From Clostridium pasteurianum DSM 525 = ATCC 6013 (lineage in GTDB: Bacteria; Bacillota; Clostridia; Clostridiales; Clostridiaceae): a DNA stretch of 64,000 nucleotides. This document shows, one piece after another, positions 1-64,000 of the stretch (positions within the stretch are counted from its first letter, which is position 1; the number at the start of each line of letters is the position of its first letter). A model generated the notes under the pieces. The model was not told the origin of the DNA. It worked only from the letters and a program-made list of their open reading frames with translations, and ran no database searches. The stretch spans positions 400,384-464,383 of the forward strand of contig NZ_CP009268.1 of NCBI RefSeq assembly GCF_000807255.1. The letters are read 5' to 3'. The translations under genes and the position numbers were made by a program.

Positions 1-1
1 A

Positions 2-1000
2 GGATTGCCAGCAGCAGCTTCTTTCAAGCATGTAAGTCCAGCTGGTGCAGCAGTGGGGGTGCCTCTTAGTGATGAATTAAAAAAGGCATATTTTGTTGAG
101 GATATAGAACTATCACCTGTGGCTTGCGCTTATGCGAGAGCTAGAGGTGCAGACAGAGTTTCTTCCTATGGTGATTGGGCTGCTATAAGTGATATTGTAG
201 ATTTACCTACTGCAATAATTTTAAGTAAATCTGTTTCAGATGGAATAATTGCTCCTGGTTATACAGATGAAGCTTTAGATCTTTTAAAGAAAAAGAAAAA
301 GGGAAAATACTGTGTAATTAAGATGGATTCTGACTATGAGCCAAATATTATAGAAAGAAGACAGATATATGGCATGACCTTTGAACAGAAGAGAAATAAT
401 ATTAATATAAAAGAGGAAATGCTTGAAAATATAGTGACTAACAATAAAAATATTACAGATGAAGCCAAAAGAGATTTGCTTATTTCTATGATAACATTAA
501 AATATACTCAGTCTAATTCTGTTTGTTTTGCCTTAAATGGTCAAACTATTGGGGTTGGAGCTGGTCAGCAGTCAAGAATACATTGTACAAGACTTGCTTC
601 ATCAAAAGCGGATCTTTGGTATTTAAGACAGCATCCTGTTGTATTAAATTTACCTTTTAAAGAAGGTGTTTCAAGGGCAGAAAGAGATAATGTGATTGAT
701 CAATTTTTAAGAGATGACGTTACTACTATGGAGACTAAAGGCTGGAAGGATATACTTAAAGAGATTCCAGAAAGACTGACTAAGGAAGAAAAAACAGAGT
801 GGCTTTCTAGCCTAAAAGAAGTTGCTTTGGGATCAGATGCATTTTTCCCTTTTAGTGATAATATAGACAGAGCTTCACAAAGTGGAGTTAAATATATTGT
901 TCAGCCAGGTGGTTCCATAAGGGATGATATAGTTATAGAAGCATGTAATGAGTATGATATGGTGATGGCTTTTTCAAAGGTTAGATTATTTCATCATTAA
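2..1000 (+). CDS. purH: C-terminal portion (5'-truncated by the window edge) of PurH-like AICAR formyltransferase domain protein
   Basis: Motifs FKHVSPAGAAVG and GVKYIVQPGGSIRDD...RLFHH match the PurH AICARFT domain and its characteristic RHFRH-type C-terminus. Confidence 0.6.
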   Translation, partial: GLPAAASFKHVSPAGAAVGVPLSDELKKAYFVEDIELSPVACAYARARGADRVSSYGDWAAISDIVDLPTAIILSKSVSDGIIAPGYTDEALDLLKKKKKGKYCVIKMDSDYEPNIIERRQIYGMTFEQKRNNINIKEEMLENIVTNNKNITDEAKRDLLISMITLKYTQSNSVCFALNGQTIGVGAGQQSRIHCTRLASSKADLWYLRQHPVVLNLPFKEGVSRAERDNVIDQFLRDDVTTMETKGWKDILKEIPERLTKEEKTEWLSSLKEVALGSDAFFPFSDNIDRASQSGVKYIVQPGGSIRDDIVIEACNEYDMVMAFSKVRLFHH

Positions 1001-1020
1001 GATGTATTTTTTATTTTTAA

Positions 1021-1075
1021 TATCTAATAATCATATACCCTATAACTTAAGTTATAGGGTATATGATTATTATCT
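1021..1075 (+). terminator. Rho-independent terminator (20-bp perfect stem, TTAA loop)
   Basis: Sequence ataatcatataccctataac-ttaa-gttatagggtatatgattat is followed by a T-rich tail, directly after the purH-like stop codon. Confidence 0.6.
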
Positions 1076-1105
1076 TAAAATTTCTCAATTCAAAAGGAGA
1101 AGAGC

Positions 1106-1927
1106 ATGAATATAAATAAAAAAATAGTATATATTATTGCATTTGTACTAATGGGAGTTTGGGTAGGAAATATTATTTATTATGAAAAGCACGTCATTAA
1201 TGAACATTTGTTTATAAAACATTATTATGATGTATCAGAATCTATGGATAGTTTACGTTTATACTATGTTGAAAGTATAAATTCAAAGGATAATGTAACC
1301 AGTGTTATGTTTCCTGAAATAGGTCAAGAGTATGAAAATTTTATTGAGACTGATATCGGAAGCAGTAATAGTCCTTATTATAAATTAAAGACTATTACAG
1401 TAAATTTATATAGTGGTGGAATAAATACATTACCTGATAAATATAAAAATAAACTTATAACAACAGCTGAGGTCAGATTTTCAAGTGGTAAAATAATGAA
1501 TGTAAATGTAGGTAGACTATATTTTCACAGCTATGCAAATAAAAATTCAGATTTGAAACTTGAGAGACAATCATCAAGCAGTGATAATAATGGTGGTACT
1601 ACTCTATATACTGATAAGGATATTTATGTTACAAGTATAAGTAATAGATTTTATAATGAAATAAAGGACATTTTAAGAGTAAGTATTGATGGAAAACCTC
1701 TTTCCGATGTCAAATTTCCAATAAAATTAAAAGCAGGACAAACTATTGATATGACTTATCAATTTAAATTCAGTAATAAAAAAGATACAAGATTAAATAA
1801 TGCATATAATCTAGTCTTTGATATTTCAACGGAAGATCTTCAGGGGAATAGAGGAATTAGCAATTGCTATATAGATTTCTATCCGAATTCTGTAGACAAT
1901 ATAAATGTTGATATTTTGAAAAGATAA
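1106..1927 (+). CDS. Hypothetical membrane-anchored or secreted protein
   Basis: ORF with an RBS (AAAGGAGAAGAG) and an N-terminal hydrophobic helix; no recognisable catalytic motifs. Confidence 0.5.
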   Translation: MNINKKIVYIIAFVLMGVWVGNIIYYEKHVINEHLFIKHYYDVSESMDSLRLYYVESINSKDNVTSVMFPEIGQEYENFIETDIGSSNSPYYKLKTITVNLYSGGINTLPDKYKNKLITTAEVRFSSGKIMNVNVGRLYFHSYANKNSDLKLERQSSSSDNNGGTTLYTDKDIYVTSISNRFYNEIKDILRVSIDGKPLSDVKFPIKLKAGQTIDMTYQFKFSNKKDTRLNNAYNLVFDISTEDLQGNRGISNCYIDFYPNSVDNINVDILKR

Positions 1928-1943
1928 AAGGAGATGAAACAGT

Positions 1944-2504
1944 ATGTATGCTTCAGCTTATAACAAATTGTTTTGGGGAATGATAATACTTATTTTTCAT
2001 ATAAATTTAGGACCTATAAGTATATTGCCTAATTTTGTTGGATATATGCTTATTTATTCAGGATTAAATACTTTGTCATCACAAAATGAAATTTATAAGA
2101 GAGGAAAATTGCCAGCAGCTATACTTGTAGTACTTTCTTTAAAAGATATATGGAATAATAAGAACAGTAATGTTTTCACAGGGAATTTTTATAATATAAA
2201 TGTATTTATGATGATAATTGGGGGTATAGCAGTTATAATTGATATATATCTTATATATATAATATGCAGTGGTATATATGATTCTTCAAGAGAAAGAAAT
2301 TTAGAGTCACTTATGATAAATTCAGAGGATGCATGGAAATTTTATTTGGGTATTTCTTTAATATTTTTATTGTGCTTACCTTTTTCTATGAATTTACCTG
2401 TAAACTATAATATGGCTATAATTATTATTTCCATAATAAAAGGAATAGCAGCTATTTGCATTATAGTTATCCTAAGAAAGTGCAGGATGTATCTTGGTAC
2501 ATAG
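1944..2504 (+). CDS. Hypothetical polytopic membrane protein
   Basis: Multiple hydrophobic segments; RBS AAGGAGATG upstream. Confidence 0.45.
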   Translation: MYASAYNKLFWGMIILIFHINLGPISILPNFVGYMLIYSGLNTLSSQNEIYKRGKLPAAILVVLSLKDIWNNKNSNVFTGNFYNINVFMMIIGGIAVIIDIYLIYIICSGIYDSSRERNLESLMINSEDAWKFYLGISLIFLLCLPFSMNLPVNYNMAIIIISIIKGIAAICIIVILRKCRMYLGT

Positions 2505-2755
2505 GATATATGTATATTTATCACATTGTGCAATAAAGCTACAGCATGAAGCAATGAAACTATCAAAAAGAAAAAAATCAAAAGAAGAGAAAGAAAAAGA
2601 AGAAAAGAGAAAATTTTTATTAAGGCAAAAGAAAAAATTAATGAGGCATAAGGGACACTAATTGAATAATATGTGTACTTTTCAGCTATCCTGTTGGAAG
2701 TTTAAAGCGTTAATGTTATAATAAACTAAAATATTTAAAGAAGGGTGAGTATGCA

Positions 2756-3001
2756 TTGGATTCTAACTTAATGAGTATGATTCAATTTATGTTTTTTATA
2801 ATATGTTTTACTGGCATATTCTCCTATGTAGTATACAATTATAATAAGTTTAAACATAAATTTCAGAAAAGTATTATAAAGAAAATTTTACTTCAATGGA
2901 TTGATTTTGCAAAAACACTGCCACCTGAACAGTATATTATTTATCAAAAATATGGAATATGGCGATACGTGGAACGATTAAAAATGAAAATGATGTTTTA
3001 G
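2756..3001 (+). CDS. Small hypothetical membrane protein
   Basis: 81-aa ORF with one transmembrane segment. Confidence 0.3.
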   Translation: MDSNLMSMIQFMFFIICFTGIFSYVVYNYNKFKHKFQKSIIKKILLQWIDFAKTLPPEQYIIYQKYGIWRYVERLKMKMMF

Positions 3002-3034
3002 AGATAAATATTATAATTTCTAAGGAGAGATATA

Positions 3035-3676
3035 ATGAACATCATTTTTAATTTTTTAAGTAACCTATTAAGTAATATTTTCAATTTTACTGGAGATTGG
3101 GGATTAGCCATTGTTTTATTGACAGTGGTAGTGAGAATAGTACTTTCACCAATGTCTTTTAAGCAAAAGAAGTCTATGTATCAGCAGCAAAAGCTAAGTA
3201 TAAAAATGAAGGAAATTAATGAGAAGTATAAAAACGATAAAGTTAAGCTTGAAGAGGAACAGAAAAAGCATGCTGCGGAGAGTGCAAAAAGTATGTTTGG
3301 ATGTTTAGTTACATTTTTGCAGTTACCTATATTAATGACAATGTGGACTGTAATCAACAAACTACCTGTAAGTGCTGGAACTATGCTTATACCTTGGGTA
3401 TCTAGTATCAAATTATCTGATAGCTATTTTATTGTACCTCTGATATATATCCTTGCATCTTTAACTCCTAGTTTACTTTCCTATATAAGTTTTTTCAAAA
3501 TTGAAGGTCAGGCCAAGATAACCAAAGGAAATATTATAATAATGGCAGTGTTTGGGTTGATCGTTGCCAAAGCAGCGCCTATTGCAGTGGGAATATATCT
3601 TATAACCACCAGCTTATTTAATTTTATCGAAGAACTTGCATTTAGATTATATATGAGAAAAGTTAAAACTGTATAA
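3035..3676 (+). CDS. yidC: YidC/Oxa1-family membrane protein insertase (short SpoIIIJ/YqjG-type)
   Basis: GDWGLAIVLLTVVVRIVLSPM matches the conserved first-transmembrane motif of YidC; about 210 aa with 5 transmembrane segments. Confidence 0.6.
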   Translation: MNIIFNFLSNLLSNIFNFTGDWGLAIVLLTVVVRIVLSPMSFKQKKSMYQQQKLSIKMKEINEKYKNDKVKLEEEQKKHAAESAKSMFGCLVTFLQLPILMTMWTVINKLPVSAGTMLIPWVSSIKLSDSYFIVPLIYILASLTPSLLSYISFFKIEGQAKITKGNIIIMAVFGLIVAKAAPIAVGIYLITTSLFNFIEELAFRLYMRKVKTV

Positions 3677-3687
3677 TAAAAAATTAT

Positions 3688-3732
3688 GGAATCATGGCAC
3701 TAGTTTTTCTGTCATGATTCTTTTGTCATAGA
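3688..3732. terminator. Bidirectional hairpin terminator between convergent yidC and tetR
   Basis: Hairpin gaatcatg...catgattc with T-runs on both sides. Confidence 0.4.
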
Positions 3733-3778
3733 TTTTGATAGATAATAAAAGTAAAATATTTTAGTATTTGACTAAAAT

Positions 3779-4357
3779 TCATAAATTGAAAACTCCATTA
3801 AAGGATAACTTAGTTATAATTTCAGCAATTTTTTCAGGAGGCTCTTTCATTCCACAATTAAACCATTCAGAGATAATACCTAAATGAGCATAATAGAGAT
3901 ATGAAGACAAATATTCTCTAGATATAGGTAATTTATCTTTACCAGTTATCTTACAATAAAAGTTAAAGATATTATTCCCAAGATTGTTTTTTATCCATTC
4001 TTGAAGTTCTGAATTTCTATTTTCATCTAAAAGTGATTTTGCCAGCTTGTAATTATCTCTATAATAGCAAATGATTTTAGTAAAAAAATATTTAAAGTCC
4101 TCTTCACTAGGAGCATTTTCAAGTTTGTTCATATCATAAGATATCAGTTTTAATTCATTTAAAGCTGTATTTTCACAATGGGATAACAAATCATATTTAT
4201 CTTCATAATGAATATAAAAGGCTCCTCTGCTTATACCTGCATCCTTAGTTATATCTTTAACTGTTACTCTATCAAATCCCTTTTCATATACTAAATCGTA
4301 AAAAACCTTTAGAATCAATTCTTCTGTTTGAATATATCTTTTATCATTTTTATTCAT
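3779..4357 (-). CDS. TetR/AcrR family transcriptional regulator
   Basis: N-terminal HTH VTVKDITKDAGISRGAFYIHYEDKYDLL; divergent from the MFS efflux gene. Confidence 0.75.
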   Translation of the reverse strand: MNKNDKRYIQTEELILKVFYDLVYEKGFDRVTVKDITKDAGISRGAFYIHYEDKYDLLSHCENTALNELKLISYDMNKLENAPSEEDFKYFFTKIICYYRDNYKLAKSLLDENRNSELQEWIKNNLGNNIFNFYCKITGKDKLPISREYLSSYLYYAHLGIISEWFNCGMKEPPEKIAEIITKLSFNGVFNL

Positions 4358-4410
4358 GTTATCCTCCTGCTGAAAATCTTTAACTTTAATTCTGCAAATA
4401 ATCTAGTAAA

Positions 4411-4427
4411 GTATTCACAATACTTAA
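4411..4427. promoter_or_regulatory. Candidate TetR operator palindrome AAGTATT-CAC-AATACTT in the tetR/MFS divergent intergenic region
   Basis: Perfect 7-bp inverted repeat; an extra half-site AATACTT lies near 4472. Confidence 0.35.
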
Positions 4428-4614
4428 TTTTATTTATAAAAAAATTTTTACAAGTATGTCTAGTTATATGAATACTTAAGAAGATTATTTGATAAATATG
4501 GGTTTGATTAATGTACACTTTTGAGTTTTTTGTATATTGTTTATATATTCCTCTCTAAATTATAATGAACATAGTGTCAATTATCAATAGAGAAAAGTTA
4601 TCAGGAGGAATATT

Positions 4615-6249
4615 ATGAAGAAAAATAAAGTTATTTTAGGATTTACAGCTTTAATTATTGGTTGTTTTTTAAGTATTCTAGATAGTACTATAGTAAATAT
4701 AGCATTGCCAGATATAGCTAATTATTTTAATGAAAGTATCAATAATATAAGCTGGATTACTACTGGGTATCTACTTTCATTTTCTGTATTTCTTATTATA
4801 GGTTCTAAAATTGCAGATCAGTTTGGGAGAAAAAAAGTTTTTATAATTGGACTCATAGTTTTTGGAGGAGCTTCGGGTTTATGTGGATTTTCAAATTCAA
4901 TTCTATTTTTAATCATTATGAGATTTATTCAAGGTATTGGAGCTGCAATTCTTACTCCTGTAATAATACCACTGGGACTTGAGATTTTTGGAAAGGAAAA
5001 GAGAGGTTTTATAATAGGAGTTTCAGGAGCTATTTCAGCCTTAGCTGCAGCGTCAGGTCCACCACTTGGAGGAATAATGCTTGAATATTTAAATTGGAAA
5101 ACTATATTTTATGTAAATGTTCCTTTGTGTATGATAGCTGTATTTTTAGGCATAGTATTTCTAGATGAATCTTTTGACAATACAGTTTCAAAGAAAATAG
5201 ACATAGCAGGTATTATTTTATTAACTTTAAGTTTATTTTGTCTAACCTTTGCACTACTTAAAGGTGGAGATTATGGATGGAATTCTTCTACTATAGTAAC
5301 TCTTTTTATTACTTTTATTATATCAATGATTGTATTCTTAATTATTGAAAGTAGAATTTCTGAGCCCATGCTTCCATTAAATTTATTTAAAGAGAGTACC
5401 TTTACTAATTCATGCATTTGTTATACCATGGTGGGATTTGGCATAGCTGCACCTTTGCTTATATTGAATTTTTATTTGGAAAAGATATTGATGTATTCAG
5501 CATTAAAGTCTGGATTAATACTCATGACCCTTTCTTTAAGTGGAGTTGTAAGTGTTCCATTGGGGAGCTTTTTATCTTCAAAAATAGGATCACGAGTAAT
5601 AAATTTTTTAGGAATTATTTTTATGGCAATTGCAACTGTTGGTCTTTCATATATAGATAATAATACTGCAATTTTAAATATAAGACTGGTACTTGTTATT
5701 TTTGGATTTGGACTTGGATTTTCTGCTCAATCCATATCGTCAGCAATAAAATATTTACCTTTAGAAAAGAGTGGTATGGCTTCTGGGATAATTAATGCAG
5801 GGAGACAAATTGGTACGTGTATTGGAGTGGCAATACTTGTAAGTATATTAAATACTAATGTAAGTAATGCAATTGTTAATATTAAAACTAATGTGAAACA
5901 TGAAATAAATATGGATAAAACTTTGAATTCTGATATTAAAGAAAATATGGTGATAGAAGTAGATAATATAAAAAGTGATTCCAATTCTTTTTCAAAAGAA
6001 GATATAGAAAAAAACATTGATGAAGAAGGTAAAAAGGTACTTGCAAAAACTCCACAGGAAAAAAGGGTATTTGTACTAAGTAACTTAGAGCAGCAAAAGA
6101 GTAAGGTATTAAATATAATTGATTATAGTCAGGATATAAAAAATAAAGAAATTAGCAAAGCTTTTAATAATACATTTAGAGTATCCTATATTATACTATT
6201 TGTGTTTTCTATATTTGGATTGTTTACAGATAAAAAGATAAGGGAATAG
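4615..6249 (+). CDS. MFS transporter, DHA2 (EmrB/QacA-like) drug:H+ antiporter with a long low-complexity loop before the last transmembrane segment
   Basis: 14-transmembrane pattern; the GxxSDxxGRK-like motif (ADQFGRKK); the adjacent TetR is the typical partner. Confidence 0.75.
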   Translation: MKKNKVILGFTALIIGCFLSILDSTIVNIALPDIANYFNESINNISWITTGYLLSFSVFLIIGSKIADQFGRKKVFIIGLIVFGGASGLCGFSNSILFLIIMRFIQGIGAAILTPVIIPLGLEIFGKEKRGFIIGVSGAISALAAASGPPLGGIMLEYLNWKTIFYVNVPLCMIAVFLGIVFLDESFDNTVSKKIDIAGIILLTLSLFCLTFALLKGGDYGWNSSTIVTLFITFIISMIVFLIIESRISEPMLPLNLFKESTFTNSCICYTMVGFGIAAPLLILNFYLEKILMYSALKSGLILMTLSLSGVVSVPLGSFLSSKIGSRVINFLGIIFMAIATVGLSYIDNNTAILNIRLVLVIFGFGLGFSAQSISSAIKYLPLEKSGMASGIINAGRQIGTCIGVAILVSILNTNVSNAIVNIKTNVKHEINMDKTLNSDIKENMVIEVDNIKSDSNSFSKEDIEKNIDEEGKKVLAKTPQEKRVFVLSNLEQQKSKVLNIIDYSQDIKNKEISKAFNNTFRVSYIILFVFSIFGLFTDKKIRE

Positions 6250-6254
6250 GAATT

Positions 6255-6300
6255 GATTTATAGAATCATGACATAAAAATTAATGTCATGATTTTTTGTG
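6255..6300 (+). terminator. Rho-independent terminator
   Basis: aatcatgaca-taaaaattaa-tgtcatgatt followed by TTTTTTGTG. Confidence 0.6.
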
Positions 6301-6512
6301 TTTACAATATACATGATTTCATTATAGTATATATATATAAATTTTATATCATAACTATCTGCTGTAGTAATCAATACTTCTACAGATAGAGATAACAGCC
6401 ATATCTAAATTTAACAAGGCGTATAAACGATGTTAAGTGGGTTTTGTTAATATTGCTTATGCAGTTAATTAGTAGATATTTTATTTAAAATATGAGGAGG
6501 TAATGTTTTTTA

Positions 6513-7106
6513 ATGACAGAAAAAGAAAAAATGCTAAATGGGGAATTGTATGAAGCCTGCGGAGAAGAACTGGTAAGTGAACATCAACACGCAAAGGAAG
6601 TTATGTTTGATTATAACAATTTACGACCAAAGGAAATTGAAAAAAAGAGTGAGATTATAAGAAATCTATTTGGCAATACTGGTGATAAATTCTTTATAGA
6701 AGCTCCTTTTAGATGTGATTATGGACGTAATATATATATTGGTGAGAATTTTTACAGTAACTACAATTGTACTATTTTAGATTGTGCTAAGGTTACTATT
6801 GGAGATAATGTTTTATTTGCTCCTAATGTAAGTCTTTTTACAGCAGGGCATCCTATAGATTTTGAATGCCGAAATAAAGGCCTTGAGTATGCTTTTCCTA
6901 TTAAAATAGGGAATAACGTATGGGTAGGTGGTGGAGTTATTATAAATCCAGATGTTACAATTGGTGATAATGTAGTAATTGGTTCTGGCAGTGTAGTAAC
7001 AAAGGATATTCCTTCTAATTGCATAGCAGTGGGAAATCCCTGTAAGGTAATACGAGAAATTAATGAGGATGATAAAAAGTATTATTTTAAAAAACTTGAA
7101 GTGTAA
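6513..7106 (+). CDS. maa: Maltose/galactoside O-acetyltransferase (hexapeptide-repeat, Maa/LacA family)
   Basis: N-terminus MTEKEKMLNGELY and left-handed beta-helix hexapeptide repeats (IGDNVxIG). Confidence 0.75.
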   Translation: MTEKEKMLNGELYEACGEELVSEHQHAKEVMFDYNNLRPKEIEKKSEIIRNLFGNTGDKFFIEAPFRCDYGRNIYIGENFYSNYNCTILDCAKVTIGDNVLFAPNVSLFTAGHPIDFECRNKGLEYAFPIKIGNNVWVGGGVIINPDVTIGDNVVIGSGSVVTKDIPSNCIAVGNPCKVIREINEDDKKYYFKKLEV

Positions 7107-7365
7107 TAATGAACATAGAAAAATAGTTTCGATTGGTATTCCCAACTTATGTTATATATGGCGGTAAATTACTGACATGATTTTTTTATAAAATTTAAAT
7201 AACAATTTAACTATAATGGTATTCCAATTAACTTAAGCATATTTACTATTATAGGGTTGCTATGAAAAAGAATAAAATCAATAGGAAAGCTATGAAATAT
7301 ATAGTATAATACAAATAAAAAGTAATAAATAATTTAAGAGTATATGAAGATATGGGAGTGTTAGT

Positions 7366-7827
7366 ATGAGTGTAGAAAATGTAAGAAAATTTTTTATAGA
7401 CAGAGGAATTGAAGATCCTGTGTTTGAACTGCCGGAAAGTGGAGCAACAGTAGATCTTGCGTCAAAGACCATAGGAGTTGAACCGGAATTTATTGCAAAA
7501 ACTTTGGCTTTTAAGGTAAAGGAAAGAAATGTGCTTATAGTTACTAGAGGAGATGCTAAAGTAGATAATAAAAAATTTAAAAAGTATTTTAATACGAAAG
7601 CAAAAATGATTAAATCTGATGAAGTAGAAGATTTAACAGGGCACCCAGTAGGAGGAGTTTGCCCTTTTGGCGTTAAGGAAAATGTAGAGATATTTCTTGA
7701 TGAGTCCATAAGGGATTTTAAGTATGTTTATCCAGCAGCAGGCTCTAGGACTACAGCTTTAAAGATAGAACCAGATAAAATAGAAGAACTTACTGATGCA
7801 ATTTGGATAGATGTGTGTACATATTAG
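7366..7827 (+). CDS. ybaK: YbaK/EbsC-family aminoacyl-tRNA editing domain protein (Cys-tRNA(Pro) deacylase-like)
   Basis: About 150 aa with the GHPVGGVCPFG motif typical of the YbaK/ProX deacylase domain. Confidence 0.65.
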   Translation: MSVENVRKFFIDRGIEDPVFELPESGATVDLASKTIGVEPEFIAKTLAFKVKERNVLIVTRGDAKVDNKKFKKYFNTKAKMIKSDEVEDLTGHPVGGVCPFGVKENVEIFLDESIRDFKYVYPAAGSRTTALKIEPDKIEELTDAIWIDVCTY

Positions 7828-8061
7828 TTTTTCTTTTTAACCTTAATTGCTATTATGGGAAGTTTTGCTAAAGTATTTTTTCCAACATACATAATACAAA
7901 TTTTAAACATAGCAGTTGGAATTTTGTTGATATATTTTAGTATAAGGATGATTTTCAAAAAATAGTAGGGAATACAGAAATCAATATTAAATGAAAAAAA
8001 CACATTAGTTAAATATATAAAAATAATTCTAAAGAGCTAATAAAGAGAGGGGGGATTTAAA

Positions 8062-10107
8062 TTGGAAAATTCTAAATTCATAAAGAAGCTATTTGAGGAA
8101 GATGGATTTCATAGTTATATACCCAATTCCAAGGATGAAATAAATGAAAATCATGAAAGGATTGTTAGAACTTCAGGCTCTCACAATTGCGGCGGAAGAT
8201 GTGTTATAAAAGCTCATGTTAAAAATGAGCGAATTGTTAGAATTTCTACGGAGGATGATATAAAGGATACAAGGGAAAATCCACAGCTGAGAGGATGTCT
8301 TCGTTGTCGTTCTTATAGAAACCGTATGTATAATCATGATAGACTGAAATATCCCATGAAGAGAATTGGCAAAAGAGGTGAAGGCAAATTTAAGCGTATT
8401 AGCTGGGAAGAAGCTATAGACACCATTGCAGAAAATACTAAGAGAAGCATGAAAGAGTATGGACCTGATTCTATATATCTTCAATATGCTACTGGCAACG
8501 CAGGAAGGTTAGCGGAGAGAAACTGGATGAAAAGACTTATAGGAATGTATGGTGGTTATCTGGACTATTATGGCAGCTACAGTACAGCTTGTACTCAAAT
8601 TGCCACCCCCTATACCTTTGGAACCATCTATACCGGCAGCAGCAGGGATACCTGGCAAAATTCAAAATTGATTATTCTATTAGGGTTTAATCCTGCAGAA
8701 ACAATTCATGGTACTAATACTGCCTATTATTTAAAATTGGCAAAGGAAGCTGGAGCAAAAATTATAAGCATTGATCCAATATATTCAAATACAGCCATAG
8801 GACTTGCGGATAAATGGATACCAATTCGTCCCACTACGGATAGTGCTCTATTGGATGCTATGGCCTATGTTATAATTACAGAAAATCTACAGGATCAAGA
8901 TTTTCTTGATAAATATTGTTTAGGTTTTGATGAAGAGCATATGCCTTCAGGAATTCCAAAGGGAAACTCCTATAAAAGTTATATTTTGGGAGAAGGTGAA
9001 GATAAAATTCCAAAAACCCCAGCTTGGGCAGAAGCCATAACAGGTATACTGAGAGAGACAATTATTGAATTGGCAAGGGAGTATGCTGTAAATAGACCGG
9101 CTGCATTAATTGAAGGCTTTGGACCACAAAGACATGCCTATGGAGAACAATATACCAGAAGTGGTACTGTACTGGCCGCCATAACAGGTAATATAGGAAT
9201 TAATGGGGGATGGGCTTCTGGTACGGGGTATCCTGTCCGTCAGGAGTTTGTTGCATCCATTCCGTATTATAATCCAAATAAATCACAGATATCTGTATAC
9301 AGTTGGCCGGATGCCATTATAAGAGGAAAGGGAATGGGAGCAGATTTAAGTGTAAAGGGTGTAAAAAGGCTGTCTTCAAATATTAAGCTTATGTTTAATT
9401 TAGGTGGAAATACTCTTGTAAATCAGCATTCTGATTCTAATGGTACAGCTAAATTGTTAGAAGATGAAAGTTTAGTGGAATTTATAGTAGTCAGTGATCA
9501 CTTCTTGACTCCAAGTGCTAAATTTGCAGATATACTTTTGCCTGCGGACAATATGATGGAGAGGGAGGATATTGTAACTCCTTGGGGAATTGGAGACTAT
9601 GTAATATATATGAATAAAGCGGTGGACACGATTTTTGAGTGTCATAATGGGTATGATTGGATAAGAGATTTAGCGGATAAGCTTGGTCTTAAAGATGAAT
9701 TTACAGAGGGAAAATCCATAGAGCAGTGGATGGAATATTTGATTGGGGAAACTGCTAAAAGAAATAATGATTTTCCATCAATTAATGAATTTAAGGAAAA
9801 ATCCATATACAGATGGAACTATGATAAGTGCTCCATAGCCTTTGAAGATCAGATTGAAGACTTTGAAAATAATCCTTTTCCAACTCCATCAGGTAAAATA
9901 GAGATTTTTTCAAAGAGATTGTGGGGTATGAATAATCCTTTTGAAATTCCAGCAGTGCCTAAATACATATCGGCTTGGGAAGGACCGGAAGATCCTATAA
10001 AGACAATCTATCCTCTTCAATGTATAGGGCATCACTATAAACGACGTGTGCATTCTACCTTTGATAATACCAGCTGGATGGAAGAGGCAGGAAAACAGGA
10101 AATTTGA
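8062..10107 (+). CDS. Molybdopterin oxidoreductase catalytic subunit, DMSO-reductase family (DmsA-like), ending at an in-frame TGA
   Basis: N-terminal Fe-S motif HNCGGRC; MopB-like domain throughout; no twin-arginine signal; the same frame continues after the TGA at 10105-10107 into the MGD-binding C-terminal domain. Confidence 0.7.
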   Translation: MENSKFIKKLFEEDGFHSYIPNSKDEINENHERIVRTSGSHNCGGRCVIKAHVKNERIVRISTEDDIKDTRENPQLRGCLRCRSYRNRMYNHDRLKYPMKRIGKRGEGKFKRISWEEAIDTIAENTKRSMKEYGPDSIYLQYATGNAGRLAERNWMKRLIGMYGGYLDYYGSYSTACTQIATPYTFGTIYTGSSRDTWQNSKLIILLGFNPAETIHGTNTAYYLKLAKEAGAKIISIDPIYSNTAIGLADKWIPIRPTTDSALLDAMAYVIITENLQDQDFLDKYCLGFDEEHMPSGIPKGNSYKSYILGEGEDKIPKTPAWAEAITGILRETIIELAREYAVNRPAALIEGFGPQRHAYGEQYTRSGTVLAAITGNIGINGGWASGTGYPVRQEFVASIPYYNPNKSQISVYSWPDAIIRGKGMGADLSVKGVKRLSSNIKLMFNLGGNTLVNQHSDSNGTAKLLEDESLVEFIVVSDHFLTPSAKFADILLPADNMMEREDIVTPWGIGDYVIYMNKAVDTIFECHNGYDWIRDLADKLGLKDEFTEGKSIEQWMEYLIGETAKRNNDFPSINEFKEKSIYRWNYDKCSIAFEDQIEDFENNPFPTPSGKIEIFSKRLWGMNNPFEIPAVPKYISAWEGPEDPIKTIYPLQCIGHHYKRRVHSTFDNTSWMEEAGKQEI

Positions 10108-10377
10108 ATTAGCACCGTAGATGCAGAAAAAAGATATATAAAAAATGGAAATGGAGTGAAGGTGTTTAACAGTAGAGGTACAATAATTTTACCTGCAAAG
10201 GTTACACCAAGAATTATGCCGGGAGTTGTATCGGTGCCTCAAGGTGCATGGTGGACTCCTGATAAAGAGGGAATTGACAGGAGAGGATGTATTAATACTC
10301 TTACAAAATATCATCCCACTCCACTGGCTTTTGGAAATCCCTCTCATACTAACTTAGTTGAAGTAGTAAAGGCTTAA
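10108..10377 (+). pseudogene. C-terminal molybdopterin-dinucleotide-binding domain of the same DmsA-like enzyme, separated from it by an in-frame stop
   Basis: VFNSRGTIILPAKVTPRIMPGVVSVPQGAWW matches the DmsA C-terminal MGD-binding barrel; same reading frame as 8062..10107. Confidence 0.6.
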
Positions 10378-10413
10378 CATAATAAACTTAAAACTAGAAG
10401 GTGGTATATAAGT

Positions 10414-10989
10414 ATGAGCAGACAACTAGCATTTTATTTTCAGCAAAATTATTGTGTGGGATGTAATACCTGCCAAATAGCCTGCAAAGATAAAAATAAT
10501 CTCCCTGCAGGTCAGCAGTTTAGAAAAGTTTATGAAGTGTCTGGTGGAGATTTTATAGAGAAGGGAAAGGTAGTTATACCTAATGTATATGCCTTTTGGA
10601 TTTCTATGAGTTGTAATCACTGTGAAAATCCAATATGCTTAAAGGTCTGTCCTGCAGGAGCCATTAGTAAAAAAGAAGAGAACGGAATTGTATATATAGA
10701 TAAAGAAAAATGCATAGGATGTAAAAGTTGCATAAAAGCATGTCCTTATAAAGCACCTCAATATGATAAGGTATCTAAAAAGGTTAACAAATGTGATTTT
10801 TGCACGGATTTATTGGAACAGGGAAAAGATCCTGTCTGCGTTTCATCTTGTCCCATGAGGGCATTGGACTATGGTGTACTGGAGGAGCTGCGTGAAAAGT
10901 TTGGATGTATTGCTGAAACAGAAGGTATGCCAGAAGCAAGTATAACTAATCCTGCCTTAGTAATTACACCACATAAAGGGAAGTCTTAG
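10414..10989 (+). CDS. DmsB-like 4Fe-4S ferredoxin-type iron-sulfur subunit
   Basis: Four Cys clusters, including CNHCENPICLKVCPAGAI and CIGCKSCIKACPY. Confidence 0.75.
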   Translation: MSRQLAFYFQQNYCVGCNTCQIACKDKNNLPAGQQFRKVYEVSGGDFIEKGKVVIPNVYAFWISMSCNHCENPICLKVCPAGAISKKEENGIVYIDKEKCIGCKSCIKACPYKAPQYDKVSKKVNKCDFCTDLLEQGKDPVCVSSCPMRALDYGVLEELREKFGCIAETEGMPEASITNPALVITPHKGKS

Positions 10990-11228
10990 ACTCAGTGAAT
11001 ATGATTTTTACTAATAAAATTAGAAACGGATTATAGATGATATGAAAGGTGAAAGTTAAAATATATAAGCTATGTTTTTAATTATGGTGAATACACTTAG
11101 CATAGTAGATAGGAAGGGAGAGTAGGTTTTTAGCAGGAAATTTATAAGTAATATAAGCAAAGAAATTAGTTTAAAATAATAGTGTAGTGTTAATAAATTG
11201 TTATTTCTTGCTAAAGACAAATAAAATT

Positions 11229-11840
11229 ATGGATACTGTAAAAGATTTTATGACAAAAAGACAAGCTATCTATGCACTGTTATCTGCACTTTATCGTGGA
11301 GATTTGAACAAGGTACTGGAAGTTTCTAAGGAAGTTCCAGTATTTAAAGATTTTTTAATTGAAAAAGGTTATGGCAGAGATATTACAGAAGAAATTAAAA
11401 ATAGTAGAAAGTCATTTATAGAGGATTATGAAAGTTTATTTTTGGGACCATCACACATACTAGCTCCACCTTGGGAGTCTGTCTATGAAAACAATGATAG
11501 GTTGTTATTTGGAAAATCGGAATTGCAGGTTCGCAGATTCTATAGAAAGTTTGGATTAGATGTAAGTGTAAGGGTAGCTGCAGATCATTTAGCTTTTGAA
11601 CTAGCTTTTATATCAAGATTATGTTCTGTTGTAGATTATGAAGATTTAAAAACTGTTAAGAAAAATGTTAGAGCCCAGATAGACTTTATAACTAAGCATT
11701 TATTATCTTGGACACCAAAGTGGAATCAGGACGTATCTGAAAATTCAAGCACTGGATTTTGGAGGGATATTTCTGAAATTATGGTGAAATCATTTAAGGA
11801 AGATTTAGTTGAACTTAAAGCTAGAAGCAAATGTCTTTAA
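11229..11840 (+). CDS. TorD/DmsD-family molybdoenzyme maturation chaperone
   Basis: About 200 aa; the ESLFLGPSHILAPPWESVYE and AADHLAFELAFISRL motifs are TorD-like; start chosen at the MDTVKDF methionine. Confidence 0.6.
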   Translation: MDTVKDFMTKRQAIYALLSALYRGDLNKVLEVSKEVPVFKDFLIEKGYGRDITEEIKNSRKSFIEDYESLFLGPSHILAPPWESVYENNDRLLFGKSELQVRRFYRKFGLDVSVRVAADHLAFELAFISRLCSVVDYEDLKTVKKNVRAQIDFITKHLLSWTPKWNQDVSENSSTGFWRDISEIMVKSFKEDLVELKARSKCL

Positions 11841-11892
11841 ATTTAAGTTTATCAATAATTTTTAATGGCAGAATAACTAAAAAATCACTACA

Positions 11893-11929
11893 GAGATAAA
11901 CTCAATGTAGTGACTTCTTATAGAACTTA
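11893..11929. terminator. Bidirectional hairpin between convergent torD-like and hcp
   Basis: tcactaca ... tgtagtga 8-bp stem. Confidence 0.4.
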
Positions 11930-11949
11930 GGTAAGTTTAAATTATAAAA

Positions 11950-13611
11950 TTAATTTGTCATTTCAACTTGATTAAGTGAATTTTTCAAATCATCCTCAGC
12001 GTTGCTGATTGGTTTTATATTAAAGGTATCTACTAAATATTGAAGCACATTGGGAGATATAAATGCTGGTAAACTTGGTCCTAAATACATGCCTCTTATT
12101 CCAAGGGATAAGAGTGCCAGTAAATCTGCTACTGCTTTTTGTTCATACCAAGATAGTACAATTGTTAGTGGCAGGGAGTTTACGTTTGTATCAAAGGCAT
12201 CTGCTAGAGATGTAGCTATTCTAACGGCTGAATAGGCATCATTACATTGACCAATATCCAGTAGTCTTGGAAGACCTGCAACTGTTCCAAAATCTAATTT
12301 GTTAAACCTATATTTACCACAGGCTAAGGTTAATATCACACAATCTTTTGGTACTTTTTGTGCAAACTCTGTATAATAATTTCTGCCAGGCCTAGCTCCA
12401 TCACAACCACCTATTAAGAAGAAACGTCTTATTTTGCCATTTTTAACTGCATTAACTATTTCATCAGCATGAGAAAGTGTTTCATTGTGTCCAAATCCTA
12501 CTAGAATTTCCTTGGATTCTTCATCTTCTTCAAAGCCTCCAAGATCTAAAGCTTTATTTATTATTTCACTAAAATCTTTTACTCCATTTTCATCTGCATC
12601 TATGTGTTTTACTCCATCCCAGCCTACAACACTGGTAGTAAATATCCTATCTTTATAGGTTTCTCTAGGTCTCATTAAACAGTTGGTTGTCATTAGAATA
12701 CATCCAGGTATTCCGTCAAATTCTTTTTGTTGATTTTGCCAGGCTGAACCATAATTTCCTACTAAATGTTTATATTTTTTTAGTGATGGATATCCATGAG
12801 ATGGAAGCATTTCTCCATGGGTATATATATTGATTCCCTTGCCTTCTGTTTGTTGAAGAAGCATTTCTAAATCTCTTAAATCATGACCAGATACAATTAT
12901 AAATGGTCCCTTTTTTATGTTTATATTAACTTTATGCATAGAAGGATTATTATATCTAGATGTGTTAGCAGCATCTAATGTTTTCATAACTTCTACACTC
13001 ATATCTCCAGTTTTCATTGTAATATTTATCATGTCTTCTAAAGTTAAATTGTCATTAGTAGTGGATTCTAAGCCTAAGAAATAAAATTTATCTACCTGCT
13101 CACTATTATAGCCTATAAATCTTGCCTGATGACCATATGCACTTATACCTTTTAGTCCATACAATACTGTAGAACGCAGAGATCTAATATCTGCGTCAAG
13201 ACTTTCATCATACATAATTCCAGCTTTAACTGAATCTTTTAGCATTTCTTCTTTTGTATCACTTAAGTTATATGTAGCAGAATCTGGATATTCTCCTTCA
13301 GGAGCACTATCTCTTAAAAATTCTTTTATTTTCTGAGATTCCTTTAACAGCTTAATATGAGCTCCTGGATCAAAATTTACATTGGTTAAGGTTGTAAATA
13401 ATGAGTTTTCTACAAATTTCACTATATCCTCATCAATAACTTTTCCACTTTCGATGAGCGGCTTTGCGTAGCAGGAAATTCCCTTTAATTGGTATATCAG
13501 TAAATCTTGCAGATTTGCAATTTCTGGTGTTTTACCGCATACGCCGCTTTTTGTACAACCTTTTCCGCCAAAAGTTTGTTCACATTGATAACAAAACATT
13601 GAGTTTTCCAT
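11950..13611 (-). CDS. hcp: Hydroxylamine reductase / hybrid-cluster protein
   Basis: N-terminus MFCYQCEQTFGGKGCTKSGVCGK is the Hcp cubane-cluster Cys motif; about 550 aa. Confidence 0.85.
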   Translation of the reverse strand: MENSMFCYQCEQTFGGKGCTKSGVCGKTPEIANLQDLLIYQLKGISCYAKPLIESGKVIDEDIVKFVENSLFTTLTNVNFDPGAHIKLLKESQKIKEFLRDSAPEGEYPDSATYNLSDTKEEMLKDSVKAGIMYDESLDADIRSLRSTVLYGLKGISAYGHQARFIGYNSEQVDKFYFLGLESTTNDNLTLEDMINITMKTGDMSVEVMKTLDAANTSRYNNPSMHKVNINIKKGPFIIVSGHDLRDLEMLLQQTEGKGINIYTHGEMLPSHGYPSLKKYKHLVGNYGSAWQNQQKEFDGIPGCILMTTNCLMRPRETYKDRIFTTSVVGWDGVKHIDADENGVKDFSEIINKALDLGGFEEDEESKEILVGFGHNETLSHADEIVNAVKNGKIRRFFLIGGCDGARPGRNYYTEFAQKVPKDCVILTLACGKYRFNKLDFGTVAGLPRLLDIGQCNDAYSAVRIATSLADAFDTNVNSLPLTIVLSWYEQKAVADLLALLSLGIRGMYLGPSLPAFISPNVLQYLVDTFNIKPISNAEDDLKNSLNQVEMTN

Positions 13612-13745
13612 TGTTTAATATATCCTCCTATAGTTAACAATTATTTTTGTATATTTAAATGCTTTACAATATGTGGTTTTTTCAATTATATAATGTCATA
13701 TTATAGATAAAATTATTCAGATATGATTAAAGTTTTTAATTATAA

Positions 13746-14132
13746 ATTTCTATAGAAATAATTTGCTTATCTAACATTCGGAATAACCATTTACACCAAG
13801 CAACTACTAAGATAGTGAAAACCAAGCCATCAAGAGTAGTTATGGAAACACTTAATATTAAAGGTATGATTAAGAATAAGCATTTATCCAAAGCTATAGC
13901 ACAGCAAGGGTTATATGAGTTTAAAAGACAGCTTCAATACAAATGTGAATTTTATGGAATTAAATTTATTGAAGCTGATAAATGGTATCCATCATCAAAG
14001 ACTTGTAGTGAGTGTGGACATAAAAAGACTAAATTATCACTATCAGAAAGAACTTATATCTGTGAAGAATGTGGAGCAGTAATTGATAGAGATTTAAATG
14101 CTTCAATTAATTTAAGCAGATATTCAGCATAA
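13746..14132 (+). pseudogene. tnpB: 5'-truncated IS200/IS605-family TnpB (OrfB) remnant, C-terminal RuvC-II/zinc-finger/RuvC-III region only
   Basis: VVMETLNIKGM plus CSECGHKK...CEECGAVIDRDLNASINL equals the TnpB C-terminus; there is no upstream TnpB body and a stop in frame at 13743. Confidence 0.7.
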
Positions 14133-14240
14133 CTACATGAACAGTTATGTTTGAGGTGTAGGATTCGTTGTATCCGAAGTTAAGCCCTTGGAGTGTCATA
14201 TCAAACGAAAGTAGTGTATTCTTTTAGAATTACAAAATCG
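14133..14240 (+). mobile_element. Probable IS605-family right-end (RE) segment downstream of the tnpB remnant
   Basis: By position only; contains short hairpins (ttcg..cgaa) but I could not resolve the RE stem-loop. Confidence 0.3.
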
Positions 14241-14656
14241 GACACATTGAACGGGGAATTAAACAAGCTTTATGGAGTTCTATAAAGTTTTGGCAACGGT
14301 ATAGTACTATTCTTTTGGTTGTTAGGATTTATATTTAGATTTGGAGGATTTTTAATTCATATGCTGCTTATAGTAGCAGTGTTAGTATTTATAGTGAATG
14401 TAATTACAGGAAGAAAAAATAAGGGATAATTATGTATAATAATATTTTTTAATAATCTATGTGGATTTCTATAATGAAATTTACATAGGTTATTTTTGTT
14501 TATATTATATAGATATCCAATTTGGTTATTAAATATTAATAAGCATAAATAATCTGAATAGTCTAGCCTAAAAAATTAAAGCTTACTTATAGTTGACAAA
14601 TCAACTTATAGTTGTATAGTATTACTTATAGTGAATTTTAAGTGGGAGAATTGTAT

Positions 14657-16084
14657 ATGGAAGAAAAAAATTATAAAAATAGATGGAAAATTCTAGCCGT
14701 AGTTTTGCTATCTCCTTTTATGGGTAATCTGGATAGCAGTATTGTAAACATAGCACTGCCGATGATATCAAAACATCTATCTGTAGAGATAAATAGTATA
14801 CAGTGGGTAGTAACCAGTTATTTAATAGTAATATCGGCTTTTGTGCTTATATTTGGAAAATTATCAGATAAATTTGGAAGAAATATCATCTTTAATTATG
14901 GATTTCTTATATTTGGTCTTGGATCTTTTTTATGTGCTATTTCTAACACTCTGAGTTTTTTGGTTTTTTCAAGAGTAGTTCAGGCTTTGGGAGCAGCTAT
15001 GTTTATGTCTGCAAATCAATCTATATTGGCAATTACCTTTCCAAAGAATGAAAGGGGAAGAGCTTTTGGACTACTTGGAAGTACTGTAGCTATAGGAACT
15101 ATGCTTGGACCTCCTATTGGCGGCTTAATGGTTCAGTTTTTTAATTGGCAGTCTATATTTTTAATAAATATACCCATCTCTATTTTGGCTTTTGTTTCAG
15201 GGAAAATAATACTTCCTAAGGAAGAGATAAGTAGAGATATTTCAAAATTTGATTTAAAAGGAGCTATTTTACTTATAGTTTTTATAGTATCTCTTTTCTG
15301 GTCACTTTTAAAAGGAGAAGATTTAGGGTGGAGCAATGAAAGAATACTTATAAGTTTTGTAATAGCCATTTTGTGTGGAATAGGTTTTTATTTTATAGAG
15401 AAAAAAGCAGAAGATCCTATAATAGATCTATCTATGTTTAAAAATAAATTATTTGATATAAGTATATTATGCGCGTTTATATCCTTTGTAGTTTTGTTTT
15501 GCGTAAATATAATTCAACCTTTTTATCTTCAGGATGCCATAAAAATATCTCCAGCAACTTCAGGGATTTTAATGATGGCTATTCCAGTGAGTATCGCTTT
15601 GATTGCCCCTTTAAGCGGATATTTATCAGATAGATTAAGCGGAGAAATTTTAACGATTTTTGGATTGCTTATTATGTCCATTGGACTATTTAGCATGTCT
15701 TTTTTAAATGCCACCTCCAGTTATATACATATAGCTATAAGCATTGCCATAATAGGTATAGGAAATGGATTGTTTCAAGCCCCTAATAATGCTATTGTAA
15801 TGTCCTTAGTTTCGAAAGACAAATTGGGAGTAGTGGGCAGTATAAATGCTCTAGTAAGGAATGTGGGCATGGTTTCAGGAATAACATTTTCTGTTGCACT
15901 TTTGTACAATAGAATGAGCAGCAAAATAGGTCATAGAGTTACGGGCTACGTAAGCGGAAGACCGGAAATCTTCTTATATGCAATGAGGATAGTATATATG
16001 AGTACGGCAGTCATATGTATTTTGGGGATGCTGCTTACTATAATCAGAATTTTAAAGGAAAGACAAACAAGAAGATCCATATAA
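14657..16084 (+). CDS. MFS transporter (DHA2-like drug:H+ antiporter)
   Basis: 14-transmembrane pattern; motif SDKFGRN; RBS GGGAGAA 6 nt before the ATG at 14657. Confidence 0.75.
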   Translation: MEEKNYKNRWKILAVVLLSPFMGNLDSSIVNIALPMISKHLSVEINSIQWVVTSYLIVISAFVLIFGKLSDKFGRNIIFNYGFLIFGLGSFLCAISNTLSFLVFSRVVQALGAAMFMSANQSILAITFPKNERGRAFGLLGSTVAIGTMLGPPIGGLMVQFFNWQSIFLINIPISILAFVSGKIILPKEEISRDISKFDLKGAILLIVFIVSLFWSLLKGEDLGWSNERILISFVIAILCGIGFYFIEKKAEDPIIDLSMFKNKLFDISILCAFISFVVLFCVNIIQPFYLQDAIKISPATSGILMMAIPVSIALIAPLSGYLSDRLSGEILTIFGLLIMSIGLFSMSFLNATSSYIHIAISIAIIGIGNGLFQAPNNAIVMSLVSKDKLGVVGSINALVRNVGMVSGITFSVALLYNRMSSKIGHRVTGYVSGRPEIFLYAMRIVYMSTAVICILGMLLTIIRILKERQTRRSI

Positions 16085-16177
16085 ATATATTAAATTATAA
16101 ATAAATACAATTTTATAAATAGAGTTAAGAGTATTATAAGAAAATAGTCTTAATTAATAAAAATATATTAAAAAAAT

Positions 16178-16210
16178 GTCTGCTTAGCGCAGATGTTTTT
16201 TATATTATCA
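16178..16210 (+). terminator. Rho-independent terminator
   Basis: tctgc-ttagc-gcaga followed by TGTTTTTT. Confidence 0.45.
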
Positions 16211-16423
16211 TAAAATAGATAAATTTAATAACAATATGAAATAAAAGTCATAAATTTAATATTAATAGAATAATTTTAATGAAAAGTTTAATTTACCTCA
16301 AAAAAATATTAAAACTAGCGTATGTATATAGTGTCTTCAAAAGACGATCTGTTATAAATATGGCAATAGCAACATTAAAGTATATATTTATAATAAAAAA
16401 TTATTTTAGGGGGAAAATAATTT

Positions 16424-17920
16424 ATGATTAAATCAAAAATTATGAAATTTATTCTAGGAACTACTTTTGCTGCAACGTTGCTTGTAGCCGTACCGGGAGG
16501 AAAGTTGGCCTTTGCTAGTAATGCTGATTATAACAATGATTATGGCTTTTCTCACATAACTCGATTTGATATGAATAAAATTCCAGCACAACATGGAAAT
16601 GCACAGTTCGAAGTGCCTAAATTTGATGCATCAACTATTAAAAATATTCCGTCAGCAAAGGGATATGATAAAAATGGTAATTTAATTGATCTAGATGTAT
16701 GGGATAGTTGGCCGCTTCAAAATTCTGATGGAACAGTAGCAAACTATAAGGGATATAATATTGTCTTTGCACTAGCTGGAGATCCTAAAAATGGAAATGA
16801 TACTTCTATATATTTATTCTATCAAAAAATAGGACAAACTTCTATTGACAGCTGGAAAAATGCTGGAAGAGTATTTAAGGATAGTGATAAATTTGCTAAT
16901 CCAAATGATCCGCATCTTAAATATCAAACTCAAGAATGGTCAGGTTCTGCTACATTAACTTCTGATGGTAAAATTAGACTATTCTATACTGATTTTTCTG
17001 GTGCACCTGAAGATGGTGGAACTGGTGATGGAAATCAGGTTATAACAACTGCTCAAGTTAATATGTCTAAAGTAGATAGAGATACACTTAAAGTAGATGG
17101 TGTAGAAGATCATAAATCTATTTTTGATGGTGGAGATGGTAAATTATATCAAAATGTTCAACAGTTCAGAGATGCAGGAATGTATCTTTCACCGGACAAT
17201 CATACACTAAGAGATCCACACTATGTAGAAGATAAAGGACATAAATATCTTGTTTTTGAAGCTAACACAGGAAGTGATGACGGTTATCAAGGTGAAAACT
17301 CTTTATACAACAGAGCTTATTATGGCGGCAGTAAGGCTTTCTTCCAGTCAGATAAAAATGCATTATTAAATAGTGATAAAAAAGAAACTGCTTCTTATGC
17401 TAACGGTGCGCTAGGTATTATTGAATTAAATGATAATTATACATTAAAAAAAGTTATGAAACCATTAATTGCATCAAATACAGTAACAGATGAAATTGAA
17501 CGTGCTAACATATTTAAACTTAATGGCAAGTGGTATTTATTCACAGATAGCAGAGGATCTAAAATGACTATCAATGGTATAGGAAATAAAGATGTATACA
17601 TGTTGGGTTATGTTTCTAATTCTATAAATGGACCTTTTAAACCACTAAATGACAGTGGACTTGTATTACATATGGATCTTGATCCTGCTGATCTGACATT
17701 TACTTATTCACATTTCGCTATACCTCAGACTAAGGGTAATAATGTTGTAATTACAAGTTATATGACTAACAGAGGTTTTTATGCAGATCACAAAGCTACT
17801 TTTGCTCCAAGTTTCTTACTTAATATTAAGGGAGATAAGACATCAGTTGTACCAAACAGTATTCTTGAACAAGGTCAGCTTACAATTGATAATGTGAAAA
17901 AACATAATGATAAAAGATAG
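16424..17920 (+). CDS. sacB: Levansucrase (glycoside hydrolase family 68), secreted
   Basis: Signal peptide, then the DVWDSWPLQNSDGTVA catalytic-nucleophile motif and the rest of the GH68 signature (RDPH, DEIER). Confidence 0.9.
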   Translation: MIKSKIMKFILGTTFAATLLVAVPGGKLAFASNADYNNDYGFSHITRFDMNKIPAQHGNAQFEVPKFDASTIKNIPSAKGYDKNGNLIDLDVWDSWPLQNSDGTVANYKGYNIVFALAGDPKNGNDTSIYLFYQKIGQTSIDSWKNAGRVFKDSDKFANPNDPHLKYQTQEWSGSATLTSDGKIRLFYTDFSGAPEDGGTGDGNQVITTAQVNMSKVDRDTLKVDGVEDHKSIFDGGDGKLYQNVQQFRDAGMYLSPDNHTLRDPHYVEDKGHKYLVFEANTGSDDGYQGENSLYNRAYYGGSKAFFQSDKNALLNSDKKETASYANGALGIIELNDNYTLKKVMKPLIASNTVTDEIERANIFKLNGKWYLFTDSRGSKMTINGIGNKDVYMLGYVSNSINGPFKPLNDSGLVLHMDLDPADLTFTYSHFAIPQTKGNNVVITSYMTNRGFYADHKATFAPSFLLNIKGDKTSVVPNSILEQGQLTIDNVKKHNDKR

Positions 17921-18363
17921 TAGTCAAAATATTATAAAGAGATAATTGACAATTAATTAGTATTAAAAAATTTATAAAGAGGTTCTTTGAAATGTGTTAA
18001 TATACATTAAAAGCACCTCTTTTTTTCTTTTTTTAAGAATATTATATAATTTATATTATAGATAAGTATATAGATATCCAAATTCATAATTAAATGTTGA
18101 TACTCATAAATAGCCTGAGTAACTTAATATAAAAAATCTAAATTTATATTTCAGGTTGTATATCTATAGATAAATTTTTATTATACAATCTATAGAAAAT
18201 TTATTATATGTCTACTCATCAGAGTCAAAATAAATGTATAATTTCATATTACAGAAAGAGAATATAAATGAATAATTTCACTTGAAGTTTTATACTTATA
18301 CTAAGTTTGAATGGATTGTTTAAAGAATAGTCAGTGAATGAAGACATAGAGTGGAGGGATTAT

Positions 18364-19926
18364 ATGACAAAAAGAAAAATTGTACTATTATGTATTTTTA
18401 TTAGTATTTTTTTTGCAATAATAATTGGATTTTTATTTTTTTATAGTAATACAGATAAAGAACCAAAGAAAAAAGTAATTGATGAAAAACCAAACTATAG
18501 AGCTGTATATCATTTTACAACTCCTGACAAGTGGAAAAATGATCCCCAAAAGCCCATATTTTTTGATGGGAAATATCATTACTATTATCTCTATAATGGT
18601 GAATATCCAAAGGGCAATGGTACAGAGTGGCGTCATGCTACATCAGAAGATTTAGTGCATTGGAGTGATGAAGGCGTAGCAATTCCTAAATTTACTAATA
18701 ATAATGGAGATGTGTGGTCAGGATCAGTGGTAGTGGATAGTGAAAATACAGCGGGTTTTGGAAAAGATGCTGTGGTGGCTATTTTAACTCAGCCTTCTGG
18801 AAAGGATGGTGCTCAACAGCAGCATCTATGGTACAGTACTGATAAGGGAAAGACCTTTAAGTCCTATAGTGATAATCCAGTTATGCCAAATCCAGGAGTA
18901 AAGGACTTTAGAGATCCTAAAATTATCTGGAACTCTAAAAGTAATAAGTGGACTATACTATTAGCAGAAGGTAACAAGATAGGTTTTTATGAATCGGATA
19001 ATCTTAAAGATTGGCAATATACTGGAGGATTTTTTACAAAAGATATAGGTATTGTAGAATGTCCAGATCTATTTATGATGAAGGCTGAGGATGGAGCTTA
19101 TAAATGGGTTATGGGAGCAAGTGCCAATGGAAAAAGTGTAGGAAAACCGAATACCTATGCCTATTGGACCGGTGATTTCAATGGAAAAGAGTTTATACCA
19201 GATGAAAGTGAACCTCAATGGCTGGACTATGGATTTGATTGGTATGCAGGTGTAACTTTTGAAAGCGGCAATATCAGTGAGAGTTTTATAAAACGTTATG
19301 CATTAGCTTGGATGAATAACTGGGATTATGCTAATAATACTCCTACTACTAAAGAGAACTTTAATGGCATAGATTCAATTGTAAGAGAGATAAGTCTTAA
19401 AAAACAAGATGATAGGTACAGTCTTTTTTCGCAGCCTGTTGAAACTTTGAATGATATTGTAAAATCCACTGAACATTTAAATAGGGTTGAAGTTACGGGA
19501 ACAAAGACATTAGAATTCACGGGAGAATCCTATGAGCTTGATGCAGATATAAGCTGGGAGGATGCTGAAAATGTAGGATTGAGGCTTAGAGAATCGGAGG
19601 ATAAAAGCCGTCATATTGATGTGGGAATTTTTGTTGATGGTAAATATTCTTATGTGAACAGAGGATTTACATCACATCCAGATGCTGCTAATAAATATAT
19701 TGAAAGCAGAGCACCATTTGACACCAGTAAAAAGAAAGTCCATCTTAAAATTATTGTGGATAAAACCAGCATAGAAGTATTTGTAGATGATGGAAAGGTC
19801 ACTTATTCCAATGAGGCATTTCCTGATTTAAAGGATAAGGGTATAAGTCTTTATTCTATTGGGGGAAAAGCTGTTTTTGAAAATATTCAAATTAAACATT
19901 TTGATTCAATTAATGAGAAAGATTAG
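18364..19926 (+). CDS. Glycoside hydrolase family 32 (levanase / endolevanase, LevB-like) with an N-terminal membrane anchor
   Basis: GH32 motifs WKNDPQKP (WMNDPNG-like), FRDPK and ECPDLF; RBS GGAGGGA before the ATG at 18364. Confidence 0.85.
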   Translation: MTKRKIVLLCIFISIFFAIIIGFLFFYSNTDKEPKKKVIDEKPNYRAVYHFTTPDKWKNDPQKPIFFDGKYHYYYLYNGEYPKGNGTEWRHATSEDLVHWSDEGVAIPKFTNNNGDVWSGSVVVDSENTAGFGKDAVVAILTQPSGKDGAQQQHLWYSTDKGKTFKSYSDNPVMPNPGVKDFRDPKIIWNSKSNKWTILLAEGNKIGFYESDNLKDWQYTGGFFTKDIGIVECPDLFMMKAEDGAYKWVMGASANGKSVGKPNTYAYWTGDFNGKEFIPDESEPQWLDYGFDWYAGVTFESGNISESFIKRYALAWMNNWDYANNTPTTKENFNGIDSIVREISLKKQDDRYSLFSQPVETLNDIVKSTEHLNRVEVTGTKTLEFTGESYELDADISWEDAENVGLRLRESEDKSRHIDVGIFVDGKYSYVNRGFTSHPDAANKYIESRAPFDTSKKKVHLKIIVDKTSIEVFVDDGKVTYSNEAFPDLKDKGISLYSIGGKAVFENIQIKHFDSINEKD

Positions 19927-19944
19927 AAATAATATTTAGTAAAA

Positions 19945-19980
19945 GAGAGATAAATTCATTTCAGTTTATCTCTTTTTCGC
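19945..19980 (+). terminator. Rho-independent terminator after the GH32 gene
   Basis: agagataaa-ttcatttcag-tttatctct followed by TTTTCGC. Confidence 0.5.
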
Positions 19981-20097
19981 TATAAAGTAATTATGATTTA
20001 GATAATAAAATGGATTTTCAATAAAAACTAAATATATATTTTATTTAATATAATTTTTATAGTGTAAAATATTAGCTAAATAATGTGTAATGTACAC

Positions 20098-20126
20098 TTG
20101 ACATGACTTCAAAGCATTGATATATT
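20098..20126 (+). promoter_or_regulatory. Sigma-A-type promoter (TTGACA-17-TATATT) flanked by the TGTAATGT/ACATTACA inverted repeat
   Basis: Canonical -35/-10 hexamers with 17-bp spacing, upstream of the XRE gene. Confidence 0.5.
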
Positions 20127-20163
20127 AATACATGTAAGGTAAACATTACAGAGGTGATGAGTT

Positions 20164-20400
20164 TTGAAGAATAGATTAAGAGAATTTAGGGAAGCCTTTG
20201 GTCTAACCCAAGAACAATTAGGAAAACTTATAGGAGCATCAAGACAGGCAATTAACTCTATAGAAACGGAAAAGTATGAACCTTCCATATGGCTGGCCTA
20301 TGATATATCTAAAATTTTTCATAAAACCATAGAAGATATTTTTCTCTTTGAGGAAAGTGAAAGAAAATCAAGAGCACAGCAGAGTAGAGGAGTGGTTTAG
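20164..20400 (+). CDS. XRE-family (Cro/CI-type) HTH transcriptional regulator
   Basis: The LTQEQLGKLIGASRQAINSIE helix-turn-helix. Confidence 0.75.
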   Translation: MKNRLREFREAFGLTQEQLGKLIGASRQAINSIETEKYEPSIWLAYDISKIFHKTIEDIFLFEESERKSRAQQSRGVV

Positions 20401-20859
20401 ATGGCATTAAGACAGATTAGAATTTTTGGAGATGAAATACTTAGAAAAAAGAGCAGAAAAGTTGAAGTGCTAGATGATAAGATAAGACAGATTTTAGATG
20501 ATATGACTGATACTCTTCACAATTCAGAAAATGGAGCAGCAATAGCAGCACCACAGGTTGGAATATTAAAGAGATTAGTTGTAATAGATATGGGACAAGG
20601 ACTTATGAAATTAGTTAATCCGAAGATAATAGATAAGGAAGGTCAGCAGGAAGTTATAGAGGGATGTCTTAGTATCCCGAATAAATGGGGAAAACTTATG
20701 AGACCTGCAAAGGTAACAGTACAAGCTCTAAATGAAAATGGAGATAAGATTACACTAACAGGTACAGGTGATATGGCAAAATGTTTCTGCCATGAAATAG
20801 ATCATCTGGATGGCAAATTGTTTACGGATTTTGTTACTGAGTATATAGATGTGGAATGA
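20401..20859 (+). CDS. def: Peptide deformylase
   Basis: Def motifs GAAIAAPQVG, EGCLSIP and HEIDHLDG; the start ATG abuts the XRE stop codon (TAGATG). Confidence 0.85.
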   Translation: MALRQIRIFGDEILRKKSRKVEVLDDKIRQILDDMTDTLHNSENGAAIAAPQVGILKRLVVIDMGQGLMKLVNPKIIDKEGQQEVIEGCLSIPNKWGKLMRPAKVTVQALNENGDKITLTGTGDMAKCFCHEIDHLDGKLFTDFVTEYIDVE

Positions 20860-20911
20860 TATAAACAGAGTGTGATGGGAGTATTACGGCTGGTAGTCAT
20901 CAGATAAAGAT

Positions 20912-20957
20912 GAGGAACGTGTATAGATTTATTTAAATGAATCTATACACGTTCCTT
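20912..20957 (+). terminator. Rho-independent terminator (16-bp stem)
   Basis: ggaacgtgtatagatt-tatttaaatg-aatctatacacgttcc followed by TTTTTAG. Confidence 0.6.
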
Positions 20958-20959
20958 TT

Positions 20960-21195
20960 TAGTAAATGTAAGTTGTTTTTCACCTGCCTAACTTGGCGTA
21001 AGTCTCCAACGCACTCTGCTTGCACTCTGTACAGCCCTCACATAAAATCAAAAATAAGATTTTAGTTCTCTGCTTTTCTTCAAGTGGGAGTTCGACGCCA
21101 AGTAAGGCATGCATTTGCAGTTCTAAAATTCAGATGGGGTAAAAGAATCCCCATCTGAATTTTAGAACTTGCTTCAATGTTTTATTATTATTATG
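20960..21195 (+). repeat. GC-rich structured intergenic repeat, copy 1 (about 235 bp; imperfect terminal inverted repeats; 3' 20-bp hairpin)
   Basis: About 85-90% identical to 47045..47288; terminal IR CTAACTTGGCGTAAGTCTCC / GGGAGTTCGACGCCAAGTAAG; internal hairpin gttctaaaattcagatgggg-taaaagaa-tccccatctgaattttagaac. Confidence 0.7.
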
Positions 21196-21289
21196 ACATT
21201 TGTCATAGTTAAATTATTCCTCTTGTTACTACTATATATTGTTTATTTATCTTATTATATAAATATAAGTAAAAACAGGGGGAATTAAG

Positions 21290-22222
21290 ATGATACTTGA
21301 AGTAAAAAAGCTTGTTAAGAGATATGATGATTTTATAGCTGTAGATAATATAAATCTGTCTATTGAAGAAGGTGAAATATTTGGATTACTGGGACCTAAT
21401 GGTGCAGGTAAAACTACAACCATTAATACACTCATTGGTATGACAAAAATTGATAGTGGAGAAATTCAAATATTTGGTATGGATATGAAAAAATATGAAA
21501 GAGACATTAAAAAGTTTATTGGAATTGTACCTCAGGATATAGCTGTTTATGAAGATTTAACTGCCTACGAAAATCTTTGCTATTTTGGAAGGCTCTATGG
21601 TTTAAGAGGAAAGGAATTACAGTATAGAGTTGATAGAGCACTTGAATTTACGGGACTGCTGGATAGAAAAAAGGATTATCCTAAAAAGTTTTCTGGGGGA
21701 ATGAAGAGGAGGTTAAATATTGCCTGTGCTATAGTGCATCATCCAAAGCTTATTATTATGGATGAACCCACCGTTGGAATAGATCCTCAGTCAAGAAATC
21801 ATATACTTCAGTCTATCAAAAAACTTAATGAAATGGGGGCAACAATAATATATACTTCACACTACATGGAGGAAGTTGAAGAACTATGTACAAAAATAGT
21901 TATAATTGATAAAGGCAGAGTAATAGCAAAAGGTACTAAAGAGGAACTGAAGGATCTTGTAGAAATTAATGAAAAAATAGATATGGAGCTTTCATCTGTT
22001 AATTATACTATAGTTGATAATATAAAAAATCTGCATGAAGTAACGGATTGCAGTATAAATGGAAATAGATTAACAGTTATATCTAAAAAACAAAGTAACA
22101 TCGTTGGGAAAATAATAAATATAGTTTTAGCTGCAAATTCAGAAATAATATCATTAAATGTAAATAAACCTACTCTTGAAAGTGTATTTTTAACTCTAAC
22201 TGGCAGAAAGCTTAGGGAATGA
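21290..22222 (+). CDS. ABC transporter ATP-binding protein (ABC-2 exporter type)
   Basis: Walker A GPNGAGKTT, signature FSGGMKRRL, Walker B IIMDEPT. Confidence 0.85.
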   Translation: MILEVKKLVKRYDDFIAVDNINLSIEEGEIFGLLGPNGAGKTTTINTLIGMTKIDSGEIQIFGMDMKKYERDIKKFIGIVPQDIAVYEDLTAYENLCYFGRLYGLRGKELQYRVDRALEFTGLLDRKKDYPKKFSGGMKRRLNIACAIVHHPKLIIMDEPTVGIDPQSRNHILQSIKKLNEMGATIIYTSHYMEEVEELCTKIVIIDKGRVIAKGTKEELKDLVEINEKIDMELSSVNYTIVDNIKNLHEVTDCSINGNRLTVISKKQSNIVGKIINIVLAANSEIISLNVNKPTLESVFLTLTGRKLRE

Positions 22223-22251
22223 TAATTAATAGATAGATAGGAGATAAGAAG

Positions 22252-23091
22252 ATGAATATATTAACTATAGCTTACTATACGGTAAAGAGGTATTCAAGAA
22301 ATATAATAGCCATTTTTGCATTTATATTAGCACCTATATTAATTATAAGTATTTTAACAGGATCTACAGAATATAAATCCTATGAAAATATAAATGTACA
22401 AGAAATACAAAGTGAGATTTCAAATATCCACATAGATAAAAAGGATAATAATAAAAGCAATTTAAAGGCATTCCTTATAGATATCAATAAGGGAACAATC
22501 AATAAAAATCTTAAGATTTCTATAGCATGTACACTTTTTTTTCTCTTTTATGGAGGATTATTAATGAGTTATTCAATAATAGATGACCTTAAGAGTAATG
22601 TTCATATAAGGATAAAGTCCTCATCAGTAAGTTTTATAGAAAACTTTATGGGAAAATTTTTAGGTAACATATTAATTTTAATTATCTGTGCATTTATTGA
22701 TGTGTTAATAATAAAATATGGTCTTAATATAAATTGGAATGGTAATTATTTTATAATATTTTTGTCATTAATACTATTTTTAATTATAGTAAATAGTATT
22801 GGAATAATAATTACAGTATTCTTTAAAAATATCTATATCTGTGCATTGATTTTTTTTGCTTTTAACTATTTTATGTTTTTTCCAATAATGGTTAATGCTT
22901 TTAATCCTAACAAGAGTGAAATTATTGATATAATGATCAACTTATCTTTTCACAACTATGTGTATAAATCTATTTTAGCAGATATAAGCAATAATATTAT
23001 TTTATTGCAAAATTCAATGACTATATTGATTGTTATTACCATAATTTTATTTTCAGTGTCATTAATAGCAGGGAGGAGAATTTTAAGATGA
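22252..23091 (+). CDS. ABC-2 family transporter permease
   Basis: 6-transmembrane hydrophobic profile; translationally coupled to the ATPase. Confidence 0.6.
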   Translation: MNILTIAYYTVKRYSRNIIAIFAFILAPILIISILTGSTEYKSYENINVQEIQSEISNIHIDKKDNNKSNLKAFLIDINKGTINKNLKISIACTLFFLFYGGLLMSYSIIDDLKSNVHIRIKSSSVSFIENFMGKFLGNILILIICAFIDVLIIKYGLNINWNGNYFIIFLSLILFLIIVNSIGIIITVFFKNIYICALIFFAFNYFMFFPIMVNAFNPNKSEIIDIMINLSFHNYVYKSILADISNNIILLQNSMTILIVITIILFSVSLIAGRRILR

Positions 23092-24188
23092 CTATATTTT
23101 TTAACAATATAAAGAGAATACTAAAAAGTAAAATCCAGCTTATAGTACTTTTTATATTACCGTTATTACCTTTAGTTCCTATATGTCTTGATAATTCTGT
23201 TTCTATGAATACAATAAAGATTGGTATTGTAGATAATGATAAAACAGAGCTTACATCGACTTTACAATACATTTTAAAGTCACAATTGAAAATTATAGAT
23301 ATTCAGCAAAAAGATATTAACAGCAGTATAAATGAAGCAAAAGCAGATTTTGTTATTAGTATACCAAAAGGCTATACTGATAAAATAATAAATCTTCAAG
23401 ATATACAAATACAAGGCTATGCAAATAAGGATAAAAATATAACTCCTTTTATGCAGAGATTTATTGATGGGTTTATAAATCCAGTAAAAAATATAGCGAA
23501 AGTTTCAAATAAAAATAGTAATATATTTTATGAAGGATTAAAATCTTTTAGGAAAACTGTTATAGAAGAGAGGCAAAAAGCAAAAGCAAAGCCCGTTAAA
23601 AAGAATTCAAATACAGCATGGGGAATGATAATTCAATTCTGTATGTTTTCATCTATATTTGCATCTACAACTATAATTACAGATAAGGAAAACAAGACCT
23701 TTTTCAGAACATTAAGTTCCCCTGTATCCCTTAGAAATTATATGTTTGAAACTATTTTAAGTTTTTATTTTATAGCTTTACTTCAATTAATAATATTTTC
23801 TTCTGTAGTAGTCTTTGGCTTTGGAATAGAAGCAGGGACCTCTTTAATTAACGTAATGTTGGTACTTTTAGTGATAGCTTTGGTAAGTGTTTCTTTTGGG
23901 ATTGCAGTAAGTTCTATCAGCAGAAATGTGACTAAGGCCACTATGATTGGTATCAGTTTAATAACGGTAATGTGTATGATTGGCGGTGCCTGGGGTATGA
24001 AATCCTCGTCAAAAGTTATTCAAAATATTTCCAAGTTAATTCCTGTGACCTGGGCTATGGAGGCAATAGAAAAGCTTATTGATAATAAAGCATTAGGCAG
24101 TATGATGCAGGACATAAGTATATTGCTTATTTTTGCAGTTGTGTTTTTCTTTTTAGGAACCTGGAAAAAAGCTGATATTGTAAAATAA
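23088..24188 (+). CDS. ABC-2 family transporter permease with a large extracytoplasmic loop
   Basis: N-terminal transmembrane segment, about 170-aa loop, then 5 C-terminal transmembrane segments; overlaps the previous stop (ATGA). Confidence 0.6.
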   Translation: MTIFFNNIKRILKSKIQLIVLFILPLLPLVPICLDNSVSMNTIKIGIVDNDKTELTSTLQYILKSQLKIIDIQQKDINSSINEAKADFVISIPKGYTDKIINLQDIQIQGYANKDKNITPFMQRFIDGFINPVKNIAKVSNKNSNIFYEGLKSFRKTVIEERQKAKAKPVKKNSNTAWGMIIQFCMFSSIFASTTIITDKENKTFFRTLSSPVSLRNYMFETILSFYFIALLQLIIFSSVVVFGFGIEAGTSLINVMLVLLVIALVSVSFGIAVSSISRNVTKATMIGISLITVMCMIGGAWGMKSSSKVIQNISKLIPVTWAMEAIEKLIDNKALGSMMQDISILLIFAVVFFFLGTWKKADIVK

Positions 24189-24259
24189 TATACTTAGTTG
24201 CTTCACCTGATTTTTGGTATAATAAAAGTAATTTATTGAAGGATTTGTGAGGTTGTTTT

Positions 24260-25369
24260 ATGAAGCGGGTGAAATATGTTTTCAAACTTATCTTTTTAGT
24301 GTATGCAGCTTATAAATTAGGCTTTGAAAATATGTTATCTTTTGAAGAGGTTATCATACTTATTTCTCTTATAGGAATAAATATTTTTAAAGAAAAATAT
24401 ATTGATACCAGTTATTTAATATTTACAAGTTTATTTGTTATAATACTTGGAATAAATTTTAATAATAATTTTGGAATTTTATTAGCTCTAACAGCCTTTG
24501 ATTTTATATGTAAAGCTAATTATGTAGGTGTATTAATTGTACTAGCTCTTGAAGTTTATTTCTTCAATAATACACAGGATTTTATAATGCTATTAATGAC
24601 AACTTGTATTTCAAGTTTATTTGCTTATGTGCTTAGAATGTGGGAATTGAAAGAAAAAAATTATAGGAAATTACTTGATGAGGAAAGAGGATTAAGATAT
24701 GAGCTTGAACAGTATAAGATGCGATTATTAAAATCCTCTAAAGAAGCTGCTCATCTTGCTGAAGTACGGGAAAGAAACAGAATTGCAAGGGAGATACATG
24801 ATAGCATAGGACATAGTACTACAGCCATTCTTATTCAATTACAAGCAGCTTATAAATTATTTGAAAGAGATGATAAAAAGGCTAAAAGTATAGTGAATAT
24901 ATGCATACATGCACTTTCAGATACTGTTACTCTTCTTAGAGATACTGTTCATAATATTAAACCTGTTGAAAAATTAGGAGTAGAGTATATACAAAATATA
25001 ATAAAAGATTTCAGTTTTTGCCCTGTAAATTTTAAATTTACAGGTGATTTTAATTCCTTATCTACAAACAATCTTGAAATAACTGCAGCTAATATTAAAG
25101 AAGCATTGACCAATGCAGCAAGGCATTCCAGAGCAACAGAAATACAGATATCCATTGATATTAATGAATTATACACAAGGCTTTATATAAAGGATAACGG
25201 TGTGGGATGCAGCAATATAAAAGAAGGTTTAGGGATAACTGGTATGCGAGAGAGAATACAGAATATAGGTGGAAATATATCTATTAGTTCTGACAGTGGA
25301 TTTATAATAGTTTGTATTATTCCAAGGACAAGGGAGGATAATATAGGTGAAAATTTTAATTGTAGATGA
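24260..25369 (+). CDS. Sensor histidine kinase, HisKA_3 family (DesK/LiaS/YvfT-like)
   Basis: Transmembrane segments at the N-terminus, H-box HDSIGHSTTAI, HATPase_c G-boxes. Confidence 0.75.
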   Translation: MKRVKYVFKLIFLVYAAYKLGFENMLSFEEVIILISLIGINIFKEKYIDTSYLIFTSLFVIILGINFNNNFGILLALTAFDFICKANYVGVLIVLALEVYFFNNTQDFIMLLMTTCISSLFAYVLRMWELKEKNYRKLLDEERGLRYELEQYKMRLLKSSKEAAHLAEVRERNRIAREIHDSIGHSTTAILIQLQAAYKLFERDDKKAKSIVNICIHALSDTVTLLRDTVHNIKPVEKLGVEYIQNIIKDFSFCPVNFKFTGDFNSLSTNNLEITAANIKEALTNAARHSRATEIQISIDINELYTRLYIKDNGVGCSNIKEGLGITGMRERIQNIGGNISISSDSGFIIVCIIPRTREDNIGENFNCR

Positions 25370-25970
25370 TGATACTCTGGTGAGAGAGGGCTTAAAGTTA
25401 ATATTTGAAATTGAAGATGACTTTGAAGTAGTAGGCTTAGCTGCTAATGGACAGGAAGCTTATGAATTATGCAATAAACTACAGCCGGATATTATTCTCA
25501 TGGATGTAAGAATGCCTGTAATGGATGGAGTATTGGGAACAAAACTTATAAAAAGCAGTTATAAGAACATAAAGATAGTCATATTAACTACTTTTAGGGA
25601 CGATGAATACATAAAAGAAGCTATAAAAAGTGGTGCTGAGGGATATATTCTTAAAAATCAGCCGGCAGACACCATGATTGAAAGTTTAAGAACTGTAGCT
25701 AAGGGGAATTATGTTTTTGAAAAAGAAGTAGCAAATTCAATATCTTCAATGCTTAAGAATCATAATAAAATAGATATTTCTCAGCTTAAAATTTCTACAA
25801 GAGAGCTCCAAATACTTCAGCTGGTAGTTGAAGGATTATCAAATAAAGAGATAGCAGAAAAATTATTTATCAGTGATGGTACTGTAAGAAATTATGTTAC
25901 AGGTCTTCTAGAAAAATTGAATTTCAGGGATAGAACACAACTGGCTATATTTTATGTTAAGAATTTTTGA
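25347..25970 (+). CDS. Response regulator, NarL/LuxR family (DesR/YvfU-like)
   Basis: The REC domain DDDTLVREGL...DVRMP; C-terminal LuxR HTH. Confidence 0.8.
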   Translation: MKILIVDDDTLVREGLKLIFEIEDDFEVVGLAANGQEAYELCNKLQPDIILMDVRMPVMDGVLGTKLIKSSYKNIKIVILTTFRDDEYIKEAIKSGAEGYILKNQPADTMIESLRTVAKGNYVFEKEVANSISSMLKNHNKIDISQLKISTRELQILQLVVEGLSNKEIAEKLFISDGTVRNYVTGLLEKLNFRDRTQLAIFYVKNF

Positions 25971-26593
25971 CTATAATACATATAAGTTATTTATTGCCTT
26001 CTCAATATATCTTTGGCTTTCCACATATTATGGGAGGGGGCATAGATGAAACGGGTATTTACTGTAGTATATTTGGAAATAAAAAAGCTCCTACTATGCT
26101 TGGGGGAAAGGATGGAAAAATAACATCACGTATAAAACGTATAGCGAAAACAATGGAGCAGGCTAATTTAAATCCACAAATATCAACACAAATATTACCT
26201 TGGATATTAACTCATTATGCTGAAGCAGCTGGCTTGCTAGGTGGGGTGATGAAAGCTGACTCTGGAAAAGCTTTTGGGGAAGGTACTGAAGTTATGAAGT
26301 ACACGCTTCTTGCAATTAGGGAAGGACTAGACGTTTGTAAAGCTCGTGGAATAAATGTAGGTAGTATAAAACCACAAAATTTATACTATCTACCTAAATT
26401 CATTATTTATAGTCTCACTATATGGATATGCGTCAATAACAGATTGAAAATCTGTGGTATTTCAGTAGCACCTATTAACTTTAAGCCAATAGAAGAAGCA
26501 TTTCTCTCAATTATAGAGGGATGTCCTACCGGACTCCGTGTTGACGCATTAAAACCAAATTCTCTTGGATCTTTATTAATAAGAGCATCTTGA
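25967..26593 (+). CDS. Hypothetical ORF overlapping the IS630 remnant; possibly spurious or a gene fragment
   Basis: No RBS-quality start and no recognised motifs; overlaps the antisense transposase fragment. Confidence 0.2.
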   Translation: MTIIHISYLLPSQYIFGFPHIMGGGIDETGIYCSIFGNKKAPTMLGGKDGKITSRIKRIAKTMEQANLNPQISTQILPWILTHYAEAAGLLGGVMKADSGKAFGEGTEVMKYTLLAIREGLDVCKARGINVGSIKPQNLYYLPKFIIYSLTIWICVNNRLKICGISVAPINFKPIEEAFLSIIEGCPTGLRVDALKPNSLGSLLIRAS

Positions 26594-26910
26594 ATATAAT
26601 AAAGCATTTCATCAGTGAAGGGACTAACAGAACCTCCACGTTGATCATTAATTGCTTTAAGACCAAATTCGTCCCATTTGTGTATATAGCTCAAAACAGA
26701 AGCCCTAGAGACCCCTACAATTTCCTCTATTTTAGAGATATGTACACCTAAATAGCTCATAATAATTGTTTTTAAAAAGTTTTGCGAATACTTATTTGTT
26801 GAGTTTTTTTCAAAAGTTCTTAATTGATCCAGTGAAATATCTTTTAAATTGGTAACTTTTGTAGCCGTTCTTCCCATAATAATTTTCTCCTTAAGTTTTG
26901 CTATCTTCAT
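26407..26910 (-). pseudogene. IS630-family transposase N-terminal (HTH) fragment, truncated
   Basis: An HTH_Tnp_IS630-like N-terminal region (LDQLRTFEKNS..., VSRASVLSYIHKWDEFGLKAINDQRGG, FGFNASTRS), then loss of frame before the DDE domain. Confidence 0.6.
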
Positions 26911-26993
26911 ATTTATTATGGCAAATTATATTGTTTTTAATTCTTTTAGTTTGGGACTGGTTTCACTATATATATATCAATACAATATAAATT

Positions 26994-27033
26994 TGTTTAA
27001 TTGAGTAGATAAATATTTATCTACTCAATTAAT
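26994..27033. repeat. 19-bp perfect palindrome ttaattgagtagataaata|tatttatctactcaattaa
   Basis: Read directly; lies between the hypothetical gene at 27076 and the IS630 remnant. Confidence 0.5.
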
Positions 27034-27075
27034 ATAAAATTTTATCTTAATTGAAATTAAGACTGTACTAAAATA

Positions 27076-27543
27076 TTATTTATATATTTTAGGTACTTGA
27101 TTTTCATTTTCATATTCTTGAATTTTTTCAATATACAGATGGTCTTTATTTTGAGTAACAGTATATACAAGTGGGGTATCTAAAGCTGCAGATACTAACT
27201 TTTTTTTAGAATCATATATGCGGATGTCATATATCATATATATATATTTTTTCCCATTAATCTCATGCCTTTTAATTTTATTTGATTCCACTGAAACTTT
27301 TAGAGGTTTTTTTATATCTGGATTATTATTAAAAATAGATACAGGAGAATTTAAAGCTTCAAAGGCTTGTTTTGATACAAAATTTTTAATATAAGAATCA
27401 TATCCATTTTTATAAATAACAACTTCATTTATTAAATTCTTTATATCATTATTTGATTTGTTTAATCTGTATCTGTAGTATGTACTACAAGTGCTAAAAA
27501 TAGCAATAATTAGTATTATAATTATTAATAGTTTCTTTTTCAT
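27076..27543 (-). CDS. Hypothetical secreted protein or lipoprotein
   Basis: N-terminal hydrophobic segment and Cys (IFSTCSTYY). Confidence 0.45.
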   Translation of the reverse strand: MKKKLLIIIILIIAIFSTCSTYYRYRLNKSNNDIKNLINEVVIYKNGYDSYIKNFVSKQAFEALNSPVSIFNNNPDIKKPLKVSVESNKIKRHEINGKKYIYMIYDIRIYDSKKKLVSAALDTPLVYTVTQNKDHLYIEKIQEYENENQVPKIYK

Positions 27544-27918
27544 AATTATTTATGATTCCTTTCTATACATGATTTTTATTATTAAAATTTACAATTATAG
27601 ATTATATTATCATATAACCTATTTATAATACAAATTATATATAATATTGACAAATTAATTACATTTATGTATAATATGTAAATTTTACTAAAAATAATAA
27701 AAGGAGATGAATAATTTGAAAAAATTATTAAAAGATTTGGATTAATTTTAATATCATCTTTAATAATATTTTCGCCGATTACTAAAGTTCATGCGGAAGA
27801 AAATATTGATGATGTAAATCAAGTTAAGGAGGTTATTAATAAATATTTTAATGATGAATATGAATCTATAAAAATTGGACAAGCAATTAATGAAGATAAT
27901 ACTATTTATGATGATAAG

Positions 27919-28923
27919 TTGAAAGAATTTACAGATTTAAAATATTCTAGAGAAGCATTATGGTATAAAAAACTTGGTAATAAGCTTATAAAATATTCTA
28001 TTAATATAAATTATATTTCTATAGAATTTAACAAAGATAGTAGTACCATTAATTTATCTAAAGATACTGAATTTTCATTTAGTAATGCTCCAGATGTAGT
28101 TTCTAAAGAATTTGATGACAGGCATACAATTGCATTAAAAAAAATAAATAATAAATGGCTTATAGATAAAGATATAGCTAAAAGTGAACTTGATAGTTCA
28201 AATAGTAATATTAATATGAAAATTAGCGTTACTAACGCTGTAAATGAATCTAATGCTCTTGATCAAAAAATATCTTCTTTGAAATCACGAAATATTGATA
28301 ATGATATAAATGAATACAAAGAAATTGAAGGTAAAGTTAAAGTTAAGCAGTCTGAAGAGAAGAAGAATAACAATAATCTAATTAAAACATCAAGTCTTAT
28401 AACACCAATGGGTTCATATGGAGGACATACATGGCAAGTTGACTATAATCGTATGGCAGCAGTTAATTATGCTCATAAATGGGCAAATTCATATAATCCT
28501 CTGTATGTTCACTATGACAGCGATTGTACTAATTTTGTTTCTCAATGTATTTATGCAGGGGCTCCCAAAATGAATCGAAGTGCTGGATGGTATTATTTAA
28601 CTCCTAGTATAGGAGGGCCTGCTTGGATTAATGTAAAAAATCTTTGGAATTTCTTGATAAATAATAATGGTACAGGACCTATATCAATGGATAATACTCA
28701 TTATTTAGATATGGATTATGGTGATCCTATCGAATTCTGGAGTTACTATGAAGGAGATTATAGTCATGCTGTTATTGTAACAAAGATAGATGATTATGGT
28801 GGTATCTATTATTCTGGTCATTCAAATTTTAGATATGATTATTCATTGTCTTCAGCATATGCGACTGGAGCTTATAATACTTCTAAAACGAGAACAGCTC
28901 ACATATTTGGATATAATAATTAA
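27919..28923 (+). CDS. Putative secreted amidase-domain protein (Cys/His papain-like amidase_5/CHAP-like C-terminal domain); the true N-terminus is probably upstream and carries a frameshift
   Basis: The C-terminal block DSDCTNFVSQCIYAGAPKM ... HAVIV is typical of the clostridial putative amidase domain; the reading frame stays open back to 27715 and encodes a signal peptide (see findings). Confidence 0.55.
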   Translation: MKEFTDLKYSREALWYKKLGNKLIKYSININYISIEFNKDSSTINLSKDTEFSFSNAPDVVSKEFDDRHTIALKKINNKWLIDKDIAKSELDSSNSNINMKISVTNAVNESNALDQKISSLKSRNIDNDINEYKEIEGKVKVKQSEEKKNNNNLIKTSSLITPMGSYGGHTWQVDYNRMAAVNYAHKWANSYNPLYVHYDSDCTNFVSQCIYAGAPKMNRSAGWYYLTPSIGGPAWINVKNLWNFLINNNGTGPISMDNTHYLDMDYGDPIEFWSYYEGDYSHAVIVTKIDDYGGIYYSGHSNFRYDYSLSSAYATGAYNTSKTRTAHIFGYNN

Positions 28924-29039
28924 GAATGTTAATTATACACAATGCTACTATGTGTAATTGGATAAATAAGAGCAAAGTCTTTAATAAGCTTTGTTCTTAT
29001 TTTCTCTTCAGGATTGTTCATTTTTGTTTTCAATTGAGT

Positions 29040-29212
29040 TTTTGGTACCAATTCTAATAAATCTAAATTTAGTGGCAGTGCGACCAATGGGTGTAGCTAT
29101 GCCATTTTTTAGTTATAGTGGAACATCTACAATAATTAATTCAGATTTGGTAGGGGTTATATGCAGTATCTATGGAAGGAAAAATTTAAGTAAATCTTTA
29201 GTAGAGAATTAA
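29040..29212 (+). pseudogene. C-terminal fragment of an FtsW/RodA/SpoVE-family gene
   Basis: The conserved RodA/FtsW C-terminal motif reads MGVAMPFFSYSGTSTI...GVICSIYGRK (normally LPFISYGGSS...), with no upstream body. Confidence 0.55.
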
Positions 29213-29545
29213 AAATATTAATCTCAATTTGTGTATTATTAAATTAAGTGATAATAGACAGTAAAATATGGATAAATAGAGAAGGAAAATCTTTGGTTAA
29301 AGTAGAGTCTCCTTCTATTAGTTTATTAAGCTTTAATATATAATTTATATCTGATTAACCCCTCTTGTGTCAGTTCAGCAAAAAGGTCAGGATTGGTAAG
29401 TAAATGCGTAAATTTATATATGGAAAAAAAGACTTAAAAGTACAAGCTTTAATTTTTTATGATTATAGCAATATAATTTTATTTGGCAACTCTATTAATT
29501 TCAAAAATAAAACCATTTTGAGTATTGAAAGTATGTATCGTCAAG

Positions 29546-31204
29546 CTAAAATACTCTCAATATAGCTTCTATTTGAACTCTATTACTACTATTTAATTTA
29601 TTATCTACCTCCATATATAATTTCCTAATATTATCAATTTGATCTTTTTTAAGAGAAATGAAACTCCCATTAAACTTATTGATCCATGATTCTATTTCAT
29701 CATTAATTATTTGAACATAAGTATTACTTGATATTTTTAACATTTTTAATAACTGCATTATTGAAATCCATTTAGGATAGTAATTTATTACTTTTATTAG
29801 ATTTATATAAACATGAGTTTCATATACTTCAGACTCAAACAATTGAAATATCATATTTTCATCAAAGGATAGAATATCATTCTCTAAACATTTTGTTGCA
29901 TTATTTGATTCACTTATATTATCTGAGATTAGCTTATCAAGAACATATTGTGTTCCTTCTTTCGGATTCAACATATATATAGTAATTAATGCTATTTTTC
30001 TAACCTTAACATTTTCGTCATTAAGATATTTGAAAATATACTTGACATCCTCCTGTGCTCCCGTTTCTCTAATTCCAAATAGTACTCCATATAAATTATA
30101 ATTACTCTTATCTATTTCTCTTAAATACATTTCTCTAAAGTCCGCAATCCCCTTTTTCTTAAGTTTATATCTGGCATAATCTCTCACGGTATACGATTTA
30201 TCATATAAAAATGGTATAAGTGCTTTATGAAGATCTAGAACATTGATTTTTTCTAATATATCAATTGCTGCTACTCTGCATATTACATTTTTATTTTGTC
30301 TCAATACTTTAAAAATGACCCATGAATTATATCTATTCATAATTTCTTCAATTTTTTCAATTGCAGTTCTAAGGATAATAATATCTTTACTTTTTAGTCC
30401 CATATTAATAACTAAATTATCTGTTGTATTAATTCTTAGCAAATATTTAAAAAGCTTTCTTTTAACTAATATTTCTTCACTATTTTTATAAATATTAAGC
30501 AGTAAATCATAATTTCTCTGATCAATAATAAAATCTTCTAGTTTAAATAATATACCTGAATAATCGCTACGCCCCCAACTATTCATCCTATCTATAATTG
30601 GTAAACATTCGATAATATCTTTTAAATAATCATCTCTTATATACTTAATTAATTCTTTGTTAGCAAGATTTCTAACCTCTTTAACCCAATCATTAACCCT
30701 TATCATTATAAATTTGATTTTAAAACCATCTTCAAATTCTGATAATTTCTTTAATGCATCTTCTCGTACATACCCGTTTGGATGCAAAGTTAAAACTGAT
30801 AATATATAAATTGCTTCTTTTCCAAAACAATTTGTTAAATCAAATCTATACTTATTGGCTTCTCTATAATTTTTTTCAATTTCACAATCAATAGAATAAT
30901 AATAGTAACTACTTCTAAAATGTTCTGCAAAGAACAACAATTCCTTAATGGTCAAATCATCTATTATTCTCTTTAAGTGCTTTAATGCCTTTGAAGCAAC
31001 AACAAAATCTTTATCAAAACATAAAACAAGTAAATATTTCATAAGTCTAATATTATCAACATCTTGAATTTTGTCTAACTCTTCAACAAATATATTTCTT
31101 CTCTTTCTAGATAGTAGTATCAATCTTTTTTTATCATAATTTAATAATTTTTTTAGGGACTCATATGTCTTTGAATCCATATCTTTATAAGGTTCCTTAT
31201 TCAT
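29546..31204 (-). CDS. HEAT / PBS-lyase-repeat protein of unknown function (about 550 aa)
   Basis: At least 5 repeats of the xxxVRxxAxxxL type (HPNGYVREDALKKL, DWVKEVRNLANKEL, NKNVICRVAAIDIL, DKSYTVRDYARYKL, DENVKVRKIALITI); RBS AAGGAGG before the second ATG. Confidence 0.6.
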   Translation of the reverse strand: MNKEPYKDMDSKTYESLKKLLNYDKKRLILLSRKRRNIFVEELDKIQDVDNIRLMKYLLVLCFDKDFVVASKALKHLKRIIDDLTIKELLFFAEHFRSSYYYYSIDCEIEKNYREANKYRFDLTNCFGKEAIYILSVLTLHPNGYVREDALKKLSEFEDGFKIKFIMIRVNDWVKEVRNLANKELIKYIRDDYLKDIIECLPIIDRMNSWGRSDYSGILFKLEDFIIDQRNYDLLLNIYKNSEEILVKRKLFKYLLRINTTDNLVINMGLKSKDIIILRTAIEKIEEIMNRYNSWVIFKVLRQNKNVICRVAAIDILEKINVLDLHKALIPFLYDKSYTVRDYARYKLKKKGIADFREMYLREIDKSNYNLYGVLFGIRETGAQEDVKYIFKYLNDENVKVRKIALITIYMLNPKEGTQYVLDKLISDNISESNNATKCLENDILSFDENMIFQLFESEVYETHVYINLIKVINYYPKWISIMQLLKMLKISSNTYVQIINDEIESWINKFNGSFISLKKDQIDNIRKLYMEVDNKLNSSNRVQIEAILRVF

Positions 31205-31447
31205 ATTTACCTCCTTACCAGCTAAAATTTCCATATATAAGAATAACTAATAAATAATTTACTCTCTTGTTTATTAACATTTTTTCTAATCTAACTTTTG
31301 TATTTCATTGCTGTACAGAGTATAAGTAGAGAAGTAAAATCTTGGCTTTGTGTAAATTGCTATACATAGTACTATGTGAGTATTAGCGAATAATCATAGG
31401 GGAAAGAAATTTATAGATAGAAAATAAAGACTTATGATTTTAAGCCT

Positions 31448-32554
31448 TTACTTCTGGCACAACAGCTCATTTAATTGTCCTAAAAGATTACTCCCACCTG
31501 AAATTGATATATTGCCAACCTTATCACATATCTTTTCCAAGTACTCCATTTCTTTAAGTTTGTAAAGTGTTTCATTTTCATCCAAAAGTTTTGCCGTATT
31601 TAATAGGCTTCTTGTAGATGCAACCTCTTCACGCCTTGATATCACATTGGCTTGTGCTTTCTTTTCTGCAATTAAAACAGTATTCATTATATCTCTGATT
31701 TCTCCAGGCAATATGATATCCTTTATACCGGCATCAATAAATTCAACATAATATTCCCCTTGCTTTTCTTTAAGCTTTGAGAGTATAAAACCTGCAATCT
31801 CATCTTTTTGGTTTAAAAGTTCATCAAACTTAAATCTTCCAACATACTCACGAAGAACCATTTGAGAAAAAATATAAATTTGTGTTTTATAATCTTTGAT
31901 TTCAGATATAAGCTTAACAGCATCTATTATTTTAAAACTGCATACAAAATTGATACGTAAAGAAACTCTATCTGTAGTTAGAATTTCTTGACCTGAAATA
32001 TCCAGTTGTTGAATTCTTACGTCAATAAGTTCAAAGGTCACTTTAATTTTGCTATTCCAAAAGAAATAAATACCACTTGAAAGTTCTCTTTGAAATTTGC
32101 TATCAAAGTATACAACTGCTTTTTCGCCTTCAGAAACCTCAATTTTAATATAGAGCTTTTCAGTAATATATTTAAATATATTTTTATCAATCTCCTTCTT
32201 AACTTCTGGATTTGATATATCAATAACATCAAAGGTATGCTTCTTTAAAATATTCCAAAAAGCATATTCGCCACTTGTAAGAGTGTCTGTTATTCTTCCA
32301 TCTATATAATGTATGGCTACTTTATTGTCAGGTACATTTATAACTGTTACACTTTTCTCAAAATTTTCATCCTTTGTAAGCACATTAATATCAATTCCTG
32401 CTGTATTAACAACCTGACTGCTGTCTATACTTACTTTTGCTATTGTATAACCCATCCATGATAAATAGGAGTGCTTACCTGAATTCAACATTTTTATAAA
32501 TTTACCATACTTAAATAAGTATCCTCTTTCGTTTTCATTAATAATAATCTTCAT
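31448..32554 (-). CDS. SPFH/band-7 (stomatin/HflC-like) domain protein lacking an obvious transmembrane anchor
   Basis: The C-terminal half matches the SPFH core (TTDRVSLRINFVCSFKIID..., LREYVGRFKFDELL, IKDIILPGEIRDIMN, AEKKAQANVI); RBS AAAGAGGT before MKIIINE. Confidence 0.6.
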   Translation of the reverse strand: MKIIINENERGYLFKYGKFIKMLNSGKHSYLSWMGYTIAKVSIDSSQVVNTAGIDINVLTKDENFEKSVTVINVPDNKVAIHYIDGRITDTLTSGEYAFWNILKKHTFDVIDISNPEVKKEIDKNIFKYITEKLYIKIEVSEGEKAVVYFDSKFQRELSSGIYFFWNSKIKVTFELIDVRIQQLDISGQEILTTDRVSLRINFVCSFKIIDAVKLISEIKDYKTQIYIFSQMVLREYVGRFKFDELLNQKDEIAGFILSKLKEKQGEYYVEFIDAGIKDIILPGEIRDIMNTVLIAEKKAQANVISRREEVASTRSLLNTAKLLDENETLYKLKEMEYLEKICDKVGNISISGGSNLLGQLNELLCQK

Positions 32555-32921
32555 AATATTAACCTCTTTTACTAATAAAATTTTGATATAAGCTGTAATG
32601 CTCACATAATCTCTGCGGAATTTTAGTTAAATCATATAAAAAATATCAAGTCAAAGCTGCTGACCATATTTTTTATATGCCTAGCTCATATTAATTTACC
32701 TCGGCTCCTTCACATTTCAGTAAAGTCATGGAAATAAAAAATACAAAGCGGTATCCCTAAAATTTCAAGGCATTAATTACATCATTATAGTAGTGAATTC
32801 TTATGTCTACCTTTAATGTATACTATAATTGAGCACTACAGCTTAACACCATTTAATCTAAGACTTGGAAGGTCTTATTTTGAGAAGGTTTTAAACCTAA
32901 ACATAAAACATCGTCTGATTA

Positions 32922-32971
32922 CTCTACCAACTGAGATAACTGTATAGTCACAGTAGGGGATTCGAACCCCT
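32922..32971 (-). ncRNA. Permuted tRNA-like element (T-arm, closed acceptor-like hairpin, D-arm); candidate Y-RNA (YrlA-like) tRNA-mimic module or tRNA remnant
   Basis: The minus strand reads AGGGG-TTCGAAT-CCCCT a CTGTGACTATACAG tTATCTCAGTTGGTAGAG: a canonical T-loop and D-loop with an intervening 5-bp hairpin, but no anticodon arm in tRNA order. Confidence 0.45.
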
Positions 32972-33105
32972 GACACATCAGGTAATGACAATTATTTCGG
33001 AATACTAAGAAGTTAATACCTCTAGCACCGTAAAGCCTTAAAAAGCTTTTACATAGAAATAATATGCCAAATATATAAAAAGCTTTCGCCTATATATTTT
33101 AATAA

Positions 33106-34338
33106 CTATCCTTTAACAACGCCAACTGTTTTGAGTTTTTTTAATGGATCAACTAAATCAGTTTGATTAAGCATAACTTCATCTATGTTCTTATATGCAA
33201 AACGGCTTTCCTCAGCCACGTCATTTTTTTTATTTTTACCTAATATTATTCCTGATTTTTTAAGATCATTCATAACTTCTTCTGTAGTAAAATTTTTCAT
33301 TGCAGCCTTTCTTGAATATCTTCTTCCTGCACCATGAGAGGAGGAACAAAAGCTTTCTTTATTTCCCTTTCCCTGTACAATATAACTGTAGGAGCCCATA
33401 GCTCCAGGAATAACAGCTAGTTCACCCTGTTTTGCTCTTGTTGCACCCTTTCTATGAACCCAAACATTTTTGCAATAATGATTTTCAAGACTTGCATAAT
33501 TATGATGACAGTTAATTTCCAATGTATATTCAATATTAAGATCAGTATATTTCTCCAGCCATTTTTCTATAATAATTGTAACGGCTGTTATCATTTTTTC
33601 CCTGTTTTCATAAGCAAAATCAAGAGCTAAATTCATCCAATCTATATATCTTTTACCTTCATCAGTATCTACAGGCAAAAAAGCCAATCTGTATTCCAAT
33701 GGTACAGCTGAATGCCATTTTTCATTGAGTTCTCTTGCCATTTTATTAAAATGATCACATACTCTTCTCCCAAAATTACGACTTCCTGAATGAAGCATTA
33801 TACCTAAATTTCCTTCTTCATCTTCTTGAAGTTCAATAAAGTGATTTCCACCTCCAAGAGTTCCTATTTGAAAGTATCCATCTTCAATCTGATCCAAAAG
33901 TTCAACATCCTTTTCATATTTATTCATTTCATTTTTGGCTTTATCAAGTGTATAGGAGCTTTGTATTGTCTTGTGATGTTTAAAGGAAACAGGTATATTT
34001 CTTAATATGTCTCCAATAATTCCCTGAATCAATGATCCATTTGGAGTTTTAATATCTTTTATATACTGTACCTTTATATTAGTTCCTACAAAAGCCATGC
34101 CACAACCTATATCTACACCAACAGCATTTGGAATAATAACTCCTTCAGCTGCAATGACTCCACCTATGGGCATTCCCTTTCCAGTATGTGTATCCGGCAT
34201 AAGTGATACCCACTTATGTATAAAGGGAAGTTGAGATAGATTGTATGCTTGTTCAAGGCAGCTTTCCTCTATACTAGTCTCACCTTGAAGCCATATTTTA
34301 ATTGGATGTTTTGTTTTTTTACTGCAAATGACAAACAT
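33106..34338 (-). CDS. rtcB: RtcB-family RNA 3'-phosphate/2',3'-cyclic-phosphate ligase
   Basis: Motifs MPDTHTGKG, AVGVDIGCGMAF, GGGNHFIEL, HSGSRNFG, CHHNYA, HRKGATRA, PGAMGSYSY and SSSHGAGR; RBS AAGGAG 8 nt before the ATG at 34338. Confidence 0.9.
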   Translation of the reverse strand: MFVICSKKTKHPIKIWLQGETSIEESCLEQAYNLSQLPFIHKWVSLMPDTHTGKGMPIGGVIAAEGVIIPNAVGVDIGCGMAFVGTNIKVQYIKDIKTPNGSLIQGIIGDILRNIPVSFKHHKTIQSSYTLDKAKNEMNKYEKDVELLDQIEDGYFQIGTLGGGNHFIELQEDEEGNLGIMLHSGSRNFGRRVCDHFNKMARELNEKWHSAVPLEYRLAFLPVDTDEGKRYIDWMNLALDFAYENREKMITAVTIIIEKWLEKYTDLNIEYTLEINCHHNYASLENHYCKNVWVHRKGATRAKQGELAVIPGAMGSYSYIVQGKGNKESFCSSSHGAGRRYSRKAAMKNFTTEEVMNDLKKSGIILGKNKKNDVAEESRFAYKNIDEVMLNQTDLVDPLKKLKTVGVVKG

Positions 34339-34668
34339 ATAGGTCACTCCTTGTTTATAATCTAAGATAAGCTATATAAATAGAGTTTTAATATCCTTTT
34401 GTGATACTTAACATCGTTATCCATGAACATAATCTCTCTTTATCCCCACAAATATGGGAGTATTAGATATGGTAGTCATCGGATAAAATTATTAATTGTT
34501 GAAGTTGAAGTGGCTTATCTATGTTTTAATATTAACATCACAAATAATAGTTTCCATTTAAAAAAAGTTGCGAACTTACTTTATTAATTGATTTTAAATT
34601 TATAAATTGATAGAATAAAATTTAATTGAGTATAATATCTTATACCTAAACACAGGAAGGTCAATTAT

Positions 34669-35910
34669 ATGAAGAATTTTTCAGAACTAATTAAAAACTT
34701 TGATAAAATTAGAGATTATATGAGAGATTTTTTTGTATATGGCTTTAAATCCAGAAGTAATTTTACTCAAAAAAGTCTCCGCACCTATGATAATGAGAAA
34801 AGAAGAATTGAAAGTTATCTAGGTGATTGCATAAAATATAACAATATGAATGGAGAAAAAAATACTTTTATCTCCTTAGACAGCTCCAGTGTAACTGAAA
34901 ATCCCCTTTATTCTGTTTGGAAGGCAAAGAGTTTCACAAACAATGATATAATGCTTCATTTCTATTTACTGGATATATTAACATATGAATCTTTACTTGA
35001 TATAGAACAATTGTCAGATAAAATTTGTGAGAGATATAGTACATGCTTTGACACTCAAACAGTAAGAAATAAAGTTAAAGAATCTGTAAAAGAGGGAATT
35101 TTAAACTCCTGCAAGCAGGGGAGAAAATTATACTATTCTCTATCAAGGGATTTTCTTAAAACATTAGTGAATAACTATGATGATATAATAGATGCTTTAA
35201 AATACTATCAGGCAATAGCACCTTTTGGTGTTATAGGCAGCTATATTCTTGACAATGAAGAAAATAAAAATGATATTTTCCACTTTAAACATCATTTTGT
35301 TGTCCATACACTAGAAGATAAAGTTCTACTTGAGATTTTAAAAGCCATAAATGAAAAAAGAGAGATAAATTTTATTAATAAAAGTCCACGTAGTGAATAT
35401 ATACTAAAAGTTTCTGGTGTACCCCTTAAAATATTTGTAAGTAATCAAACTGGCAGGCGTTACGTTAATATATACAATAAGAAAAGAAAGCGTTTTGTAA
35501 ATTACAGATTGGATTACATAAAGTCCGTTAATATATTGGATATATGTATAGAGTATGATTTTTTTAAGCAGAAACTGGAGAAAAATTTGGATAAATGCTG
35601 GGGAGTATCCTTTGGCAATAGCATTAGAGGTAAGACATTTTATGCTAAGTTTTATGTTGATGAGGAAAGGGAACTGTATATACTTGATCGCATAAAGAAA
35701 GAAGGTCGAAAGGGTACACTTAAAAAAGTTGATAAAAATATCTATATTTATTCAAAGGAAATCTTTGATACAAATGAAATAATGTCCTGGATAAAGAGTT
35801 TTACGGGAAGAATTATATCTATTGAAAGCGGAGACAAATTTGTAGATGAAAGATTTTATAGCGATATGAAAAAGATGAAAGAAATGTATTTAGGTGGTGA
35901 TACTGACTGA
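34669..35910 (+). CDS. WYL-domain transcriptional regulator (PafB/PafC-like; N-terminal wHTH, WYL, WCX)
   Basis: WYL-like block PLKIFVSNQTGRRYVNIYNKKRKRFVNYRLDYIKSV and a C-terminal WCX-like block. Confidence 0.6.
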   Translation: MKNFSELIKNFDKIRDYMRDFFVYGFKSRSNFTQKSLRTYDNEKRRIESYLGDCIKYNNMNGEKNTFISLDSSSVTENPLYSVWKAKSFTNNDIMLHFYLLDILTYESLLDIEQLSDKICERYSTCFDTQTVRNKVKESVKEGILNSCKQGRKLYYSLSRDFLKTLVNNYDDIIDALKYYQAIAPFGVIGSYILDNEENKNDIFHFKHHFVVHTLEDKVLLEILKAINEKREINFINKSPRSEYILKVSGVPLKIFVSNQTGRRYVNIYNKKRKRFVNYRLDYIKSVNILDICIEYDFFKQKLEKNLDKCWGVSFGNSIRGKTFYAKFYVDEERELYILDRIKKEGRKGTLKKVDKNIYIYSKEIFDTNEIMSWIKSFTGRIISIESGDKFVDERFYSDMKKMKEMYLGGDTD

Positions 35911-36884
35911 TGGAACTATTTTCTGAAATTTACAATTGTTATTATAATGTAATAACAAAAATTTTAAATACCTGTAGTAACACTCCTATTTCCAAAGAGG
36001 ATATAAGCAAAATTATTAAGGATAATGCTTTCTGTGAAAGTGCTTTTTATATATTTCCAAAACTTATAGATGGGGATTGGAATTTGATTACACAGGATAA
36101 AGAAAAATTTGTATCAAAATTAAAGGGAACCATTAAAAGGCCTGTAACACTTTTGGAAAAAGCCTGGTTAAAATCACTAATTCAAGATAAAAGAATATCA
36201 TTATTTTTAAAGGATGAGCAAATTAGAGTTTTAGATGAATATCTATCTGAAATTGAACCTCTGTTTAATGTAAATGACTTTTACAACTACGATACTTTTT
36301 CAGATGGTGATGATTATGAGAATCCTGAATATATACGTAATTTTCGATCCATATTATCCGCTTTTAAAAGTAAACAAGCTGTAACAATATCCTTTGAAAG
36401 CAGTAAGGGTAATCGTATCACAGGAAATTATATCCCTGTAAAAATAGAGTATTCAAATAAAAATGATAAATTTAGAGTTCACACTTTTAGAATATACCAT
36501 GGGAAAATTAGAAATACTGAAATAATAAATATAGGAAGAGTTAAAAGTGTACAGGCCTCTAAGGAAAGTTTTAATTTTAGTCTAAATATTGATATTTATG
36601 AAAAAATCAATAAATGCAAAGAACCTGTTGTAATAGAAATATCTGATGAACGTAATGCATTGGAGAGGTGTATGCTAAATTTTGCAAGTTTTCAAAAACA
36701 TACAGAATACCATAAAGATACTCAAAAGTATATAACTTATATTTATTATGATATGAAGGATGAAACTGAACTATTAATACGGATACTTTCCTTTGGTCCT
36801 GTAATAAAAGTGTTAGGTCCTGATAGATTTTTAAATATTTTAAAGAAGAGAATAAAAAGACAGGTAGAGTTGATGGAAATTTAG
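35910..36884 (+). CDS. WYL-domain protein, a tandem paralog of the upstream regulator (PafC-like)
   Basis: WYL-like block AVTISFESSKGNRITGNYIPVKIEYSNKNDKFRVHTFRIYHGKIRNTEIINIGRVKSV; WCX-like C-terminus LIRILSFGPVIKVLGPDRF; ATG overlaps the previous TGA. Confidence 0.55.
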   Translation: MELFSEIYNCYYNVITKILNTCSNTPISKEDISKIIKDNAFCESAFYIFPKLIDGDWNLITQDKEKFVSKLKGTIKRPVTLLEKAWLKSLIQDKRISLFLKDEQIRVLDEYLSEIEPLFNVNDFYNYDTFSDGDDYENPEYIRNFRSILSAFKSKQAVTISFESSKGNRITGNYIPVKIEYSNKNDKFRVHTFRIYHGKIRNTEIINIGRVKSVQASKESFNFSLNIDIYEKINKCKEPVVIEISDERNALERCMLNFASFQKHTEYHKDTQKYITYIYYDMKDETELLIRILSFGPVIKVLGPDRFLNILKKRIKRQVELMEI

Positions 36885-36951
36885 TGAGAATAAAATAGAA
36901 TATAATTATATGCTTTTCAAATATATTTCTAAAAAAGAAAGATGATTATAT

Positions 36952-37368
36952 ATGAAAAAATTTATAGTATTGATTTTATCAATGACTATGTTTATGATGT
37001 TGTTATCAGCTTGTGGATTCAAACAGAATCTATCAAAAAGTGGAGAGTTTAAAGCTGATGAATTTATACAGATGATAAAAAGTGATAAAATTGAAATTAA
37101 GTCAATTGATAGTTCTTCTGTTATTTCTACAGTAACGGATCAAAAGTATATAGATCAATTTGTAAAAAACTTAAAGATTCAGCAGTGGCAAATGACAAGT
37201 CTGCCAGATAATTCAGAAGTTCAATATGAATATGTTTTAAATAATGGCAAAGCCAATATTATAACTTTTAAGGATATACCTTATGTACAATTAGAGATTA
37301 AAGGATTTAACTTTACTTTTAAAGTGCCGGAAGATGTGGCAAATTATTTGAATGCTGTAAAGAAATAA
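36952..37368 (+). CDS. Hypothetical lipoprotein
   Basis: Signal peptide with lipobox LLSAC. Confidence 0.5.
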   Translation: MKKFIVLILSMTMFMMLLSACGFKQNLSKSGEFKADEFIQMIKSDKIEIKSIDSSSVISTVTDQKYIDQFVKNLKIQQWQMTSLPDNSEVQYEYVLNNGKANIITFKDIPYVQLEIKGFNFTFKVPEDVANYLNAVKK

Positions 37369-37442
37369 AATAATTTTATTTTTAAGTATAATATACCAAA
37401 AAAGATAAATACTATAGTATTATTTTCAGTGAGGTGTGTAAA

Positions 37443-37703
37443 ATGAAAAGAAGATCTATAGTATTGTGGAAAAGAATTGTTTTAATGTTATCTGCAGCTG
37501 GTTTGTGCATTACAGGGGTATGGTTTAACATAATGATAATCACACTATTCGGCTTAATTCTATGGATAATTAGTACAGTTGTAAATGTTATATATAGCAA
37601 TAAAGATTATAATTCACTTATAGAAGAGTCTGGTTCAAAAAAAGCTGATAATAAGGTAAAGTTTACAGTTATAAAAGGAAGTAAAGAGAAGAAAGAAGTT
37701 TAA
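37443..37703 (+). CDS. Small hypothetical membrane protein
   Basis: Two transmembrane segments; RBS GAGGTG before the ATG. Confidence 0.35.
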   Translation: MKRRSIVLWKRIVLMLSAAGLCITGVWFNIMIITLFGLILWIISTVVNVIYSNKDYNSLIEESGSKKADNKVKFTVIKGSKEKKEV

Positions 37704-37796
37704 AGTTAAATTAGATAATCTTTACATTTCAATGTATATTTGTTTATAGGTAAAATAAATGTAGCAATTATAGAAGTAAGCTAGAGAGATATTTAT

Positions 37797-38771
37797 CTAG
37801 CTTATTTCTATTTTTTGAAAAACTTCCTTGTATTTTGGACAGCCAAAATGTTTTGCAAACCAGTGTACAATGAGAGGACATATAATTGAAGATAGTACTA
37901 CAGCACAGGATATTTGTACAGTAGCTAAGTTTACATAATCTCTAAATGCTGGTACAAATTGTCCTATCATTGCAGGAACTGCGATGGTATTGCCTGCTAC
38001 AGATACAGTTGCCATACCGCCATAGCCAGGTCTTTTTAATAAAATTCTGTCTACAAACAGTGCTACAGGACCAGTTATAATGAGTACCAAAATAAAAAGA
38101 AAAACTCCTCCAAAGCCAGAGACTATAATTTTAGAAAGATCAATGCCTGATCCTAAAATAAATCCCATTACAGGTAGTATTAGTGTAATTCCATTTTTAG
38201 TTGCAGTTTTAATTTTTTCATCAATAGCAGATAATATTATTCCAATAAGCAGAGGAATTAAAACGGTTACGTATTCTTCCCAGCTTACCGCATTTCCTCC
38301 AGAAACTCCAATGGTAAGCAGGGTTAACATTGGTCCAGAATTAAAGTTAAATATTGGTCTTGCTGCAAGATCTGCATGATCACCGTAGTTTTGTACTAAT
38401 CCCATATACAGGCTGCTGTTGTTATTAGTCAAAGCACATAAGATTGCCAAAGTACAGGTACCGAATATTCCGTTATATCCAAAAAATTTCAATATGATAA
38501 AATAGGCCAAAGCACCCGCAAGATATTTAAAGAATACATGACTGCCACCCCGTTTTAAAGCTTCTGGTATGTCTTTTATTTTTATTTGTGTTCCAGTAAA
38601 TAGTAAAGTTAAAAACATCATTACATTTATTCCATCATTGGAAATTAAAGATTGACTATAGCTTCCTATTCTTAAAATTGAAGGACAAAAGGTATTTAGA
38701 ACAGCTGCTGTAAATAATGGAACAAGCATAGTTCCAGCTGGAATTTTATTTACTCTCTTTAATAAATCCAT
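37797..38771 (-). CDS. kdgT: 2-keto-3-deoxygluconate permease (KdgT family)
   Basis: The N-terminus KIPAGTMLVPLFTAAVLNTFCP matches the KdgT N-terminal signature; about 320 aa polytopic. Confidence 0.7.
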   Translation of the reverse strand: MDLLKRVNKIPAGTMLVPLFTAAVLNTFCPSILRIGSYSQSLISNDGINVMMFLTLLFTGTQIKIKDIPEALKRGGSHVFFKYLAGALAYFIILKFFGYNGIFGTCTLAILCALTNNNSSLYMGLVQNYGDHADLAARPIFNFNSGPMLTLLTIGVSGGNAVSWEEYVTVLIPLLIGIILSAIDEKIKTATKNGITLILPVMGFILGSGIDLSKIIVSGFGGVFLFILVLIITGPVALFVDRILLKRPGYGGMATVSVAGNTIAVPAMIGQFVPAFRDYVNLATVQISCAVVLSSIICPLIVHWFAKHFGCPKYKEVFQKIEIS

Positions 38772-39108
38772 TTTTTCTACCTCTGTTATATTTAAATTAT
38801 ATTTTTATAATATCATATGCGGATATAATAATCTAACAAAAATAGATTAAAGATGTATTTTATAATAAATCTTAATCACTCTTAAATGTAAAAGTACTAT
38901 TATATGTAAATAAGTTAAGATAAAAATTTAACAATATTAAAAATTTTATTTATACACTACTATTTTTATCTTAAATGTATTATAATAAAAGATTTATATT
39001 GATTTATTTATAAAATTAATATAATATAATCTTAAAAATTATTAAAGATAGAAGTTTAATATAAAATAGATTAATTACATAATAAGTAACAAAAATGGAG
39101 GGATAAAA

Positions 39109-39816
39109 GTGGGACATGCAATATTTGAGCAGCGTTCTGGTATTTTAGGTGTAGCAGTGGCTAGTGCCTGCGGTGTTGTTTCATCAGATCAATTAATTGG
39201 AATGGGAGAAATAGCAAAGAAAATACAGGTACATGGAATCAAAATGACATCTAGGTCAACTATTGTTTTCTTGATAAATAGTGAGGATTTAGAGCAATTC
39301 AAAATTGAAATTGAAAAAGTTGGGCTTAGTTTAGGGGTTTTTGGAAACGTTGTAAGAAATGTAAAGGGTTGTGCAGGAAGTGATGCTCTATGTATGCGTG
39401 CTTTAGGAGATGCCTATGGACTTGGTGTAGAAATTCAAAATAAATTTATGAATCAGCCTGTTCCAAAGGATTTTAAGATATCAACTGCTGGCTGCATTAG
39501 AGCATGTACAGATCCTTATTGTGCAGATTTTGGAGTTATTGCTACAGCTAAGGATACCTTTAGTATTTATATAGGGGGAAGAGGAGGCAGTAAAAAGCCA
39601 ATCCACGGTAAACTTATTTTTCAAGAAGTATCCTCAGAGGGAGTTATAGAAGTTTTGGAATATGTATTAAAAAGATATAGTGAATTGGGTGAACCAGGAG
39701 AACGTCTGTGTAAAACTATAGAACGCTGTGGAGTTGATAAAATTATTCCTTCAGAGGATAGTGTGAAAAAGTCTTCTTTAGAAGAATTGAATGATTTTCT
39801 GGATTTTATGAATTAA
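39109..39816 (+). CDS. Small nitrite/sulfite-reductase-like (siroheme/4Fe-4S ferredoxin-like half-domain) protein
   Basis: Cys motif CAGSDALC ... CIRACTDPYC resembling the Cys ligand pattern of the NiR/SiR 4Fe-4S domain; 235 aa. Confidence 0.5.
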   Translation: MGHAIFEQRSGILGVAVASACGVVSSDQLIGMGEIAKKIQVHGIKMTSRSTIVFLINSEDLEQFKIEIEKVGLSLGVFGNVVRNVKGCAGSDALCMRALGDAYGLGVEIQNKFMNQPVPKDFKISTAGCIRACTDPYCADFGVIATAKDTFSIYIGGRGGSKKPIHGKLIFQEVSSEGVIEVLEYVLKRYSELGEPGERLCKTIERCGVDKIIPSEDSVKKSSLEELNDFLDFMN

Positions 39817-40058
39817 AGCTTAACTAGACAAAGAATTTGTAATACTCATTACTAACTGATAATATCAATGAATCTTACTTGATGGAAATTTGTTACATCA
39901 CTAAGTTTAGATGAGCTTTATATAGAGCAGGGAACCAAAGGTTTTAATTTTGTATGAGGCTTATATAGAGTGCAATAGAGTATTATAGCCATTAGTTGAG
40001 GAATGAATAATTAGCTTTTTATAAATCCAAAATTTTTAATATAAAGAAGGAGATAGTT

Positions 40059-40508
40059 ATGCAAGTTGGTGAAACCATAAATTTACCGTATATAAAAGAG
40101 ACTATAGAAAAGTGTTGTCGTTCTAAAGATGGATGTGAACCTTGTGCTGGTAAAGCTTGCCTTATAGGATTTGCTAAAATAGTTTCTCTCTATGCAGAGG
40201 AAAAAAAAGCTTTGGCAATACCTGGTGGATTAAAGCTTATACCTAAGCAGGACTTTAAGGTTTATGATGTAGATGAAGTTGCTCATGCTTTGGCTGTTAT
40301 AAATTTAGAGTGTAAGAATTGCAGTGATAATCATGATGATAATTGTATTATTAATATAATGCGTTCTTCCCTTGAAATTGCTCTTATGGGAGAAAATGTA
40401 CAGTTTACAGGTTCACCATTAGCTTACGTAATGAGCCTTGGCAAAATAAATGCTGAGTTGGGTAATAAAGTAATGGTGTATTATAATGAACTTAAAAATA
40501 GGAAATAG
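40059..40508 (+). CDS. Hypothetical Cys-rich protein
   Basis: Motifs CCRSKDGCEPCAGKAC and CKNCSDNHDDNC; unknown family. Confidence 0.4.
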   Translation: MQVGETINLPYIKETIEKCCRSKDGCEPCAGKACLIGFAKIVSLYAEEKKALAIPGGLKLIPKQDFKVYDVDEVAHALAVINLECKNCSDNHDDNCIINIMRSSLEIALMGENVQFTGSPLAYVMSLGKINAELGNKVMVYYNELKNRK

Positions 40509-40728
40509 GTTATTTTTATCATAAAAATATTTCCATAATATTTTTAAGTATATGTTGTTTTTTAGAATAAATTTATTTATACTTATATAGGCTTTTGATT
40601 AAAAGTATAAGAAGTTTACATGGGTCTATATGAATTTGTAAATATATTAAATAATTTATAAAAAGGTTCAAAAAAACTTGAACCTTTTTAGGCTTAGATT
40701 TTTTTTATATATAACATTAGTGAAGAGA

Positions 40729-41316
40729 TTATTTTAAAAGTATTTTGTCTATTATTCCATATTTTGCAGCTTCCTCAGCAGACATGAAATAATCTCTTTC
40801 CATATCCCTTTCTATTTTTTCAAGGAGATTGCTTGTCTTTTCACTGTATATTTTATTTATTTTATGTTTAGTCTTTAAAAGCCAATCCGAATGGATTTTT
40901 ATATCTGTAGCCTGCCCTTGAAAACCACCCTGTACTGAGGGCTGATGTATTAAAATTTCACTATTTGGAAGGGCATATCTTTTACCAGCAGCTCCCGATG
41001 TCAATAAAAATGATCCCATGCTTGCAGCGAAGCCAACACATATTGTGGATACATCTGATTTTATATACTGAATTGTATCATATATCGCCATTCCAGCGGT
41101 TACAGAACCTCCAGGGCTGTTTATATAGAAATGAATATCAGCATCAGGATTATCAGATTCAAGAAATAGCAGTTGAGATATAATTATACTTGCACTTGCA
41201 TCCGTTACTTCACCAGATAACATAATTATTCTATCTTTAAGTAATCTTGAATATATATCGTAGGAACGTTCGCCTGAATTTGTCTGTTCGATAACTATAG
41301 GTACATAACTCATCAT
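40729..41316 (-). CDS. clpP: ATP-dependent Clp protease proteolytic subunit
   Basis: [27 protein letters not shown] (catalytic Ser) and LIHQPS. Confidence 0.9.
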
Positions 41317-41418
41317 ATATCACCTCGTATAATATATTTGATATAACAAGAAATTTGTCATGGTTTATATATAGGCTACATTAAGCAATGTAGTTTAAAG
41401 TTAATTATTTAAGCTAAT

Positions 41419-41847
41419 TTAAGCTGCTATGGAAAGCATATTTGTGATTTTATTTTTTGAACTTATTGGAGTTATATTAATTTTGTTCTTTCTAAATTCT
41501 CTTGGAGGTATTCCATAAAGTTTTTTAAAAGCTTTTGTAAAGGATTCCTGGGAACTAAACTGATATTTTAAAGCTATATTCACAATTTTATCATCTGTAT
41601 TTACTAGTTCACTAGCGGCCTCTGAAAGTCTTCTCTTTCTAACATATTCACCGACAGGTTCTCCAACTATAGCATGAAAAACTCTGTGAAAATGATATTT
41701 TGATAAAAAGGCTTTTTCTGCAAGGCCTTCAAGTTCTATTTTCTTATTCAGATTGCGCTCAATATATTCAATAGATTTTTCAATACAAGTATCATAATTC
41801 ATATTAAAATTGCTTCCTCCTTCAATCTTTTTTTCAGTATAACTCAT
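41419..41847 (-). CDS. AraC-family HTH transcriptional regulator (short, HTH domain only)
   Basis: The AraC HTH signature (LSKYHFHRVFHAIVGEPVGEYV, FSSQESFTKAFKKLYGIPPREF). Confidence 0.7.
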   Translation of the reverse strand: MSYTEKKIEGGSNFNMNYDTCIEKSIEYIERNLNKKIELEGLAEKAFLSKYHFHRVFHAIVGEPVGEYVRKRRLSEAASELVNTDDKIVNIALKYQFSSQESFTKAFKKLYGIPPREFRKNKINITPISSKNKITNMLSIAA

Positions 41848-42352
41848 GCTTTAATATAAATCCTGTCTTTTTTTGCTTATATTTTAATCATAAAACTTTA
41901 AAATATAAGATAGTTGACATATGTAAATGTTTACAATATAATAAAAATAAATTAAGTAAACTTAAATTGTTATGTACTTAACAAAAATCCTATATAGAAT
42001 TAAGACATTTCCAAATTAATATTTTTAACTCCAATAATAAACTATTTAATGGTGTTTATATATGCTTACTGGAAATAAATAATTAAAAAAACAGTATAAT
42101 ATACCCATTAATATTTAGGTTTACCCATATATCATATCAGTTAAATATAATCAGAAAAATTTTATTCCTTCTATTGAAATTTAGACAATTTATCACATAA
42201 CTAGTGCTTGGAACACTCTACCGCATATAAGGTGGAGATAACAGCTGCAGGTTCATGGATAATCCATTTAAACTTAGTTAGAGTACAAACTTCAGCTAAG
42301 TAAGATTCATTGATAAATTTAAAATTAAAAAATATAGAAAGGAAGTTTGCCA

Positions 42353-43912
42353 ATGGAAAGAAAAGTTAAGAAAAATATACAATTAATAAACTTAATTATT
42401 ACTTATTTATTATTACCAATATTAGTTGCTTTTTTATTATGCACAGCAGAATCAAGAGGAGTATATGCAGCTACAGAGGCAGATCCCTATAGACCGCTAT
42501 ATCATGTTACACCACAATCAGGATGGATGGGTGATGTACAAAGGCCACTCTACATAAATGGAACACATCAGCTCTATTATTTAAATAATTTAGATTATTC
42601 TTGGGGAGGCAATGGAACAGCATGGGCACATGCAGATTCAACAGATTTAGTAAATTGGAATAGAAAACCAATAGCTATACAGAAGTATCAAACTCCCTAT
42701 GGAGACCCTTGGACAGGTAGTTTAGTAGTAGATAAAAATAATACTGCAGGCTTTGGCACAAATGCTGTAATTGCTTTGGTAACAATGCCTTATGAACATC
42801 AATCTACTCATCTGTGGTATAGTACAGATGATGGAAATTCATTTCAATATTATGGCATTGTACAGCATAATCCAACAGGAAGTTCAGATTTCAGAGACCC
42901 AAAAGTTGTTTGGAATGAGGATACAGGAAAATGGGTTATGACACTGGCTGAAAATAATAAGATTGGATTTTATACATCATCTAATTTAAAAAGCTGGCAG
43001 TATGTTTCATCATTTATAAGACAAGATATAGGTATTATAGAATGCCCGGATTTATTTCAAATTAACGTAGATGGAAATAGTAATAATAAAAAATGGGTAT
43101 TAGCAATGGGCGGCAATGGTTTTAACTACGGATTGACAACAGGGACCTGTTATTTTGTAGGGAACTTTGATGGTGAAGTATTTACTAAAGACCCAGGCTC
43201 AGATCTAAATTGGTTAGAAGAAGGTGCAGATTCTTATACAGGGGTAACTTGGGATGCACCTTATACTGATGGTAATTACAGATATTTTATATCATGGATG
43301 AATAATTGGAATTATGCATTTCAGCTTCCATGGCAAAATTATTCAGGAAATACAAGTATCGTTAGAGAGATAAGGCTAAATACAACTAGTAATGGATTAA
43401 AATTACAGCAAGTGCCAGTTTGGAATTTACTTAGTAATTTTAATGAAGTAATGAATGTAGAAAATCAAACGGTGTACAATAATCAACAAAATATTCTTGA
43501 CAATTATAAGGGGTTATCTTATAGTATTGAAACCCAGATAGATGTATCAGATTTAACAAATGGTAAATTTGGATTCTCTGTTAGAAACGGATTAAATGAA
43601 CATACAGATATAACTTATGATAAGAGTATAAATCAATTATCTTTTGACAGGAGCAATTCGGGTATAGTTGTTAATGTAAACGAATCCATAAATCTGCAGA
43701 GAATTACAGTTAACCCTGTAAACGGTAAAATAAAATTAACTATATTAGTAGATGTAAGTACAGTTGAGATATTTGTTAATGATGGACAACATACATTAAG
43801 CAATATAATTTTTCCCTCATTAACATCAGATGGGGTAAGACTATGGACTGATGGTCATGTTCATTTAGATTATTTAAAGATAAGAAATAACAACAACAAT
43901 ATGATAAATTAG
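42353..43912 (+). CDS. Secreted glycoside hydrolase family 32 (beta-fructofuranosidase/levanase-type), a paralog of 18364..19926
   Basis: Signal peptide; motifs YHVTPQSGWMGD, FRDPKV and ECPDLF; C-terminal beta-sandwich. Confidence 0.85.
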   Translation: MERKVKKNIQLINLIITYLLLPILVAFLLCTAESRGVYAATEADPYRPLYHVTPQSGWMGDVQRPLYINGTHQLYYLNNLDYSWGGNGTAWAHADSTDLVNWNRKPIAIQKYQTPYGDPWTGSLVVDKNNTAGFGTNAVIALVTMPYEHQSTHLWYSTDDGNSFQYYGIVQHNPTGSSDFRDPKVVWNEDTGKWVMTLAENNKIGFYTSSNLKSWQYVSSFIRQDIGIIECPDLFQINVDGNSNNKKWVLAMGGNGFNYGLTTGTCYFVGNFDGEVFTKDPGSDLNWLEEGADSYTGVTWDAPYTDGNYRYFISWMNNWNYAFQLPWQNYSGNTSIVREIRLNTTSNGLKLQQVPVWNLLSNFNEVMNVENQTVYNNQQNILDNYKGLSYSIETQIDVSDLTNGKFGFSVRNGLNEHTDITYDKSINQLSFDRSNSGIVVNVNESINLQRITVNPVNGKIKLTILVDVSTVEIFVNDGQHTLSNIIFPSLTSDGVRLWTDGHVHLDYLKIRNNNNNMIN

Positions 43913-44037
43913 TATATCTTTAAAGGTATATTATAATATGTTTAAATTGGTATACTGTACCGTTTTAAAATTCGTATATTTTTAAAGTGTAACCATACTC
44001 AAATTATTTTAATATATTAAATTTGAGGTGAGTTAAA

Positions 44038-44280
44038 ATGTCACTTTTTGATTCATTGACTCCTAAAGAACTGAATATTTTGGTAAATATAGTTGCAGTT
44101 GCACTTACAGAAGGAAATTCAGCCGATGATAATAACGTATTGGGTAACTTCTTAACGGCCGTTTCAGCTAATATACTTGTTATTGCGGCACAACAGCAAA
44201 CTCTTAGTTCTTTAGAAGATAAGCAAAAACAAATTAAAGATCTTAAAAAACAAATTAAAAAACTTGAAAATGATTTATGA
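44038..44280 (+). CDS. Small hypothetical protein with a C-terminal coiled-coil (QIKDLKKQIKKLENDL)
   Basis: ORF with RBS GAGGTGAG; no recognised family. Confidence 0.4.
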   Translation: MSLFDSLTPKELNILVNIVAVALTEGNSADDNNVLGNFLTAVSANILVIAAQQQTLSSLEDKQKQIKDLKKQIKKLENDL

Positions 44281-44373
44281 CACATAGTTGATAAATTTTT
44301 CTATGTGTTTTTTATTGTTACTATTATTGTAGTAATATAATTACTTTATAAATTAAATCAGCAAACATTATGC

Positions 44374-44976
44374 CTATAAGCTTTCTAAAATTTTACCAAT
44401 ATATTTTTCACCTTTTTTAACAATGTCAAATTCTCCATTTGAAAAGCACCATGAAGCCATAAGTCCTCTTACAAAACTTTCTAGATATAAAAATACTTCT
44501 TCCACTGTTTGATTTGTGTTAAATACCTTGTGATCAATACCTTGTAAAATTAATATCTTTAATTCTTTAGTAAATTCTCGCCTTTCAAAATGTTTGCTGT
44601 TTTCCAATATGCACTCTGTTAAATTAGTAACATAAGCACGGCAGGTCATGGCATAACCAACATGATTGCTAAACATAAGTTCTGATAAAAGAAATTTTTC
44701 TATTTTATTTTTAATACTCATTCTTTTATCTTGTGAAATTAAATTGTTATATTGCTTTAAAACAAACTGACTCATATCTGAATAGTAACTTTCTTTTATA
44801 ATATCTTCTTTAGCTTTATAATGAACATAAAAGGTACCCTTTGCAACGCCAGCTTTTTCGCATATTTCACTTATGGTAACATTGTCATAGCCCTTTTCTT
44901 TAATTAATTCAATAGCAGTTTCGAATAATTTATTTTTAGTGAGAATAGATTTTTCTTTTCTTAACAAAGTTATCAC
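44374..44976 (-). CDS. TetR/AcrR family transcriptional regulator
   Basis: N-terminal HTH VTISEICEKAGVAKGTFYVHYKAKEDI. Confidence 0.75.
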   Translation of the reverse strand: MITLLRKEKSILTKNKLFETAIELIKEKGYDNVTISEICEKAGVAKGTFYVHYKAKEDIIKESYYSDMSQFVLKQYNNLISQDKRMSIKNKIEKFLLSELMFSNHVGYAMTCRAYVTNLTECILENSKHFERREFTKELKILILQGIDHKVFNTNQTVEEVFLYLESFVRGLMASWCFSNGEFDIVKKGEKYIGKILESL

Positions 44977-45017
44977 CTTCTTGATTTTTTTTAATTATAA
45001 ATGTATAATAATGACCG

Positions 45018-45050
45018 TAGTCAGTGACTAAAGTCATTATTATAATAAGC
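45018..45050. promoter_or_regulatory. Nested palindrome ATAATGAC-cg-TAGTCAgTGACTA-aa-GTCATTAT, a candidate TetR operator
   Basis: Read directly in the tetR / yciI-like divergent intergenic region. Confidence 0.4.
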
Positions 45051-45071
45051 TATTTAAAGGAGAATTTCAAC

Positions 45072-45359
45072 ATGTTTATATTAAGCCTTAATTATATCAA
45101 GCCTATGGATGAAGTAGAAGAATACTTATCCAGTCATATATTATTTCTAGATAAATATTATAGCAGCAAAAATTTTATTTGTTCTGGAAGGAAAAATCCA
45201 CGTACAGGTGGAATTATTCTTTGTAATGCTGAAAACATTGATGAAGTTAATGCCATAATAAGTGAAGATCCATTTTATAAAGAAAAAATTGCTGCCTATG
45301 AAATTACGGAATTTTTTCCTACTAAATATGCCGATAGTTTCAAATCTTTTATTCAATAA
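45072..45359 (+). CDS. YciI-like (Dabb-fold) small protein
   Basis: About 95 aa; LSLNYIKPMDEVEEYLSSHILFLDKYY pattern; RBS AAAGGAGA before the ATG at 45072. Confidence 0.5.
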   Translation: MFILSLNYIKPMDEVEEYLSSHILFLDKYYSSKNFICSGRKNPRTGGIILCNAENIDEVNAIISEDPFYKEKIAAYEITEFFPTKYADSFKSFIQ

Positions 45360-45565
45360 TAAAAAATTAACGTTTTTACTATTAATATAGCGTGGATTTT
45401 TACAAATAGCCTTAAGTTAGTAAAAATAAATATATCTATATGTGTATTTATATAATTACTTTGATTAATCTTTTTCTAATAGTTACATTTCTCTTAAGCC
45501 CCGAAATAATCTTGGACAATTGCCTATACATTTAATATAATGTAGAAAGTGATTGGAGGAAAGTT

Positions 45566-45895
45566 ATGAAAGGCAAAAGTTATACAAAAGAATTAAAAGA
45601 AGAAATATTGAGAGAAGTAAAGGATGTAGGAAATGTTTCTTTAGTATCAAGAAGACATGGTATATCAAAATCAACCATATTTACTTGGATAAAGAAATCT
45701 GAGAATAAGGATGAGATTAAGGTTAAGCCAGGAAGAAAGGCTTTAGTTGAGGGACAAAAAGAGTTTGAAAGTGAAATTACAGAAGTAACAAAAGAGAATG
45801 ATCATCTTAAAAAGATTTTAGGTGAAAAAGATTTAGAAATAGCTATCCTTAAAGATTTAATAAAAAAAGCAAACCCTCAATTAAAGATAAAGTAG
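45566..45895 (+). CDS. IS3-family transposase OrfA (HTH, leucine zipper)
   Basis: Motif VSRRHGISKSTIFTWIKK; ends just after the A7G slippery site. Confidence 0.8.
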   Translation: MKGKSYTKELKEEILREVKDVGNVSLVSRRHGISKSTIFTWIKKSENKDEIKVKPGRKALVEGQKEFESEITEVTKENDHLKKILGEKDLEIAILKDLIKKANPQLKIK

Positions 45896-46821
45896 CAATA
45901 GCTAAAAAATATATACATCAAGGATATAACGCAGTTTTTGTGCTTAAAACAGTTAGGCTTCTTAGATCAACATATTACTATAATTTAAGTGTTGAAGGCA
46001 AACAAAAATCAAAACCTAAAGGCGGTAAGCCTAGAGGATACAGCCTAAATAAAAAGAATCAAAAGGTATGTGATGACCTTATTAAAGAGTTTATTATTGA
46101 GTCAATTGATGGTGATGCCATTAATTATGGTTATAGAAAAATAACTTATCATCTGCGAAAATATTATAATCTTATAATTAATCCTAAGAAGGTTTACAGG
46201 CTTTGCAAGGAGCTTGGCATACTTAAAGATCAAAGAGTTATCAAACCTAAAGTGAAAAAAACTATTGCAGCTAACAGAATTATAACAGGTTCCAATCAGC
46301 TTTGGGAAATGGATATAAAGTATGGTTATATTCATGGTCAAGATAAATTCTTCTACTTGTTAAACCTAATTGATATTTTTGATAGAAGTATTATTGATTA
46401 TCACATGGGATTTCACTGTGAAGCTAAAGATGCGTCAGCATTATTAAGAAAATGTTTAATAAGAAGAAATCTATTTGAGGAAGGAGTTAACAAGCCTGTA
46501 ATAAGAACAGATAACGGACCACAGTTTGTAAGTTATAAATTTAGTGAATGCTGTGAGGAAATCAAGGTAGAACACGAGAGAATACCAGTAAAAACACCAA
46601 ATAAAAATGCTCATATAGAATCATTTCACCGAATACTTGAGGATGAATGTTTTAAAAATAATGAATTTGAAACTTATGCACAAGCCTATGAGGCAGTAAA
46701 CGATTTTATGGTTCGATATAATGACAGAAGAATACATTCAAGCTTAGGTTTTATGTCACCAAATGAATTTTATACCCTTCATTTTAGAGAAAATCTAACT
46801 GGTATTGAAATAAGGGTCTAA
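45859..46821 (+). CDS. IS3-family transposase OrfB (rve integrase core; made as an OrfAB fusion by -1 frameshift)
   Basis: WEMDIKYGYI, IRTDNGPQF and the ..E.. of the DDE triad; the -1 frame is open from the slippery site (45862-45869) to the listed GTG at 45940. Confidence 0.8.
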   Translation, partial: NKKSKPSIKDKVAIAKKYIHQGYNAVFVLKTVRLLRSTYYYNLSVEGKQKSKPKGGKPRGYSLNKKNQKVCDDLIKEFIIESIDGDAINYGYRKITYHLRKYYNLIINPKKVYRLCKELGILKDQRVIKPKVKKTIAANRIITGSNQLWEMDIKYGYIHGQDKFFYLLNLIDIFDRSIIDYHMGFHCEAKDASALLRKCLIRRNLFEEGVNKPVIRTDNGPQFVSYKFSECCEEIKVEHERIPVKTPNKNAHIESFHRILEDECFKNNEFETYAQAYEAVNDFMVRYNDRRIHSSLGFMSPNEFYTLHFRENLTGIEIRV

Positions 46822-47044
46822 TTCTAAGAAAATCAAAGAATTTATTATGTTTTGTCCAAAATGAAGGGGTTAATCCGATTTGCTATACTTAAATGTATTA
46901 CATATATTTAATAAGTATTTATGAAAAATGAATCTTTCAATATTAAAATAGTGTTTGTGTAAATAATTGCTATCATATAACATATACATTTAATAAAGAT
47001 TATCAAGGAATTTTAGTCAATATCTGATTAATTCTAGATGAAAT

Positions 47045-47288
47045 TTATTTCACCTGACTAACTTGGCGTAAGACTCCCACGCACTCTGTACAGCCCTCAC
47101 ACAAAATCGAAAAGAAGATTTTGGTTTTCTGCTTGCACTCTGTGAAAGCGATTCGCACCAAATTAAAATTTGGGCTCTCTGCTTTTCTTCAAGTGGGAGT
47201 TCGACGCCAAGTAAGCCATGCATTTGCAGTTCTAAAATTCAGATGGGGTAAAAGAATCTCCACCTGAATTAAGAACTTGCTTCAATGG
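47045..47288 (+). repeat. GC-rich structured intergenic repeat, copy 2 (contains an about 50-bp internal expansion relative to copy 1)
   Basis: Aligned by eye to 20960..21195; same terminal IRs and 3' hairpin; ends 10 nt before the NlpC/P60 ATG and supplies its GGAGA RBS. Confidence 0.7.
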
Positions 47289-47297
47289 AGACAATAT

Positions 47298-47750
47298 ATG
47301 AAAAATAAAAAGGTAATTATATTTGCACTGTCATTAATATTTATATTTATTATGGTGAGTACTTTTATTTCTAGCAATAAAGAGCTGAAAAATGGAGAAG
47401 CTGTTGTAAACTATGCTGAAAAATTTAAAGCTGTTAAGTATGTTTGGGGAGGGGAAAGCCCCAGCGGATTTGATTGCTCGGGATTTACCAAGTATGTATA
47501 TGCACATTTTGGAGTGAATCTTCCCCATAATGCTGCACAGCAATATAAGTATGGTAAAAAGATAAGCAAAAATAGCCTTAAGCCTGGAGATTTAGTTTTC
47601 TTTGGGAAAAAGTCTAACAGCATATATCATGTTGGGATATACATTGGCAATGGTAACTTTATAAATGCACCTAAAGCAGGAGAAAATGTAAAGATAACAG
47701 CACTATGTTATATGCCTGATTATTATGGCGCTAAGAGAATTAAAATTTAG
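47298..47750 (+). CDS. NlpC/P60-family cell-wall peptidase (secreted)
   Basis: Signal peptide; the catalytic Cys motif DCSGFTKYVYAHFG; YHVGIYIG His region. Confidence 0.8.
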   Translation: MKNKKVIIFALSLIFIFIMVSTFISSNKELKNGEAVVNYAEKFKAVKYVWGGESPSGFDCSGFTKYVYAHFGVNLPHNAAQQYKYGKKISKNSLKPGDLVFFGKKSNSIYHVGIYIGNGNFINAPKAGENVKITALCYMPDYYGAKRIKI

Positions 47751-47992
47751 AATTGACTGTCCCAGAAAATTAGGAACTAGGCATTCTTTTTTAATAGAAT
47801 GTGAGTTGTTAGAATGTATAGTTATCCTATAAACAGAGTTCTTAGTGTGTGGCTGCTGTACAGAGTGTTACAGGTGACAGCTATCATATGTATATGTTAT
47901 TAATTAGAGAAGTTAATGTTGTAAATATGGCAGTTTACTGAGGAAAAGAAACAGAAAGCCCCATCCCTTTAGGGGTAGGGCAAGCTTCCACA

Positions 47993-48976
47993 TTATTTAT
48001 TATCTGCTGCAAATACAATTCCAGCATCTTTTCTTGCCAGTACTGCAGTTTCCATGACCTTTAGGGAGTGATCCAATAGTTTATAAGATTCTTCTAAATC
48101 ATTGTTATTGTATATATTCTCAAAGTCTATTAACTCATAAACCATTCTATTTGAAAAACTCTGCTCATTATAAGTTTCAATTTTATCATCAATTACAATT
48201 TCAAGAGAAGGACATCGATTTACAGCACCATTTAATTTTATATATCCTTTTGTTCCTTGAATAATGGCAAAATTTGGACCCTCAGAATCTTTAGCACCGG
48301 TACATTCACATATAAAATTATCATATTTTAAAAGGGCAATTCCAGAAGTATCAATTCCATTTTCAGCAATATTAGCAATGTATTTTACCTCTTTAGCTTT
48401 TCCAAATAGTCTTGTTACAAAGTGCAAATTATAGATATTAATATCTGCTAGAGAACCACCAGAAAAGGCTGGATTAAATATATTTGTAACTTCTCCCGCT
48501 AAAAATTTATCATATCTGCTTGAGTATTGAGAGTAGTTGCACTGAACTAATTTCAGTTCACCAAGAGAATTTAGTTTTTCTTTGATCTTATTGTAATTTG
48601 GTAAATGTAAGGTGGTGATTGCCTCAAATAGCAATAGTTTTTTATCCCTTGCCAAATTTATTAAAGTTTTTGTTTCTTCTACTGTGGAGGTAAAGGGCTT
48701 TTCACAAATTACATTTTTACCATTTTGTAGAGCCTTTAGAGCATAGTCATAATGAAGACTATTTGGTGAAGCTATATAAATAAAGTTTACGTTTTCATCA
48801 CTGAGAAGCAAATTAAAGTCTGTATATACCTGCTTTATATCATATTTATCTGCAAGAGTTTCACCTGTTTCTATTCTTCTGGAAAAAACCGCTGTACATT
48901 CAACATTTTCTATCTGCTGAACAGCATCTAAAAAAGTTTCTACAATTGATCCCGTACCTATAGTGCCTATTTTCAT
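47993..48976 (-). CDS. Gfo/Idh/MocA-family NAD(P)-dependent oxidoreductase
   Basis: N-terminal Rossmann MKIGTIGTGSI; the EKP motif (ICEKPF). Confidence 0.75.
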   Translation of the reverse strand: MKIGTIGTGSIVETFLDAVQQIENVECTAVFSRRIETGETLADKYDIKQVYTDFNLLLSDENVNFIYIASPNSLHYDYALKALQNGKNVICEKPFTSTVEETKTLINLARDKKLLLFEAITTLHLPNYNKIKEKLNSLGELKLVQCNYSQYSSRYDKFLAGEVTNIFNPAFSGGSLADINIYNLHFVTRLFGKAKEVKYIANIAENGIDTSGIALLKYDNFICECTGAKDSEGPNFAIIQGTKGYIKLNGAVNRCPSLEIVIDDKIETYNEQSFSNRMVYELIDFENIYNNNDLEESYKLLDHSLKVMETAVLARKDAGIVFAADNK

Positions 48977-49127
48977 AATATCATCTCCCTTTTTATGATA
49001 AGTTCATTAACTAGTTTTCAATTAATATTCATGTTTATATTGTATAGTAATATTTGTAGTAATGTAAATAGAAAACAATTACATAGTTTAAAGTATTGAT
49101 ATATTATAGCAAATAGCTTATAATAAA

Positions 49128-49150
49128 ACATGTACCAAACATGTTTGAAA
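49128..49150. promoter_or_regulatory. Inverted repeat AAACATGT-acca-AACATGTTT immediately upstream of tetR, a candidate autoregulatory operator
   Basis: Read directly. Confidence 0.35.
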
Positions 49151-49163
49151 ATGAGGTGGTAAA

Positions 49164-49727
49164 TTGGATAAATCAGATAATACTAAAAATCAATTAATAG
49201 AAGCAGTAATAGGACTATTGCAAGAGTGTAATGATGTTTCAGAAATAACATCAAGGAAGATAACAGAAAGAGCAAAAATAAATTTATCAACAATAAATTA
49301 TCATTTTGCTTCTAAAGATGAACTAATAAATATTGCAGTAAATAAATTAATAGGAGATGCTGCGGATGCTTATTTTCAGGATATGAAAAATAATATGAAA
49401 TCACCAAAAGATAAACTTAGAGATTTTTTAGTTGGTATTAGTGATATAGCTGTTGATTATAAAAAATATATAAGAGAAATGATACCTTATATTTTATTAA
49501 AAGGAGAATTTACTCAAACTATTGAAATACTTCCTTTAGTTAAAGAATGCTTTCAAGAAAGTAAAAATGATGAAGAATGTAAAATTATTTCATATCAATT
49601 AATTTCATTCATGCAATTAGTATTCTATAGAGCAGATGAATTTAAGTCTTTTAGTAAGATTGATATTATGAATAAGCAGGAAAGAGATAGGCTTGTTGAT
49701 ATTCAACTAGATTTGTTTATCAAATAA
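49164..49727 (+). CDS. TetR/AcrR family transcriptional regulator
   Basis: HTH ITSRKITERAKINLSTINYHFASKDELI. Confidence 0.7.
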   Translation: MDKSDNTKNQLIEAVIGLLQECNDVSEITSRKITERAKINLSTINYHFASKDELINIAVNKLIGDAADAYFQDMKNNMKSPKDKLRDFLVGISDIAVDYKKYIREMIPYILLKGEFTQTIEILPLVKECFQESKNDEECKIISYQLISFMQLVFYRADEFKSFSKIDIMNKQERDRLVDIQLDLFIK

Positions 49728-49748
49728 AGATTTGGGAGGATATAAAAT

Positions 49749-50840
49749 ATGAGTAAAGCATTTAATTTATCTGAATATATGAGTGAGAGTATTGAAAATA
49801 TAGTAAAGAATATTTTAAAAGCATCTATAAGGAATCCCAAGGAAACTGAATTTATAATAAAATATATGCTATCAGTTAAGCAGGCAAAGAATAAGAGAGA
49901 TATGCTGGAAAGTAAAGGAGAGCATATCCCGCCTTTTTTCATGGGAAGTATTGCGTCTAATTGTAATTTACATTGTAAGGGCTGCTATGCAAGAGCTAAT
50001 AAATCCTGTGGAGATAAGCCAAAAAGTAGTGAGATATCAGAAGAAAGATGGGGACAGATATTTAATGAAGCAAGGGAGCTTGGAATTTCATTTGCACTAT
50101 TGTTAGGAGGAGAACCCTTAATGAGAAGAGGGGTTATTGAAAAAGCTTCCTCTGTTAAAGAAATAGTTTTTCCAGTCTTTACTAATGGCACTATGTTTGA
50201 TAAAAGTTATATGGATTTATTTGATAAAAATAGAAATCTTGTACCAATAATAAGTATTGAAGGTGATAAGGATCAAACTGATGCTAGAAGGGGAATTGGC
50301 ATTTATAATTTAATAATGACTGCAATGGATAATTTAAACGACAAAGGAATTCTGTTTGGAGGTTCTATAACTGTAACAACTGAAAATATAATGACTGTTA
50401 CAGGTAAAGAGTTTGTACAGGAACTTTACAATAAAGGAGCAAGAGTATTGTTATTTGTGGAGTATGCTCCAGTAGCTAAATCTACTAGAAATCTTGCACC
50501 TACAGATAAAGAACGTTTAATATTAGAAGAGAAGATAGAAGAATTAAGAAAAACATTTGAAAATATGGTGTTTTTATCATTCCCTGGTGATGAGAAATAT
50601 TCAGGGGGATGTTTAGCAGCTGGAAGAGGATTTTTCCATATAAATGTAAGTGGTGGGGCAGAACCATGTCCACTTTCTCCTTATTCAGATGTTAATTTAA
50701 AAGAATCTAGTCTAAGAGAAGCTTTAAAATCACCACTATTTAAGAAACTAAAAGACAATGAAATGTTACTTGGAGACCATGTAGGTGGATGTCTATTATT
50801 TGAAAAAGAGGAGGATGTTAAAGGGTTATTAGGATTGTAA
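49749..50840 (+). CDS. Radical SAM protein with a C-terminal SPASM/twitch-like Cys cluster
   Basis: CNLHCKGC (Cx3Cx2C) and the GGEPL motif; C-terminal Cys residues GGCLAAGRGFF...AEPCPLS and GGCLLF. Confidence 0.7.
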   Translation: MSKAFNLSEYMSESIENIVKNILKASIRNPKETEFIIKYMLSVKQAKNKRDMLESKGEHIPPFFMGSIASNCNLHCKGCYARANKSCGDKPKSSEISEERWGQIFNEARELGISFALLLGGEPLMRRGVIEKASSVKEIVFPVFTNGTMFDKSYMDLFDKNRNLVPIISIEGDKDQTDARRGIGIYNLIMTAMDNLNDKGILFGGSITVTTENIMTVTGKEFVQELYNKGARVLLFVEYAPVAKSTRNLAPTDKERLILEEKIEELRKTFENMVFLSFPGDEKYSGGCLAAGRGFFHINVSGGAEPCPLSPYSDVNLKESSLREALKSPLFKKLKDNEMLLGDHVGGCLLFEKEEDVKGLLGL

Positions 50841-51005
50841 TAAACGTCATTTATATGTTTTCTAAGCTCAAATTGTCACATTGCCTTTCATTGATAAGAA
50901 AGATAATATATATTTTTAAATACAAAACTTTATAAAAACTTTATAATCTCCTGATAAATTGTTAACTGTAAGAAACATTAATAATTTATGGGGGGATAAA
51001 ACATA

Positions 51006-51704
51006 ATGAATGATTTAATATTGGAAACTAAAGGTGTTAAAAAATATTTTGGGAAGCAGCTGGCTGTAAATGATGTTTCAATTCACATTAAAAGAAACTG
51101 TATATATGGACTTTTAGGACCTAATGGAGCAGGAAAATCTACTATTTTAAAAATGGTTACAGGTTTATTGCATCCCAGTGAAGGGGAAATAATTGTGTTT
51201 GATGAACCTTGGAGAAGAGAAGCTCTTGCTGAAATAGGTGCCCTCATTGAATCGCCTGCTCTATATGGTAATCTTACAGCAGTTGAAAATTTAACAGTTT
51301 TTACAAAAATGATGGGAATTTCAAAAAATAGAATTGATGAAGTACTTGAGATAGTAGATCTCAAAAATACCGGTAAGAAGCTGGCATCACAGTTTTCTAT
51401 GGGAATGAAACAGAGGCTTGGAATAGCAATAGCTCTGCTGAATAATCCAAAGCTGTTAATTCTTGATGAACCTACTAACGGACTTGATCCTATAGGAATT
51501 GAAGAACTTAGAGAGCTTATATGTTCTTTCCCAAAGCAGGGCATAACAGTTATACTATCAAGTCATATTTTGACAGAGGTTTCTCAGATTGTTGATTATG
51601 TTGGCATTATAAATAATGGTGAAGTAAAATATGAGAATAGAGTAAGCCACAATGAAAATATTGAAGAATTATTTATGAATACTGTAAGGGGGAAGATAGT
51701 ATGA
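51006..51704 (+). CDS. ABC transporter ATP-binding protein (LanF/CprA-like lantibiotic-protection type)
   Basis: Walker A GPNGAGKST, signature FSMGMKQRL, Walker B LILDEPT. Confidence 0.85.
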   Translation: MNDLILETKGVKKYFGKQLAVNDVSIHIKRNCIYGLLGPNGAGKSTILKMVTGLLHPSEGEIIVFDEPWRREALAEIGALIESPALYGNLTAVENLTVFTKMMGISKNRIDEVLEIVDLKNTGKKLASQFSMGMKQRLGIAIALLNNPKLLILDEPTNGLDPIGIEELRELICSFPKQGITVILSSHILTEVSQIVDYVGIINNGEVKYENRVSHNENIEELFMNTVRGKIV

Positions 51705-52459
51705 TCGGCATAATCCAAGCTGAATATCTTAAATACAAGAGAACATTTATGAAGTGGCTTATAATATTAGTGCCATTGTTTTTTGTAATACTTTCAGTAT
51801 TCCCTAAAATAATTATTCCTGATGGATATTTAAGGCCTTGGGATCTTATTATTGACCTTGTGTACAATTGGTGGTCTTTTATATTTATTCCCATAGGTTT
51901 TGCATTGTTTGCTGTATTAGTTAATTCACAGGAAAAAAGAGCTGGTAATTATAGAACTGTTAAGTCTTGCAAGGTATCACCAATATCTATATGGATAGGG
52001 AAGATCATTGTTATGGCAATACACTCTTTATTTGCAACTTTTGTACTTATAGTTGCTGTTCTAATTTCAGGAATGATATTAGCTTCAGGAAATGTACCTT
52101 GGTTGAAAATAGTTATTGGTGCTTTTACAATTTGGCTTACATCTCTTGCAATAATACCAATACAGTTATTTATAGCTTCATGGAGTGGTATATTTGGAAG
52201 TATGATAATGGGTATATTAGGATTTCTTATAGGAGTTGCTGAGGCTCCTACTAAGTATTGGATATATATACCCTGGAGCTGGCCAATCAGACTTATGTGT
52301 CCAATACTAGGAATACATCCTAATGGGATTTCTTTAGAGAATAATAGTCCTTTGTTGAGTTCTTCAGTAATACCAATAGGAATAATTGTATCAGTAGCAG
52401 CTGTTATTGTTTTTACTTTTCTAACAGCTAAATGGTTTGAGAGGAGAGAAGTCCGATGA
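51701..52459 (+). CDS. ABC-2 permease (LanE/MutE-like immunity permease)
   Basis: About 250 aa, 6 transmembrane segments, overlapping start and stop (ATGA). Confidence 0.65.
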   Translation: MIGIIQAEYLKYKRTFMKWLIILVPLFFVILSVFPKIIIPDGYLRPWDLIIDLVYNWWSFIFIPIGFALFAVLVNSQEKRAGNYRTVKSCKVSPISIWIGKIIVMAIHSLFATFVLIVAVLISGMILASGNVPWLKIVIGAFTIWLTSLAIIPIQLFIASWSGIFGSMIMGILGFLIGVAEAPTKYWIYIPWSWPIRLMCPILGIHPNGISLENNSPLLSSSVIPIGIIVSVAAVIVFTFLTAKWFERREVR

Positions 52460-53223
52460 TAAAAATATTATCAGCTGAATGGATTAAAACAAAACGTACA
52501 CCGATAAAATGGGTTGTGTTTTTAACTCCAATTTTATATTCACTAGTAATCACATGGTATTATTCATCAAAAACCATAGATTTAAGTACGGAAATCTCAG
52601 TATTTCAGATCTTCTTTGAGGTATGGACAATTATATTTATACCAATAGGGGCAGGTTTGTTTTCAGGATTTATGATATATCAGGAAGAGCTTGCAGGGAA
52701 GTTTAATGGACTGTTAATAAGTAAATTGCCTCGTTTGAAACTGTATTTAGGAAAATTGATAATTCTTATTTTCCTTACAACATTAAGTATATTCATTGGA
52801 ACCTTTATTCTCATTATTGGATTAAATTATGTAATACATGTACCTGTTTCTATTTCCATTTTTATTATGGCAGCAATAGTAACAGCACTAAGTACAATAC
52901 CACTATTAGCCTTTCATCTATGGATAAGCCTTGCCTGGGGGATGGGAGCTTCCATTGGAGTTGGAGGAGGGGGACTTCTTATAGCTGCATTAATGGGTAC
53001 AAATCTTGGAAATATGGTATGGAAATATATACCTTGGGCATGGCCTGTTAGAATATCTACTCTTCCAGCGATATATCTTCTTAATTTATCAGAGAAAGAG
53101 ATTGGTTATGCTGTTCAACAGAATGCCGCAGGTGCAGTATGTGCATTAGTTTTTCTTATAATTATGTTAGCGGGAGGCATAAAATGGTTTGAAAAATGGG
53201 AAGGAAGAAAAGTGTATAATTGA
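52456..53223 (+). CDS. ABC-2 permease (LanG/MutG-like immunity permease)
   Basis: About 255 aa, 6 transmembrane segments, a paralog of the previous permease. Confidence 0.65.
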   Translation: MIKILSAEWIKTKRTPIKWVVFLTPILYSLVITWYYSSKTIDLSTEISVFQIFFEVWTIIFIPIGAGLFSGFMIYQEELAGKFNGLLISKLPRLKLYLGKLIILIFLTTLSIFIGTFILIIGLNYVIHVPVSISIFIMAAIVTALSTIPLLAFHLWISLAWGMGASIGVGGGGLLIAALMGTNLGNMVWKYIPWAWPVRISTLPAIYLLNLSEKEIGYAVQQNAAGAVCALVFLIIMLAGGIKWFEKWEGRKVYN

Positions 53224-53251
53224 TATATAAAATTTGAAAAGGTGATATAAA

Positions 53252-53947
53252 ATGAGTAAAATTCTTATAATAGATGATGAGGAGGATCTTGTAACACTTT
53301 TAAAAGATTCTTTGGAAAACAGAGGACATACTGTTTTTACTGCCTATAACGGGCTAGGGGGGATAGAAAAGTCAGAAGAACAACCAGAAATTATAGTACT
53401 TGATATAATGATGCCGGATATGGATGGGTATGAGGTGTGTAGGAATATAAGAGACAGGGTGCAATGTCCCATAATATTTTTAAGTGCAAAACAATCAGAA
53501 ATGGATAAAATTAAAGGTTTTGCATTAGGCGGAGATGATTATATAATAAAGCCCTTTAGTATTAAGGAGTTAATGGCAAGAATTGATGCACACTTAAGGA
53601 GAGAGAAAAGAGCTATTTTCCTTAATGAGGCGGGGAAAAGAGTCTTGCTTAATTTTAAAAACCTCACAATAGATTTAAAAGCTCGTGAAGTTCATATTAA
53701 CAATATAGCTGTAATTCTTACAAAAAAGGAATTTAACATAATTCAATTATTGTCATTACATCCAGGACAGATATTTTCTAAAGAACAGATTTATGAAAAA
53801 ATTTGGGGATATGATGCAGAAGGAGATTCTTCAACAGTAACAGAACATGTTAAGAAAATTAGGGCAAAGTTTAGTGAAATTGATTCAGGTACTCAGTATA
53901 TATCTACAGCATGGGGTATAGGATACCGCTGGGAAAAAATTAAATAA
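53252..53947 (+). CDS. Response regulator, OmpR/PhoB family (SpaR/NisR/CprR-like)
   Basis: REC domain (DDEEDL...DIMMPDMDG) plus a winged-helix C-terminus. Confidence 0.85.
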   Translation: MSKILIIDDEEDLVTLLKDSLENRGHTVFTAYNGLGGIEKSEEQPEIIVLDIMMPDMDGYEVCRNIRDRVQCPIIFLSAKQSEMDKIKGFALGGDDYIIKPFSIKELMARIDAHLRREKRAIFLNEAGKRVLLNFKNLTIDLKAREVHINNIAVILTKKEFNIIQLLSLHPGQIFSKEQIYEKIWGYDAEGDSSTVTEHVKKIRAKFSEIDSGTQYISTAWGIGYRWEKIK

Positions 53948-53989
53948 GGCTTTTTGCAGTGTGAAGTATTTCAGGAGGAGTTTAATTTA

Positions 53990-55429
53990 ATGTTAGAGAA
54001 AAAATCTTTGAAAGCACAATTTGTAATGAGTTTTATATTGGTTATTATATTTAGCATTATTCCGACAATTATAACTTATTTTATTGGTTATAATATTTAT
54101 ATAGCTGTTGAATATAAAAATATATATCCAGCTAATTATTATGAAAGAAAAGCTTCTGATATTGGAGATTATCTCAAGGAAAAAGGTATAGAAACTTTAG
54201 ATATTAGAGAGAAACAAGCTCTTGATAAGCTTATTCCAGCAGAGGGAATTAAATATCAGGTTATAAATGAAAATGCAAAAGTCATATATGGAACTGATAG
54301 GGAAAAAATAATAGCTGATAGTGCTGACTTATACAAAAAAGTTAACACTCGTATAGGGCTTAAAGGGAGATATGTTAACATTATTCCTATATTAGATACT
54401 AAGGGCAAAATGGCAGGAGTGGTATCTTTATCCTATATGCTGAAGCCCTATTATGTAAATTCAGCAGATAAAATATGGATGATACCGTTATCTATTATAA
54501 TTATTTTTTCTCCATTTATCTATATAATATTTTTTACTATCATTTTTTCCAGTAAATTTCAACATAGTATAGGCAAACCCTTAAATATGCTTATACAAGC
54601 AGCTAAAGAGGTTAAGAGGAAAAATCTTGATTTTAGTGTAGATTATACTGCTGATAATGAGATTGGCAAATTGTGTGAGGCCTTTAATGAAATGAAATCT
54701 GAACTTAAGATATCATTGATATCCCAGTGGAAAATAGAACAGGAAAGGCATGAAATGGTAGAGACTTTGGCCCATGATTTAAAAACGCCCCTTTCCATTA
54801 TCAAAGGATATACTGAATCGCTTTTGGACGGGAATTATAGGGATAATGAAAAATCAATTAGATACTTGAATGTAATAAGAGAAAATACAGATAAAGGATC
54901 CAACCTTATAAAAGAAATGCTTTATGCTGCTGAAATAGAGAATACCAACATGGAAATTAATAGTAGCTCAGTAGATATAGAGGCTTTCATGAAGATAAAA
55001 GAAGAAAGCTATGAGATGATTTGTAAAGATAAAAAAATAAAAATTAAAGTAAATATAGATTATAAAAATAATTATAAAATATCCTGCTCTATTGATATAT
55101 TAAAGCTTGAACGAATATTGGATAATATTGTGTTAAACAGCATTTATTATACACCTGAAGAGGGAAAAATAAATATTAATGTATATGTTGAGGATAAAAA
55201 TATGAAGTTTACAGTACAGGATACGGGTAAGGGATTCAGCAGTAAAGATTTATCCAATATTTTCTACAAATTTTATAGAGGAGATAAAGCCCGCAGTTCG
55301 AAAAATGGTAATGCAGGACTTGGACTTTATATTGCAAAAAAACTGGTAGAGATATATGGTGGTAGTATAAAGGCTTTTAATTCAGAAAGTGGCGGAGCAT
55401 GTGTAGAGTTTATTTTGAAAATGATTTGA
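53990..55429 (+). CDS. Sensor histidine kinase (HisKA + HATPase_c; SpaK/NisK/CprK-like)
   Basis: Two transmembrane segments; HAMP-like linker; H-box LAHDLKTPLS; G-boxes GLGLYIAKK. Confidence 0.8.
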   Translation: MLEKKSLKAQFVMSFILVIIFSIIPTIITYFIGYNIYIAVEYKNIYPANYYERKASDIGDYLKEKGIETLDIREKQALDKLIPAEGIKYQVINENAKVIYGTDREKIIADSADLYKKVNTRIGLKGRYVNIIPILDTKGKMAGVVSLSYMLKPYYVNSADKIWMIPLSIIIIFSPFIYIIFFTIIFSSKFQHSIGKPLNMLIQAAKEVKRKNLDFSVDYTADNEIGKLCEAFNEMKSELKISLISQWKIEQERHEMVETLAHDLKTPLSIIKGYTESLLDGNYRDNEKSIRYLNVIRENTDKGSNLIKEMLYAAEIENTNMEINSSSVDIEAFMKIKEESYEMICKDKKIKIKVNIDYKNNYKISCSIDILKLERILDNIVLNSIYYTPEEGKININVYVEDKNMKFTVQDTGKGFSSKDLSNIFYKFYRGDKARSSKNGNAGLGLYIAKKLVEIYGGSIKAFNSESGGACVEFILKMI

Positions 55430-55478
55430 ATATATAATCATCTTAAGTATTATAGAAAATTGAATATAATTGCTTATT

Positions 55479-56039
55479 TCAATTATATTCAATTTTCTCA
55501 GATACCTGCTTAGCTATAGTTTCATCAAATATTTCTTTTAACACATATAGACCTAAATCTATACCAGAAGATACTCCTGCACTTGTAATGATTTTACCAT
55601 CTTTTACTACTTTAGACTTTTTCACAATTACACCCATTTGAGAAAGTTCATCAAAAGCAGTATGATAGGTAGTAGCTGATTTATCTTTCAAAAGACCTGC
55701 ACTGGCAATTATAAAAGCACCTGTACATACAGAACATAAATATTTCAATTGAATATATCTATTTTTTATAAAATTAAGTATATTTTCATTTTTCATTGCT
55801 GATTTTCTACCTTGTCCACCTGGAATTACCAATACATCTAAATGTGGGCAATTATTAATAGTATAATCTGCAAAAAATCTTAATCCATTAAATCCTTGAA
55901 TTATTTGTTCATGATCACTTACGAACCAAACATTAGTACTTTCAGGTTTTATTTTATTTATATAAGATAGAACTTCAAAGGGTCCAATAAAATCTAATTC
56001 TTCAACTTCTTCAAAAATTAATATACCAATATTAATCAT
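55479..56039 (-). CDS. DJ-1/PfpI-family protein (class I glutamine amidotransferase-like)
   Basis: The nucleophile-elbow Cys motif CSVCTGAFIIASAGLL. Confidence 0.75.
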   Translation of the reverse strand: MINIGILIFEEVEELDFIGPFEVLSYINKIKPESTNVWFVSDHEQIIQGFNGLRFFADYTINNCPHLDVLVIPGGQGRKSAMKNENILNFIKNRYIQLKYLCSVCTGAFIIASAGLLKDKSATTYHTAFDELSQMGVIVKKSKVVKDGKIITSAGVSSGIDLGLYVLKEIFDETIAKQVSEKIEYN

Positions 56040-56199
56040 GTAGATCACTTCCTGTATTATATTTTATTTGAAAATCTAATAATCTTTTTTATATAAACAA
56101 TATAATATACATTAAAAATTATCAACTAACAATTAGAATATTGTGTAAATATATCTACTGTATATAAAGTGTTTAATACAAAGAGCAAAAGGGAATTTT

Positions 56200-56425
56200 T
56201 CAATGTATTTGAAATGCATTTTATTGAGCTATGAAAATGACTTAAAAGCTATGAGGCATTACAAAGCTGGACTTAAAACAGCTGAGAGAAAAGGAAGAAA
56301 AGAAGGCATTAGACAGTTAAGTTAATATTAAAGCAATATAAAAATGGGCTTTCTATTGAATATATAGCAGATATAAATGATATTGATATAGAATATGTAA
56401 AGGAAATAGTAGAAGATAAGTAAAA
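56200..56425 (+). pseudogene. C-terminal remnant of an Rpn/YhgA-like (Transposase_31, PD-(D/E)XK) family gene, frameshifted
   Basis: Encodes ...LKTAERKGRKEGIRQLS and, in the next frame, KQYKNGLSIEYIADINDIDIEYVKEIVEDK; both match the C-terminal tails typical of this family. Confidence 0.45.
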
Positions 56426-56603
56426 AGAACAGCAAATCTAATATTAAACAACGGTACATACTTACGGTGTATCGTTTTTTTGTTGCAAAAATTCATCTGA
56501 TAAAATAGAAATAATTTATAATTAGCCTAAGAGAAAATACTTTTATATGCGTTATATATAGTGTAAAAGCTTTTACGGAAACTATCAGATAGGAGAAAAT
56601 TTC

Positions 56604-57164
56604 ATGAGGAGTAATGAAATAAATTATGTTAAGAGGCTGAAAAAGGGAAAAGAAGATGCTTTGGAGTTCATAGTAGATAAATATCTGCCTTTAGTTAAAT
56701 CTGCTGTATACAAGGTGTTATCACCACTAAAAAAGGATGGGATTATAGAAGAATGCATAAATGATGTATTTCTTTCTGTGTGGAATAACTCAAGTAAATT
56801 TAAGGGTGAAGAATCACAATTTAAGAGTTGGATATATAAAATAGCTAAATTTAAAGCTATAGATTATTACAGGAAAGAAATTAAAAATTTAGAGGTTAAT
56901 TTAGAAGATGAACATATAATCGAGAACAAATCCTTGGAAGAAGAAATTATTATGAAGGAAGATATAAAAGAATTAATAAAACTTATAAACACTTTTGAAG
57001 CTACAGATAGAAATATATTCATTATGAAATTTTTTCTTGGAATGAAGTCTGAGGATATTGCTAAAAAATTTGATATTACCAGGTCTGCTGTAGATAACAG
57101 AATCTACAGGGGAAAGAAAAAGCTTAATAAACAGGTTAATAATCCAAGTATGGAGGTAATTTAA
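56604..57164 (+). CDS. ECF-type RNA polymerase sigma-70 factor
   Basis: Region 2 (FLSVWNNSSKFKGEESQFKSWIYKIAKFKAIDYYRK) and region 4 HTH (SEDIAKKFDITRSAVDNRIYRGKKKL). Confidence 0.8.
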   Translation: MRSNEINYVKRLKKGKEDALEFIVDKYLPLVKSAVYKVLSPLKKDGIIEECINDVFLSVWNNSSKFKGEESQFKSWIYKIAKFKAIDYYRKEIKNLEVNLEDEHIIENKSLEEEIIMKEDIKELIKLINTFEATDRNIFIMKFFLGMKSEDIAKKFDITRSAVDNRIYRGKKKLNKQVNNPSMEVI

Positions 57165-57165
57165 T

Positions 57166-58275
57166 ATGAAGGATATTTATGAAATATTAAATGATGTAGA
57201 TATAGATGAAAGTGAAATGGATAGCGTTGAAGTATCGGACATTGAAAAGGCAAAGGTGAAAAGAACTTTAAAAAAAGCGATAAAGAAAAATAAAATTTGG
57301 AGAAAAAGTATAATTGCAGCATCAGTTTGTTTTGTAATGATTGGAGTTATGGCAATAGTTGGAATAGCCAGTCCGGCCAGTGCTGCAGATATTCCTGTAG
57401 TAGGGGATATATTCAGGTTTATGGATAATGGTAGAACGGGAATGTACGATAAATATAAGGAAAATGCAAATGAAATTAATGTTACTAAAAAAAGTAATGG
57501 TATTTCAGTTACTATAAAGGATGCCATATTTGATGGAAAGACGTTATCCTACACTTATGAAATAAAAAGTGATAGAGATTTAGGCGAAACAATTATTCTA
57601 GGAGGTATGGGATCATCCGGTGTTAATATAAAAGGGTACAAAGGATCTATGGCGGGTACTTCTGGAGCAAAAAAAGTTAATGATAACACTTATGTAGGTC
57701 AAGATAATTACAGTATAGATGAGGAAAGAAAGCAGATAAGTGTTAAAATGAATTTTAAAAGTATAGGGAACCTTAGTGATGCTAAATATAAAAATGTAAA
57801 GGGCAATTGGAATTTTGACATTAACTTAAAAGCATTAGAAAGTGCTAAACAACAGGTTAATAAATCCATTGAAAAATATGGTATAAAGCTAGATGTAAAT
57901 AATATTTCTAAAACAACTATGTCCTTTACTATAAATTACACTGTAAGTATTACTAAGAGTGTAAAAGAAAAATGGTTCAGTGTAAGTTTATATGATTTTG
58001 ACATCAAAGATGATTTGGGTAATGTTTATAAAGGTCAAGGAAATGGAGAACAGGGTAACTTATATAAAATGAAAGGAAGTATGACCTTTGGTAAACTTAA
58101 TGATAATGCTAACAAACTAATAATAACTCCAAAGATTCATATGTCTAACACAGGAGGTGGAGTTTCTTTTGATAAAAATGGAAAGAAAACTGAAGTTAAG
58201 CCAAAAATAGATGCAAACCATCCTGAAAATAGTGATATTGTATTAGAGGATATTGTTGTTGATTTAGAGAAATAA
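57166..58275 (+). CDS. Anti-sigma factor-like membrane protein (DUF4179-type)
   Basis: Overlaps the sigma gene stop codon; short cytoplasmic N-terminus, one transmembrane segment (IIAASVCFVMIGVMAIVGIA), large extracytoplasmic beta-rich domain. Confidence 0.6.
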   Translation: MKDIYEILNDVDIDESEMDSVEVSDIEKAKVKRTLKKAIKKNKIWRKSIIAASVCFVMIGVMAIVGIASPASAADIPVVGDIFRFMDNGRTGMYDKYKENANEINVTKKSNGISVTIKDAIFDGKTLSYTYEIKSDRDLGETIILGGMGSSGVNIKGYKGSMAGTSGAKKVNDNTYVGQDNYSIDEERKQISVKMNFKSIGNLSDAKYKNVKGNWNFDINLKALESAKQQVNKSIEKYGIKLDVNNISKTTMSFTINYTVSITKSVKEKWFSVSLYDFDIKDDLGNVYKGQGNGEQGNLYKMKGSMTFGKLNDNANKLIITPKIHMSNTGGGVSFDKNGKKTEVKPKIDANHPENSDIVLEDIVVDLEK

Positions 58276-58561
58276 ATGCAGAATATAATAATAATTTAAT
58301 GTAAAGACATCAGACATCACTGTTGAAAAATGATGTCTTTTAATATATTATATAATTTATAAAGGATTAGATAATGTTGTTAAAACAGAGATAATAGAAG
58401 TATGTCCTATAATTTATTTAAGATACTTCAAAGTAAATTACTGTTTAATATAGTATTATATTTTTGCCTTGCTATCTATTTTTACATACTAAAATTCAAA
58501 GAAAAAACAAATTCTTAATTAATTAAGAGGTCATTAGGACTTAATAAGGAGAGAGTATTCT

Positions 58562-59248
58562 ATGACAAAAAAAAGAAAAAGTTTATCAGAAAATGTGGCA
58601 GATGACATTCTTGCCATGATTACCATAGATAAAAAATTTGTACTTGGAGATAAGCTGCCTAATGAAAATCAGCTTTCTACAGAATTGAAAGTCAGTCGTA
58701 CTACTTTAAGAGAAGCAATTCGTATTTTAGTAGCTCATGACGTATTGGAAATTAAAAGGGGAAAGGGAACCTACGTTAAAAATAATGGTGAGTTAAATGA
58801 AAAATTCAATTTAAATGAACTTTCAACTTTAAAATTGGATGTAAAGGACTTATATGAAATACGTCTGATCTTTGAACCTGAAATTGCTTACTATGCCTCA
58901 AAACGTGCTACTGATAAGGAAATGGAACGAATTTTACACTATGGAAAATTAGAAGAAGAACAAATTTTGAAGAAGGAAGACAGAACAGAAGTGGAGCAGG
59001 CTTTTCACAAATCTATAGCAAAGGCAAGTCATAATGAGTTTATGAATAAGCTGATACCTATTCTATACAAGGCTATTGATAAGGGTGTTATTTTATCAGA
59101 TGCAAATGAAGAAATGTTAAAGAATACATTAAATGATCATAGAATGATTATGGAATTTCTATCAAAACGAGATGCTGAAGGAGCAAGGACAGCAATGAAA
59201 CTGCATATTATTCATGCAATGAGAGGATTTGGAATTACAGAAGAATAA
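58562..59248 (+). CDS. GntR-family transcriptional regulator (FadR/FCD subfamily)
   Basis: wHTH LPNENQLSTELKVSRTTLREAIRIL plus an FCD-like C-terminal helical domain. Confidence 0.8.
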   Translation: MTKKRKSLSENVADDILAMITIDKKFVLGDKLPNENQLSTELKVSRTTLREAIRILVAHDVLEIKRGKGTYVKNNGELNEKFNLNELSTLKLDVKDLYEIRLIFEPEIAYYASKRATDKEMERILHYGKLEEEQILKKEDRTEVEQAFHKSIAKASHNEFMNKLIPILYKAIDKGVILSDANEEMLKNTLNDHRMIMEFLSKRDAEGARTAMKLHIIHAMRGFGITEE

Positions 59249-59338
59249 AATTCATTCATATAGAGATATAGTTATGTTGTTGACATTAGACATCATACAA
59301 CACATAATAAATTTATACAACTAAAATATATTATAGAG

Positions 59339-61009
59339 GTGTTTATAATGAATAGTGATGCAGTAACTAAAAGCGCACCTAAACGTGCATTATTTCATGC
59401 ACTTGGTTTAACAAATGAAGAAATGAAAAAACCTTTAATAGGTATTGTAAGTTCTAAAAATGATATAGTTCCAGGACACATGAATTTGGACAAAGTGGTA
59501 GATGCGGTAAAACTTGGGGTGGCAATGGCAGGGGGATCACCTTTTATTTTCCCAGCTATTGCAGTATGTGATGGCTTGGCAATGGGACATCAGGGAATGA
59601 AATATTCTCTTGCTACAAGGGAATTAATTGCAGATTCTACAGAAGCTATGACATTAGCTCATGCTTTTGATGCTCTAGTTATGGTTCCAAACTGTGATAA
59701 AAATGTTCCAGGATTATTGATGGCAGCAGCCAGACTAAATATTCCAACTATATTTGTAAGCGGTGGACCAATGCTTGCAGGAAAAGTGGATGGTGAGAAA
59801 GTTAGTTTTTCCAGTGTATCTGAAGCAGATGGTGCATTTAATGCAGGAAAAATTACAGCGGAGAAATTAGAGGAATTTGAAAATAAAGCCTGTCCTACTT
59901 GCGGCTCTTGTTCTGGTATGTATACGGCTAACAGTATGAATTGCCTTACCGAAGTGCTTGGAATGGGATTGAAGGGGAATGGAACTGTCCCAGCGGTTTA
60001 TTCAGAACGTATTCAATTAGCAAAGCGTGCTGGAATGCAAATAATGGAGCTACTTAAAAAGAATATTAAGCCAAGAGATATTATGACTAAAGATGCTTTT
60101 ATAAATGCTTTGACTATGGATATGGCTTTAGGATGTAGTACAAATAGTATGCTTCATCTCCCTGCTATTGCCCATGAATGTGGTATTGAACTAAATGTGG
60201 ATATTGCAAATGAAATCAGTGAGAAAACACCTAATCTTTGTCATCTTGCACCGGCAGGGCACAATTACATTGAAGAGCTCAATGAAGCTGGCGGAATTTA
60301 TGCCGTTATGAATGAAATAAATAAATTAAGTTTACTTAAAACAGATTTGATTACATGCACAGGTAAAACTGTAGCAGAAAATATTAAAGGCTGTACTAAT
60401 AAGAATACTAAAATAATAAGACCTGTAGAAGATCCTTATAGTACAACTGGTGGAATTGCTGTATTAAAAGGTAATTTAGCACCGGATTCCTGTGTTGTAA
60501 AACGTTCTGCAGTTTCACAAGAAATGCTTAAACATGAAGGCCCCGCAAGAGTATTTGATTGTGAAGAAGATGCTATGGATGCAATAAACTTTGGTAAAAT
60601 TAAAGCTGGAGATGTAGTTGTTATTCGCTATGAAGGTCCAAAAGGAGGACCGGGCATGAGAGAAATGCTGAATCCTACTTCTGCAATTATGGGATGTGGA
60701 TTTGGTGATAGTGTGGCACTGATTACCGATGGTCGTTTTAGTGGAGCTACAAGAGGCGCAGCAATTGGACATGTATCTCCTGAAGCTGCAGTAGGAGGAA
60801 ATATTGCTTTAATAGAGGAAGGAGATATTATTCGTATTGATATTATAGCAAATAAAATAGATTTTGTAGTTAGTGATGAGGAATTGAAAAAGCGTAGAGC
60901 AAATTGGAAGCCTAGAAAACCAAAAATTACAGAAGGATATCTTTCAAGATATGCAGCTTTAGTTACATCAGGAAATAGAGGAGCGATTTTAGAAACTTTT
61001 AAATTTTAA
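59339..61009 (+). CDS. ilvD: IlvD/Edd-family dehydratase (dihydroxy-acid dehydratase-like)
   Basis: Motifs [16 protein letters not shown] (the Fe-S Cys), PNCDKNVPG and SGGPM; 556 aa. Confidence 0.8.
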
Positions 61010-61040
61010 TTATATATTTCAAGAGTTTAAGTTATTTTAA

Positions 61041-61100
61041 AAGAGTGCCTTACAGTGTATAAAATATATTGTAAGACACTCTTTTAATTTTTCTGATATT
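61041..61100 (+). terminator. Rho-independent terminator
   Basis: aaaagagtg-c-cttaca...tgtaag-a-cactctttt followed by a T-rich tail. Confidence 0.5.
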
Positions 61101-61455
61101 AAAAATAATTTTTAAAACTTTGTTTTTAATAAATCGATAAAGAATTTGTAATCTTAATGAATATTTATCCTGTACTAGAGAAGGGTTATTGTTAAATTAA
61201 ACTTATAGTTAAAGGATATTGTAATAAAAATTTTTTTAATCTCTATTTTTGTATTGACATCAGCTATAATTGTATTATAATAAATACCATAGTAATCTTA
61301 TAAGTTTTATATGTAATAGGAATTATATGTTTGGGGGTAATAAATTATGAAGGAGTTATGTATTAAGTCAGAATGCTTACAGGTTAGCATTTTGACGAAA
61401 GCAAAATCAAAGTAATTGTATAATTATTTTTAAATGAAAATTAGGGGGACTCTTC

Positions 61456-62514
61456 ATGAAAAAAATTAAATTCGGTATTTTAATCTCATTAATCAGTGTA
61501 CTAACATTGTCAACTTTTGCCGCATGTGGTAATAAGAATTCTGAAAACGGAACAGCAGCAAAAAATGATAATAAAAAAGCAGTAAGTCTTTTAAACGTTT
61601 CTTATGATCCAACAAGAGAATTATATGAGGAATATAATAAGGCTTTTGCAAAGCACTGGAAAGAAAAAACTGGTCAGGATGTTACTATAAAGCAATCTCA
61701 TGGTGGTTCCGGTTCACAGGGAAGGTCTATAATTCAAGGACAGGATGCAGATGTTGCCACTTTGGCTTTAGCCTATGACATAGATGCAATTCAGCAGGCT
61801 GGGTTAATAAAAGAAGGATGGCAGAAAAAACTTCCAGATAATAGTGCACCGTATACATCAACTATAGTATTTCTTGTAAGAAAGGGAAATCCTAAGAACA
61901 TAAAAGATTGGAATGATTTAACTAAACCAGGTGTTTCAATTGTAACTCCAAATCCTAAGACTTCTGGTGGAGCTAGATGGAATTATCTTGCTGCTTGGGG
62001 ATATGCCTTAAAGAAAAATAACAATGATGAAAATAAGGCTAAAGATTTCGTTAAACAGGTTTATGCAAATGTATCAGTATTGGATTCAGGAGCAAGAGGA
62101 GCTACTACAACTTTCGTTGAAAGAGGAGTAGGCGATGTGCTTATAGCTTGGGAAAATGAGGCATATCTATCTGTAAAGGAATTAGGTGCAGACAAATTTG
62201 ATATAGTTGTACCATCTATAAGTATACTTGCAGAACCACCAGTAGCTGTAGTTGATAAAGTAGTTGACAAAAAAGGTACAAGAGAAGTTTCAGAGGAATA
62301 TTTGAAATATTTATATTCTAAAGAAGGACAGGAAATAGCTGCAAAGAACTACTATCGTCCAAGAGATAAGGAAATAGCTGAAAAATATAAAGATAATTTT
62401 GCTAAAGTAGATTTATTTACAATAGATGATGTATTTGGTGGATGGACTAAGGCTCAGAAAACTCACTTTGCTGATGGCGGTACTTTTGATCAGATATATC
62501 AGCCTAAAAAATAA
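61456..62514 (+). CDS. sbp: Sulfate/thiosulfate ABC transporter substrate-binding lipoprotein
   Basis: Lipobox LSTFAACG; [15 protein letters not shown]...GGSGSQGRS is the Sbp/CysP signature. Confidence 0.85.
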
Positions 62515-62529
62515 TTAGATTAATAGATA

Positions 62530-62575
62530 GAATTCTTAGATTTAGTAATTGATTTTACTAAATCTAAGAATTCAT
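62530..62575 (+). terminator. Rho-independent terminator (19-bp perfect stem) / attenuator between sbp and cysT
   Basis: gaattcttagatttagtaa-ttgatt-ttactaaatctaagaattc. Confidence 0.55.
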
Positions 62576-62923
62576 TGTATAATTTCTAAAAGTTTTATTA
62601 TATAATTATAGAAATTATATAAGATATGAATTTATAAGATTAAATACACACTATTATAGTATGCATATATCTTTAATTTATGGGTTTATTAGTTATAACT
62701 TATTTATACATTTTTATTGGGTTTATTTTATGGGAGAGATTTAAATATAAATTTATTTTAAGAATTCATTAGAAATTCTACAGTTATTGAGTATTATATA
62801 AATTATTATAGAGAGTGCTGTAGTGAATATTTTACCTTTTGGATTTTGGAAGTAAAATACTTAAGCGGCTGTTTGGGGAGTAAATATAAGATATAAGGCA
62901 AAAAAGATAGGGGGGTACAATAA

Positions 62924-63742
62924 GTGGCTAAGAAGACAAAGGTTATTCCTGGGTTTGGTATATCCATGGGTTTAGCTATTTTATATTTGAGTTTAATAGT
63001 TTTAATTCCACTTAGTACGGTAGTAATTCAAACCACTGAAATGGGTTTTGGAGAATTCCTTAAAGTGGTGACAAATCCAAGGACAATAGCATCCTATAAG
63101 GTCAGTTTTGGTTGCGCACTGTTAGCAGCTGCCATAGATTCAGTATTTGGGTTAATTATTGCTTGGGTTCTAGTAAGATATAAGTTTCCATTTAAGAGAC
63201 TTTTAGATGGATGTATAGATTTACCTTTTGCATTGCCTACTGCAGTTGCAGGTATTTCACTTACAACACTTTATTCAACAAAGGGATGGCTTGGGTCTAT
63301 ATTAGCTAAGTTTGGTATACAGGGCTCTTTTTCAACCTTTGGAATTACTATAGCATTGATGTTTATAGGTATACCTTTTATTGTACGTACGGTGCAGCCG
63401 GTTTTAGAAGATTTAGATGAAAGTATAGAAGAAGCAGCTTCTATTTTAGGGGCTTCCAGAATTCAGACCTTTATTAAAGTAATATTTCCTCAGCTTATTG
63501 CACCTCTATTGACAGGATTTTCACTTGCATTTGCAAGGGGGATAGGTGAGTATGGATCTGTAGTGTTTATTGCAGGAAATAAGCCTATGAAAACAGAAAT
63601 AGCACCACTTTTAATAATGACCAAGCTTGAACAGTTTGACTATCCAGGGGCTACATCCATAGCATTAGTAATGCTTATATTTTCATTTTTCATGTTGTTT
63701 GTTATAAATTTAATTCAATGGAGAGCCAATAAGTATAGATAG
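62924..63742 (+). CDS. cysT: Sulfate ABC transporter permease CysT
   Basis: 6 transmembrane segments; the EAA-like motif region of a type I importer permease. Confidence 0.8.
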   Translation: MAKKTKVIPGFGISMGLAILYLSLIVLIPLSTVVIQTTEMGFGEFLKVVTNPRTIASYKVSFGCALLAAAIDSVFGLIIAWVLVRYKFPFKRLLDGCIDLPFALPTAVAGISLTTLYSTKGWLGSILAKFGIQGSFSTFGITIALMFIGIPFIVRTVQPVLEDLDESIEEAASILGASRIQTFIKVIFPQLIAPLLTGFSLAFARGIGEYGSVVFIAGNKPMKTEIAPLLIMTKLEQFDYPGATSIALVMLIFSFFMLFVINLIQWRANKYR

Positions 63743-63754
63743 GGAGTGATAAAA

Positions 63755-64000
63755 TTGGAAAAAGAATATTATACAAAATCCAAAGTGATTAAGTTTTTAC
63801 TTATAGGTATAACTGTATTATTTCTATTTATAATGCTTGGAATGCCATTGATATTAATATTTACCGAGGCCTTTAGAAAAGGTAAAGAGGCTTACATAGC
63901 TGCTATTACAGATCCAAACACTCTTGCTGCTGTAAAACTTACATTAATAGCTTCTGGAGTAGCTGTTGTTTTAAATACTATATTTGGAACTATAACTGCT
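63755..64000 (+). CDS. cysW: Sulfate ABC transporter permease CysW (3'-truncated by the window edge)
   Basis: Position after cysT; hydrophobic N-terminus; TTG start after the RBS GGGAGTG. Confidence 0.55.
   Translation, partial: MEKEYYTKSKVIKFLLIGITVLFLFIMLGMPLILIFTEAFRKGKEAYIAAITDPNTLAAVKLTLIASGVAVVLNTIFGTITA

What the first reader, a model, noticed from the sequence alone, without database searches (positions are those of the whole stretch)
20960..21195. Novel GC-rich structured repeat family (two full copies plus fragments)
A roughly 235-bp element occurs at 20960-21195 and again at 47045-47288 (about 85-90% identity; copy 2 has a 50-bp internal expansion made of the sub-repeat CTCTGCTTGCACTCTGT). 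It is visibly more GC-rich than its surroundings. It has imperfect terminal inverted repeats (CTAACTTGGCGTAAGTCTCC ... GGGAGTTCGACGCCAAGTAAG) and a 3' hairpin with a 20-bp perfect stem (gttctaaaattcagatgggg / tccccatctgaattttagaac). Both copies end a few bases upstream of a plus-strand start codon; copy 2 even supplies the GGAGA RBS of the NlpC/P60 gene. A deletion derivative (tCACCTGtaaCACTCTGTACAGCagcc) sits on the opposite strand at about 47855-47890, and the palindromic core CTGTACAGAG recurs at 31300. These features fit a MITE-like or REP/BIME-like mobile structured repeat, or a cis-regulatory RNA.
Basis: seen in the sequence. Interest (0 to 1): 0.6.

Follow-up and report, generated by a model that had tools for sequence, protein, structure and literature searches.

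The report
Small mobile hairpin repeat of Clostridium
The two GC-rich copies belong to a previously undescribed family of small, gene-less, hairpin-forming mobile DNA repeats found in Clostridium pasteurianum and its relatives; this is an ordinary kind of genomic parasite, not a gene-control RNA.

Summary
The repeat is real. Two intact copies lie at window 20979-21177 and 47049-47285 (+), with three decayed relics on the minus strand. The window is Clostridium pasteurianum CP013019.1.

The same element occurs 5 times in C. arbusti. It is also found in 19 loci of one set of metagenome samples, with up to 3 copies per 13-14 kb. Every copy lies between genes at an unrelated place, in either orientation to its neighbours.

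Each copy has a conserved core of 132 nt: hairpin 1, a linker, hairpin 2 and a 9-nt tail ending TTCAA. Between 0 and 4 hairpin modules of about 50 nt sit in the tip of hairpin 1.

In C. arbusti one copy sits exactly at the stop codon of an IS607 tnpB gene. IS607 relatives with 89-91% identical TnpB lack it, so it is a discrete insertion.

The element has no terminal inverted repeats and no clear target duplication. One end always abuts T-TT(C/A)A.

It has no Rfam match, no promoter or terminator of its own, and no transposase nearby.

Best reading: a non-autonomous mobile repeat moved in trans, possibly by an IS200/IS605-type single-strand transposase (inferred, not shown). The riboswitch/leader reading and the "IS end" reading are rejected. 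This is a new member of a known kind, of modest interest.

The parts
20979..21177 (+). Intact copy 1 (199 nt), lying between the def terminator (20913-20956) and the ABC-transporter operon.
   Evidence: nhmmer E = 4.7e-60; fold z = -8.9.
20988..21106 (+). Copy 1, hairpin 1. The outer stem is CT.ACTTGGCG / CGCCAAGT.AG and the inner stem is CTCCAAC / GTGGGAG. The variable array sits in its tip.
   Evidence: Fold. Across 20 copies the pairs are 99.5% and 91% formed.
21011..21075 (+). Copy 1 variable region: an abortive module GCACTCTGCTT (21011-21021) followed by one B'-type hairpin module (21022-21075).
   Evidence: Module dissection of all copies.
21120..21177 (+). Copy 1, hairpin 2 (21120-21168, a perfect 20-bp stem in this copy only) plus the invariant 9-nt tail TTGCTTCAA.
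47049..47285 (+). Intact copy 2 (237 nt). It ends 1 nt before the RBS GGAGA (47287-47291) of the NlpC/P60 gene, whose ATG is at 47298.
   Evidence: fold z = -6.0. The copy is identical in three C. pasteurianum strains.
47081..47184 (+). Copy 2 variable region: module B' (47081-47134) and module C (47135-47184).
   Evidence: nhmmer splits the match at 47134/47135.
47229..47285 (+). Copy 2, hairpin 2 (47229-47276, the imperfect consensus type) plus the tail TTGCTTCAA.
31296..31357 (-). Relic consisting of the end of one module joined to the start of the next (GATTTTacTTCTCTACTTatACTCTGTACAGC). No core is present.
   Evidence: blastn E = 6.6e-6 with L043 as query; sequence read.
39924..39985 (-). 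Relic consisting of a single decayed B'-type module. No core is present.
   Evidence: nhmmer E = 0.0019; blastn E = 6.5e-6 with L042 as query; sequence read.
47846..47890 (-). Probable heavily deleted relic, with TCACCTG, CACTCTGTACAGC..CACACA and TAAGAACT in element order. It lies downstream of the NlpC/P60 gene, in inverted orientation to copy 2.
   Evidence: blastn E = 0.004 and a 13-mer match with E = 0.16. The collinearity was read directly. This part is marginal.

Best explanation
The element is a small, gene-less, non-autonomous mobile DNA repeat.

Anatomy:
- A 132-nt core consists of a short 5' lead (TT[C/A]ACCTGACTA), hairpin 1, a 13-nt linker, hairpin 2 and the tail TTGCTTCAA.
- The tip of hairpin 1 holds 0-4 tandem modules of about 50 nt. 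Each module carries its own AT-rich hairpin.
- Module number changes by slippage or microhomology deletion between the module borders (...TCTCTGCTT|GCACTCTG...).

Insertion:
- The element inserts into AT-rich intergenic DNA at a TTTNA(A) motif.
- It has no terminal inverted repeats and makes no clear target duplication.

Mechanism (inferred):
- These features are those of single-strand 'peel-and-paste' elements, that is, derivatives of IS200/IS605-type elements known as PATEs.
- I therefore infer that a hairpin-recognising HUH/Y1 transposase supplied in trans moves it.

Effects on neighbouring genes look incidental. An example is the 237 structured nucleotides placed in the NlpC/P60 leader 1 nt from its RBS.

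Shown here: repetition, anatomy, insertion polymorphism, the target motif, and the absence of TIRs, genes and Rfam matches. Inferred only: the identity of the transposase and the single-strand mechanism.
For: Copy number and spread:
- The exact 20-mer GTGGGAGTTCGACGCCAAGT occurs at 5 C. arbusti loci and at 19 metagenome loci.
- nhmmer finds further copies lacking that 20-mer, up to 3 per 13-14 kb.
- Flanks are unrelated and every copy is intergenic.

Insertion polymorphism:
- C. arbusti L003 reads ...ATATCACTTTCA[CCTGAC...CTTGCTTCA]AAGATATTC.
- IS607 relatives with 89-91% identical TnpB read ...ATATCAGTTTAAAAGATATTC, the same length once the element is removed.

Boundaries and target:
- In 22 of 22 distinct copies the left flank is T followed by TT(C/A)A, and the right end is (G)CTTCAA.
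- Flanks beyond these motifs are AT-rich but otherwise unconserved.
- The ends are not reverse complements of each other.

Structure:
- The fold is supported, with z = -8.9 and -6.0.
- 92% of cells are paired across 20 copies, against 22-51% when the partners are slid.
- Two compensatory pairs occur in hairpin 2 (A-U, G-C and C-G).

Modules:
- Arrays seen are none, B, BC, CA, BCA and ABCA.
- Deletion derivatives such as L048 and L044 are fused at AAGTG microhomology.

Nested insertion:
- The element lies inside another repeat family at one fixed site in 3 loci.

Negative results consistent with this reading:
- No Rfam match.
- No intrinsic promoter or terminator.
Against: - No autonomous partner was found. 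None of the roughly 30 copies carries or adjoins a transposase.
- 320 kb of held Clostridium DNA contains no Y1 TnpA homologue (tblastn with IS200 TnpA).
- Plasmid, phage and viral collections hold nothing with these ends.
- The two hairpins do not resemble each other, whereas the left and right hairpins of IS608 and ISDra2 do (from my own knowledge of those elements).
- Orientation relative to neighbouring genes is about 50:50. This gives no sign of the replication-strand bias expected for single-strand transposition.
- The functional strand is unresolved. One-sided transitions favour G.U pairs on the + strand (9 versus 2), but the minus strand folds better as RNA in 20 of 22 copies.
- The exact junction cannot be placed within a 5-nt window, because TTCA occurs on both sides. 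The second empty-site comparison (the second repeat family) disagrees by 1 nt.
- Copies are 96% identical, so covariation is almost uninformative.
Confidence: 0.65

Rival explanations
1. The element is a cis-regulatory leader RNA or riboswitch that controls the downstream ABC transporter and NlpC/P60 genes, with hairpin 2 acting as an expression platform.
For: - Both window copies lie upstream of + strand genes in the sense orientation.
- The predicted structure is strong.
- Copy 2 abuts the RBS.
Against: - Across 22 loci the orientation to the downstream gene is 10 same and 12 opposite, and the neighbouring genes are unrelated.
- Copy 1 is separated from its gene by 112 nt. That spacer contains a conserved operator-like palindrome and sequence shared with relatives.
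- Hairpin 2 has no U-tract, and no terminator was called inside the element.
- There is no Rfam hit.
- One copy sits inside an IS607 element.
Confidence: 0.04
2. The element is the right end, or part of the guide RNA (omegaRNA/reRNA) scaffold, of an IS607-family TnpB transposon. The solo copies would then be what remains after the genes were lost.
For: - In C. arbusti L003 the element begins inside the last codons of a TnpB ORF (Pfam OrfB_IS605 and Cas12f1-like_TNB domains). A serine-recombinase TnpA lies upstream.
- The window holds a decayed IS607 tnpB remnant.
Against: - Five IS607 relatives with 89-91% identical TnpB lack the element. They run straight from the tnpB stop codon into the same downstream sequence.
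- The true reRNA core, RAGATH-18, lies 51 nt further downstream in L003. It is present without the element next to the window's tnpB remnant.
- IS607 ends (GG... and ...TTGGTAACGG) and their TTTATAAA repeats are unrelated to the element's ends. Published IS607 elements use a GG core and a TGGG motif (bioRxiv 10.1101/2023.11.20.567912).
- No solo copy has RAGATH-18 nearby.
Confidence: 0.03
3. The element is a host-adopted structured repeat that is no longer mobile, comparable to REP, ERIC or pneumococcal BOX elements. It would be kept because its hairpins act on transcripts or DNA, for example in mRNA stabilisation, transcription attenuation or protein binding.
For: - The core is 96% identical among copies from different species, in genomes whose intergenic DNA is otherwise unalignable.
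- GC content is 0.42 in a 0.30 genome.
- Both window copies are fixed and identical in three C. pasteurianum strains.
- The locus upstream of the ABC operon in a relative whose ATPase is 82% identical holds a module-like relic. Its alignment score exceeds all 500 shuffles, z about 7. This suggests copy 1 is old yet still intact.
Against: - High identity is equally explained by recent spread or by gene conversion.
- Decayed relics in the window show that copies are not generally protected.
- There is no orientation bias relative to genes.
- No expression data are available here.
- This reading is compatible with a mobile origin rather than an alternative to it.
Confidence: 0.2
4. The two copies are a local segmental duplication, or the match is a chance similarity.
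For: Only two intact copies are present in this 64-kb window.
Against: - The flanks of the two copies share nothing.
- About 30 further copies occur at unrelated loci in other genomes.
- E-values reach 1e-60.
Confidence: 0.01

Closest known systems
IS200/IS605-derived non-autonomous elements (palindrome-associated transposable elements, PATEs)
   Same: - Small and gene-less.
- No terminal inverted repeats and no target duplication.
- Subterminal hairpins close to both ends.
- A conserved T-rich 4-5-nt motif abutting one end.
- A right end finishing in TCAA, as in IS608 (this last point is from my own knowledge).
   Different: - The two hairpins are unrelated in sequence.
- No cognate IS with the same ends and no Y1 transposase was found.
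- An internal variable array of hairpin modules is not a described PATE feature.
- Membership is therefore not shown.
Pneumococcal BOX elements (boxA-(boxB)n-boxC)
   Same: - Modular build: conserved 5' and 3' parts that pair with each other, enclosing a variable number of tandem modules of about 45-50 nt.
- Intergenic and multicopy.
- The mobilising enzyme is uncertain.
   Different: - Different host clade.
- Sequence relatedness was not tested; the resemblance is recalled from the literature, not computed.
- Here the modules are of three distinct hairpin types (A, B, C) in a preferred order, rather than one repeated box.
ERIC/IRU and other imperfect-palindrome intergenic repeats; the MITE containing a minisatellite in Porphyromonas gingivalis (PMC4596501, seen by title and abstract)
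   Same: - Structured intergenic repeats whose length variants arise from internal insertions or tandem units at fixed internal sites.
   Different: - Those with known mechanisms have TIRs and TSDs. This element has neither.
IS607 TnpB guide RNA (RAGATH-18 reRNA; PMC11061315)
   Same: - Found immediately downstream of an IS607 tnpB in one C. arbusti locus.
- Structured and of similar length.
   Different: - It is an insertion between tnpB and the reRNA, not part of either.
- It does not match the RAGATH-18 model.

Membership tests
Classical MITE | Terminal inverted repeats at the two extremities | tested here: not met
The 5' end (TTCACCTGACTAAC...) and the reverse complement of the 3' end (TTGAAGCAAGTTC...) do not match.
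Classical MITE | Target-site duplication flanking each copy | tested here: not met
   The only shared junction sequence is TT(C/A)A on the left and TTCA on the right. These differ in 10 of 22 copies. The IS607 empty site is explained by a simple insertion with no extra duplicated bases.
Classical MITE | Small, non-coding, many copies at unrelated sites | tested here: met
   Copies are 132-339 nt. There are about 30 copies in C. pasteurianum, C. arbusti and a metagenomic Clostridium, all intergenic.
IS200/IS605-type non-autonomous element (PATE) | No TIR and no TSD, subterminal hairpins, and a conserved short motif abutting one end | tested here: met
   Hairpin 1 starts 9 nt from the left junction and hairpin 2 ends 9 nt from the right end. 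T-TT(C/A)A is invariant on the left and TTCAA on the right.
IS200/IS605-type non-autonomous element (PATE) | Ends shared with an autonomous IS that encodes a Y1 (HUH) TnpA | tested here: inconclusive
   None of 24 exact-match loci, nor the extra nhmmer copies, is linked to a transposase. There is no Y1 TnpA in 320 kb of held DNA. Whole genomes could not be scanned.
IS200/IS605-type non-autonomous element (PATE) | Strand-specific activity (orientation bias with replication; structure on one strand) | tested here: inconclusive
   Orientation to neighbouring genes is about 50:50. The strand signals from wobble pairs and from folding energy conflict.
IS607 right end / RAGATH-18 reRNA | A constant part of IS607 elements that matches the RAGATH-18 model | tested here: not met
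   Absent from five close IS607 relatives. No cmscan match. RAGATH-18 lies separately downstream.
Riboswitch / cis-regulatory leader | Fixed sense orientation upstream of a recurring gene class | tested here: not met
   Orientation is 10 same and 12 opposite, with unrelated neighbours.
Riboswitch / cis-regulatory leader | Match to a curated RNA family, or covariation support for a conserved fold | tested here: inconclusive
   No Rfam match. Only 2 compensatory pairs, because copies are 96% identical.
REP / BIME / REPIN | Palindromic units of 20-40 nt with a conserved tetranucleotide, in hundreds of copies, associated with a RAYT transposase | tested here: not met
   The unit is 132-339 nt with two unlike hairpins. 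A RAYT gene could not be searched for genome-wide.
BOX-type modular repeats | A-(B)n-C modular architecture | tested here: met
   Arrays of 0-4 modules lie between constant 5' and 3' parts. This is a resemblance of design only.
BOX-type modular repeats | Sequence homology to pneumococcal boxA/B/C | not tested
   No reference BOX sequence was available in the tools used.

The most novel reading that the evidence does not exclude
The element could be a trans-mobilised single-strand transposon derivative whose structured transcript also works as an RNA. Two possibilities are an orphan guide-like or decoy RNA for a TnpB/IscB-type nuclease encoded elsewhere, and a multi-hairpin protein sponge. In either case the variable module array would tune that activity. 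The insertion at the tnpB stop codon of an IS607 element would then reflect an interaction between two mobile systems rather than chance.
Probability: 0.07. Interest if true: 0.6.

Novelty: new member of a known kind. Interest (0 to 1): 0.3.

Why it matters
- It adds a defined family to the poorly catalogued small repeats of Clostridium sensu stricto, with stated boundaries, a target motif and a module grammar.
- Such repeats break short-read assemblies. Several public contigs end inside this element.
- They can be mistaken for regulatory RNAs or for IS ends.
- They can alter expression of adjacent genes. Here 237 structured nucleotides sit 1 nt from the RBS of a cell-wall hydrolase gene.
- If the mobilising enzyme proved to be an HUH transposase acting on two unlike hairpins, the known substrate range of that mechanism would widen modestly.

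Tried and rejected
1. Known RNA family. cmscan at gathering thresholds over the window and five loci, and at E <= 10 on both copies, gave only chance microRNA and snoRNA hits on the hairpins.

2. IS607 right end / omegaRNA. This was my working idea. I rejected it when close IS607 relatives proved to lack the element and RAGATH-18 was found downstream.

3. Mobilisation by IS607 TnpA. The IS607 ends and their repeats are unrelated to the element's ends.

4. Phage or plasmid origin.
- blastn against phages gave nothing.
- blastn against plasmids gave only a 50-nt module-like piece in C. taeniosporum pCt2.
- Three viral scans gave only chance hits in high-GC coding DNA.

5. Search for a Y1 transposase partner.
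- tblastn with IS200 TnpA found none in the held loci.
- The plasmid route could not be filtered by host and was dropped.

6. Modules as an independent mini-element. No solitary modules occur in 320 kb of related DNA, so the three solitary pieces in the window are read as relics.

7. Bridge-RNA / IS110-like reading. Rejected because the flanks share only about 5 nt, not an 11-14-nt target.

8. Integron attC, group I/II intron and terminator readings. Rejected from the sequence itself:
- there are no GTTRRRY cores;
- the element is too small for an intron;
- there is no U-tract.

9. Orthologous empty site for copy 1. The closest relatives (ATPase 81-82% identical) are too diverged. One holds a module-like relic at the same locus; the other contig ends too early.

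Full report
**Observation**

Reading the two regions and aligning them confirms a repeated element. Comparison with all other family members fixes its limits at window 20979-21177 (199 nt) and 47049-47285 (237 nt), both on the + strand.

Both copies start TTCACCTG(A/C)CTAACTTGGCG and end CTTGCTTCAA, and the flanks are unrelated. Self-BLAST gives E-values of 1e-47 to 1e-50 between the copies. A family profile scores them at 4.7e-60 and 3.9e-49.

GC content is 0.42 and 0.43, against 0.26-0.27 in the flanks and 0.30 for the window. As single strands the copies fold much better than dinucleotide shuffles, with z = -8.9 and -6.0.

Several details in the finding need correction:
- The inverted repeat is an internal stem, not a terminal repeat.
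- The perfect 20-bp hairpin is peculiar to copy 1.
- Copy 1 ends 112 nt before its gene's start codon.
- The GGAGA ribosome-binding site next to copy 2 lies just outside the element, in DNA that differs at every other copy.

**Origin of the window**

The peptide deformylase and NlpC/P60 proteins encoded beside the two copies are found with identical sequence on Clostridium pasteurianum CP013019.1. The returned loci match the window exactly. Both copies are identical in two further C. pasteurianum strains.

**The family**

An exact 20-mer from the element (GTGGGAGTTCGACGCCAAGT) was scanned against one genome per species. It hit five contigs of C. arbusti SL206 and one chance site in a high-GC actinobacterium. 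The window's own species did not appear, so its genome is evidently not in that collection.

The same scan of metagenome contigs gave 19 loci from one group of samples. A profile search of the DNA fetched around them found further copies lacking the exact 20-mer, up to three per 13-14 kb.

All copies are 132-339 nt and none contains or adjoins a gene for a transposase. tblastn of 320 kb of held sequence with IS200 TnpA and with the IS607 proteins found nothing beyond the IS607 elements described below. Viral contigs, phage genomes and plasmids hold no copy.

**Anatomy**

Dissection of all copies shows a constant 132-nt core:
- a short lead;
- hairpin 1, with outer stem ACTTGGCG/CGCCAAGT, internal loops TAAG and TTCGA, and inner stem CTCCCAC/GTGGGAG;
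- a 13-nt linker;
- hairpin 2, GTTCTAAAATTCAGATGGGG...CCCCACCTGAATTAAGAAC, which in the consensus carries an A.C mismatch, an A.A mismatch and a one-base bulge;
- the tail TTGCTTCAA.

The tip of hairpin 1 holds 0 to 4 tandem modules of 50-56 nt. Every module begins GCACTCTGTGAAAG(C/T)GA (or GCACTCTGTACAGCCC in the B' variant) and ends TCT(G/A)CTT. Each encloses one of three different AT-rich hairpins, named A, B and C here.

Arrays seen are none, B, BC, CA, BCA and ABCA. Copies such as L048 and L044 are deletion derivatives fused at short microhomology. The number of modules therefore changes by slippage or unequal recombination.

In the window, copy 1 carries an 11-nt abortive module plus one B' module. 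Copy 2 carries B' plus C.

**The IS607 lead and its rejection**

In C. arbusti locus L003 the element begins within the last codons of a 383-aa TnpB. A MerR-type serine-recombinase TnpA lies upstream, which makes this an IS607-family element. That suggested the repeat was the right end, or the guide-RNA scaffold, of that transposon.

Three results reject this idea:
- Rfam places RAGATH-18 51 nt downstream of the element in L003. RAGATH-18 is the published core of the IS607 TnpB guide RNA (PMC11061315).
- The window contains a decayed tnpB (13815-14132) followed directly by RAGATH-18 (14185-14258), with no copy of the element between them.
- Proteins 89-91% identical to the L003 TnpB end ...GLEISV or ...GLEVSA instead of ...GLEISLSPD, and their loci lack the element.

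Clostridium sp. CX1 reads ...GAAATATCAGTTTAAAAGATATTCTAAATTGGG. C. arbusti reads ...GAAATATCACTTTCA[CCTGAC...CTTGCTTCA]AAGATATTCTAAATTGGG.

The element is thus a discrete insertion at a TTTAA that includes the tnpB stop codon. According to PMC11061315 the guide RNA starts 13 nt downstream of tnpB, so the insert sits between the gene and its guide RNA.

The IS607 ends themselves (GG... on the left...TTGGTAACGG on the right, with TTTATAAA repeats) are unrelated to the ends of the element. They fit the published GG-core, TGGG-motif behaviour of IS607 transposases.

**Target and boundaries**

In all 22 distinct complete copies the left flank ends in T and is followed by TT(C/A)A (12 with C, 10 with A). 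The right end is TTCAA in 20 of 22. Beyond these motifs the flanks are AT-rich but unconserved.

Because TTCA occurs on both sides, the junction cannot be placed within a 5-nt window. The left and right motifs differ in nearly half the copies, which argues against a true target duplication. The two extremities are not inverted repeats.

A second comparison comes from three loci where the element lies at one fixed position inside another palindromic repeat of about 164 nt. It agrees on a TTTNAA-type site but differs by one base in a T-run, so it does not sharpen the boundary.

**Not a leader RNA**

Among the 22 loci where a downstream gene could be called, the downstream gene is in the same orientation as the element 10 times and opposite 12 times. 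The upstream gene is the same 9 times and opposite 12 times. No copy lies inside an ORF other than the tnpB terminus.

Simple scans find no promoter or terminator intrinsic to the element. The only terminator near copy 1 is that of the deformylase gene, upstream of the element.

**Structure and strand**

On a 20-copy core alignment (96% mean identity), 92% of cells form standard pairs, against 22-51% when the partners are slid. Only two pairs show changes on both sides.

One-sided changes mostly give G.U on the + strand (9 cells against 2 that would be wobble on the minus strand). However, the consensus A.C mismatch of hairpin 2 would be G.U on the minus strand, and the minus strand folds more stably as RNA in 20 of 22 copies. 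The functional strand, and whether the relevant molecule is RNA or single-stranded DNA, remain open.

**Relics and age**

Using better-matching family members as queries, three decayed pieces appear in the window, all on the minus strand:
- 31296-31357, a module-module junction (E about 7e-6);
- 39924-39985, a single module (E about 6e-6; profile E = 0.002);
- 47846-47890, marginal (E = 0.004), but collinear with the element.

No solitary modules occur in the related loci, so these pieces are read as remains of older copies.

The nearest relatives of the ABC-transporter ATPase beside copy 1 are only 81-82% identical. In one of them the same intergenic region shares the downstream palindrome ATGACATTTGTCAT. 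Just upstream it holds a module-like relic whose alignment score exceeds all 500 shuffles. This suggests, weakly, that copy 1 is old.

**Interpretation**

The data show a multicopy, gene-less, hairpin-rich element that has inserted at unrelated AT-rich intergenic sites, inside an IS607 element and inside another repeat. It has a constant short T-rich motif at one junction and lacks both terminal inverted repeats and a clear target duplication.

Among known transposition styles this combination is characteristic of the single-strand, HUH/Y1-transposase elements (IS200/IS605) and their non-autonomous derivatives. That is my preferred mechanism. It is an inference, for three reasons:
- No partner element or transposase was found.
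- The two hairpins are unlike each other.
- No replication-strand bias is visible.

In overall design (constant ends that pair, with a variable number of internal modules) the element most resembles pneumococcal BOX elements. That is a resemblance recalled from the literature, not a tested relationship.

Host adoption of some copies for a structural role cannot be excluded. It would be compatible with a mobile origin.

**Verdict**

The finding is real and the 'mobile structured repeat' reading is broadly right. The regulatory-RNA reading and the classical-MITE details are not.

It is a new family of a familiar kind of element and is of modest interest. Practical points:
- It breaks assemblies.
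- It can mimic an IS end or a riboswitch.
- In this genome it places a large structure directly against the RBS of a cell-wall hydrolase gene.

Noticed in passing
window 13815-14132 (+) and 14185-14258 (+): A decayed IS607-family element. Only the C-terminal 105 codons of tnpB remain (61% identical to the C. arbusti TnpB). About 50 nt downstream lies an intact-looking RAGATH-18 guide-RNA core (72.7 bits, E = 1.2e-12). No tnpA is nearby.
   Followed up: partly
window 45566-46821 (+): An IS3-family insertion (HTH_Tnp_1 plus rve ORFs) lies about 230 nt upstream of copy 2. It is present in CP013019.1 but absent from the same locus in two other C. pasteurianum strains (L012, L013), so it is a strain-level insertion polymorphism.
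   Followed up: partly
L003 about 3890-4021 (minus strand), C. arbusti: The repeat inserted exactly at the TAA stop codon of an IS607 tnpB. This replaces the last residue and lengthens the protein by 3 aa (380 to 383). It also separates the gene from its guide RNA by 132 nt. Whether this IS607 copy still works is unknown.
   Followed up: partly
L036 5841-6004; L006 1307-1465 and 7531-7696; L004 1055-1217 and 615-741; L039, L051, L053: A second, unrelated palindromic repeat family of about 164 nt. It has terminal inverted repeats of about 25 nt (TTAGGCATGTGAAAATAAATA...TTATTTATTTGAATATGCCTAA) and no Rfam match. In three loci it hosts the GC-rich element at one fixed internal site. It is not present in the window.
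   Followed up: partly
L054 1494-1554 (Clostridium taeniosporum plasmid pCt2, next to agrB/agrD): A sequence resembling module B of the element (nhmmer E = 2.6e-4) is embedded in a different palindromic repeat. No copy of the core is present. This hints that the modules, or their ancestor, circulate more widely than the core.
   Followed up: no
window 21193-21206 (+): The perfect palindrome ATGACATTTGTCAT lies between copy 1 and the ABC-transporter operon. It is conserved at the same place in two relatives whose ATPase is only 81-82% identical (ATGACATTTGTCAT and ATGACAAATGTCAT), so it is probably an operator for that operon.
   Followed up: no
L008, L009, L010, L014, L015 (Logan short-read assemblies of C. 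pasteurianum): Several public contigs end inside or at the edge of the element. This shows that the repeat breaks short-read assemblies and implies more copies in the genome than the two in this window.
   Followed up: no

Follow-up and report, generated by a model that had tools for sequence, protein, structure and literature searches.

A probable RtcB RNA-repair gene cluster in Clostridium pasteurianum, with a non-coding RNA shaped like a tRNA and a cytoplasmic SPFH protein, and a HEAT-repeat family that recurs in RNA-repair loci

The preprint bioRxiv 10.1101/312249 credits Burroughs and Aravind (2016) with a system that combines the RNA ligase RtcB with a Band-7 protein and a tRNA-like RNA ('b7a-tRNA', or occasionally YrlA), and b7a-tRNA is described as lacking experimental validation as of 2018. 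An SPFH gene is also contained in the rtc locus of P. aeruginosa (PMC13086221). The locus analyzed here lies in a window of 64,000 nucleotides from C. pasteurianum DSM 525, and its RtcB, RNA, and SPFH trio matches this Band-7/"b7a-tRNA"/RtcB system. The original prediction had listed rtcB, a tRNA-like RNA, and genes for an SPFH protein and a HEAT-repeat protein as a possible RNA-repair or conflict module for which no described system was known. All four elements were found co-oriented on the minus strand, and the reading as an RNA-repair or conflict-type module was supported by the fact that SPFH, RtcB, two WYL regulators (WYL1 and WYL2), and the RNA travel together in many metagenomic loci. 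The claim of novelty did not survive, because the trio matches a system predicted in 2016 and the core is therefore not new; the proposed Ro60-likeness of the HEAT protein and its tight pairing with SPFH also had to be given up. We conclude that the locus is a real RNA-repair gene cluster comprising an RNA ligase, a tRNA-shaped non-coding RNA, a cytoplasmic SPFH protein as the putative scaffold, and two WYL regulators. The best explanation overall is probably an RtcB-centred RNA-repair module of the 'Band-7/tRNA-like RNA' type, with HEAT as an optional add-on. Its components are as follows.

34669..35910, plus strand, WYL-domain regulator 1 (Pfam WYL 23.5 bits, cut-off 21.8; PADLOC WYL 3e-10)
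35910..36884, plus strand, WYL-domain regulator 2 (PADLOC WYL 2.8e-6)
33106..34347, minus strand, rtcB, 3'-phosphate/5'-OH RNA ligase, 413 aa (PF01139 3e-113, full length)
32745..33031, minus strand, conserved structured non-coding RNA, ~285 nt (ends placed by sequence conservation)
31448..32554, minus strand, cytoplasmic SPFH/Band-7 protein, 368 aa (Band_7 1e-29; full-length homologues)
29546..31234, minus strand, HEAT-repeat protein, 562 aa (Pfam HEAT 27.7 bits against a cut-off of 23.5)

The elements had been described as separated only by short gaps, but not all gaps are short: HEAT and SPFH are 213 nt apart, and the 551 nt that separate SPFH from rtcB contain the conserved RNA. RtcB aligned from residue 28 to its C-terminus with P. 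horikoshii RtcB (1uc2/4dwq) and kept the complete set of motifs MPDTHTG, GVDIGCG, GGGNHF, HSGSR, HHN, and SHGAGR; its ORF starts with GTG, and the gene of a near-identical strain was called from an ATG, giving 410 aa. WYL1 is transcribed divergently from rtcB, and the start of WYL2 overlaps the WYL1 stop codon. The putative WYL assignment is weak, the Pfam cut-off being barely passed, no solved structure similar to the WYL proteins was found, and a DNA-binding domain could not be confirmed in them; WYL1 and WYL2 co-occurred in 35 loci and were adjacent in every one.

The conserved core consists of RtcB, the RNA, SPFH, and the divergent WYL1-WYL2 pair. RtcB was present in 12 and both WYL genes in 13 of the 16 SPFH loci that were non-redundant and flanked by 3.5 kb or more on both sides, and no further conserved partner was found among them. 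Matches to covariance model R1, which was built from 28 SPFH-linked homologues including the window sequence, placed the RNA upstream of SPFH on the same strand in 56 of 80 SPFH loci. Two gene orders were observed: WYL2-WYL1 divergent from RtcB-RNA-SPFH (order 1), and WYL1-WYL2-RNA-SPFH-RtcB (order 2). SPFH and HEAT genes without linkage to rtcB in other genomes would have spoken against a common module; because SPFH is strongly linked to rtcB, this objection falls for SPFH, whereas it half holds for HEAT. The tRNA-like element and the WYL regulators belong to the module, as does the SPFH protein, which lacks an anchor.

The SPFH ORF was first called at 31448..32605 on the minus strand (385 aa, GTG start), with a Band_7 match of 1e-29 over residues 156-327. 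No transmembrane anchor was found in the protein, as predicted, but its length had to be revised: translation almost certainly begins at the ATG at 32554, which yields a protein of 368 aa. This ATG is preceded, at a distance of 8 nt, by an AAAGAGG ribosome-binding site, homologues span 96% of the query (thousands are full-length, at ~365 aa), and the gene was likewise called at 368 aa in a strain with a 97% identical HEAT protein. The AF2 model (pLDDT 81.7) comprised three N-terminal beta-rich repeats, the SPFH domain, and a long helix. In Foldseek searches with this model, alignments to stomatin, HflK/C, and prohibitin covered 230-270 columns and those to major vault protein 405-425 columns, suggesting that the protein resembles major vault protein in layout, as judged from one AF2 model with a pTM of 0.56.

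The HEAT protein, an all-alpha solenoid in its AF2 model (pLDDT 81), belongs to a family of 1,284 clusters (50% identity) at E <= 1e-30, with 339 loci in genomes. In searches of Pfam, NCBIfam, and PADLOC, it matched only generic Pfam models of HEAT repeats, apart from two weak hits that stayed below the cut-off. Family members are uniform in length (~540 aa) and share the invariant residues G154, R157, R179, D182, W183, and Y370 together with more near-invariant Arg, Lys, and Trp residues; the invariant Arg, Asp, Trp, and Tyr survive at 20-30% identity. HEAT occurred in two of the 16 fully flanked SPFH loci and SPFH in two of 80 HEAT loci, which does not support a tight SPFH-HEAT pair, and in ~86% of HEAT loci an RNA-repair gene or tRNA array was not seen within 10 kb. 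Although mostly unlinked, HEAT genes recurred in RNA-repair loci far more often than expected by chance, adjoining RNA-repair genes in 9/80 loci. The arrangements included the following.

L067, WYL1-WYL2-RNA-SPFH-HEAT-PrfH-RtcB
L136 and L150, SPFH-RtcB-HEAT (in L136 the HEAT start overlaps the RtcB stop)
L053, L057, and L036, Hen1-HEAT-Pnkp (stop and start codons overlap)
L030, Ro60-DUF5677-RtcB-HEAT (with Pnkp at a greater distance)
L009, SPFH-RtcA-DUF4275-RtcB (followed by HEAT, an exonuclease, and 27 tRNA genes)

Among 77 co-oriented ORFs adjacent to HEAT, the Pnkp and Hen1 Pfam families were the commonest. Arrays of 16-27 tRNA genes were present in 4/80 HEAT loci, and in three of the four (L018, L025, and L068) a relaxase gene adjoined HEAT, joined in L025 by an integrase. 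HEAT is a facultative accessory of RNA-repair loci, and the new lead is a large uncharacterised family that recurs in different RNA-repair loci. In another reading, which is clearly less likely, HEAT would be a passenger gene that inserts into variable regions. It would code for a stand-alone accessory protein or an 'immunity-type' protein of helical repeats (e.g., an RNase toxin inhibitor), would have just a general anti-ribotoxin theme in common with the module, and would be neither its physical nor its mechanistic partner. The 213-nt gap to SPFH would fit this reading, as would family neighbours that are mostly lineage-specific singletons and the absence of rtcB and SPFH near the three closest orthologues (64-74% identity). 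The orthologue in L003 sits in a DUF1963/DUF4274/TcaA-like/LRR array, that in L004 has an HNH gene upstream, that in L005 is accompanied by an Fe-dependent repressor and an SLH protein with a JetD_C gene ~4 kb off, and the L002 gene comes immediately after one for a 'polymorphic toxin system' DSP-PTPase. However, the placement of HEAT between Hen1 and Pnkp with overlapping codons (L057 and L053), or right after RtcB (L136), argues against this reading. The linked genes fall in separate subclades of the family and therefore imply that associations with RNA-repair genes or tRNA arrays arose independently ~10 times, and uniform length with invariant residues at such low identity would be unusual for fast-evolving immunity proteins.

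The RNA between rtcB and SPFH contains the following parts.

32999..33030, minus strand, 5' hairpin (RNAalifold on alignment A6; hairpin base conserved in sequence)
32915..32981, minus strand, YrlA-type tRNA mimic, circularly permuted (Rfam YrlA, covariation, model R1)
32886..32898, minus strand, degenerate second T-arm-like hairpin, AGG-UUUAAAA-CCU (aligns with second T-arms elsewhere)
32860..32876, minus strand, anticodon-stem-loop-like hairpin, AAGAC-CU UCC AA-GUCUU (recurs in 10 loci)
32748..32757, minus strand, 3' block GGGAUACCGC (same in 7/10 A6 sequences)

ARAGORN reported 0 tRNAs across the window and did not detect the tRNA-like element; covariation and model R1 nevertheless indicated that it is real. 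Compensatory changes were found at 18 of 20 base pairs of the mimic in alignment A3, in which 92.5% of cells were paired compared with ~45% in slid controls. R1 gave one match in the window (32909..32987, minus strand, 71 bits), the window sequence itself being among the 28 training sequences, and the match of the Rfam YrlA model to 32916..32979 on the minus strand did not reach the threshold (32.2 bits, gathering score 69; E = 4e-4). The mimic runs from a closing 'anticodon' helix (open stem) through a 5-nt variable loop, the T-arm, a closed acceptor hairpin, UA, and the D-arm back to the closing helix, and the arms follow one another just as they do in the solved structure of YrlA.

Alignment A6, consisting of 10 rtcB-SPFH intergenic regions, contained conserved blocks from the 5' hairpin (CGGUGC...GGUAUNCCG) to the 3' block. 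Six inner pairs of the hairpin stay paired despite two-sided changes in 1-5 of the 10 sequences. The second T-arm-like hairpin is a weak call in the window sequence itself, where it aligns with clear second T-arms GAGGUUCGAnUCCUC (L088, L089, and L091) and GAGGGUUCAAAUCCCUC (L083). The anticodon-like hairpin combines an invariant stem and a CU-NNN-AA loop with a variable central triplet: GUC, CUC, GUA (twice), GUU, GAA, UAC, AAC, ACC, and UCC. The 3' block carries one substitution each in L083, L126, and L141 and one or two in L142, and L161 has CCCUCCCGC at these A6 columns; the motif was present in 25/70 SPFH upstream regions and enriched there, and is a candidate protein-binding or long-range pairing site.

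An unlikely alternative is that the element acts in cis on the SPFH mRNA, as its leader or as a signal for its processing (e.g., an RNase P/Z entry site or a sensor controlling downstream translation), and is not a free RNA. It always lies on the SPFH strand, ~100-450 nt upstream of the start, no terminator-like site was found between the two (the promoter and terminator scans being uninformative), and RNase P acts on some YrlA RNAs. Against this alternative stand an architecture that matches that of YrlA, a trans-acting RNP component, conserved 5' and 3' blocks resembling the closed ends of a discrete RNA, and gene order 2, in which the WYL genes, not rtcB, precede the element and its structure is unchanged.

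A repair module built around RtcB might work as follows. The WYL pair, probably a heterodimer, would sense RNA damage, such as cleaved tRNA or tRNA-mimic fragments, and turn the operon on. The SPFH protein may oligomerise into a ring or cage and bind the tRNA-mimic RNA, thereby forming a scaffold RNP comparable, by analogy, to the Ro60-Y RNA particle or the vault. This RNP could unite broken tRNA-like substrates with RtcB or serve anticodon nucleases as a decoy or sensor, and RtcB would reseal the 2',3'-cyclic-phosphate/5'-OH breaks made by ribotoxins. HEAT would most likely be an adaptor that binds damaged tRNA, other RNA, or repair enzymes.

The same parts could instead form an anti-phage or abortive-infection defence, in which WYL sensors, an SPFH cage, and the RNA would trigger or sequester something upon infection and RtcB would be an effector (e.g., ligating or inactivating RNAs), a reading we regard as improbable. 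Defence loci often contain WYL regulators, as reflected in the PADLOC WYL models, and HEAT relatives occur near an OLD-family nuclease gene (L025), near the JetD_C gene of L005, and on mobile elements. In contrast, PADLOC defence models matched neither SPFH nor RtcB and HEAT only once and weakly (E = 0.0026), the partners that recur (RtcA, Pnkp, Hen1, and PrfH) are enzymes of RNA healing and sealing, the SPFH and HEAT families are nearly missing from viral contigs, and RtcB has ligase chemistry with its full set of conserved motifs. The remaining proposal, that HEAT is distantly homologous to Ro60/TROVE proteins and binds the YrlA-like RNA as Rsr does, draws on Ro60 being made of HEAT repeats and on a YrlA-type RNA in a window in which no Ro60 gene was found, but it is largely refuted and most improbable: hhalign gave a probability of 0.1% against genuine Ro60, TROVE and vWA Pfam matches were absent, L030 encodes both proteins, and most RNA-carrying loci lack HEAT, which therefore cannot be an obligate partner of the RNA.

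The GC content was flat at ~0.28, so a compositional island signal was absent. Of the two mobile-element scars in the original prediction, the ORF at 26407..26910 yielded only HTH_28/HTH_29 matches, leaving its IS630 label unverified, whereas the ftsW/rodA fragment was recovered at 28991..29212.

The positions and minus-strand orientation given in the original prediction for the HEAT, SPFH and RtcB genes were all borne out, and so was its gene layout as a whole, whereas its reading of the region as an RNA-repair or conflict module was supported in part only. The coding features of the locus are listed below.

Protein-coding features of the locus in the window
29546..31234, minus strand: HEAT protein, 562 aa; Pfam HEAT match of 27.7 bits (cut-off 23.5)
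31448..32605, minus strand: SPFH protein ORF, 385 aa; Band_7 match at 1e-29, residues 156-327
33106..34347, minus strand: RtcB, 413 aa; PF01139 match at 3e-113, full length
34669..35910 and 35910..36884, divergent from rtcB: WYL-type genes, with Pfam / PADLOC matches

RtcB scored 379.7 bits with PF01139 (cut-off 27), over profile positions 1-426 of 426. It aligned with P. horikoshii RtcB from residue 28 to the C-terminus, and the motifs MPDTHTG, GVDIGCG, GGGNHF, HSGSR, HHN and SHGAGR were intact; these serve metal binding and guanylylation, the histidine of HGAGR being the GMP carrier. The mechanical GTG start probably over-extends rtcB by 34339..34347 (minus strand), and the protein is called at 410 aa in the near-identical strain. 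For the SPFH gene, the most likely start is the ATG at 32554, which would give a protein of 368 aa, because it is preceded, at 8 nt, by an AAAGAGG ribosome-binding site, homologues span 96% of the query, and 368 aa are also called in the near-identical strain (locus L163). The GTG start of the mechanical ORF probably adds the surplus 32555..32605 (minus strand). L163 has the gene order of the window (KdgT permease gene, WYL genes, rtcB, SPFH, HEAT, amidase gene), and its HEAT protein is 97% identical to that of the window.

We next consider the partners of the SPFH gene in 80 metagenomic loci encoding relatives of the SPFH protein. Two gene orders were found: WYL2 and WYL1 divergent from RtcB, RNA and SPFH, as in the window, and WYL1, WYL2, RNA, SPFH and RtcB on a single strand. 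Partners were counted in the 16 non-duplicate loci whose flanks reach 3.5 kb or more on each side. Both WYL genes were present in 13 of these 16, RtcB in 12, and HEAT in two (L136 and L150, with 81% identity between their HEAT proteins). Clustering of all neighbouring ORFs gave no further conserved partner, and over the 80 loci RtcB, WYL1 and WYL2 were the only conserved ones; WYL1, WYL2, RtcB, the RNA and SPFH are co-inherited. WYL1 matched Pfam WYL with 23.5 bits (cut-off 21.8) and had a sub-threshold PaaX-like wHTH match at 127-159, while the only WYL-model match of WYL2 came from PADLOC at 2.8e-6. In PADLOC, both fell under generic WYL models for 'associated signalling'; WYL2 matched a Cas3c model as well (3e-5). 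No similar solved structure was found for either protein, and BLASTP detected no similarity between the two.

ARAGORN called no tRNAs in the whole window; this is expected, and does not count against the tRNA-like element, since the element is permuted. A permissive Rfam scan placed a YrlA match at 32916..32979 (minus strand; 32.2 bits, E = 4e-4, gathering score 69) that spans the tRNA-like part of the Rfam model. The gathering score was likewise not reached in L067 (36.6 bits) or in any of the 12 related SPFH loci scanned. Most of the 80 SPFH loci carry, 100-450 nt upstream of SPFH and on its strand, a T-arm with a closed hairpin and a D-arm after it. We aligned 28 of these elements (A3) and tested the alignment for pairing and compensatory change against slid controls; the proposed structure runs from a closing helix of 5 bp through a variable loop of 5 nt, a T-arm, a closed acceptor hairpin of 4-6 bp, UA and a D-arm back to the closing helix. 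Across A3, the selection of which demanded pairing in the T-arm and acceptor hairpin, 92.5% of cells were paired versus ~45% in the slid controls, and compensatory change occurred at 18 of 20 pairs. The closing helix and the D-arm were free of that demand; they were 80% and 99% paired, with covariation at 5/5 and 4/4 pairs, respectively.

A covariance model built from SPFH-linked RNAs (R1) gave a single match in the window, at 32909..32987 (minus strand) with 71 bits, the window sequence being among its training set. It matched upstream of SPFH on the same strand in 56 of the 80 loci. R1 also matched the junctions of neighbouring tRNAs in tRNA arrays, as expected of a model of a permuted tRNA. 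In solved YrlA, the arms follow the order anticodon stem, T stem-loop, acceptor stem, D stem-loop, anticodon stem, and most YrlAs are circularly permuted tRNAs with closed acceptor stems (10.1101/312249). The arm order of the window element is exactly that of solved YrlA. The element is of YrlA type by architecture and outside YrlA by Rfam score.

Further tRNA-like elements were noted in several related loci. Tandem permuted modules (T-arm, closed acceptor and D-arm, twice) were seen at L067 8077..8260 and upstream of SPFH in L087, L090, L120 and L151. Read across the junction, such tandems resemble an ordinary tRNA, and L151 has an Rfam 'tRNA' match at 1620..1687 (31.6 bits). In L009, a 113-nt Rfam 'tRNA' match (7652..7764, 60 bits), uncalled by ARAGORN, lies between RtcB and HEAT, and a tRNA-like match lacking the acceptor (1916..1979; 52 bits, covering model positions 5-66), immediately upstream of SPFH, is probably the 'b7a-tRNA' in canonical order. 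In L030, three R1 matches (4149..4681) lie upstream of a genuine Ro60 (TROVE + vWA), between tRNA-His and tRNA-Gln; they resemble a Y-RNA cluster, with DUF5677, RtcB, HEAT and Pnkp after it.

When ten rtcB-SPFH intergenic regions were aligned (A6), conservation reached well past the tRNA module. The elements in the window are as follows.

Elements of the composite RNA in the window
33030..32999, minus strand: 5' hairpin with conserved base CGGUGC...GGUAUNCCG; inner pairs covary
32981..32915, minus strand: permuted tRNA module, from the A3 structure test
32898..32886, minus strand: second T-arm, degenerate in the window
32876..32860, minus strand: hairpin AAGAC-CUNNNAA-GUCUU, with NNN = UCC in the window
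32757..32748, minus strand: 3' block GGGAUACCGC, identical in 7 of the 10 A6 sequences

The AAGAC/GUCUU stem was invariant in ten loci (the window, L088, L089, L091, L093, L094, L105, L107, L109 and L159), and its 7-nt loop, CU-NNN-AA, has the format of an anticodon loop. NNN was GUC, CUC, GUA (twice), GUU, GAA, UAC, AAC, ACC or UCC, so that four of the ten loci fall into the GUN class. Colicin E5 cuts the GUN anticodon class. Of 70 SPFH upstream regions searched by regular expression, 25 contained the 3' block and 32 the 5' hairpin motif. Because the 3' block is nearly invariant, as is the base of the 5' hairpin, no covariation is usable for a pairing between them. We infer an RNA of ~285 nt (33031..32745, minus strand), the ends of which are placed from the conserved sequence.

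10.1101/312249, citing Burroughs and Aravind 2016, describes certain bacteria in which RtcB has as neighbours a Band-7 protein and an RNA predicted to be a 'band 7-associated tRNA'. As far as that account of the system (Burroughs and Aravind, NAR 2016) goes, the window has exactly the same trio: RtcB adjoins the Band-7 gene, and so does a tRNA-like RNA. By the same account, the core of our finding is a described, experimentally untried system, and the original prediction's remark that it knew of no described system of this composition does not hold for the core trio. Compared with the 2016 system as relayed there, the window adds the divergent WYL-WYL pair, a much larger composite RNA and the HEAT-repeat gene; these, together with the putative vault-like layout of SPFH, set the locus apart from the known core. 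YrlA was also reported to lie occasionally next to a Band-7 protein, the b7a RNA was unvalidated, and the Band-7/tRNA-like RNA/RtcB system had never been put to experiment as of 2018 (10.1101/312249). An SPFH gene is likewise found within the P. aeruginosa rtc locus (PMC13086221). Full-text literature searches that paired HEAT with RtcB, Pnkp, Hen1 or Band-7 returned only descriptions of Ro60.

As in the Salmonella rsr-yrlBA-rtcBA operon, the RtcB gene in the window lies by a permuted tRNA-mimic RNA with the same arm order and by a putative scaffold gene. However, the Salmonella operon has Ro60/Rsr under the control of RtcR, a CARF/sigma-54 activator, whereas the putative scaffold in the window is an SPFH protein, not a TROVE protein, and the putative regulators are WYL proteins. 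The Salmonella RNA is YrlA, whereas that of the window stays under the Rfam YrlA gathering score (32 vs 69 bits) and is not encoded next to Ro60/Rsr. Neither Ro60 nor RtcA was found in the window: no TROVE match was obtained among the ORFs scanned (about 23.1-39.8 kb), and tblastn of the L030 Ro60 against the whole window returned nothing. No RtcR was seen in the part of the window searched.

Over residues 156-327, the SPFH protein scored 104.3 bits with PF01145 (cut-off 23.6). It belongs to a very large family of ~365-aa proteins conserved from end to end; longer relatives (~500-650 aa) at 43-57% identity include P0166, P0168, P0180 and P0184, and another of them, P0211, also matches PF28464. 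The AF2 model (pLDDT 81.7, pTM 0.56) has beta repeats at 2-42, 69-112 and 135-178, an SPFH domain at 182-281 and a long helix at 284-346. In this model, beta repeats make up the first 180 residues and an N-terminal membrane anchor is absent, which agrees with the earlier remark that no transmembrane anchor was obvious; nor did an NfeD gene, the neighbour in the classical membrane SPFH-NfeD pair, emerge among the partners conserved across the 80 loci, which were RtcB, WYL1 and WYL2. Foldseek aligned the model with stomatin, HflK/C and prohibitin over 230-270 columns (E about 1e-14 to 1e-9) and with the major vault protein across 405-425 columns, implying that the N-terminal repeats also have a counterpart in the latter. 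Like the eukaryotic vault, a particle made of major vault protein, vault RNA and the TROVE protein TEP1, the SPFH model combines beta repeats, an SPFH 'shoulder' and a long helix, and its gene adjoins a small structured RNA. Unlike the major vault protein, which has roughly 800-860 aa and nine repeats, the SPFH protein has 368 aa and three repeats, and identity is 11-13%. The vault likeness is meant as an analogy, with homology demonstrated for the SPFH fold alone.

The AF2 model of the HEAT protein is an all-helical solenoid (pLDDT 81), so that HEAT-repeat matches and an alpha-solenoid fold go together, and residues 241-437 match alphaRep proteins at 1e-14. A word-indexed protein search gave only nine relatives; the family became visible by an exhaustive profile search (1,284 clusters at 50% identity, E <= 1e-30) and a genome scan (339 loci in species genomes of many phyla). 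Pfam, NCBIfam and PADLOC held no model for it past the generic HEAT-repeat Pfam family and two weak sub-cutoff matches, to NblB (17.7 bits vs 300) and SP_VI (E = 0.0026, 32 residues). In 51 members sharing 20-30% identity, G154, R157, R179, D182, W183 and Y370 were invariant and R107, N181, R222, R259, D345, R351, E390, K488, W489 and W517 nearly so, a pattern that would fit a conserved nucleic-acid- or partner-binding surface. The proposal that the HEAT protein is a Ro60/TROVE homologue was rejected by profile comparison: hhalign against a genuine Ro60 gave a probability of 0.1%, and the protein lacks the TROVE + vWA arrangement.

HEAT neighbourhoods were sampled in the best 80 loci, and no universal neighbour was found among them. 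RNA-repair genes lay beside HEAT in 9 of the 80, and ~86% of loci had neither an RNA-repair gene nor a tRNA array. The linkage to rtcB that was at issue for both proteins therefore held for SPFH but mostly failed for HEAT. The closest HEAT orthologues (64-74% identity) lie in unrelated or immunity-like contexts. The repair-linked arrangements were as follows.

HEAT genes beside RNA-repair genes
L067: WYL1-WYL2-RNA-SPFH-HEAT-PrfH-RtcB
L009: SPFH-RtcA-DUF4275-RtcB, followed by HEAT, a 3'-5' exonuclease gene and an array of 27 tRNA genes
L053, L057 and L036, about 8600..14200 in each: Hen1-HEAT-Pnkp, with overlapping stop/start codons
L010: HEAT-Pnkp
L030: Ro60-DUF5677-RtcB-HEAT, with Pnkp further along
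L077: RtcB near HEAT

Pnkp and Hen1 were the commonest Pfam families among the 77 co-oriented ORFs adjoining HEAT; HEAT lies between Hen1 and Pnkp in three loci and is associated with Pnkp in L010 and L030. We know of no published version of the three-gene Hen1-HEAT-Pnkp operon, nor, to our knowledge, does the published two-protein Pnkp/Hen1 system have a HEAT component. Neither Pnkp nor Hen1 was found in the window. HEAT genes linked to repair loci fall in different subclades, implying roughly ten independent associations. Chance would, by our estimate, bring one single-copy gene to within 10 kb of another in far fewer than 1% of genomes; measured against that estimate, the enrichment of RNA-repair genes near HEAT looks real. 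L067 joins WYL1, WYL2, the RNA, SPFH and HEAT with an RF-1-domain PrfH-like protein and RtcB, and so recalls the RtcB-PrfH ribosome rescue/repair pair (PMC9304027). In contrast, PrfH was not found in the window, the RtcB of which is 27% identical to that of L067.

Arrays of 16-27 tRNA genes lay near HEAT in four of the 80 loci (L009, L018, L025 and L068), for example at L009 12973..17584 and at L025 14776..15706 and 19663..20899. In the acidobacterial loci L018, L025 and L068, a TrwC relaxase gene adjoins HEAT, and L025 adds an integrase and an OLD-family nuclease; on this evidence, the three look like integrative mobile elements with their own tRNA set.

Apart from its enzymes, bacterial RNA repair is poorly understood. 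A working mechanism for the window would run as follows. The WYL pair would sense RNA damage and control the operon, and SPFH oligomers would bind the tRNA-mimic RNA to form a scaffold RNP. This RNP might recruit RtcB to broken tRNA-like substrates or might itself be bait for anticodon nucleases; RtcB would reseal the breaks, and the HEAT protein may act as an optional adaptor for RNA or repair enzymes. The most far-reaching version is that a vault-like SPFH cage binds the composite tRNA-mimic RNA, with its strain-variable anticodon-like loop, as an anticodon-nuclease bait or sensor, and that the HEAT family is a general, hitherto unrecognised damaged-tRNA/RNA adaptor for the unrelated repair ligases of RtcB, Pnkp/Hen1 and Ro60-linked systems and for tRNA-carrying mobile elements; we consider this version improbable as a whole.

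A plasmid origin is unlikely, with two weak matches, and so is a phage origin, as 2.9 million viral contigs held one locus per family for SPFH and HEAT. PADLOC 2.0 had no defence model for SPFH or RtcB at E <= 0.01, and for HEAT gave just the weak SP_VI match. The near-absence of both families from viral contigs and the lack of a PADLOC model for SPFH or RtcB favour repair over phage defence. For such a repair system, the locus offers a five-part core (WYL1, WYL2, RtcB, RNA and SPFH) with a working covariance model of the RNA, evidence of an RNA much bigger than a tRNA mimic with an anticodon-like loop of variable central bases, and a predicted vault-like layout of the SPFH partner. The large unnamed HEAT family connects RtcB, Pnkp/Hen1, Ro60 and tRNA-array mobile elements; should HEAT serve as a cofactor shared among them, RNA-damage responses would gain a new component in common, and the loci that encode them a useful marker.

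Small proteins were also seen in these neighbourhoods. DUF4275 proteins adjoin RtcB in L009 (4865..5293) and L119 (1467..1952), and a DUF4274 protein (L003, 5289..5663) lies near the closest HEAT orthologue; these could be extra small accessory or immunity-type partners. In Defluviitalea phaphyphila (L001/L005, about 15870..21659), a co-oriented cluster of a JetD_C-domain gene, an ORF without a Pfam match, DUF6063 and a large ORF lies ~4 kb downstream of a 65%-identical HEAT orthologue. This cluster may be Wadjet-like, and the orthologue may accordingly sit in a defence-island-like region.

In the flanks of the window locus, the composition profile gave no island signal, GC being flat at ~0.28. 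The ftsW/rodA fragment named in the original prediction is real, and the sole matches of the ORF taken for IS630 (26407..26910) were to HTH. A promoter/terminator scan returned 43 sites vs 37 expected and no terminators, and was uninformative in this AT-rich DNA. A 138-aa ORF (36952..37368, plus strand) follows WYL2; it has a counterpart in L163, is absent from the other SPFH loci, and has weak sub-cutoff NCBIfam matches only, the best to a lipoprotein LytA model (E = 5e-5, 23 bits vs a cut-off of 110). The only Rfam family at its gathering threshold in the whole window was a RAGATH-18 RNA (RF03064) at 14185..14258 (plus strand; 72.7 bits, gathering score 44.9), which is unrelated to the module.

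Follow-up and report, generated by a model that had tools for sequence, protein, structure and literature searches.

What kind of RNA lies between the RNA ligase gene rtcB and the gene that follows it in Clostridium pasteurianum DSM 525? In the window analysed here, a stretch of 64,000 nucleotides of contig NZ_CP009268.1, rtcB (33106..34347, minus strand, 413 aa, Pfam RtcB 3.1e-113) and a gene for an SPFH/Band-7 ('slipin family') protein (31448..32554, minus strand, 368 aa from the ATG at 32554, Pfam Band_7 1e-29, ribosome-binding site AAAAGAGG at 32570-32563) are separated by 551 nt (33105-32555). A preliminary description had noticed in this ORF-free gap, whose length it put at 500 bp, the T arm, a closed hairpin and the D arm of a tRNA in permuted order, and had proposed a bacterial Y RNA of the YrlA class. 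Bacterial Y RNAs are understood as partners of the Ro60 protein, and the role of their tRNA-like domain is unsettled. The tRNA-like element proved to be genuine and conserved, and to form one domain of a larger structured RNA, about 470 nt long, which fills the rtcB-SPFH gap. All the RNA features given below lie on the minus strand.

The permuted tRNA-like module

Read 5' to 3', from 32981 to 32915, the module (32915..32981) consists of a closing stem whose two strands enclose, in this order, a T arm, a capped acceptor-like hairpin and a D arm. The closing stem has 5 bp (CUGAU / AUCAG, 32981-32977 / 32919-32915), occupies the anticodon-stem site of a tRNA and is followed after its 5' strand by a variable loop of 5 nt, GUGUC. 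Then come the T arm AGGGG-TTCGAAT-CCCCT (32971-32955), the capped hairpin ACUGUG/UACAGU (32954-32939), a UA that resembles U8-A9 (32938-32937) and the D arm UCUC-AGUUGGUA-GAGU (32936-32921), followed by A26. The T arm, the capped hairpin and the D arm are thus present as first described, except that the hairpin has a stem of 6 bp with a 4-nt loop instead of 5 bp, and that the closing stem had been overlooked. The bases of the tRNA tertiary contacts, as read from the sequence, are kept: U8, A14, G15:C48, G18, G19, G46, U54, U55, C56 and A58. In its fold the module resembles a tRNA body, with an elbow, an acceptor and a D arm, in which a loop caps the acceptor end and the open anticodon stem runs on into the rest of the RNA. 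An extension of the closing stem, CAUU/GAUG, is possible in the window and was set aside, the equivalent pairing being missing in L001, the one relative compared by eye.

The closing stem bears no anticodon loop, and consequently the module cannot form a decoding tRNA; a cloverleaf in the standard order is absent from it. ARAGORN called no tRNA gene in the window, and the Rfam tRNA model gave 14.3 bits in the module region against a cut-off of 29, which bears out the first opinion that this is not a tRNA gene. The Rfam model of YrlA (RF02553) matches positions 32916-32979 with 32.2 bits (E = 4e-05 for 601 nt searched), a match that covers only positions 23-86 of the 114 of the model and scores under half of the cut-off of 69 bits. 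What it covers is the tRNA-like core. The succession of variable loop, T arm, capped acceptor stem-loop, UA, D arm and a stem at the anticodon-stem position is that of YrlA; YrlA and the module also share the conserved bases of the T-loop and D-loop, the G15:C48 pair and an RtcB RNA-repair locus as the kind of neighbourhood.

The same element was found in relatives by a covariance model, R1, which scores the window module at 69 bits; its matches comprise 17 RtcB-seeded sources, the window being one of them, and no fewer than 41 SPFH-seeded loci. In an alignment fitted to this model, and hence biased toward the modelled structure, pairing reaches 90.2% in the module, as compared with 39-45% in slid controls, and both sides change in 16 of the 20 pairs. 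All four helices, the capped acceptor hairpin and the closing stem included, are supported by covariation among 17 aligned sequences. The 5' anchor, the T-loop or T-loops and GGAUACCG follow one another in the same order in 40 distinct loci; tandem modules occur in several loci, and a second or third T arm in many. The YrlA match, together with the recurrence of the module's architecture, with compensatory changes, in dozens of loci where it occupies the same genomic position, indicates that the element is not a chance match. No Rfam family reached its gathering score in the window or in the gaps of 12 relatives, with the sole exception of a tRNA call in L002, the only relative with a full tRNA-like gene in the gap (50.9 bits). 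Rfam 15 has no entry for the RNA of about 470 nt, which is for this reason missed by current genome annotation.

Domains on either side of the module

Conserved structure extends over nearly all of the gap. Directly after the rtcB stop codon lies a small GAAA-tetraloop hairpin (33069..33100), which contains GGCGAAAG (33090-33083) and whose 3' arm overlaps a -10-like TATATT (33075-33070). By eye and unquantified, a hairpin is also seen at the post-rtcB site in several loci in which rtcB comes first. The 5' domain follows, with two helices. P1 (GUAAAAGC / GGCUUUAC, 33030..33052) is preceded by a conserved CUAUG; all 7 of its 7 pairs co-vary, and 89.5% of its cells are paired in a plain MAFFT alignment of 34 loci. 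P2 (33002..33028) is closed by the conserved motifs GUGC / GUAU, whose pairs G.U, U-A, G.U and C-G are conserved, and the next two pairs show strong covariation. The 5' domain as a whole is 85.3% paired in an alignment fitted to no model, against 31-56% in slid controls. A -10-like box stands 18-27 nt before P1 in 25 of 34 loci, and the promoter-like boxes before P1 are best in the loci without rtcB upstream.

The middle region, between the module and the 3' domain, was judged qualitatively. It opens with a degenerate second T arm, AGGUUUAAAACCU (32886..32898), which aligns to an intact GAGGGUUCGACUCCCUC in the closest relatives, L001 and L081. The absence of an anticodon arm in tRNA order, noted at the outset, holds; an anticodon-arm-like hairpin nevertheless exists about 40 nt downstream of the module, outside tRNA order (AAGAC-CUUCCAA-GUCUU, 32860..32876). 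Its 5-bp stem closes a 7-nt loop of the form CU-NNN-AA and is shared by nine sequences, one of them with another gene order, which display eight different middle triplets. An extended hairpin domain (32769..32850) comes next, drawn from RNAalifold and single-sequence folds: an outer helix, PO (GGUGUUAA / UUAAUGCC, 32850-32843 / 32776-32769), encloses PX (AUUAUAGUA / UACUAUAAU, 32829-32821 / 32792-32784). PX was predicted by RNAalifold on 19 loci, and the same nesting appears in single-sequence folds of most loci; RNAalifold on an alignment of the PO/PX segment returned no structure.

The 3' domain (32588..32767), a junction of several helices, contains a long-range helix, PLR (32764-32757 / 32626-32619, 89.6% paired), an invariant GGGAUACCGC (32757-32748), an inner helix, PIN (32738-32731 / 32702-32695), a hairpin, PHP (32725-32708), a terminal hairpin, PT (32618-32602), and an insert of about 60-70 nt specific to the window. 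It was too divergent for a single MAFFT/RNAalifold pass over all loci, which gave almost no structure there; a subgroup alignment and then covariance models were used. The resulting model, R2, scores 67 bits on the 3' domain of the window and has 39 matches, all just 5' of SPFH genes. With an alignment fitted to the model, and so biased in the same direction as that of the module, 80.1% of the domain is paired, against 33-45% in slid controls, and 29 of 31 pairs change on both sides. Two long-range pairings between the 5' and 3' domains, GCGGUG/UACCGC and GGUAU/AUACC, were considered and rejected: the motifs are near-invariant and their variable flanks are without compensatory change.

Association with the SPFH gene

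The presence of the module follows that of the SPFH gene. Among 80 RtcB-seeded loci, it was found in 15 of the 17 that are SPFH-positive and in 1 of the 63 that are SPFH-negative (Fisher p = 3e-13), the latter being a truncated contig. The SPFH-seeded loci have the module on the strand of the SPFH gene, 300-450 nt before its start; wherever a contig includes SPFH, the RNA directly adjoins the gene on its 5' side in the same orientation. The position of rtcB is more variable: directly upstream of the RNA in the window, it lies either upstream or downstream in most of the related loci whose flanks are long enough. In the alternative gene orders, WYL-WYL-RNA-SPFH-rtcB and, in Bacteroidota, RNA-SPFH-rtcB, the RNA still precedes SPFH. 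On this genomic evidence, the SPFH gene is a real and conserved partner of the module.

Two further neighbours differ in their conservation. A divergent pair of WYL-domain proteins (413 aa and 324 aa, 34669..36884, plus strand; Pfam WYL 5.5e-05; PADLOC WYL 3e-10 and 2.8e-06), which are candidate regulators, is syntenic in most related loci. A HEAT-repeat protein of 562 aa (29546..31234, minus strand), rare in related loci, is probably outside the core system. The preliminary description had taken it for the next gene on the strand, overlooking the SPFH gene in between, and had linked it to Ro60, itself a HEAT-repeat protein. As a substitute for Ro60 it was rejected: it has no tblastn match (E <= 1e-5) in the 80 RtcB-seeded loci, its relatives, 24-25% identical, occur among related loci only in L132 and L146, and comparison with solved structures returned only synthetic alpha-repeat proteins and no Ro60.

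The SPFH protein belongs to a family of at least 5783 related protein clusters annotated only as "slipin family protein". Its structure model (pLDDT 83.8) comprises three beta-repeats, an SPFH domain and a long helix, and matches the cage-forming structures of stomatin, HflK/C and prohibitin. Foldseek aligns it over its full length to the major vault protein, with which the predicted model shares beta-sheet repeats, an SPFH-like shoulder and a long helix in the same order, although it has 368 aa against about 860. The vault ribonucleoprotein pairs a cage-type protein with a small structured RNA, a pairing that may recur here between the predicted SPFH fold and the RNA encoded beside it; the vault RNA is itself unrelated to the RNA of the rtcB-SPFH gap. 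The bacterial vault-protein homologs of a 2019 preprint were discarded as counterparts, being different and longer proteins with no RNA. The TrcR regulon of Anabaena, which reacts to translational stress, comprises both rtcB and a slipin gene, and the two are de-repressed together (PMC10272220). Our literature search returned nothing direct on rtcB expression in Clostridium acetobutylicum or on slipin with RtcB.

Possible roles of the RNA

The model we propose, to which we give as much credence as doubt, is that the RNA carries a tRNA-shaped domain within a conserved molecule of about 470 nt and serves as the partner of an SPFH-RtcB repair complex. We infer its functional steps from gene neighbourhood and from the resemblance to tRNA. 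The flanking domains, and the blocks that are single-stranded and invariant (GGAUACCG, CCAUA, GCCGG and GCUnAAC), would dock on the oligomeric SPFH protein, while the tRNA-like body and the separate anticodon-like hairpin would constitute a tRNA-shaped handle. The function of this handle would be to recruit RtcB and tRNA-handling enzymes or to orient them, or else to compete with tRNA-cleaving toxins, in an arrangement that would be analogous to that of Ro60 with YrlA and of the major vault protein with vault RNA. No terminator-like site was found in 32400-34800; as no intrinsic terminator separates the RNA from SPFH, the RNA probably arises as the leader of the SPFH transcript, with possible processing afterwards.

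An RNA that runs up to the SPFH ribosome-binding site without a terminator fits a cis-acting leader at least equally well, and such a leader is the main rival of the cofactor model, a possible reading that we nonetheless find doubtful. The RNA would be a 470-nt 5' untranslated region of the SPFH or SPFH-rtcB mRNA acting as a damage sensor: under tRNA-damaging conditions, the cleavage or binding of its tRNA-like and anticodon-like parts would refold the 3' domain and turn on the repair genes, and the released fragments could signal to the WYL regulators. The invariable position of the RNA directly 5' of SPFH on the same strand, its end about 20-40 nt from the ribosome-binding site and the synteny of the WYL proteins are in its favour, as is the second gene order, in which the RNA heads the whole SPFH-rtcB unit after a promoter-like box. 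Furthermore, a conserved hairpin CCCGCA...UGCGGG followed by CAUUUUCAG stands just before the ribosome-binding site in many loci, and in Salmonella the rtc operon has been proposed to be induced by tRNA fragments (PMC7790460). On the other hand, in the loci examined the terminal hairpin lacks the form of a canonical terminator (4 U's in the termite-gut loci) and stays clear of the ribosome-binding site, and no mutually exclusive alternative fold was found. The size of the RNA, the number of its co-varying helices and its multiple tRNA-like modules exceed those of the cis-regulators generally known to us, and tRNA-like modules are typical processing sites which could free the RNA from the mRNA.

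To return to a partnership with SPFH and RtcB, a further form of it appears to us rather improbable: the multi-domain RNA of about 450-480 nt would join a miniature vault-like SPFH shell and RtcB in a repair particle, in which the anticodon-like hairpin, with its fast-evolving triplet, would be a bait or sensor for toxins. If this were true, the particle would be a third bacterial counterpart to the Ro/Y-RNA and vault/vault-RNA pairings.

It is unlikely that the RNA is simply a decoy, whose tRNA-like body and anticodon-like hairpin would attract tRNA-cleaving toxins and spare the tRNAs, the bait being resealed by the RtcB encoded next to it. The preservation of the stem AAGAC/GUCUU and of the frame CU-NNN-AA around eight different triplets in nine sequences has the pattern to be expected of an arms race, and competitive inhibition of an anticodon nuclease has been raised as a possible role of YrlA (Hughes et al., PMC7790460); the Salmonella YrlA is, however, uncleaved by the nuclease studied there (PMC7790460). 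Moreover, the hairpin of the window is not joined to the tRNA-like body in tRNA geometry, the AAGAC/GUCUU stem occurs in only 9 of 40 loci, and a decoy would leave unexplained the conserved 5' and 3' domains and the strict linkage to SPFH.

That the RNA is a canonical Y RNA of the YrlA class, binding an Rsr/Ro60 protein encoded elsewhere in the genome, is very improbable. YrlA is its best Rfam match and has the same permuted T-acceptor-D order (Chen et al. 2014, PMC4201824), and GGCGAAAG, in the hairpin that follows the rtcB stop codon 102 nt upstream of the module, fits the Ro-binding motif GNCGAAN0-1G. Of 40 loci, however, only 4 have this motif upstream of the module, and not at a consistent position; the flanks of the module do not form the long Ro-binding stem that had been envisaged between the 5' and 3' ends. 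Eight relatives score, like the window, far from the YrlA cut-off (30.5-38 bits against 69), and most of them align to the core only. Scans of the neighbouring genes and of nine window ORFs of at least 480 aa detected no TROVE domain. Chen et al. (2014, PMC4201824) found nearly all YrlA genes on the strand of rsr and no more than 4 kb from it, whereas the gap RNA has no rsr gene nearby and has SPFH as its invariant neighbour; the partner suggested by gene linkage is the SPFH protein and not Ro60. The gap RNA is also about four times longer than the YrlA model and possesses conserved 5' and 3' domains of its own. Of the original reading, a conserved permuted tRNA mimic beside rtcB is retained, and the Ro60/Rsr partner is left without support. 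Hardly credible, lastly, is a remnant of a tRNA array made of the 3' half of one tRNA and the 5' half of another, or a permuted gene maturing into a working tRNA: the T-loop and D-loop sequences, the tandem modules and the full gene of L002 would suit it, but decay would not preserve a co-varying capped hairpin and closing stem, no relative compared has an ordinary tRNA array at this position, and both the missing anticodon loop and the low score of the Rfam tRNA model speak against a decoding tRNA.

Our RNA also has to be placed among those already described. An earlier prediction places a tRNA-like RNA associated with Band-7 (b7a-tRNA) beside RtcB and makes it a repair cofactor (Burroughs and Aravind 2016, as reported by Wang et al. 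2018, bioRxiv 10.1101/312249); according to the same account, YrlA occasionally lies beside Band-7 genes and the prediction was without experimental validation as of 2018. An RtcB gene, a Band-7/SPFH gene and a tRNA-like non-coding RNA stand there side by side, as in our locus. The predicted RNA is said to resemble authentic tRNA strongly, whereas the window module is permuted and receives no ARAGORN call, and large flanking structured domains go unmentioned in this secondary account, through which the comparison is made. By its several hundred nucleotides, its many co-varying helices and its fixed genomic context, the gap RNA recalls ROOL, GOLLD, OLE and raiA, none of which reaches its gathering score here; it differs from them by its gene context and its embedded permuted tRNA mimic. 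GOLLD and ROOL tend to lie near tRNAs.

In conclusion, our observations describe a permuted tRNA mimic that has neither a Ro60 gene nearby nor a conserved Ro-binding site, is fused into a larger RNA and is strictly tied to SPFH/slipin genes in RtcB loci. They turn the Band-7-associated tRNA prediction of 2016 into a defined RNA of about 470 nt, with a structure map supported by covariation and two covariance models able to find it, and this RNA is also present in a tractable organism, Clostridium acetobutylicum, where the rtcB-Band_7 gap of record JRWL01000004.1 spans 3547-4000 of locus L161. They suggest that RNA-repair systems use the tRNA-shaped module as a portable unit, in combination with at least two different scaffold proteins.

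A permuted tRNA-like module downstream of rtcB

The gap between rtcB (34347-33106; Pfam RtcB, 3.1e-113) and the next gene on the minus strand, to which all coordinates refer unless stated otherwise, extends over 551 nt (33105-32555) and contains a module (32981-32915) whose motifs read as in the preliminary description: a T arm AGGGG-UUCGAAU-CCCCU (32971-32955), a capped hairpin (32954-32939), then UA and a D arm UCUC-AGUUGGUA-GAGU (32936-32921). The Rfam alignment gives the capped hairpin a 6-bp stem, ACUGUG/UACAGU, with a 4-nt loop, instead of the 5-bp stem first described. The module is closed by a previously overlooked 5-bp stem, CUGAU/AUCAG (32981-32977 with 32919-32915), which occupies the place of the tRNA anticodon stem and whose 5' strand is directly followed by a 5-nt variable loop, GUGUC. 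Read in tRNA numbering, the sequence retains U8, A14, G15:C48, G18, G19, G46, U54, U55, C56 and A58. In agreement with the preliminary description, the module is not a tRNA gene; ARAGORN finds no tRNA in the window.

The proposed structure is backed by covariation among relatives. In a set of 80 loci with RtcB relatives (the RtcB-seeded set), a simple pattern search finds the permuted order directly downstream of rtcB in ten Bacillota loci and near rtcB in two Bacteroidota loci. The module covariance model, a four-helix structure, gives 17 matches of 59-78 bits, including the window. The alignment of these 17 sequences was fitted to that model and is biased toward the modelled structure, but the margin is large all the same: 90.2% of cells are paired, versus 39-45% after sliding the partners by one to three columns, and the covariation score is 0.686 versus 0.08-0.14 in the slid controls. 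Two-sided changes occur in 16 of the 20 pairs, neither the observed pairing nor the observed covariation score is reached in any of 500 shuffles, and compensatory changes are directly visible in the raw sequences. Of the outcomes that the preliminary description named as refuting it, neither a structure without covariation nor an ordinary tRNA array at this position in a relative is observed.

The larger RNA around the module

The module is the centre, as a YrlA-type permuted tRNA mimic, of a multi-domain RNA of about 470 nt; in RtcB loci, this RNA is found in strict association with an SPFH gene. The gap measures about 450-550 nt in most loci, and conserved blocks run through it, beginning at the rtcB stop codon and ending at the SPFH ribosome-binding site. 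The anchors follow one another in an identical order in forty distinct loci: GCGGUGC, GUAUGCC 15-45 nt further on, one to three T-loops, and GGAUACCG, the latter lying 232-420 nt after the first anchor. The 5' domain comprises the hairpin P1 (33052-33030), all seven pairs of which co-vary, and the hairpin P2 (33028-33002), closed by the conserved motifs GUGC with GUAU and continued by co-varying pairs; in a plain MAFFT alignment of 34 loci, 85.3% of its cells are paired versus 31-56% with slid partners. The 3' domain is modelled as four helices, the long-range PLR, the inner PIN, the hairpin PHP and the terminal hairpin PT. This model gives 39 matches, every one directly 5' of SPFH and about 17 distinct loci among them being absent from the seed, and no match in five control loci. 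In the model's own alignment, 80.1% of cells are paired versus 33-45% with slid partners, 29 of the 31 pairs have two-sided changes, and the covariation score is 0.633 versus 0.08-0.17 in slid controls. PLR itself (32764-32757 with 32626-32619) brings the stretch immediately 5' of GGGAUACCGC together with the one immediately 3' of GCUnAAC; it is 89.6% paired, and each of its positions shows four to six types of pair.

Between the module and the 3' domain, the window contains a second T arm (32898-32886), which the closest relatives have in intact form and which is degenerate here, together with an extended hairpin, PO/PX (32850-32769), whose support is only qualitative; at this place, a full tRNA-like gene or a further complete permuted module is present in some loci. 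An anticodon-like hairpin, AAGAC-CUUCCAA-GUCUU (32876-32860), has a 5-bp stem and a 7-nt loop of the form CU-NNN-AA. Its stem and loop frame are common to nine sequences, one of them from the other gene order, in which eight kinds of middle triplet were observed (UCC, CUC, GUC, GUA, GUU, GAA, UAC and ACC); CUGAUAA loops occur on different stems in other loci.

Two local peculiarities were noticed. Relative to its homologues, the window's 3' domain has an extra AT-rich insert of about 60-70 nt (32627-32694) between PIN and the UUUAAC block, which holds a promoter-like TTGATA-18-TAAAAT whose -10 box overlaps the PLR 3' strand. The related locus L011 has, just upstream of SPFH (about 3500-3690) and in addition to its permuted module further upstream, a split tRNA-like element: about 150 nt of inserted sequence separates its acceptor strand and D arm (GCCGGUAGCUCAAAAGGAUAGAGC) from its T arm and 3' acceptor strand.

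No Rfam family covers the larger RNA in the window or in 12 relatives, and a literature search retrieved no description of it. Elsewhere in the window, the plus strand carries a full-length RAGATH-18 RNA (14185-14258; RF03064, 72.7 bits, cut-off 44.9), and an ORF for an MFS transporter (14642-16084) begins about 380 nt downstream of it.

The SPFH partner and the neighbouring genes

The true partner gene of the module is the first gene after the gap, which encodes a 368-aa SPFH/Band-7 protein (32554-31448; Pfam Band_7, 1e-29, with stomatin matches). Of the RtcB-seeded loci, 17 encode SPFH and 15 of these have the module, versus one of the 63 others (Fisher p = 3e-13), and the contig of this lone locus stops before the expected SPFH position. 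The loci of Enterococcus, Vagococcus and Listeria possess rtcB and the WYL genes and lack both the SPFH gene and the module. Furthermore, among 80 loci collected by a metagenome scan with the SPFH protein, at least 41 carry the module on the SPFH strand, 300-450 nt ahead of the SPFH start, and additional ones have weaker matches at the same place. The RNA stands directly 5' of SPFH in all three gene orders: WYL genes divergent from rtcB-RNA-SPFH, as in the window; WYL-WYL-terminator-RNA-SPFH-rtcB; and RNA-SPFH-rtcB, in Bacteroidota.

The two divergent genes both encode WYL-domain proteins, which are candidate regulators by analogy with other WYL pairs. The SPFH family counts at least 5783 clusters under the NCBI label "slipin family protein". 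The AlphaFold model of the window protein (mb171f70c5b38, 30 homologs, pLDDT 83.8) has three beta-meander units on the N-terminal side of the SPFH domain and, after that domain, a helix of about 60 residues; no obvious membrane segment was noticed at the N-terminus. Foldseek alignments to stomatin, HflK/C and prohibitin cover about 230-270 columns, and the one to the major vault protein covers about 400, taking in the whole query (E = 2e-10); the vault-like architecture is no more than suggestive. In Anabaena, rtcB and a slipin gene are both strongly de-repressed on deletion of TrcR, the repressor of a translational-stress regulon (PMC10272220); this co-regulation would give circumstantial backing to the SPFH-RtcB link, the Anabaena slipin being possibly of another subfamily.

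The SPFH protein of the tractable Clostridium acetobutylicum is 73% identical, and both parts recur in the rtcB-Band_7 gap of this organism (L161), where the module scores 62.1 bits and the 3' domain 65.8 bits. This rtcB-RNA-Band_7 unit is adjoined by a divergent pair encoding a PrfH-like release factor and a second RtcB (JRWL01000004.1, 377-2031), and two different RtcB repair modules therefore stand side by side in C. acetobutylicum. In four Bacteroidales loci where SPFH is not detected, ARAGORN places a tRNA-like gene some 55-90 nt beyond the rtcB match (L046, 5286-5359; L048, 1293-1364; L055, 1281-1355; L057, 7230-7313), with an undetermined anticodon in one of them; these may be unpermuted relatives of the "b7a-tRNA" type or else ordinary tRNAs.

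Expression and possible roles of the RNA

No terminator-like site is predicted in 32400-34800, and in the termite-gut loci examined just four U's come after the hairpin preceding the ribosome-binding site. Of 34 loci, 25 have a -10-like box 18-27 nt before P1, and better promoters are found where rtcB does not precede the RNA: GTGATA-17-TAAAAT downstream of the second WYL gene's terminator, and, in two loci, a perfect TTGACA-17-TAGAAT. From these promoter-like boxes and the lack of a predicted terminator, we infer that the RNA would start about 10-15 nt before P1 and would be co-transcribed with SPFH, with later processing or none. A conserved TTTTTTTCCGTGAtAA box, 40-60 nt upstream of P1 in L103, L110, L118, L129, L131, L136, L140, L149 and L152, sits downstream of the terminator that ends the second WYL gene and ahead of the RNA's -10-like box; it could be a -35 region or an operator for the WYL proteins.

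The position of the RNA and the absence of a terminator fit a cis-acting leader or damage sensor governing SPFH and rtcB expression as well as they fit a partner of a repair complex, and such a leader is a possible, if less likely, explanation. That the RNA would serve as a decoy for anticodon nucleases seems improbable to us.

The preliminary description proposed a YrlA-type Y RNA. YrlA RNAs are defined by a tRNA-like module, a 5' GNCGAAN0-1G motif presumed to be bound by Rsr, and an rsr gene within 4 kb on the same strand (Chen et al.; PMC4201824), but only the first of these features is found here. Within the gap, every Rfam family stays below its gathering score; the sole credible permissive match is YrlA (32.2 bits for a cut-off of 69, E = 4e-05, model positions 23-86 of 114), eight relatives score 30.5-38 bits, and the Ro-binding part of the model has no alignment in the window. 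The Ro-motif form GGCGAAAG (33090-33083) occurs within a tetraloop hairpin right after the rtcB stop codon, and only 4 of 40 loci have a similar motif before the module, its position varying among them. No TROVE domain is present in the neighbouring proteins or in the nine scanned window ORFs of at least 480 aa. The permuted module thus stands while the Ro features do not, and a true Ro-binding YrlA is very improbable. The suggestion that the 562-aa HEAT-repeat protein (29546-31234) is a Ro60 analogue fails likewise: tblastn (E <= 1e-5) finds it in none of the 80 RtcB-seeded loci, and its solved-structure matches are synthetic alpha-repeat proteins only. This protein is without match in most related loci; because its relatives, 24-25% identical, are limited to two loci of the other gene order, where they follow rtcB (L132, 5267-6082; L146, 5293-6081), it may be an occasional accessory gene. 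A tRNA-array remnant or a maturing permuted tRNA is scarcely credible, no relative having an ordinary tRNA array at this position.

As a kind, a tRNA mimic beside rtcB and a Band-7 gene is already known. The SPFH-RNA-RtcB linkage is the "band 7-associated tRNA" association predicted in 2016 by Burroughs and Aravind, as summarized by Wang et al. (bioRxiv 10.1101/312249), who add that YrlA occasionally adjoins a Band-7 protein and that the prediction had never been validated as of their summary. Compared with the b7a-tRNA as presented in that summary, the covariation demonstration of the mimic, its permuted YrlA-type fold without any Ro features, and the large conserved RNA around it, missing from Rfam, appear to be new.

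Our preferred reading, held with moderate confidence, makes this RNA, about 470 nt long, the partner of SPFH and RtcB in a repair complex: enzymes that handle tRNA would be recruited or oriented by its tRNA-shaped part, and its flanking domains would attach to the SPFH oligomer.
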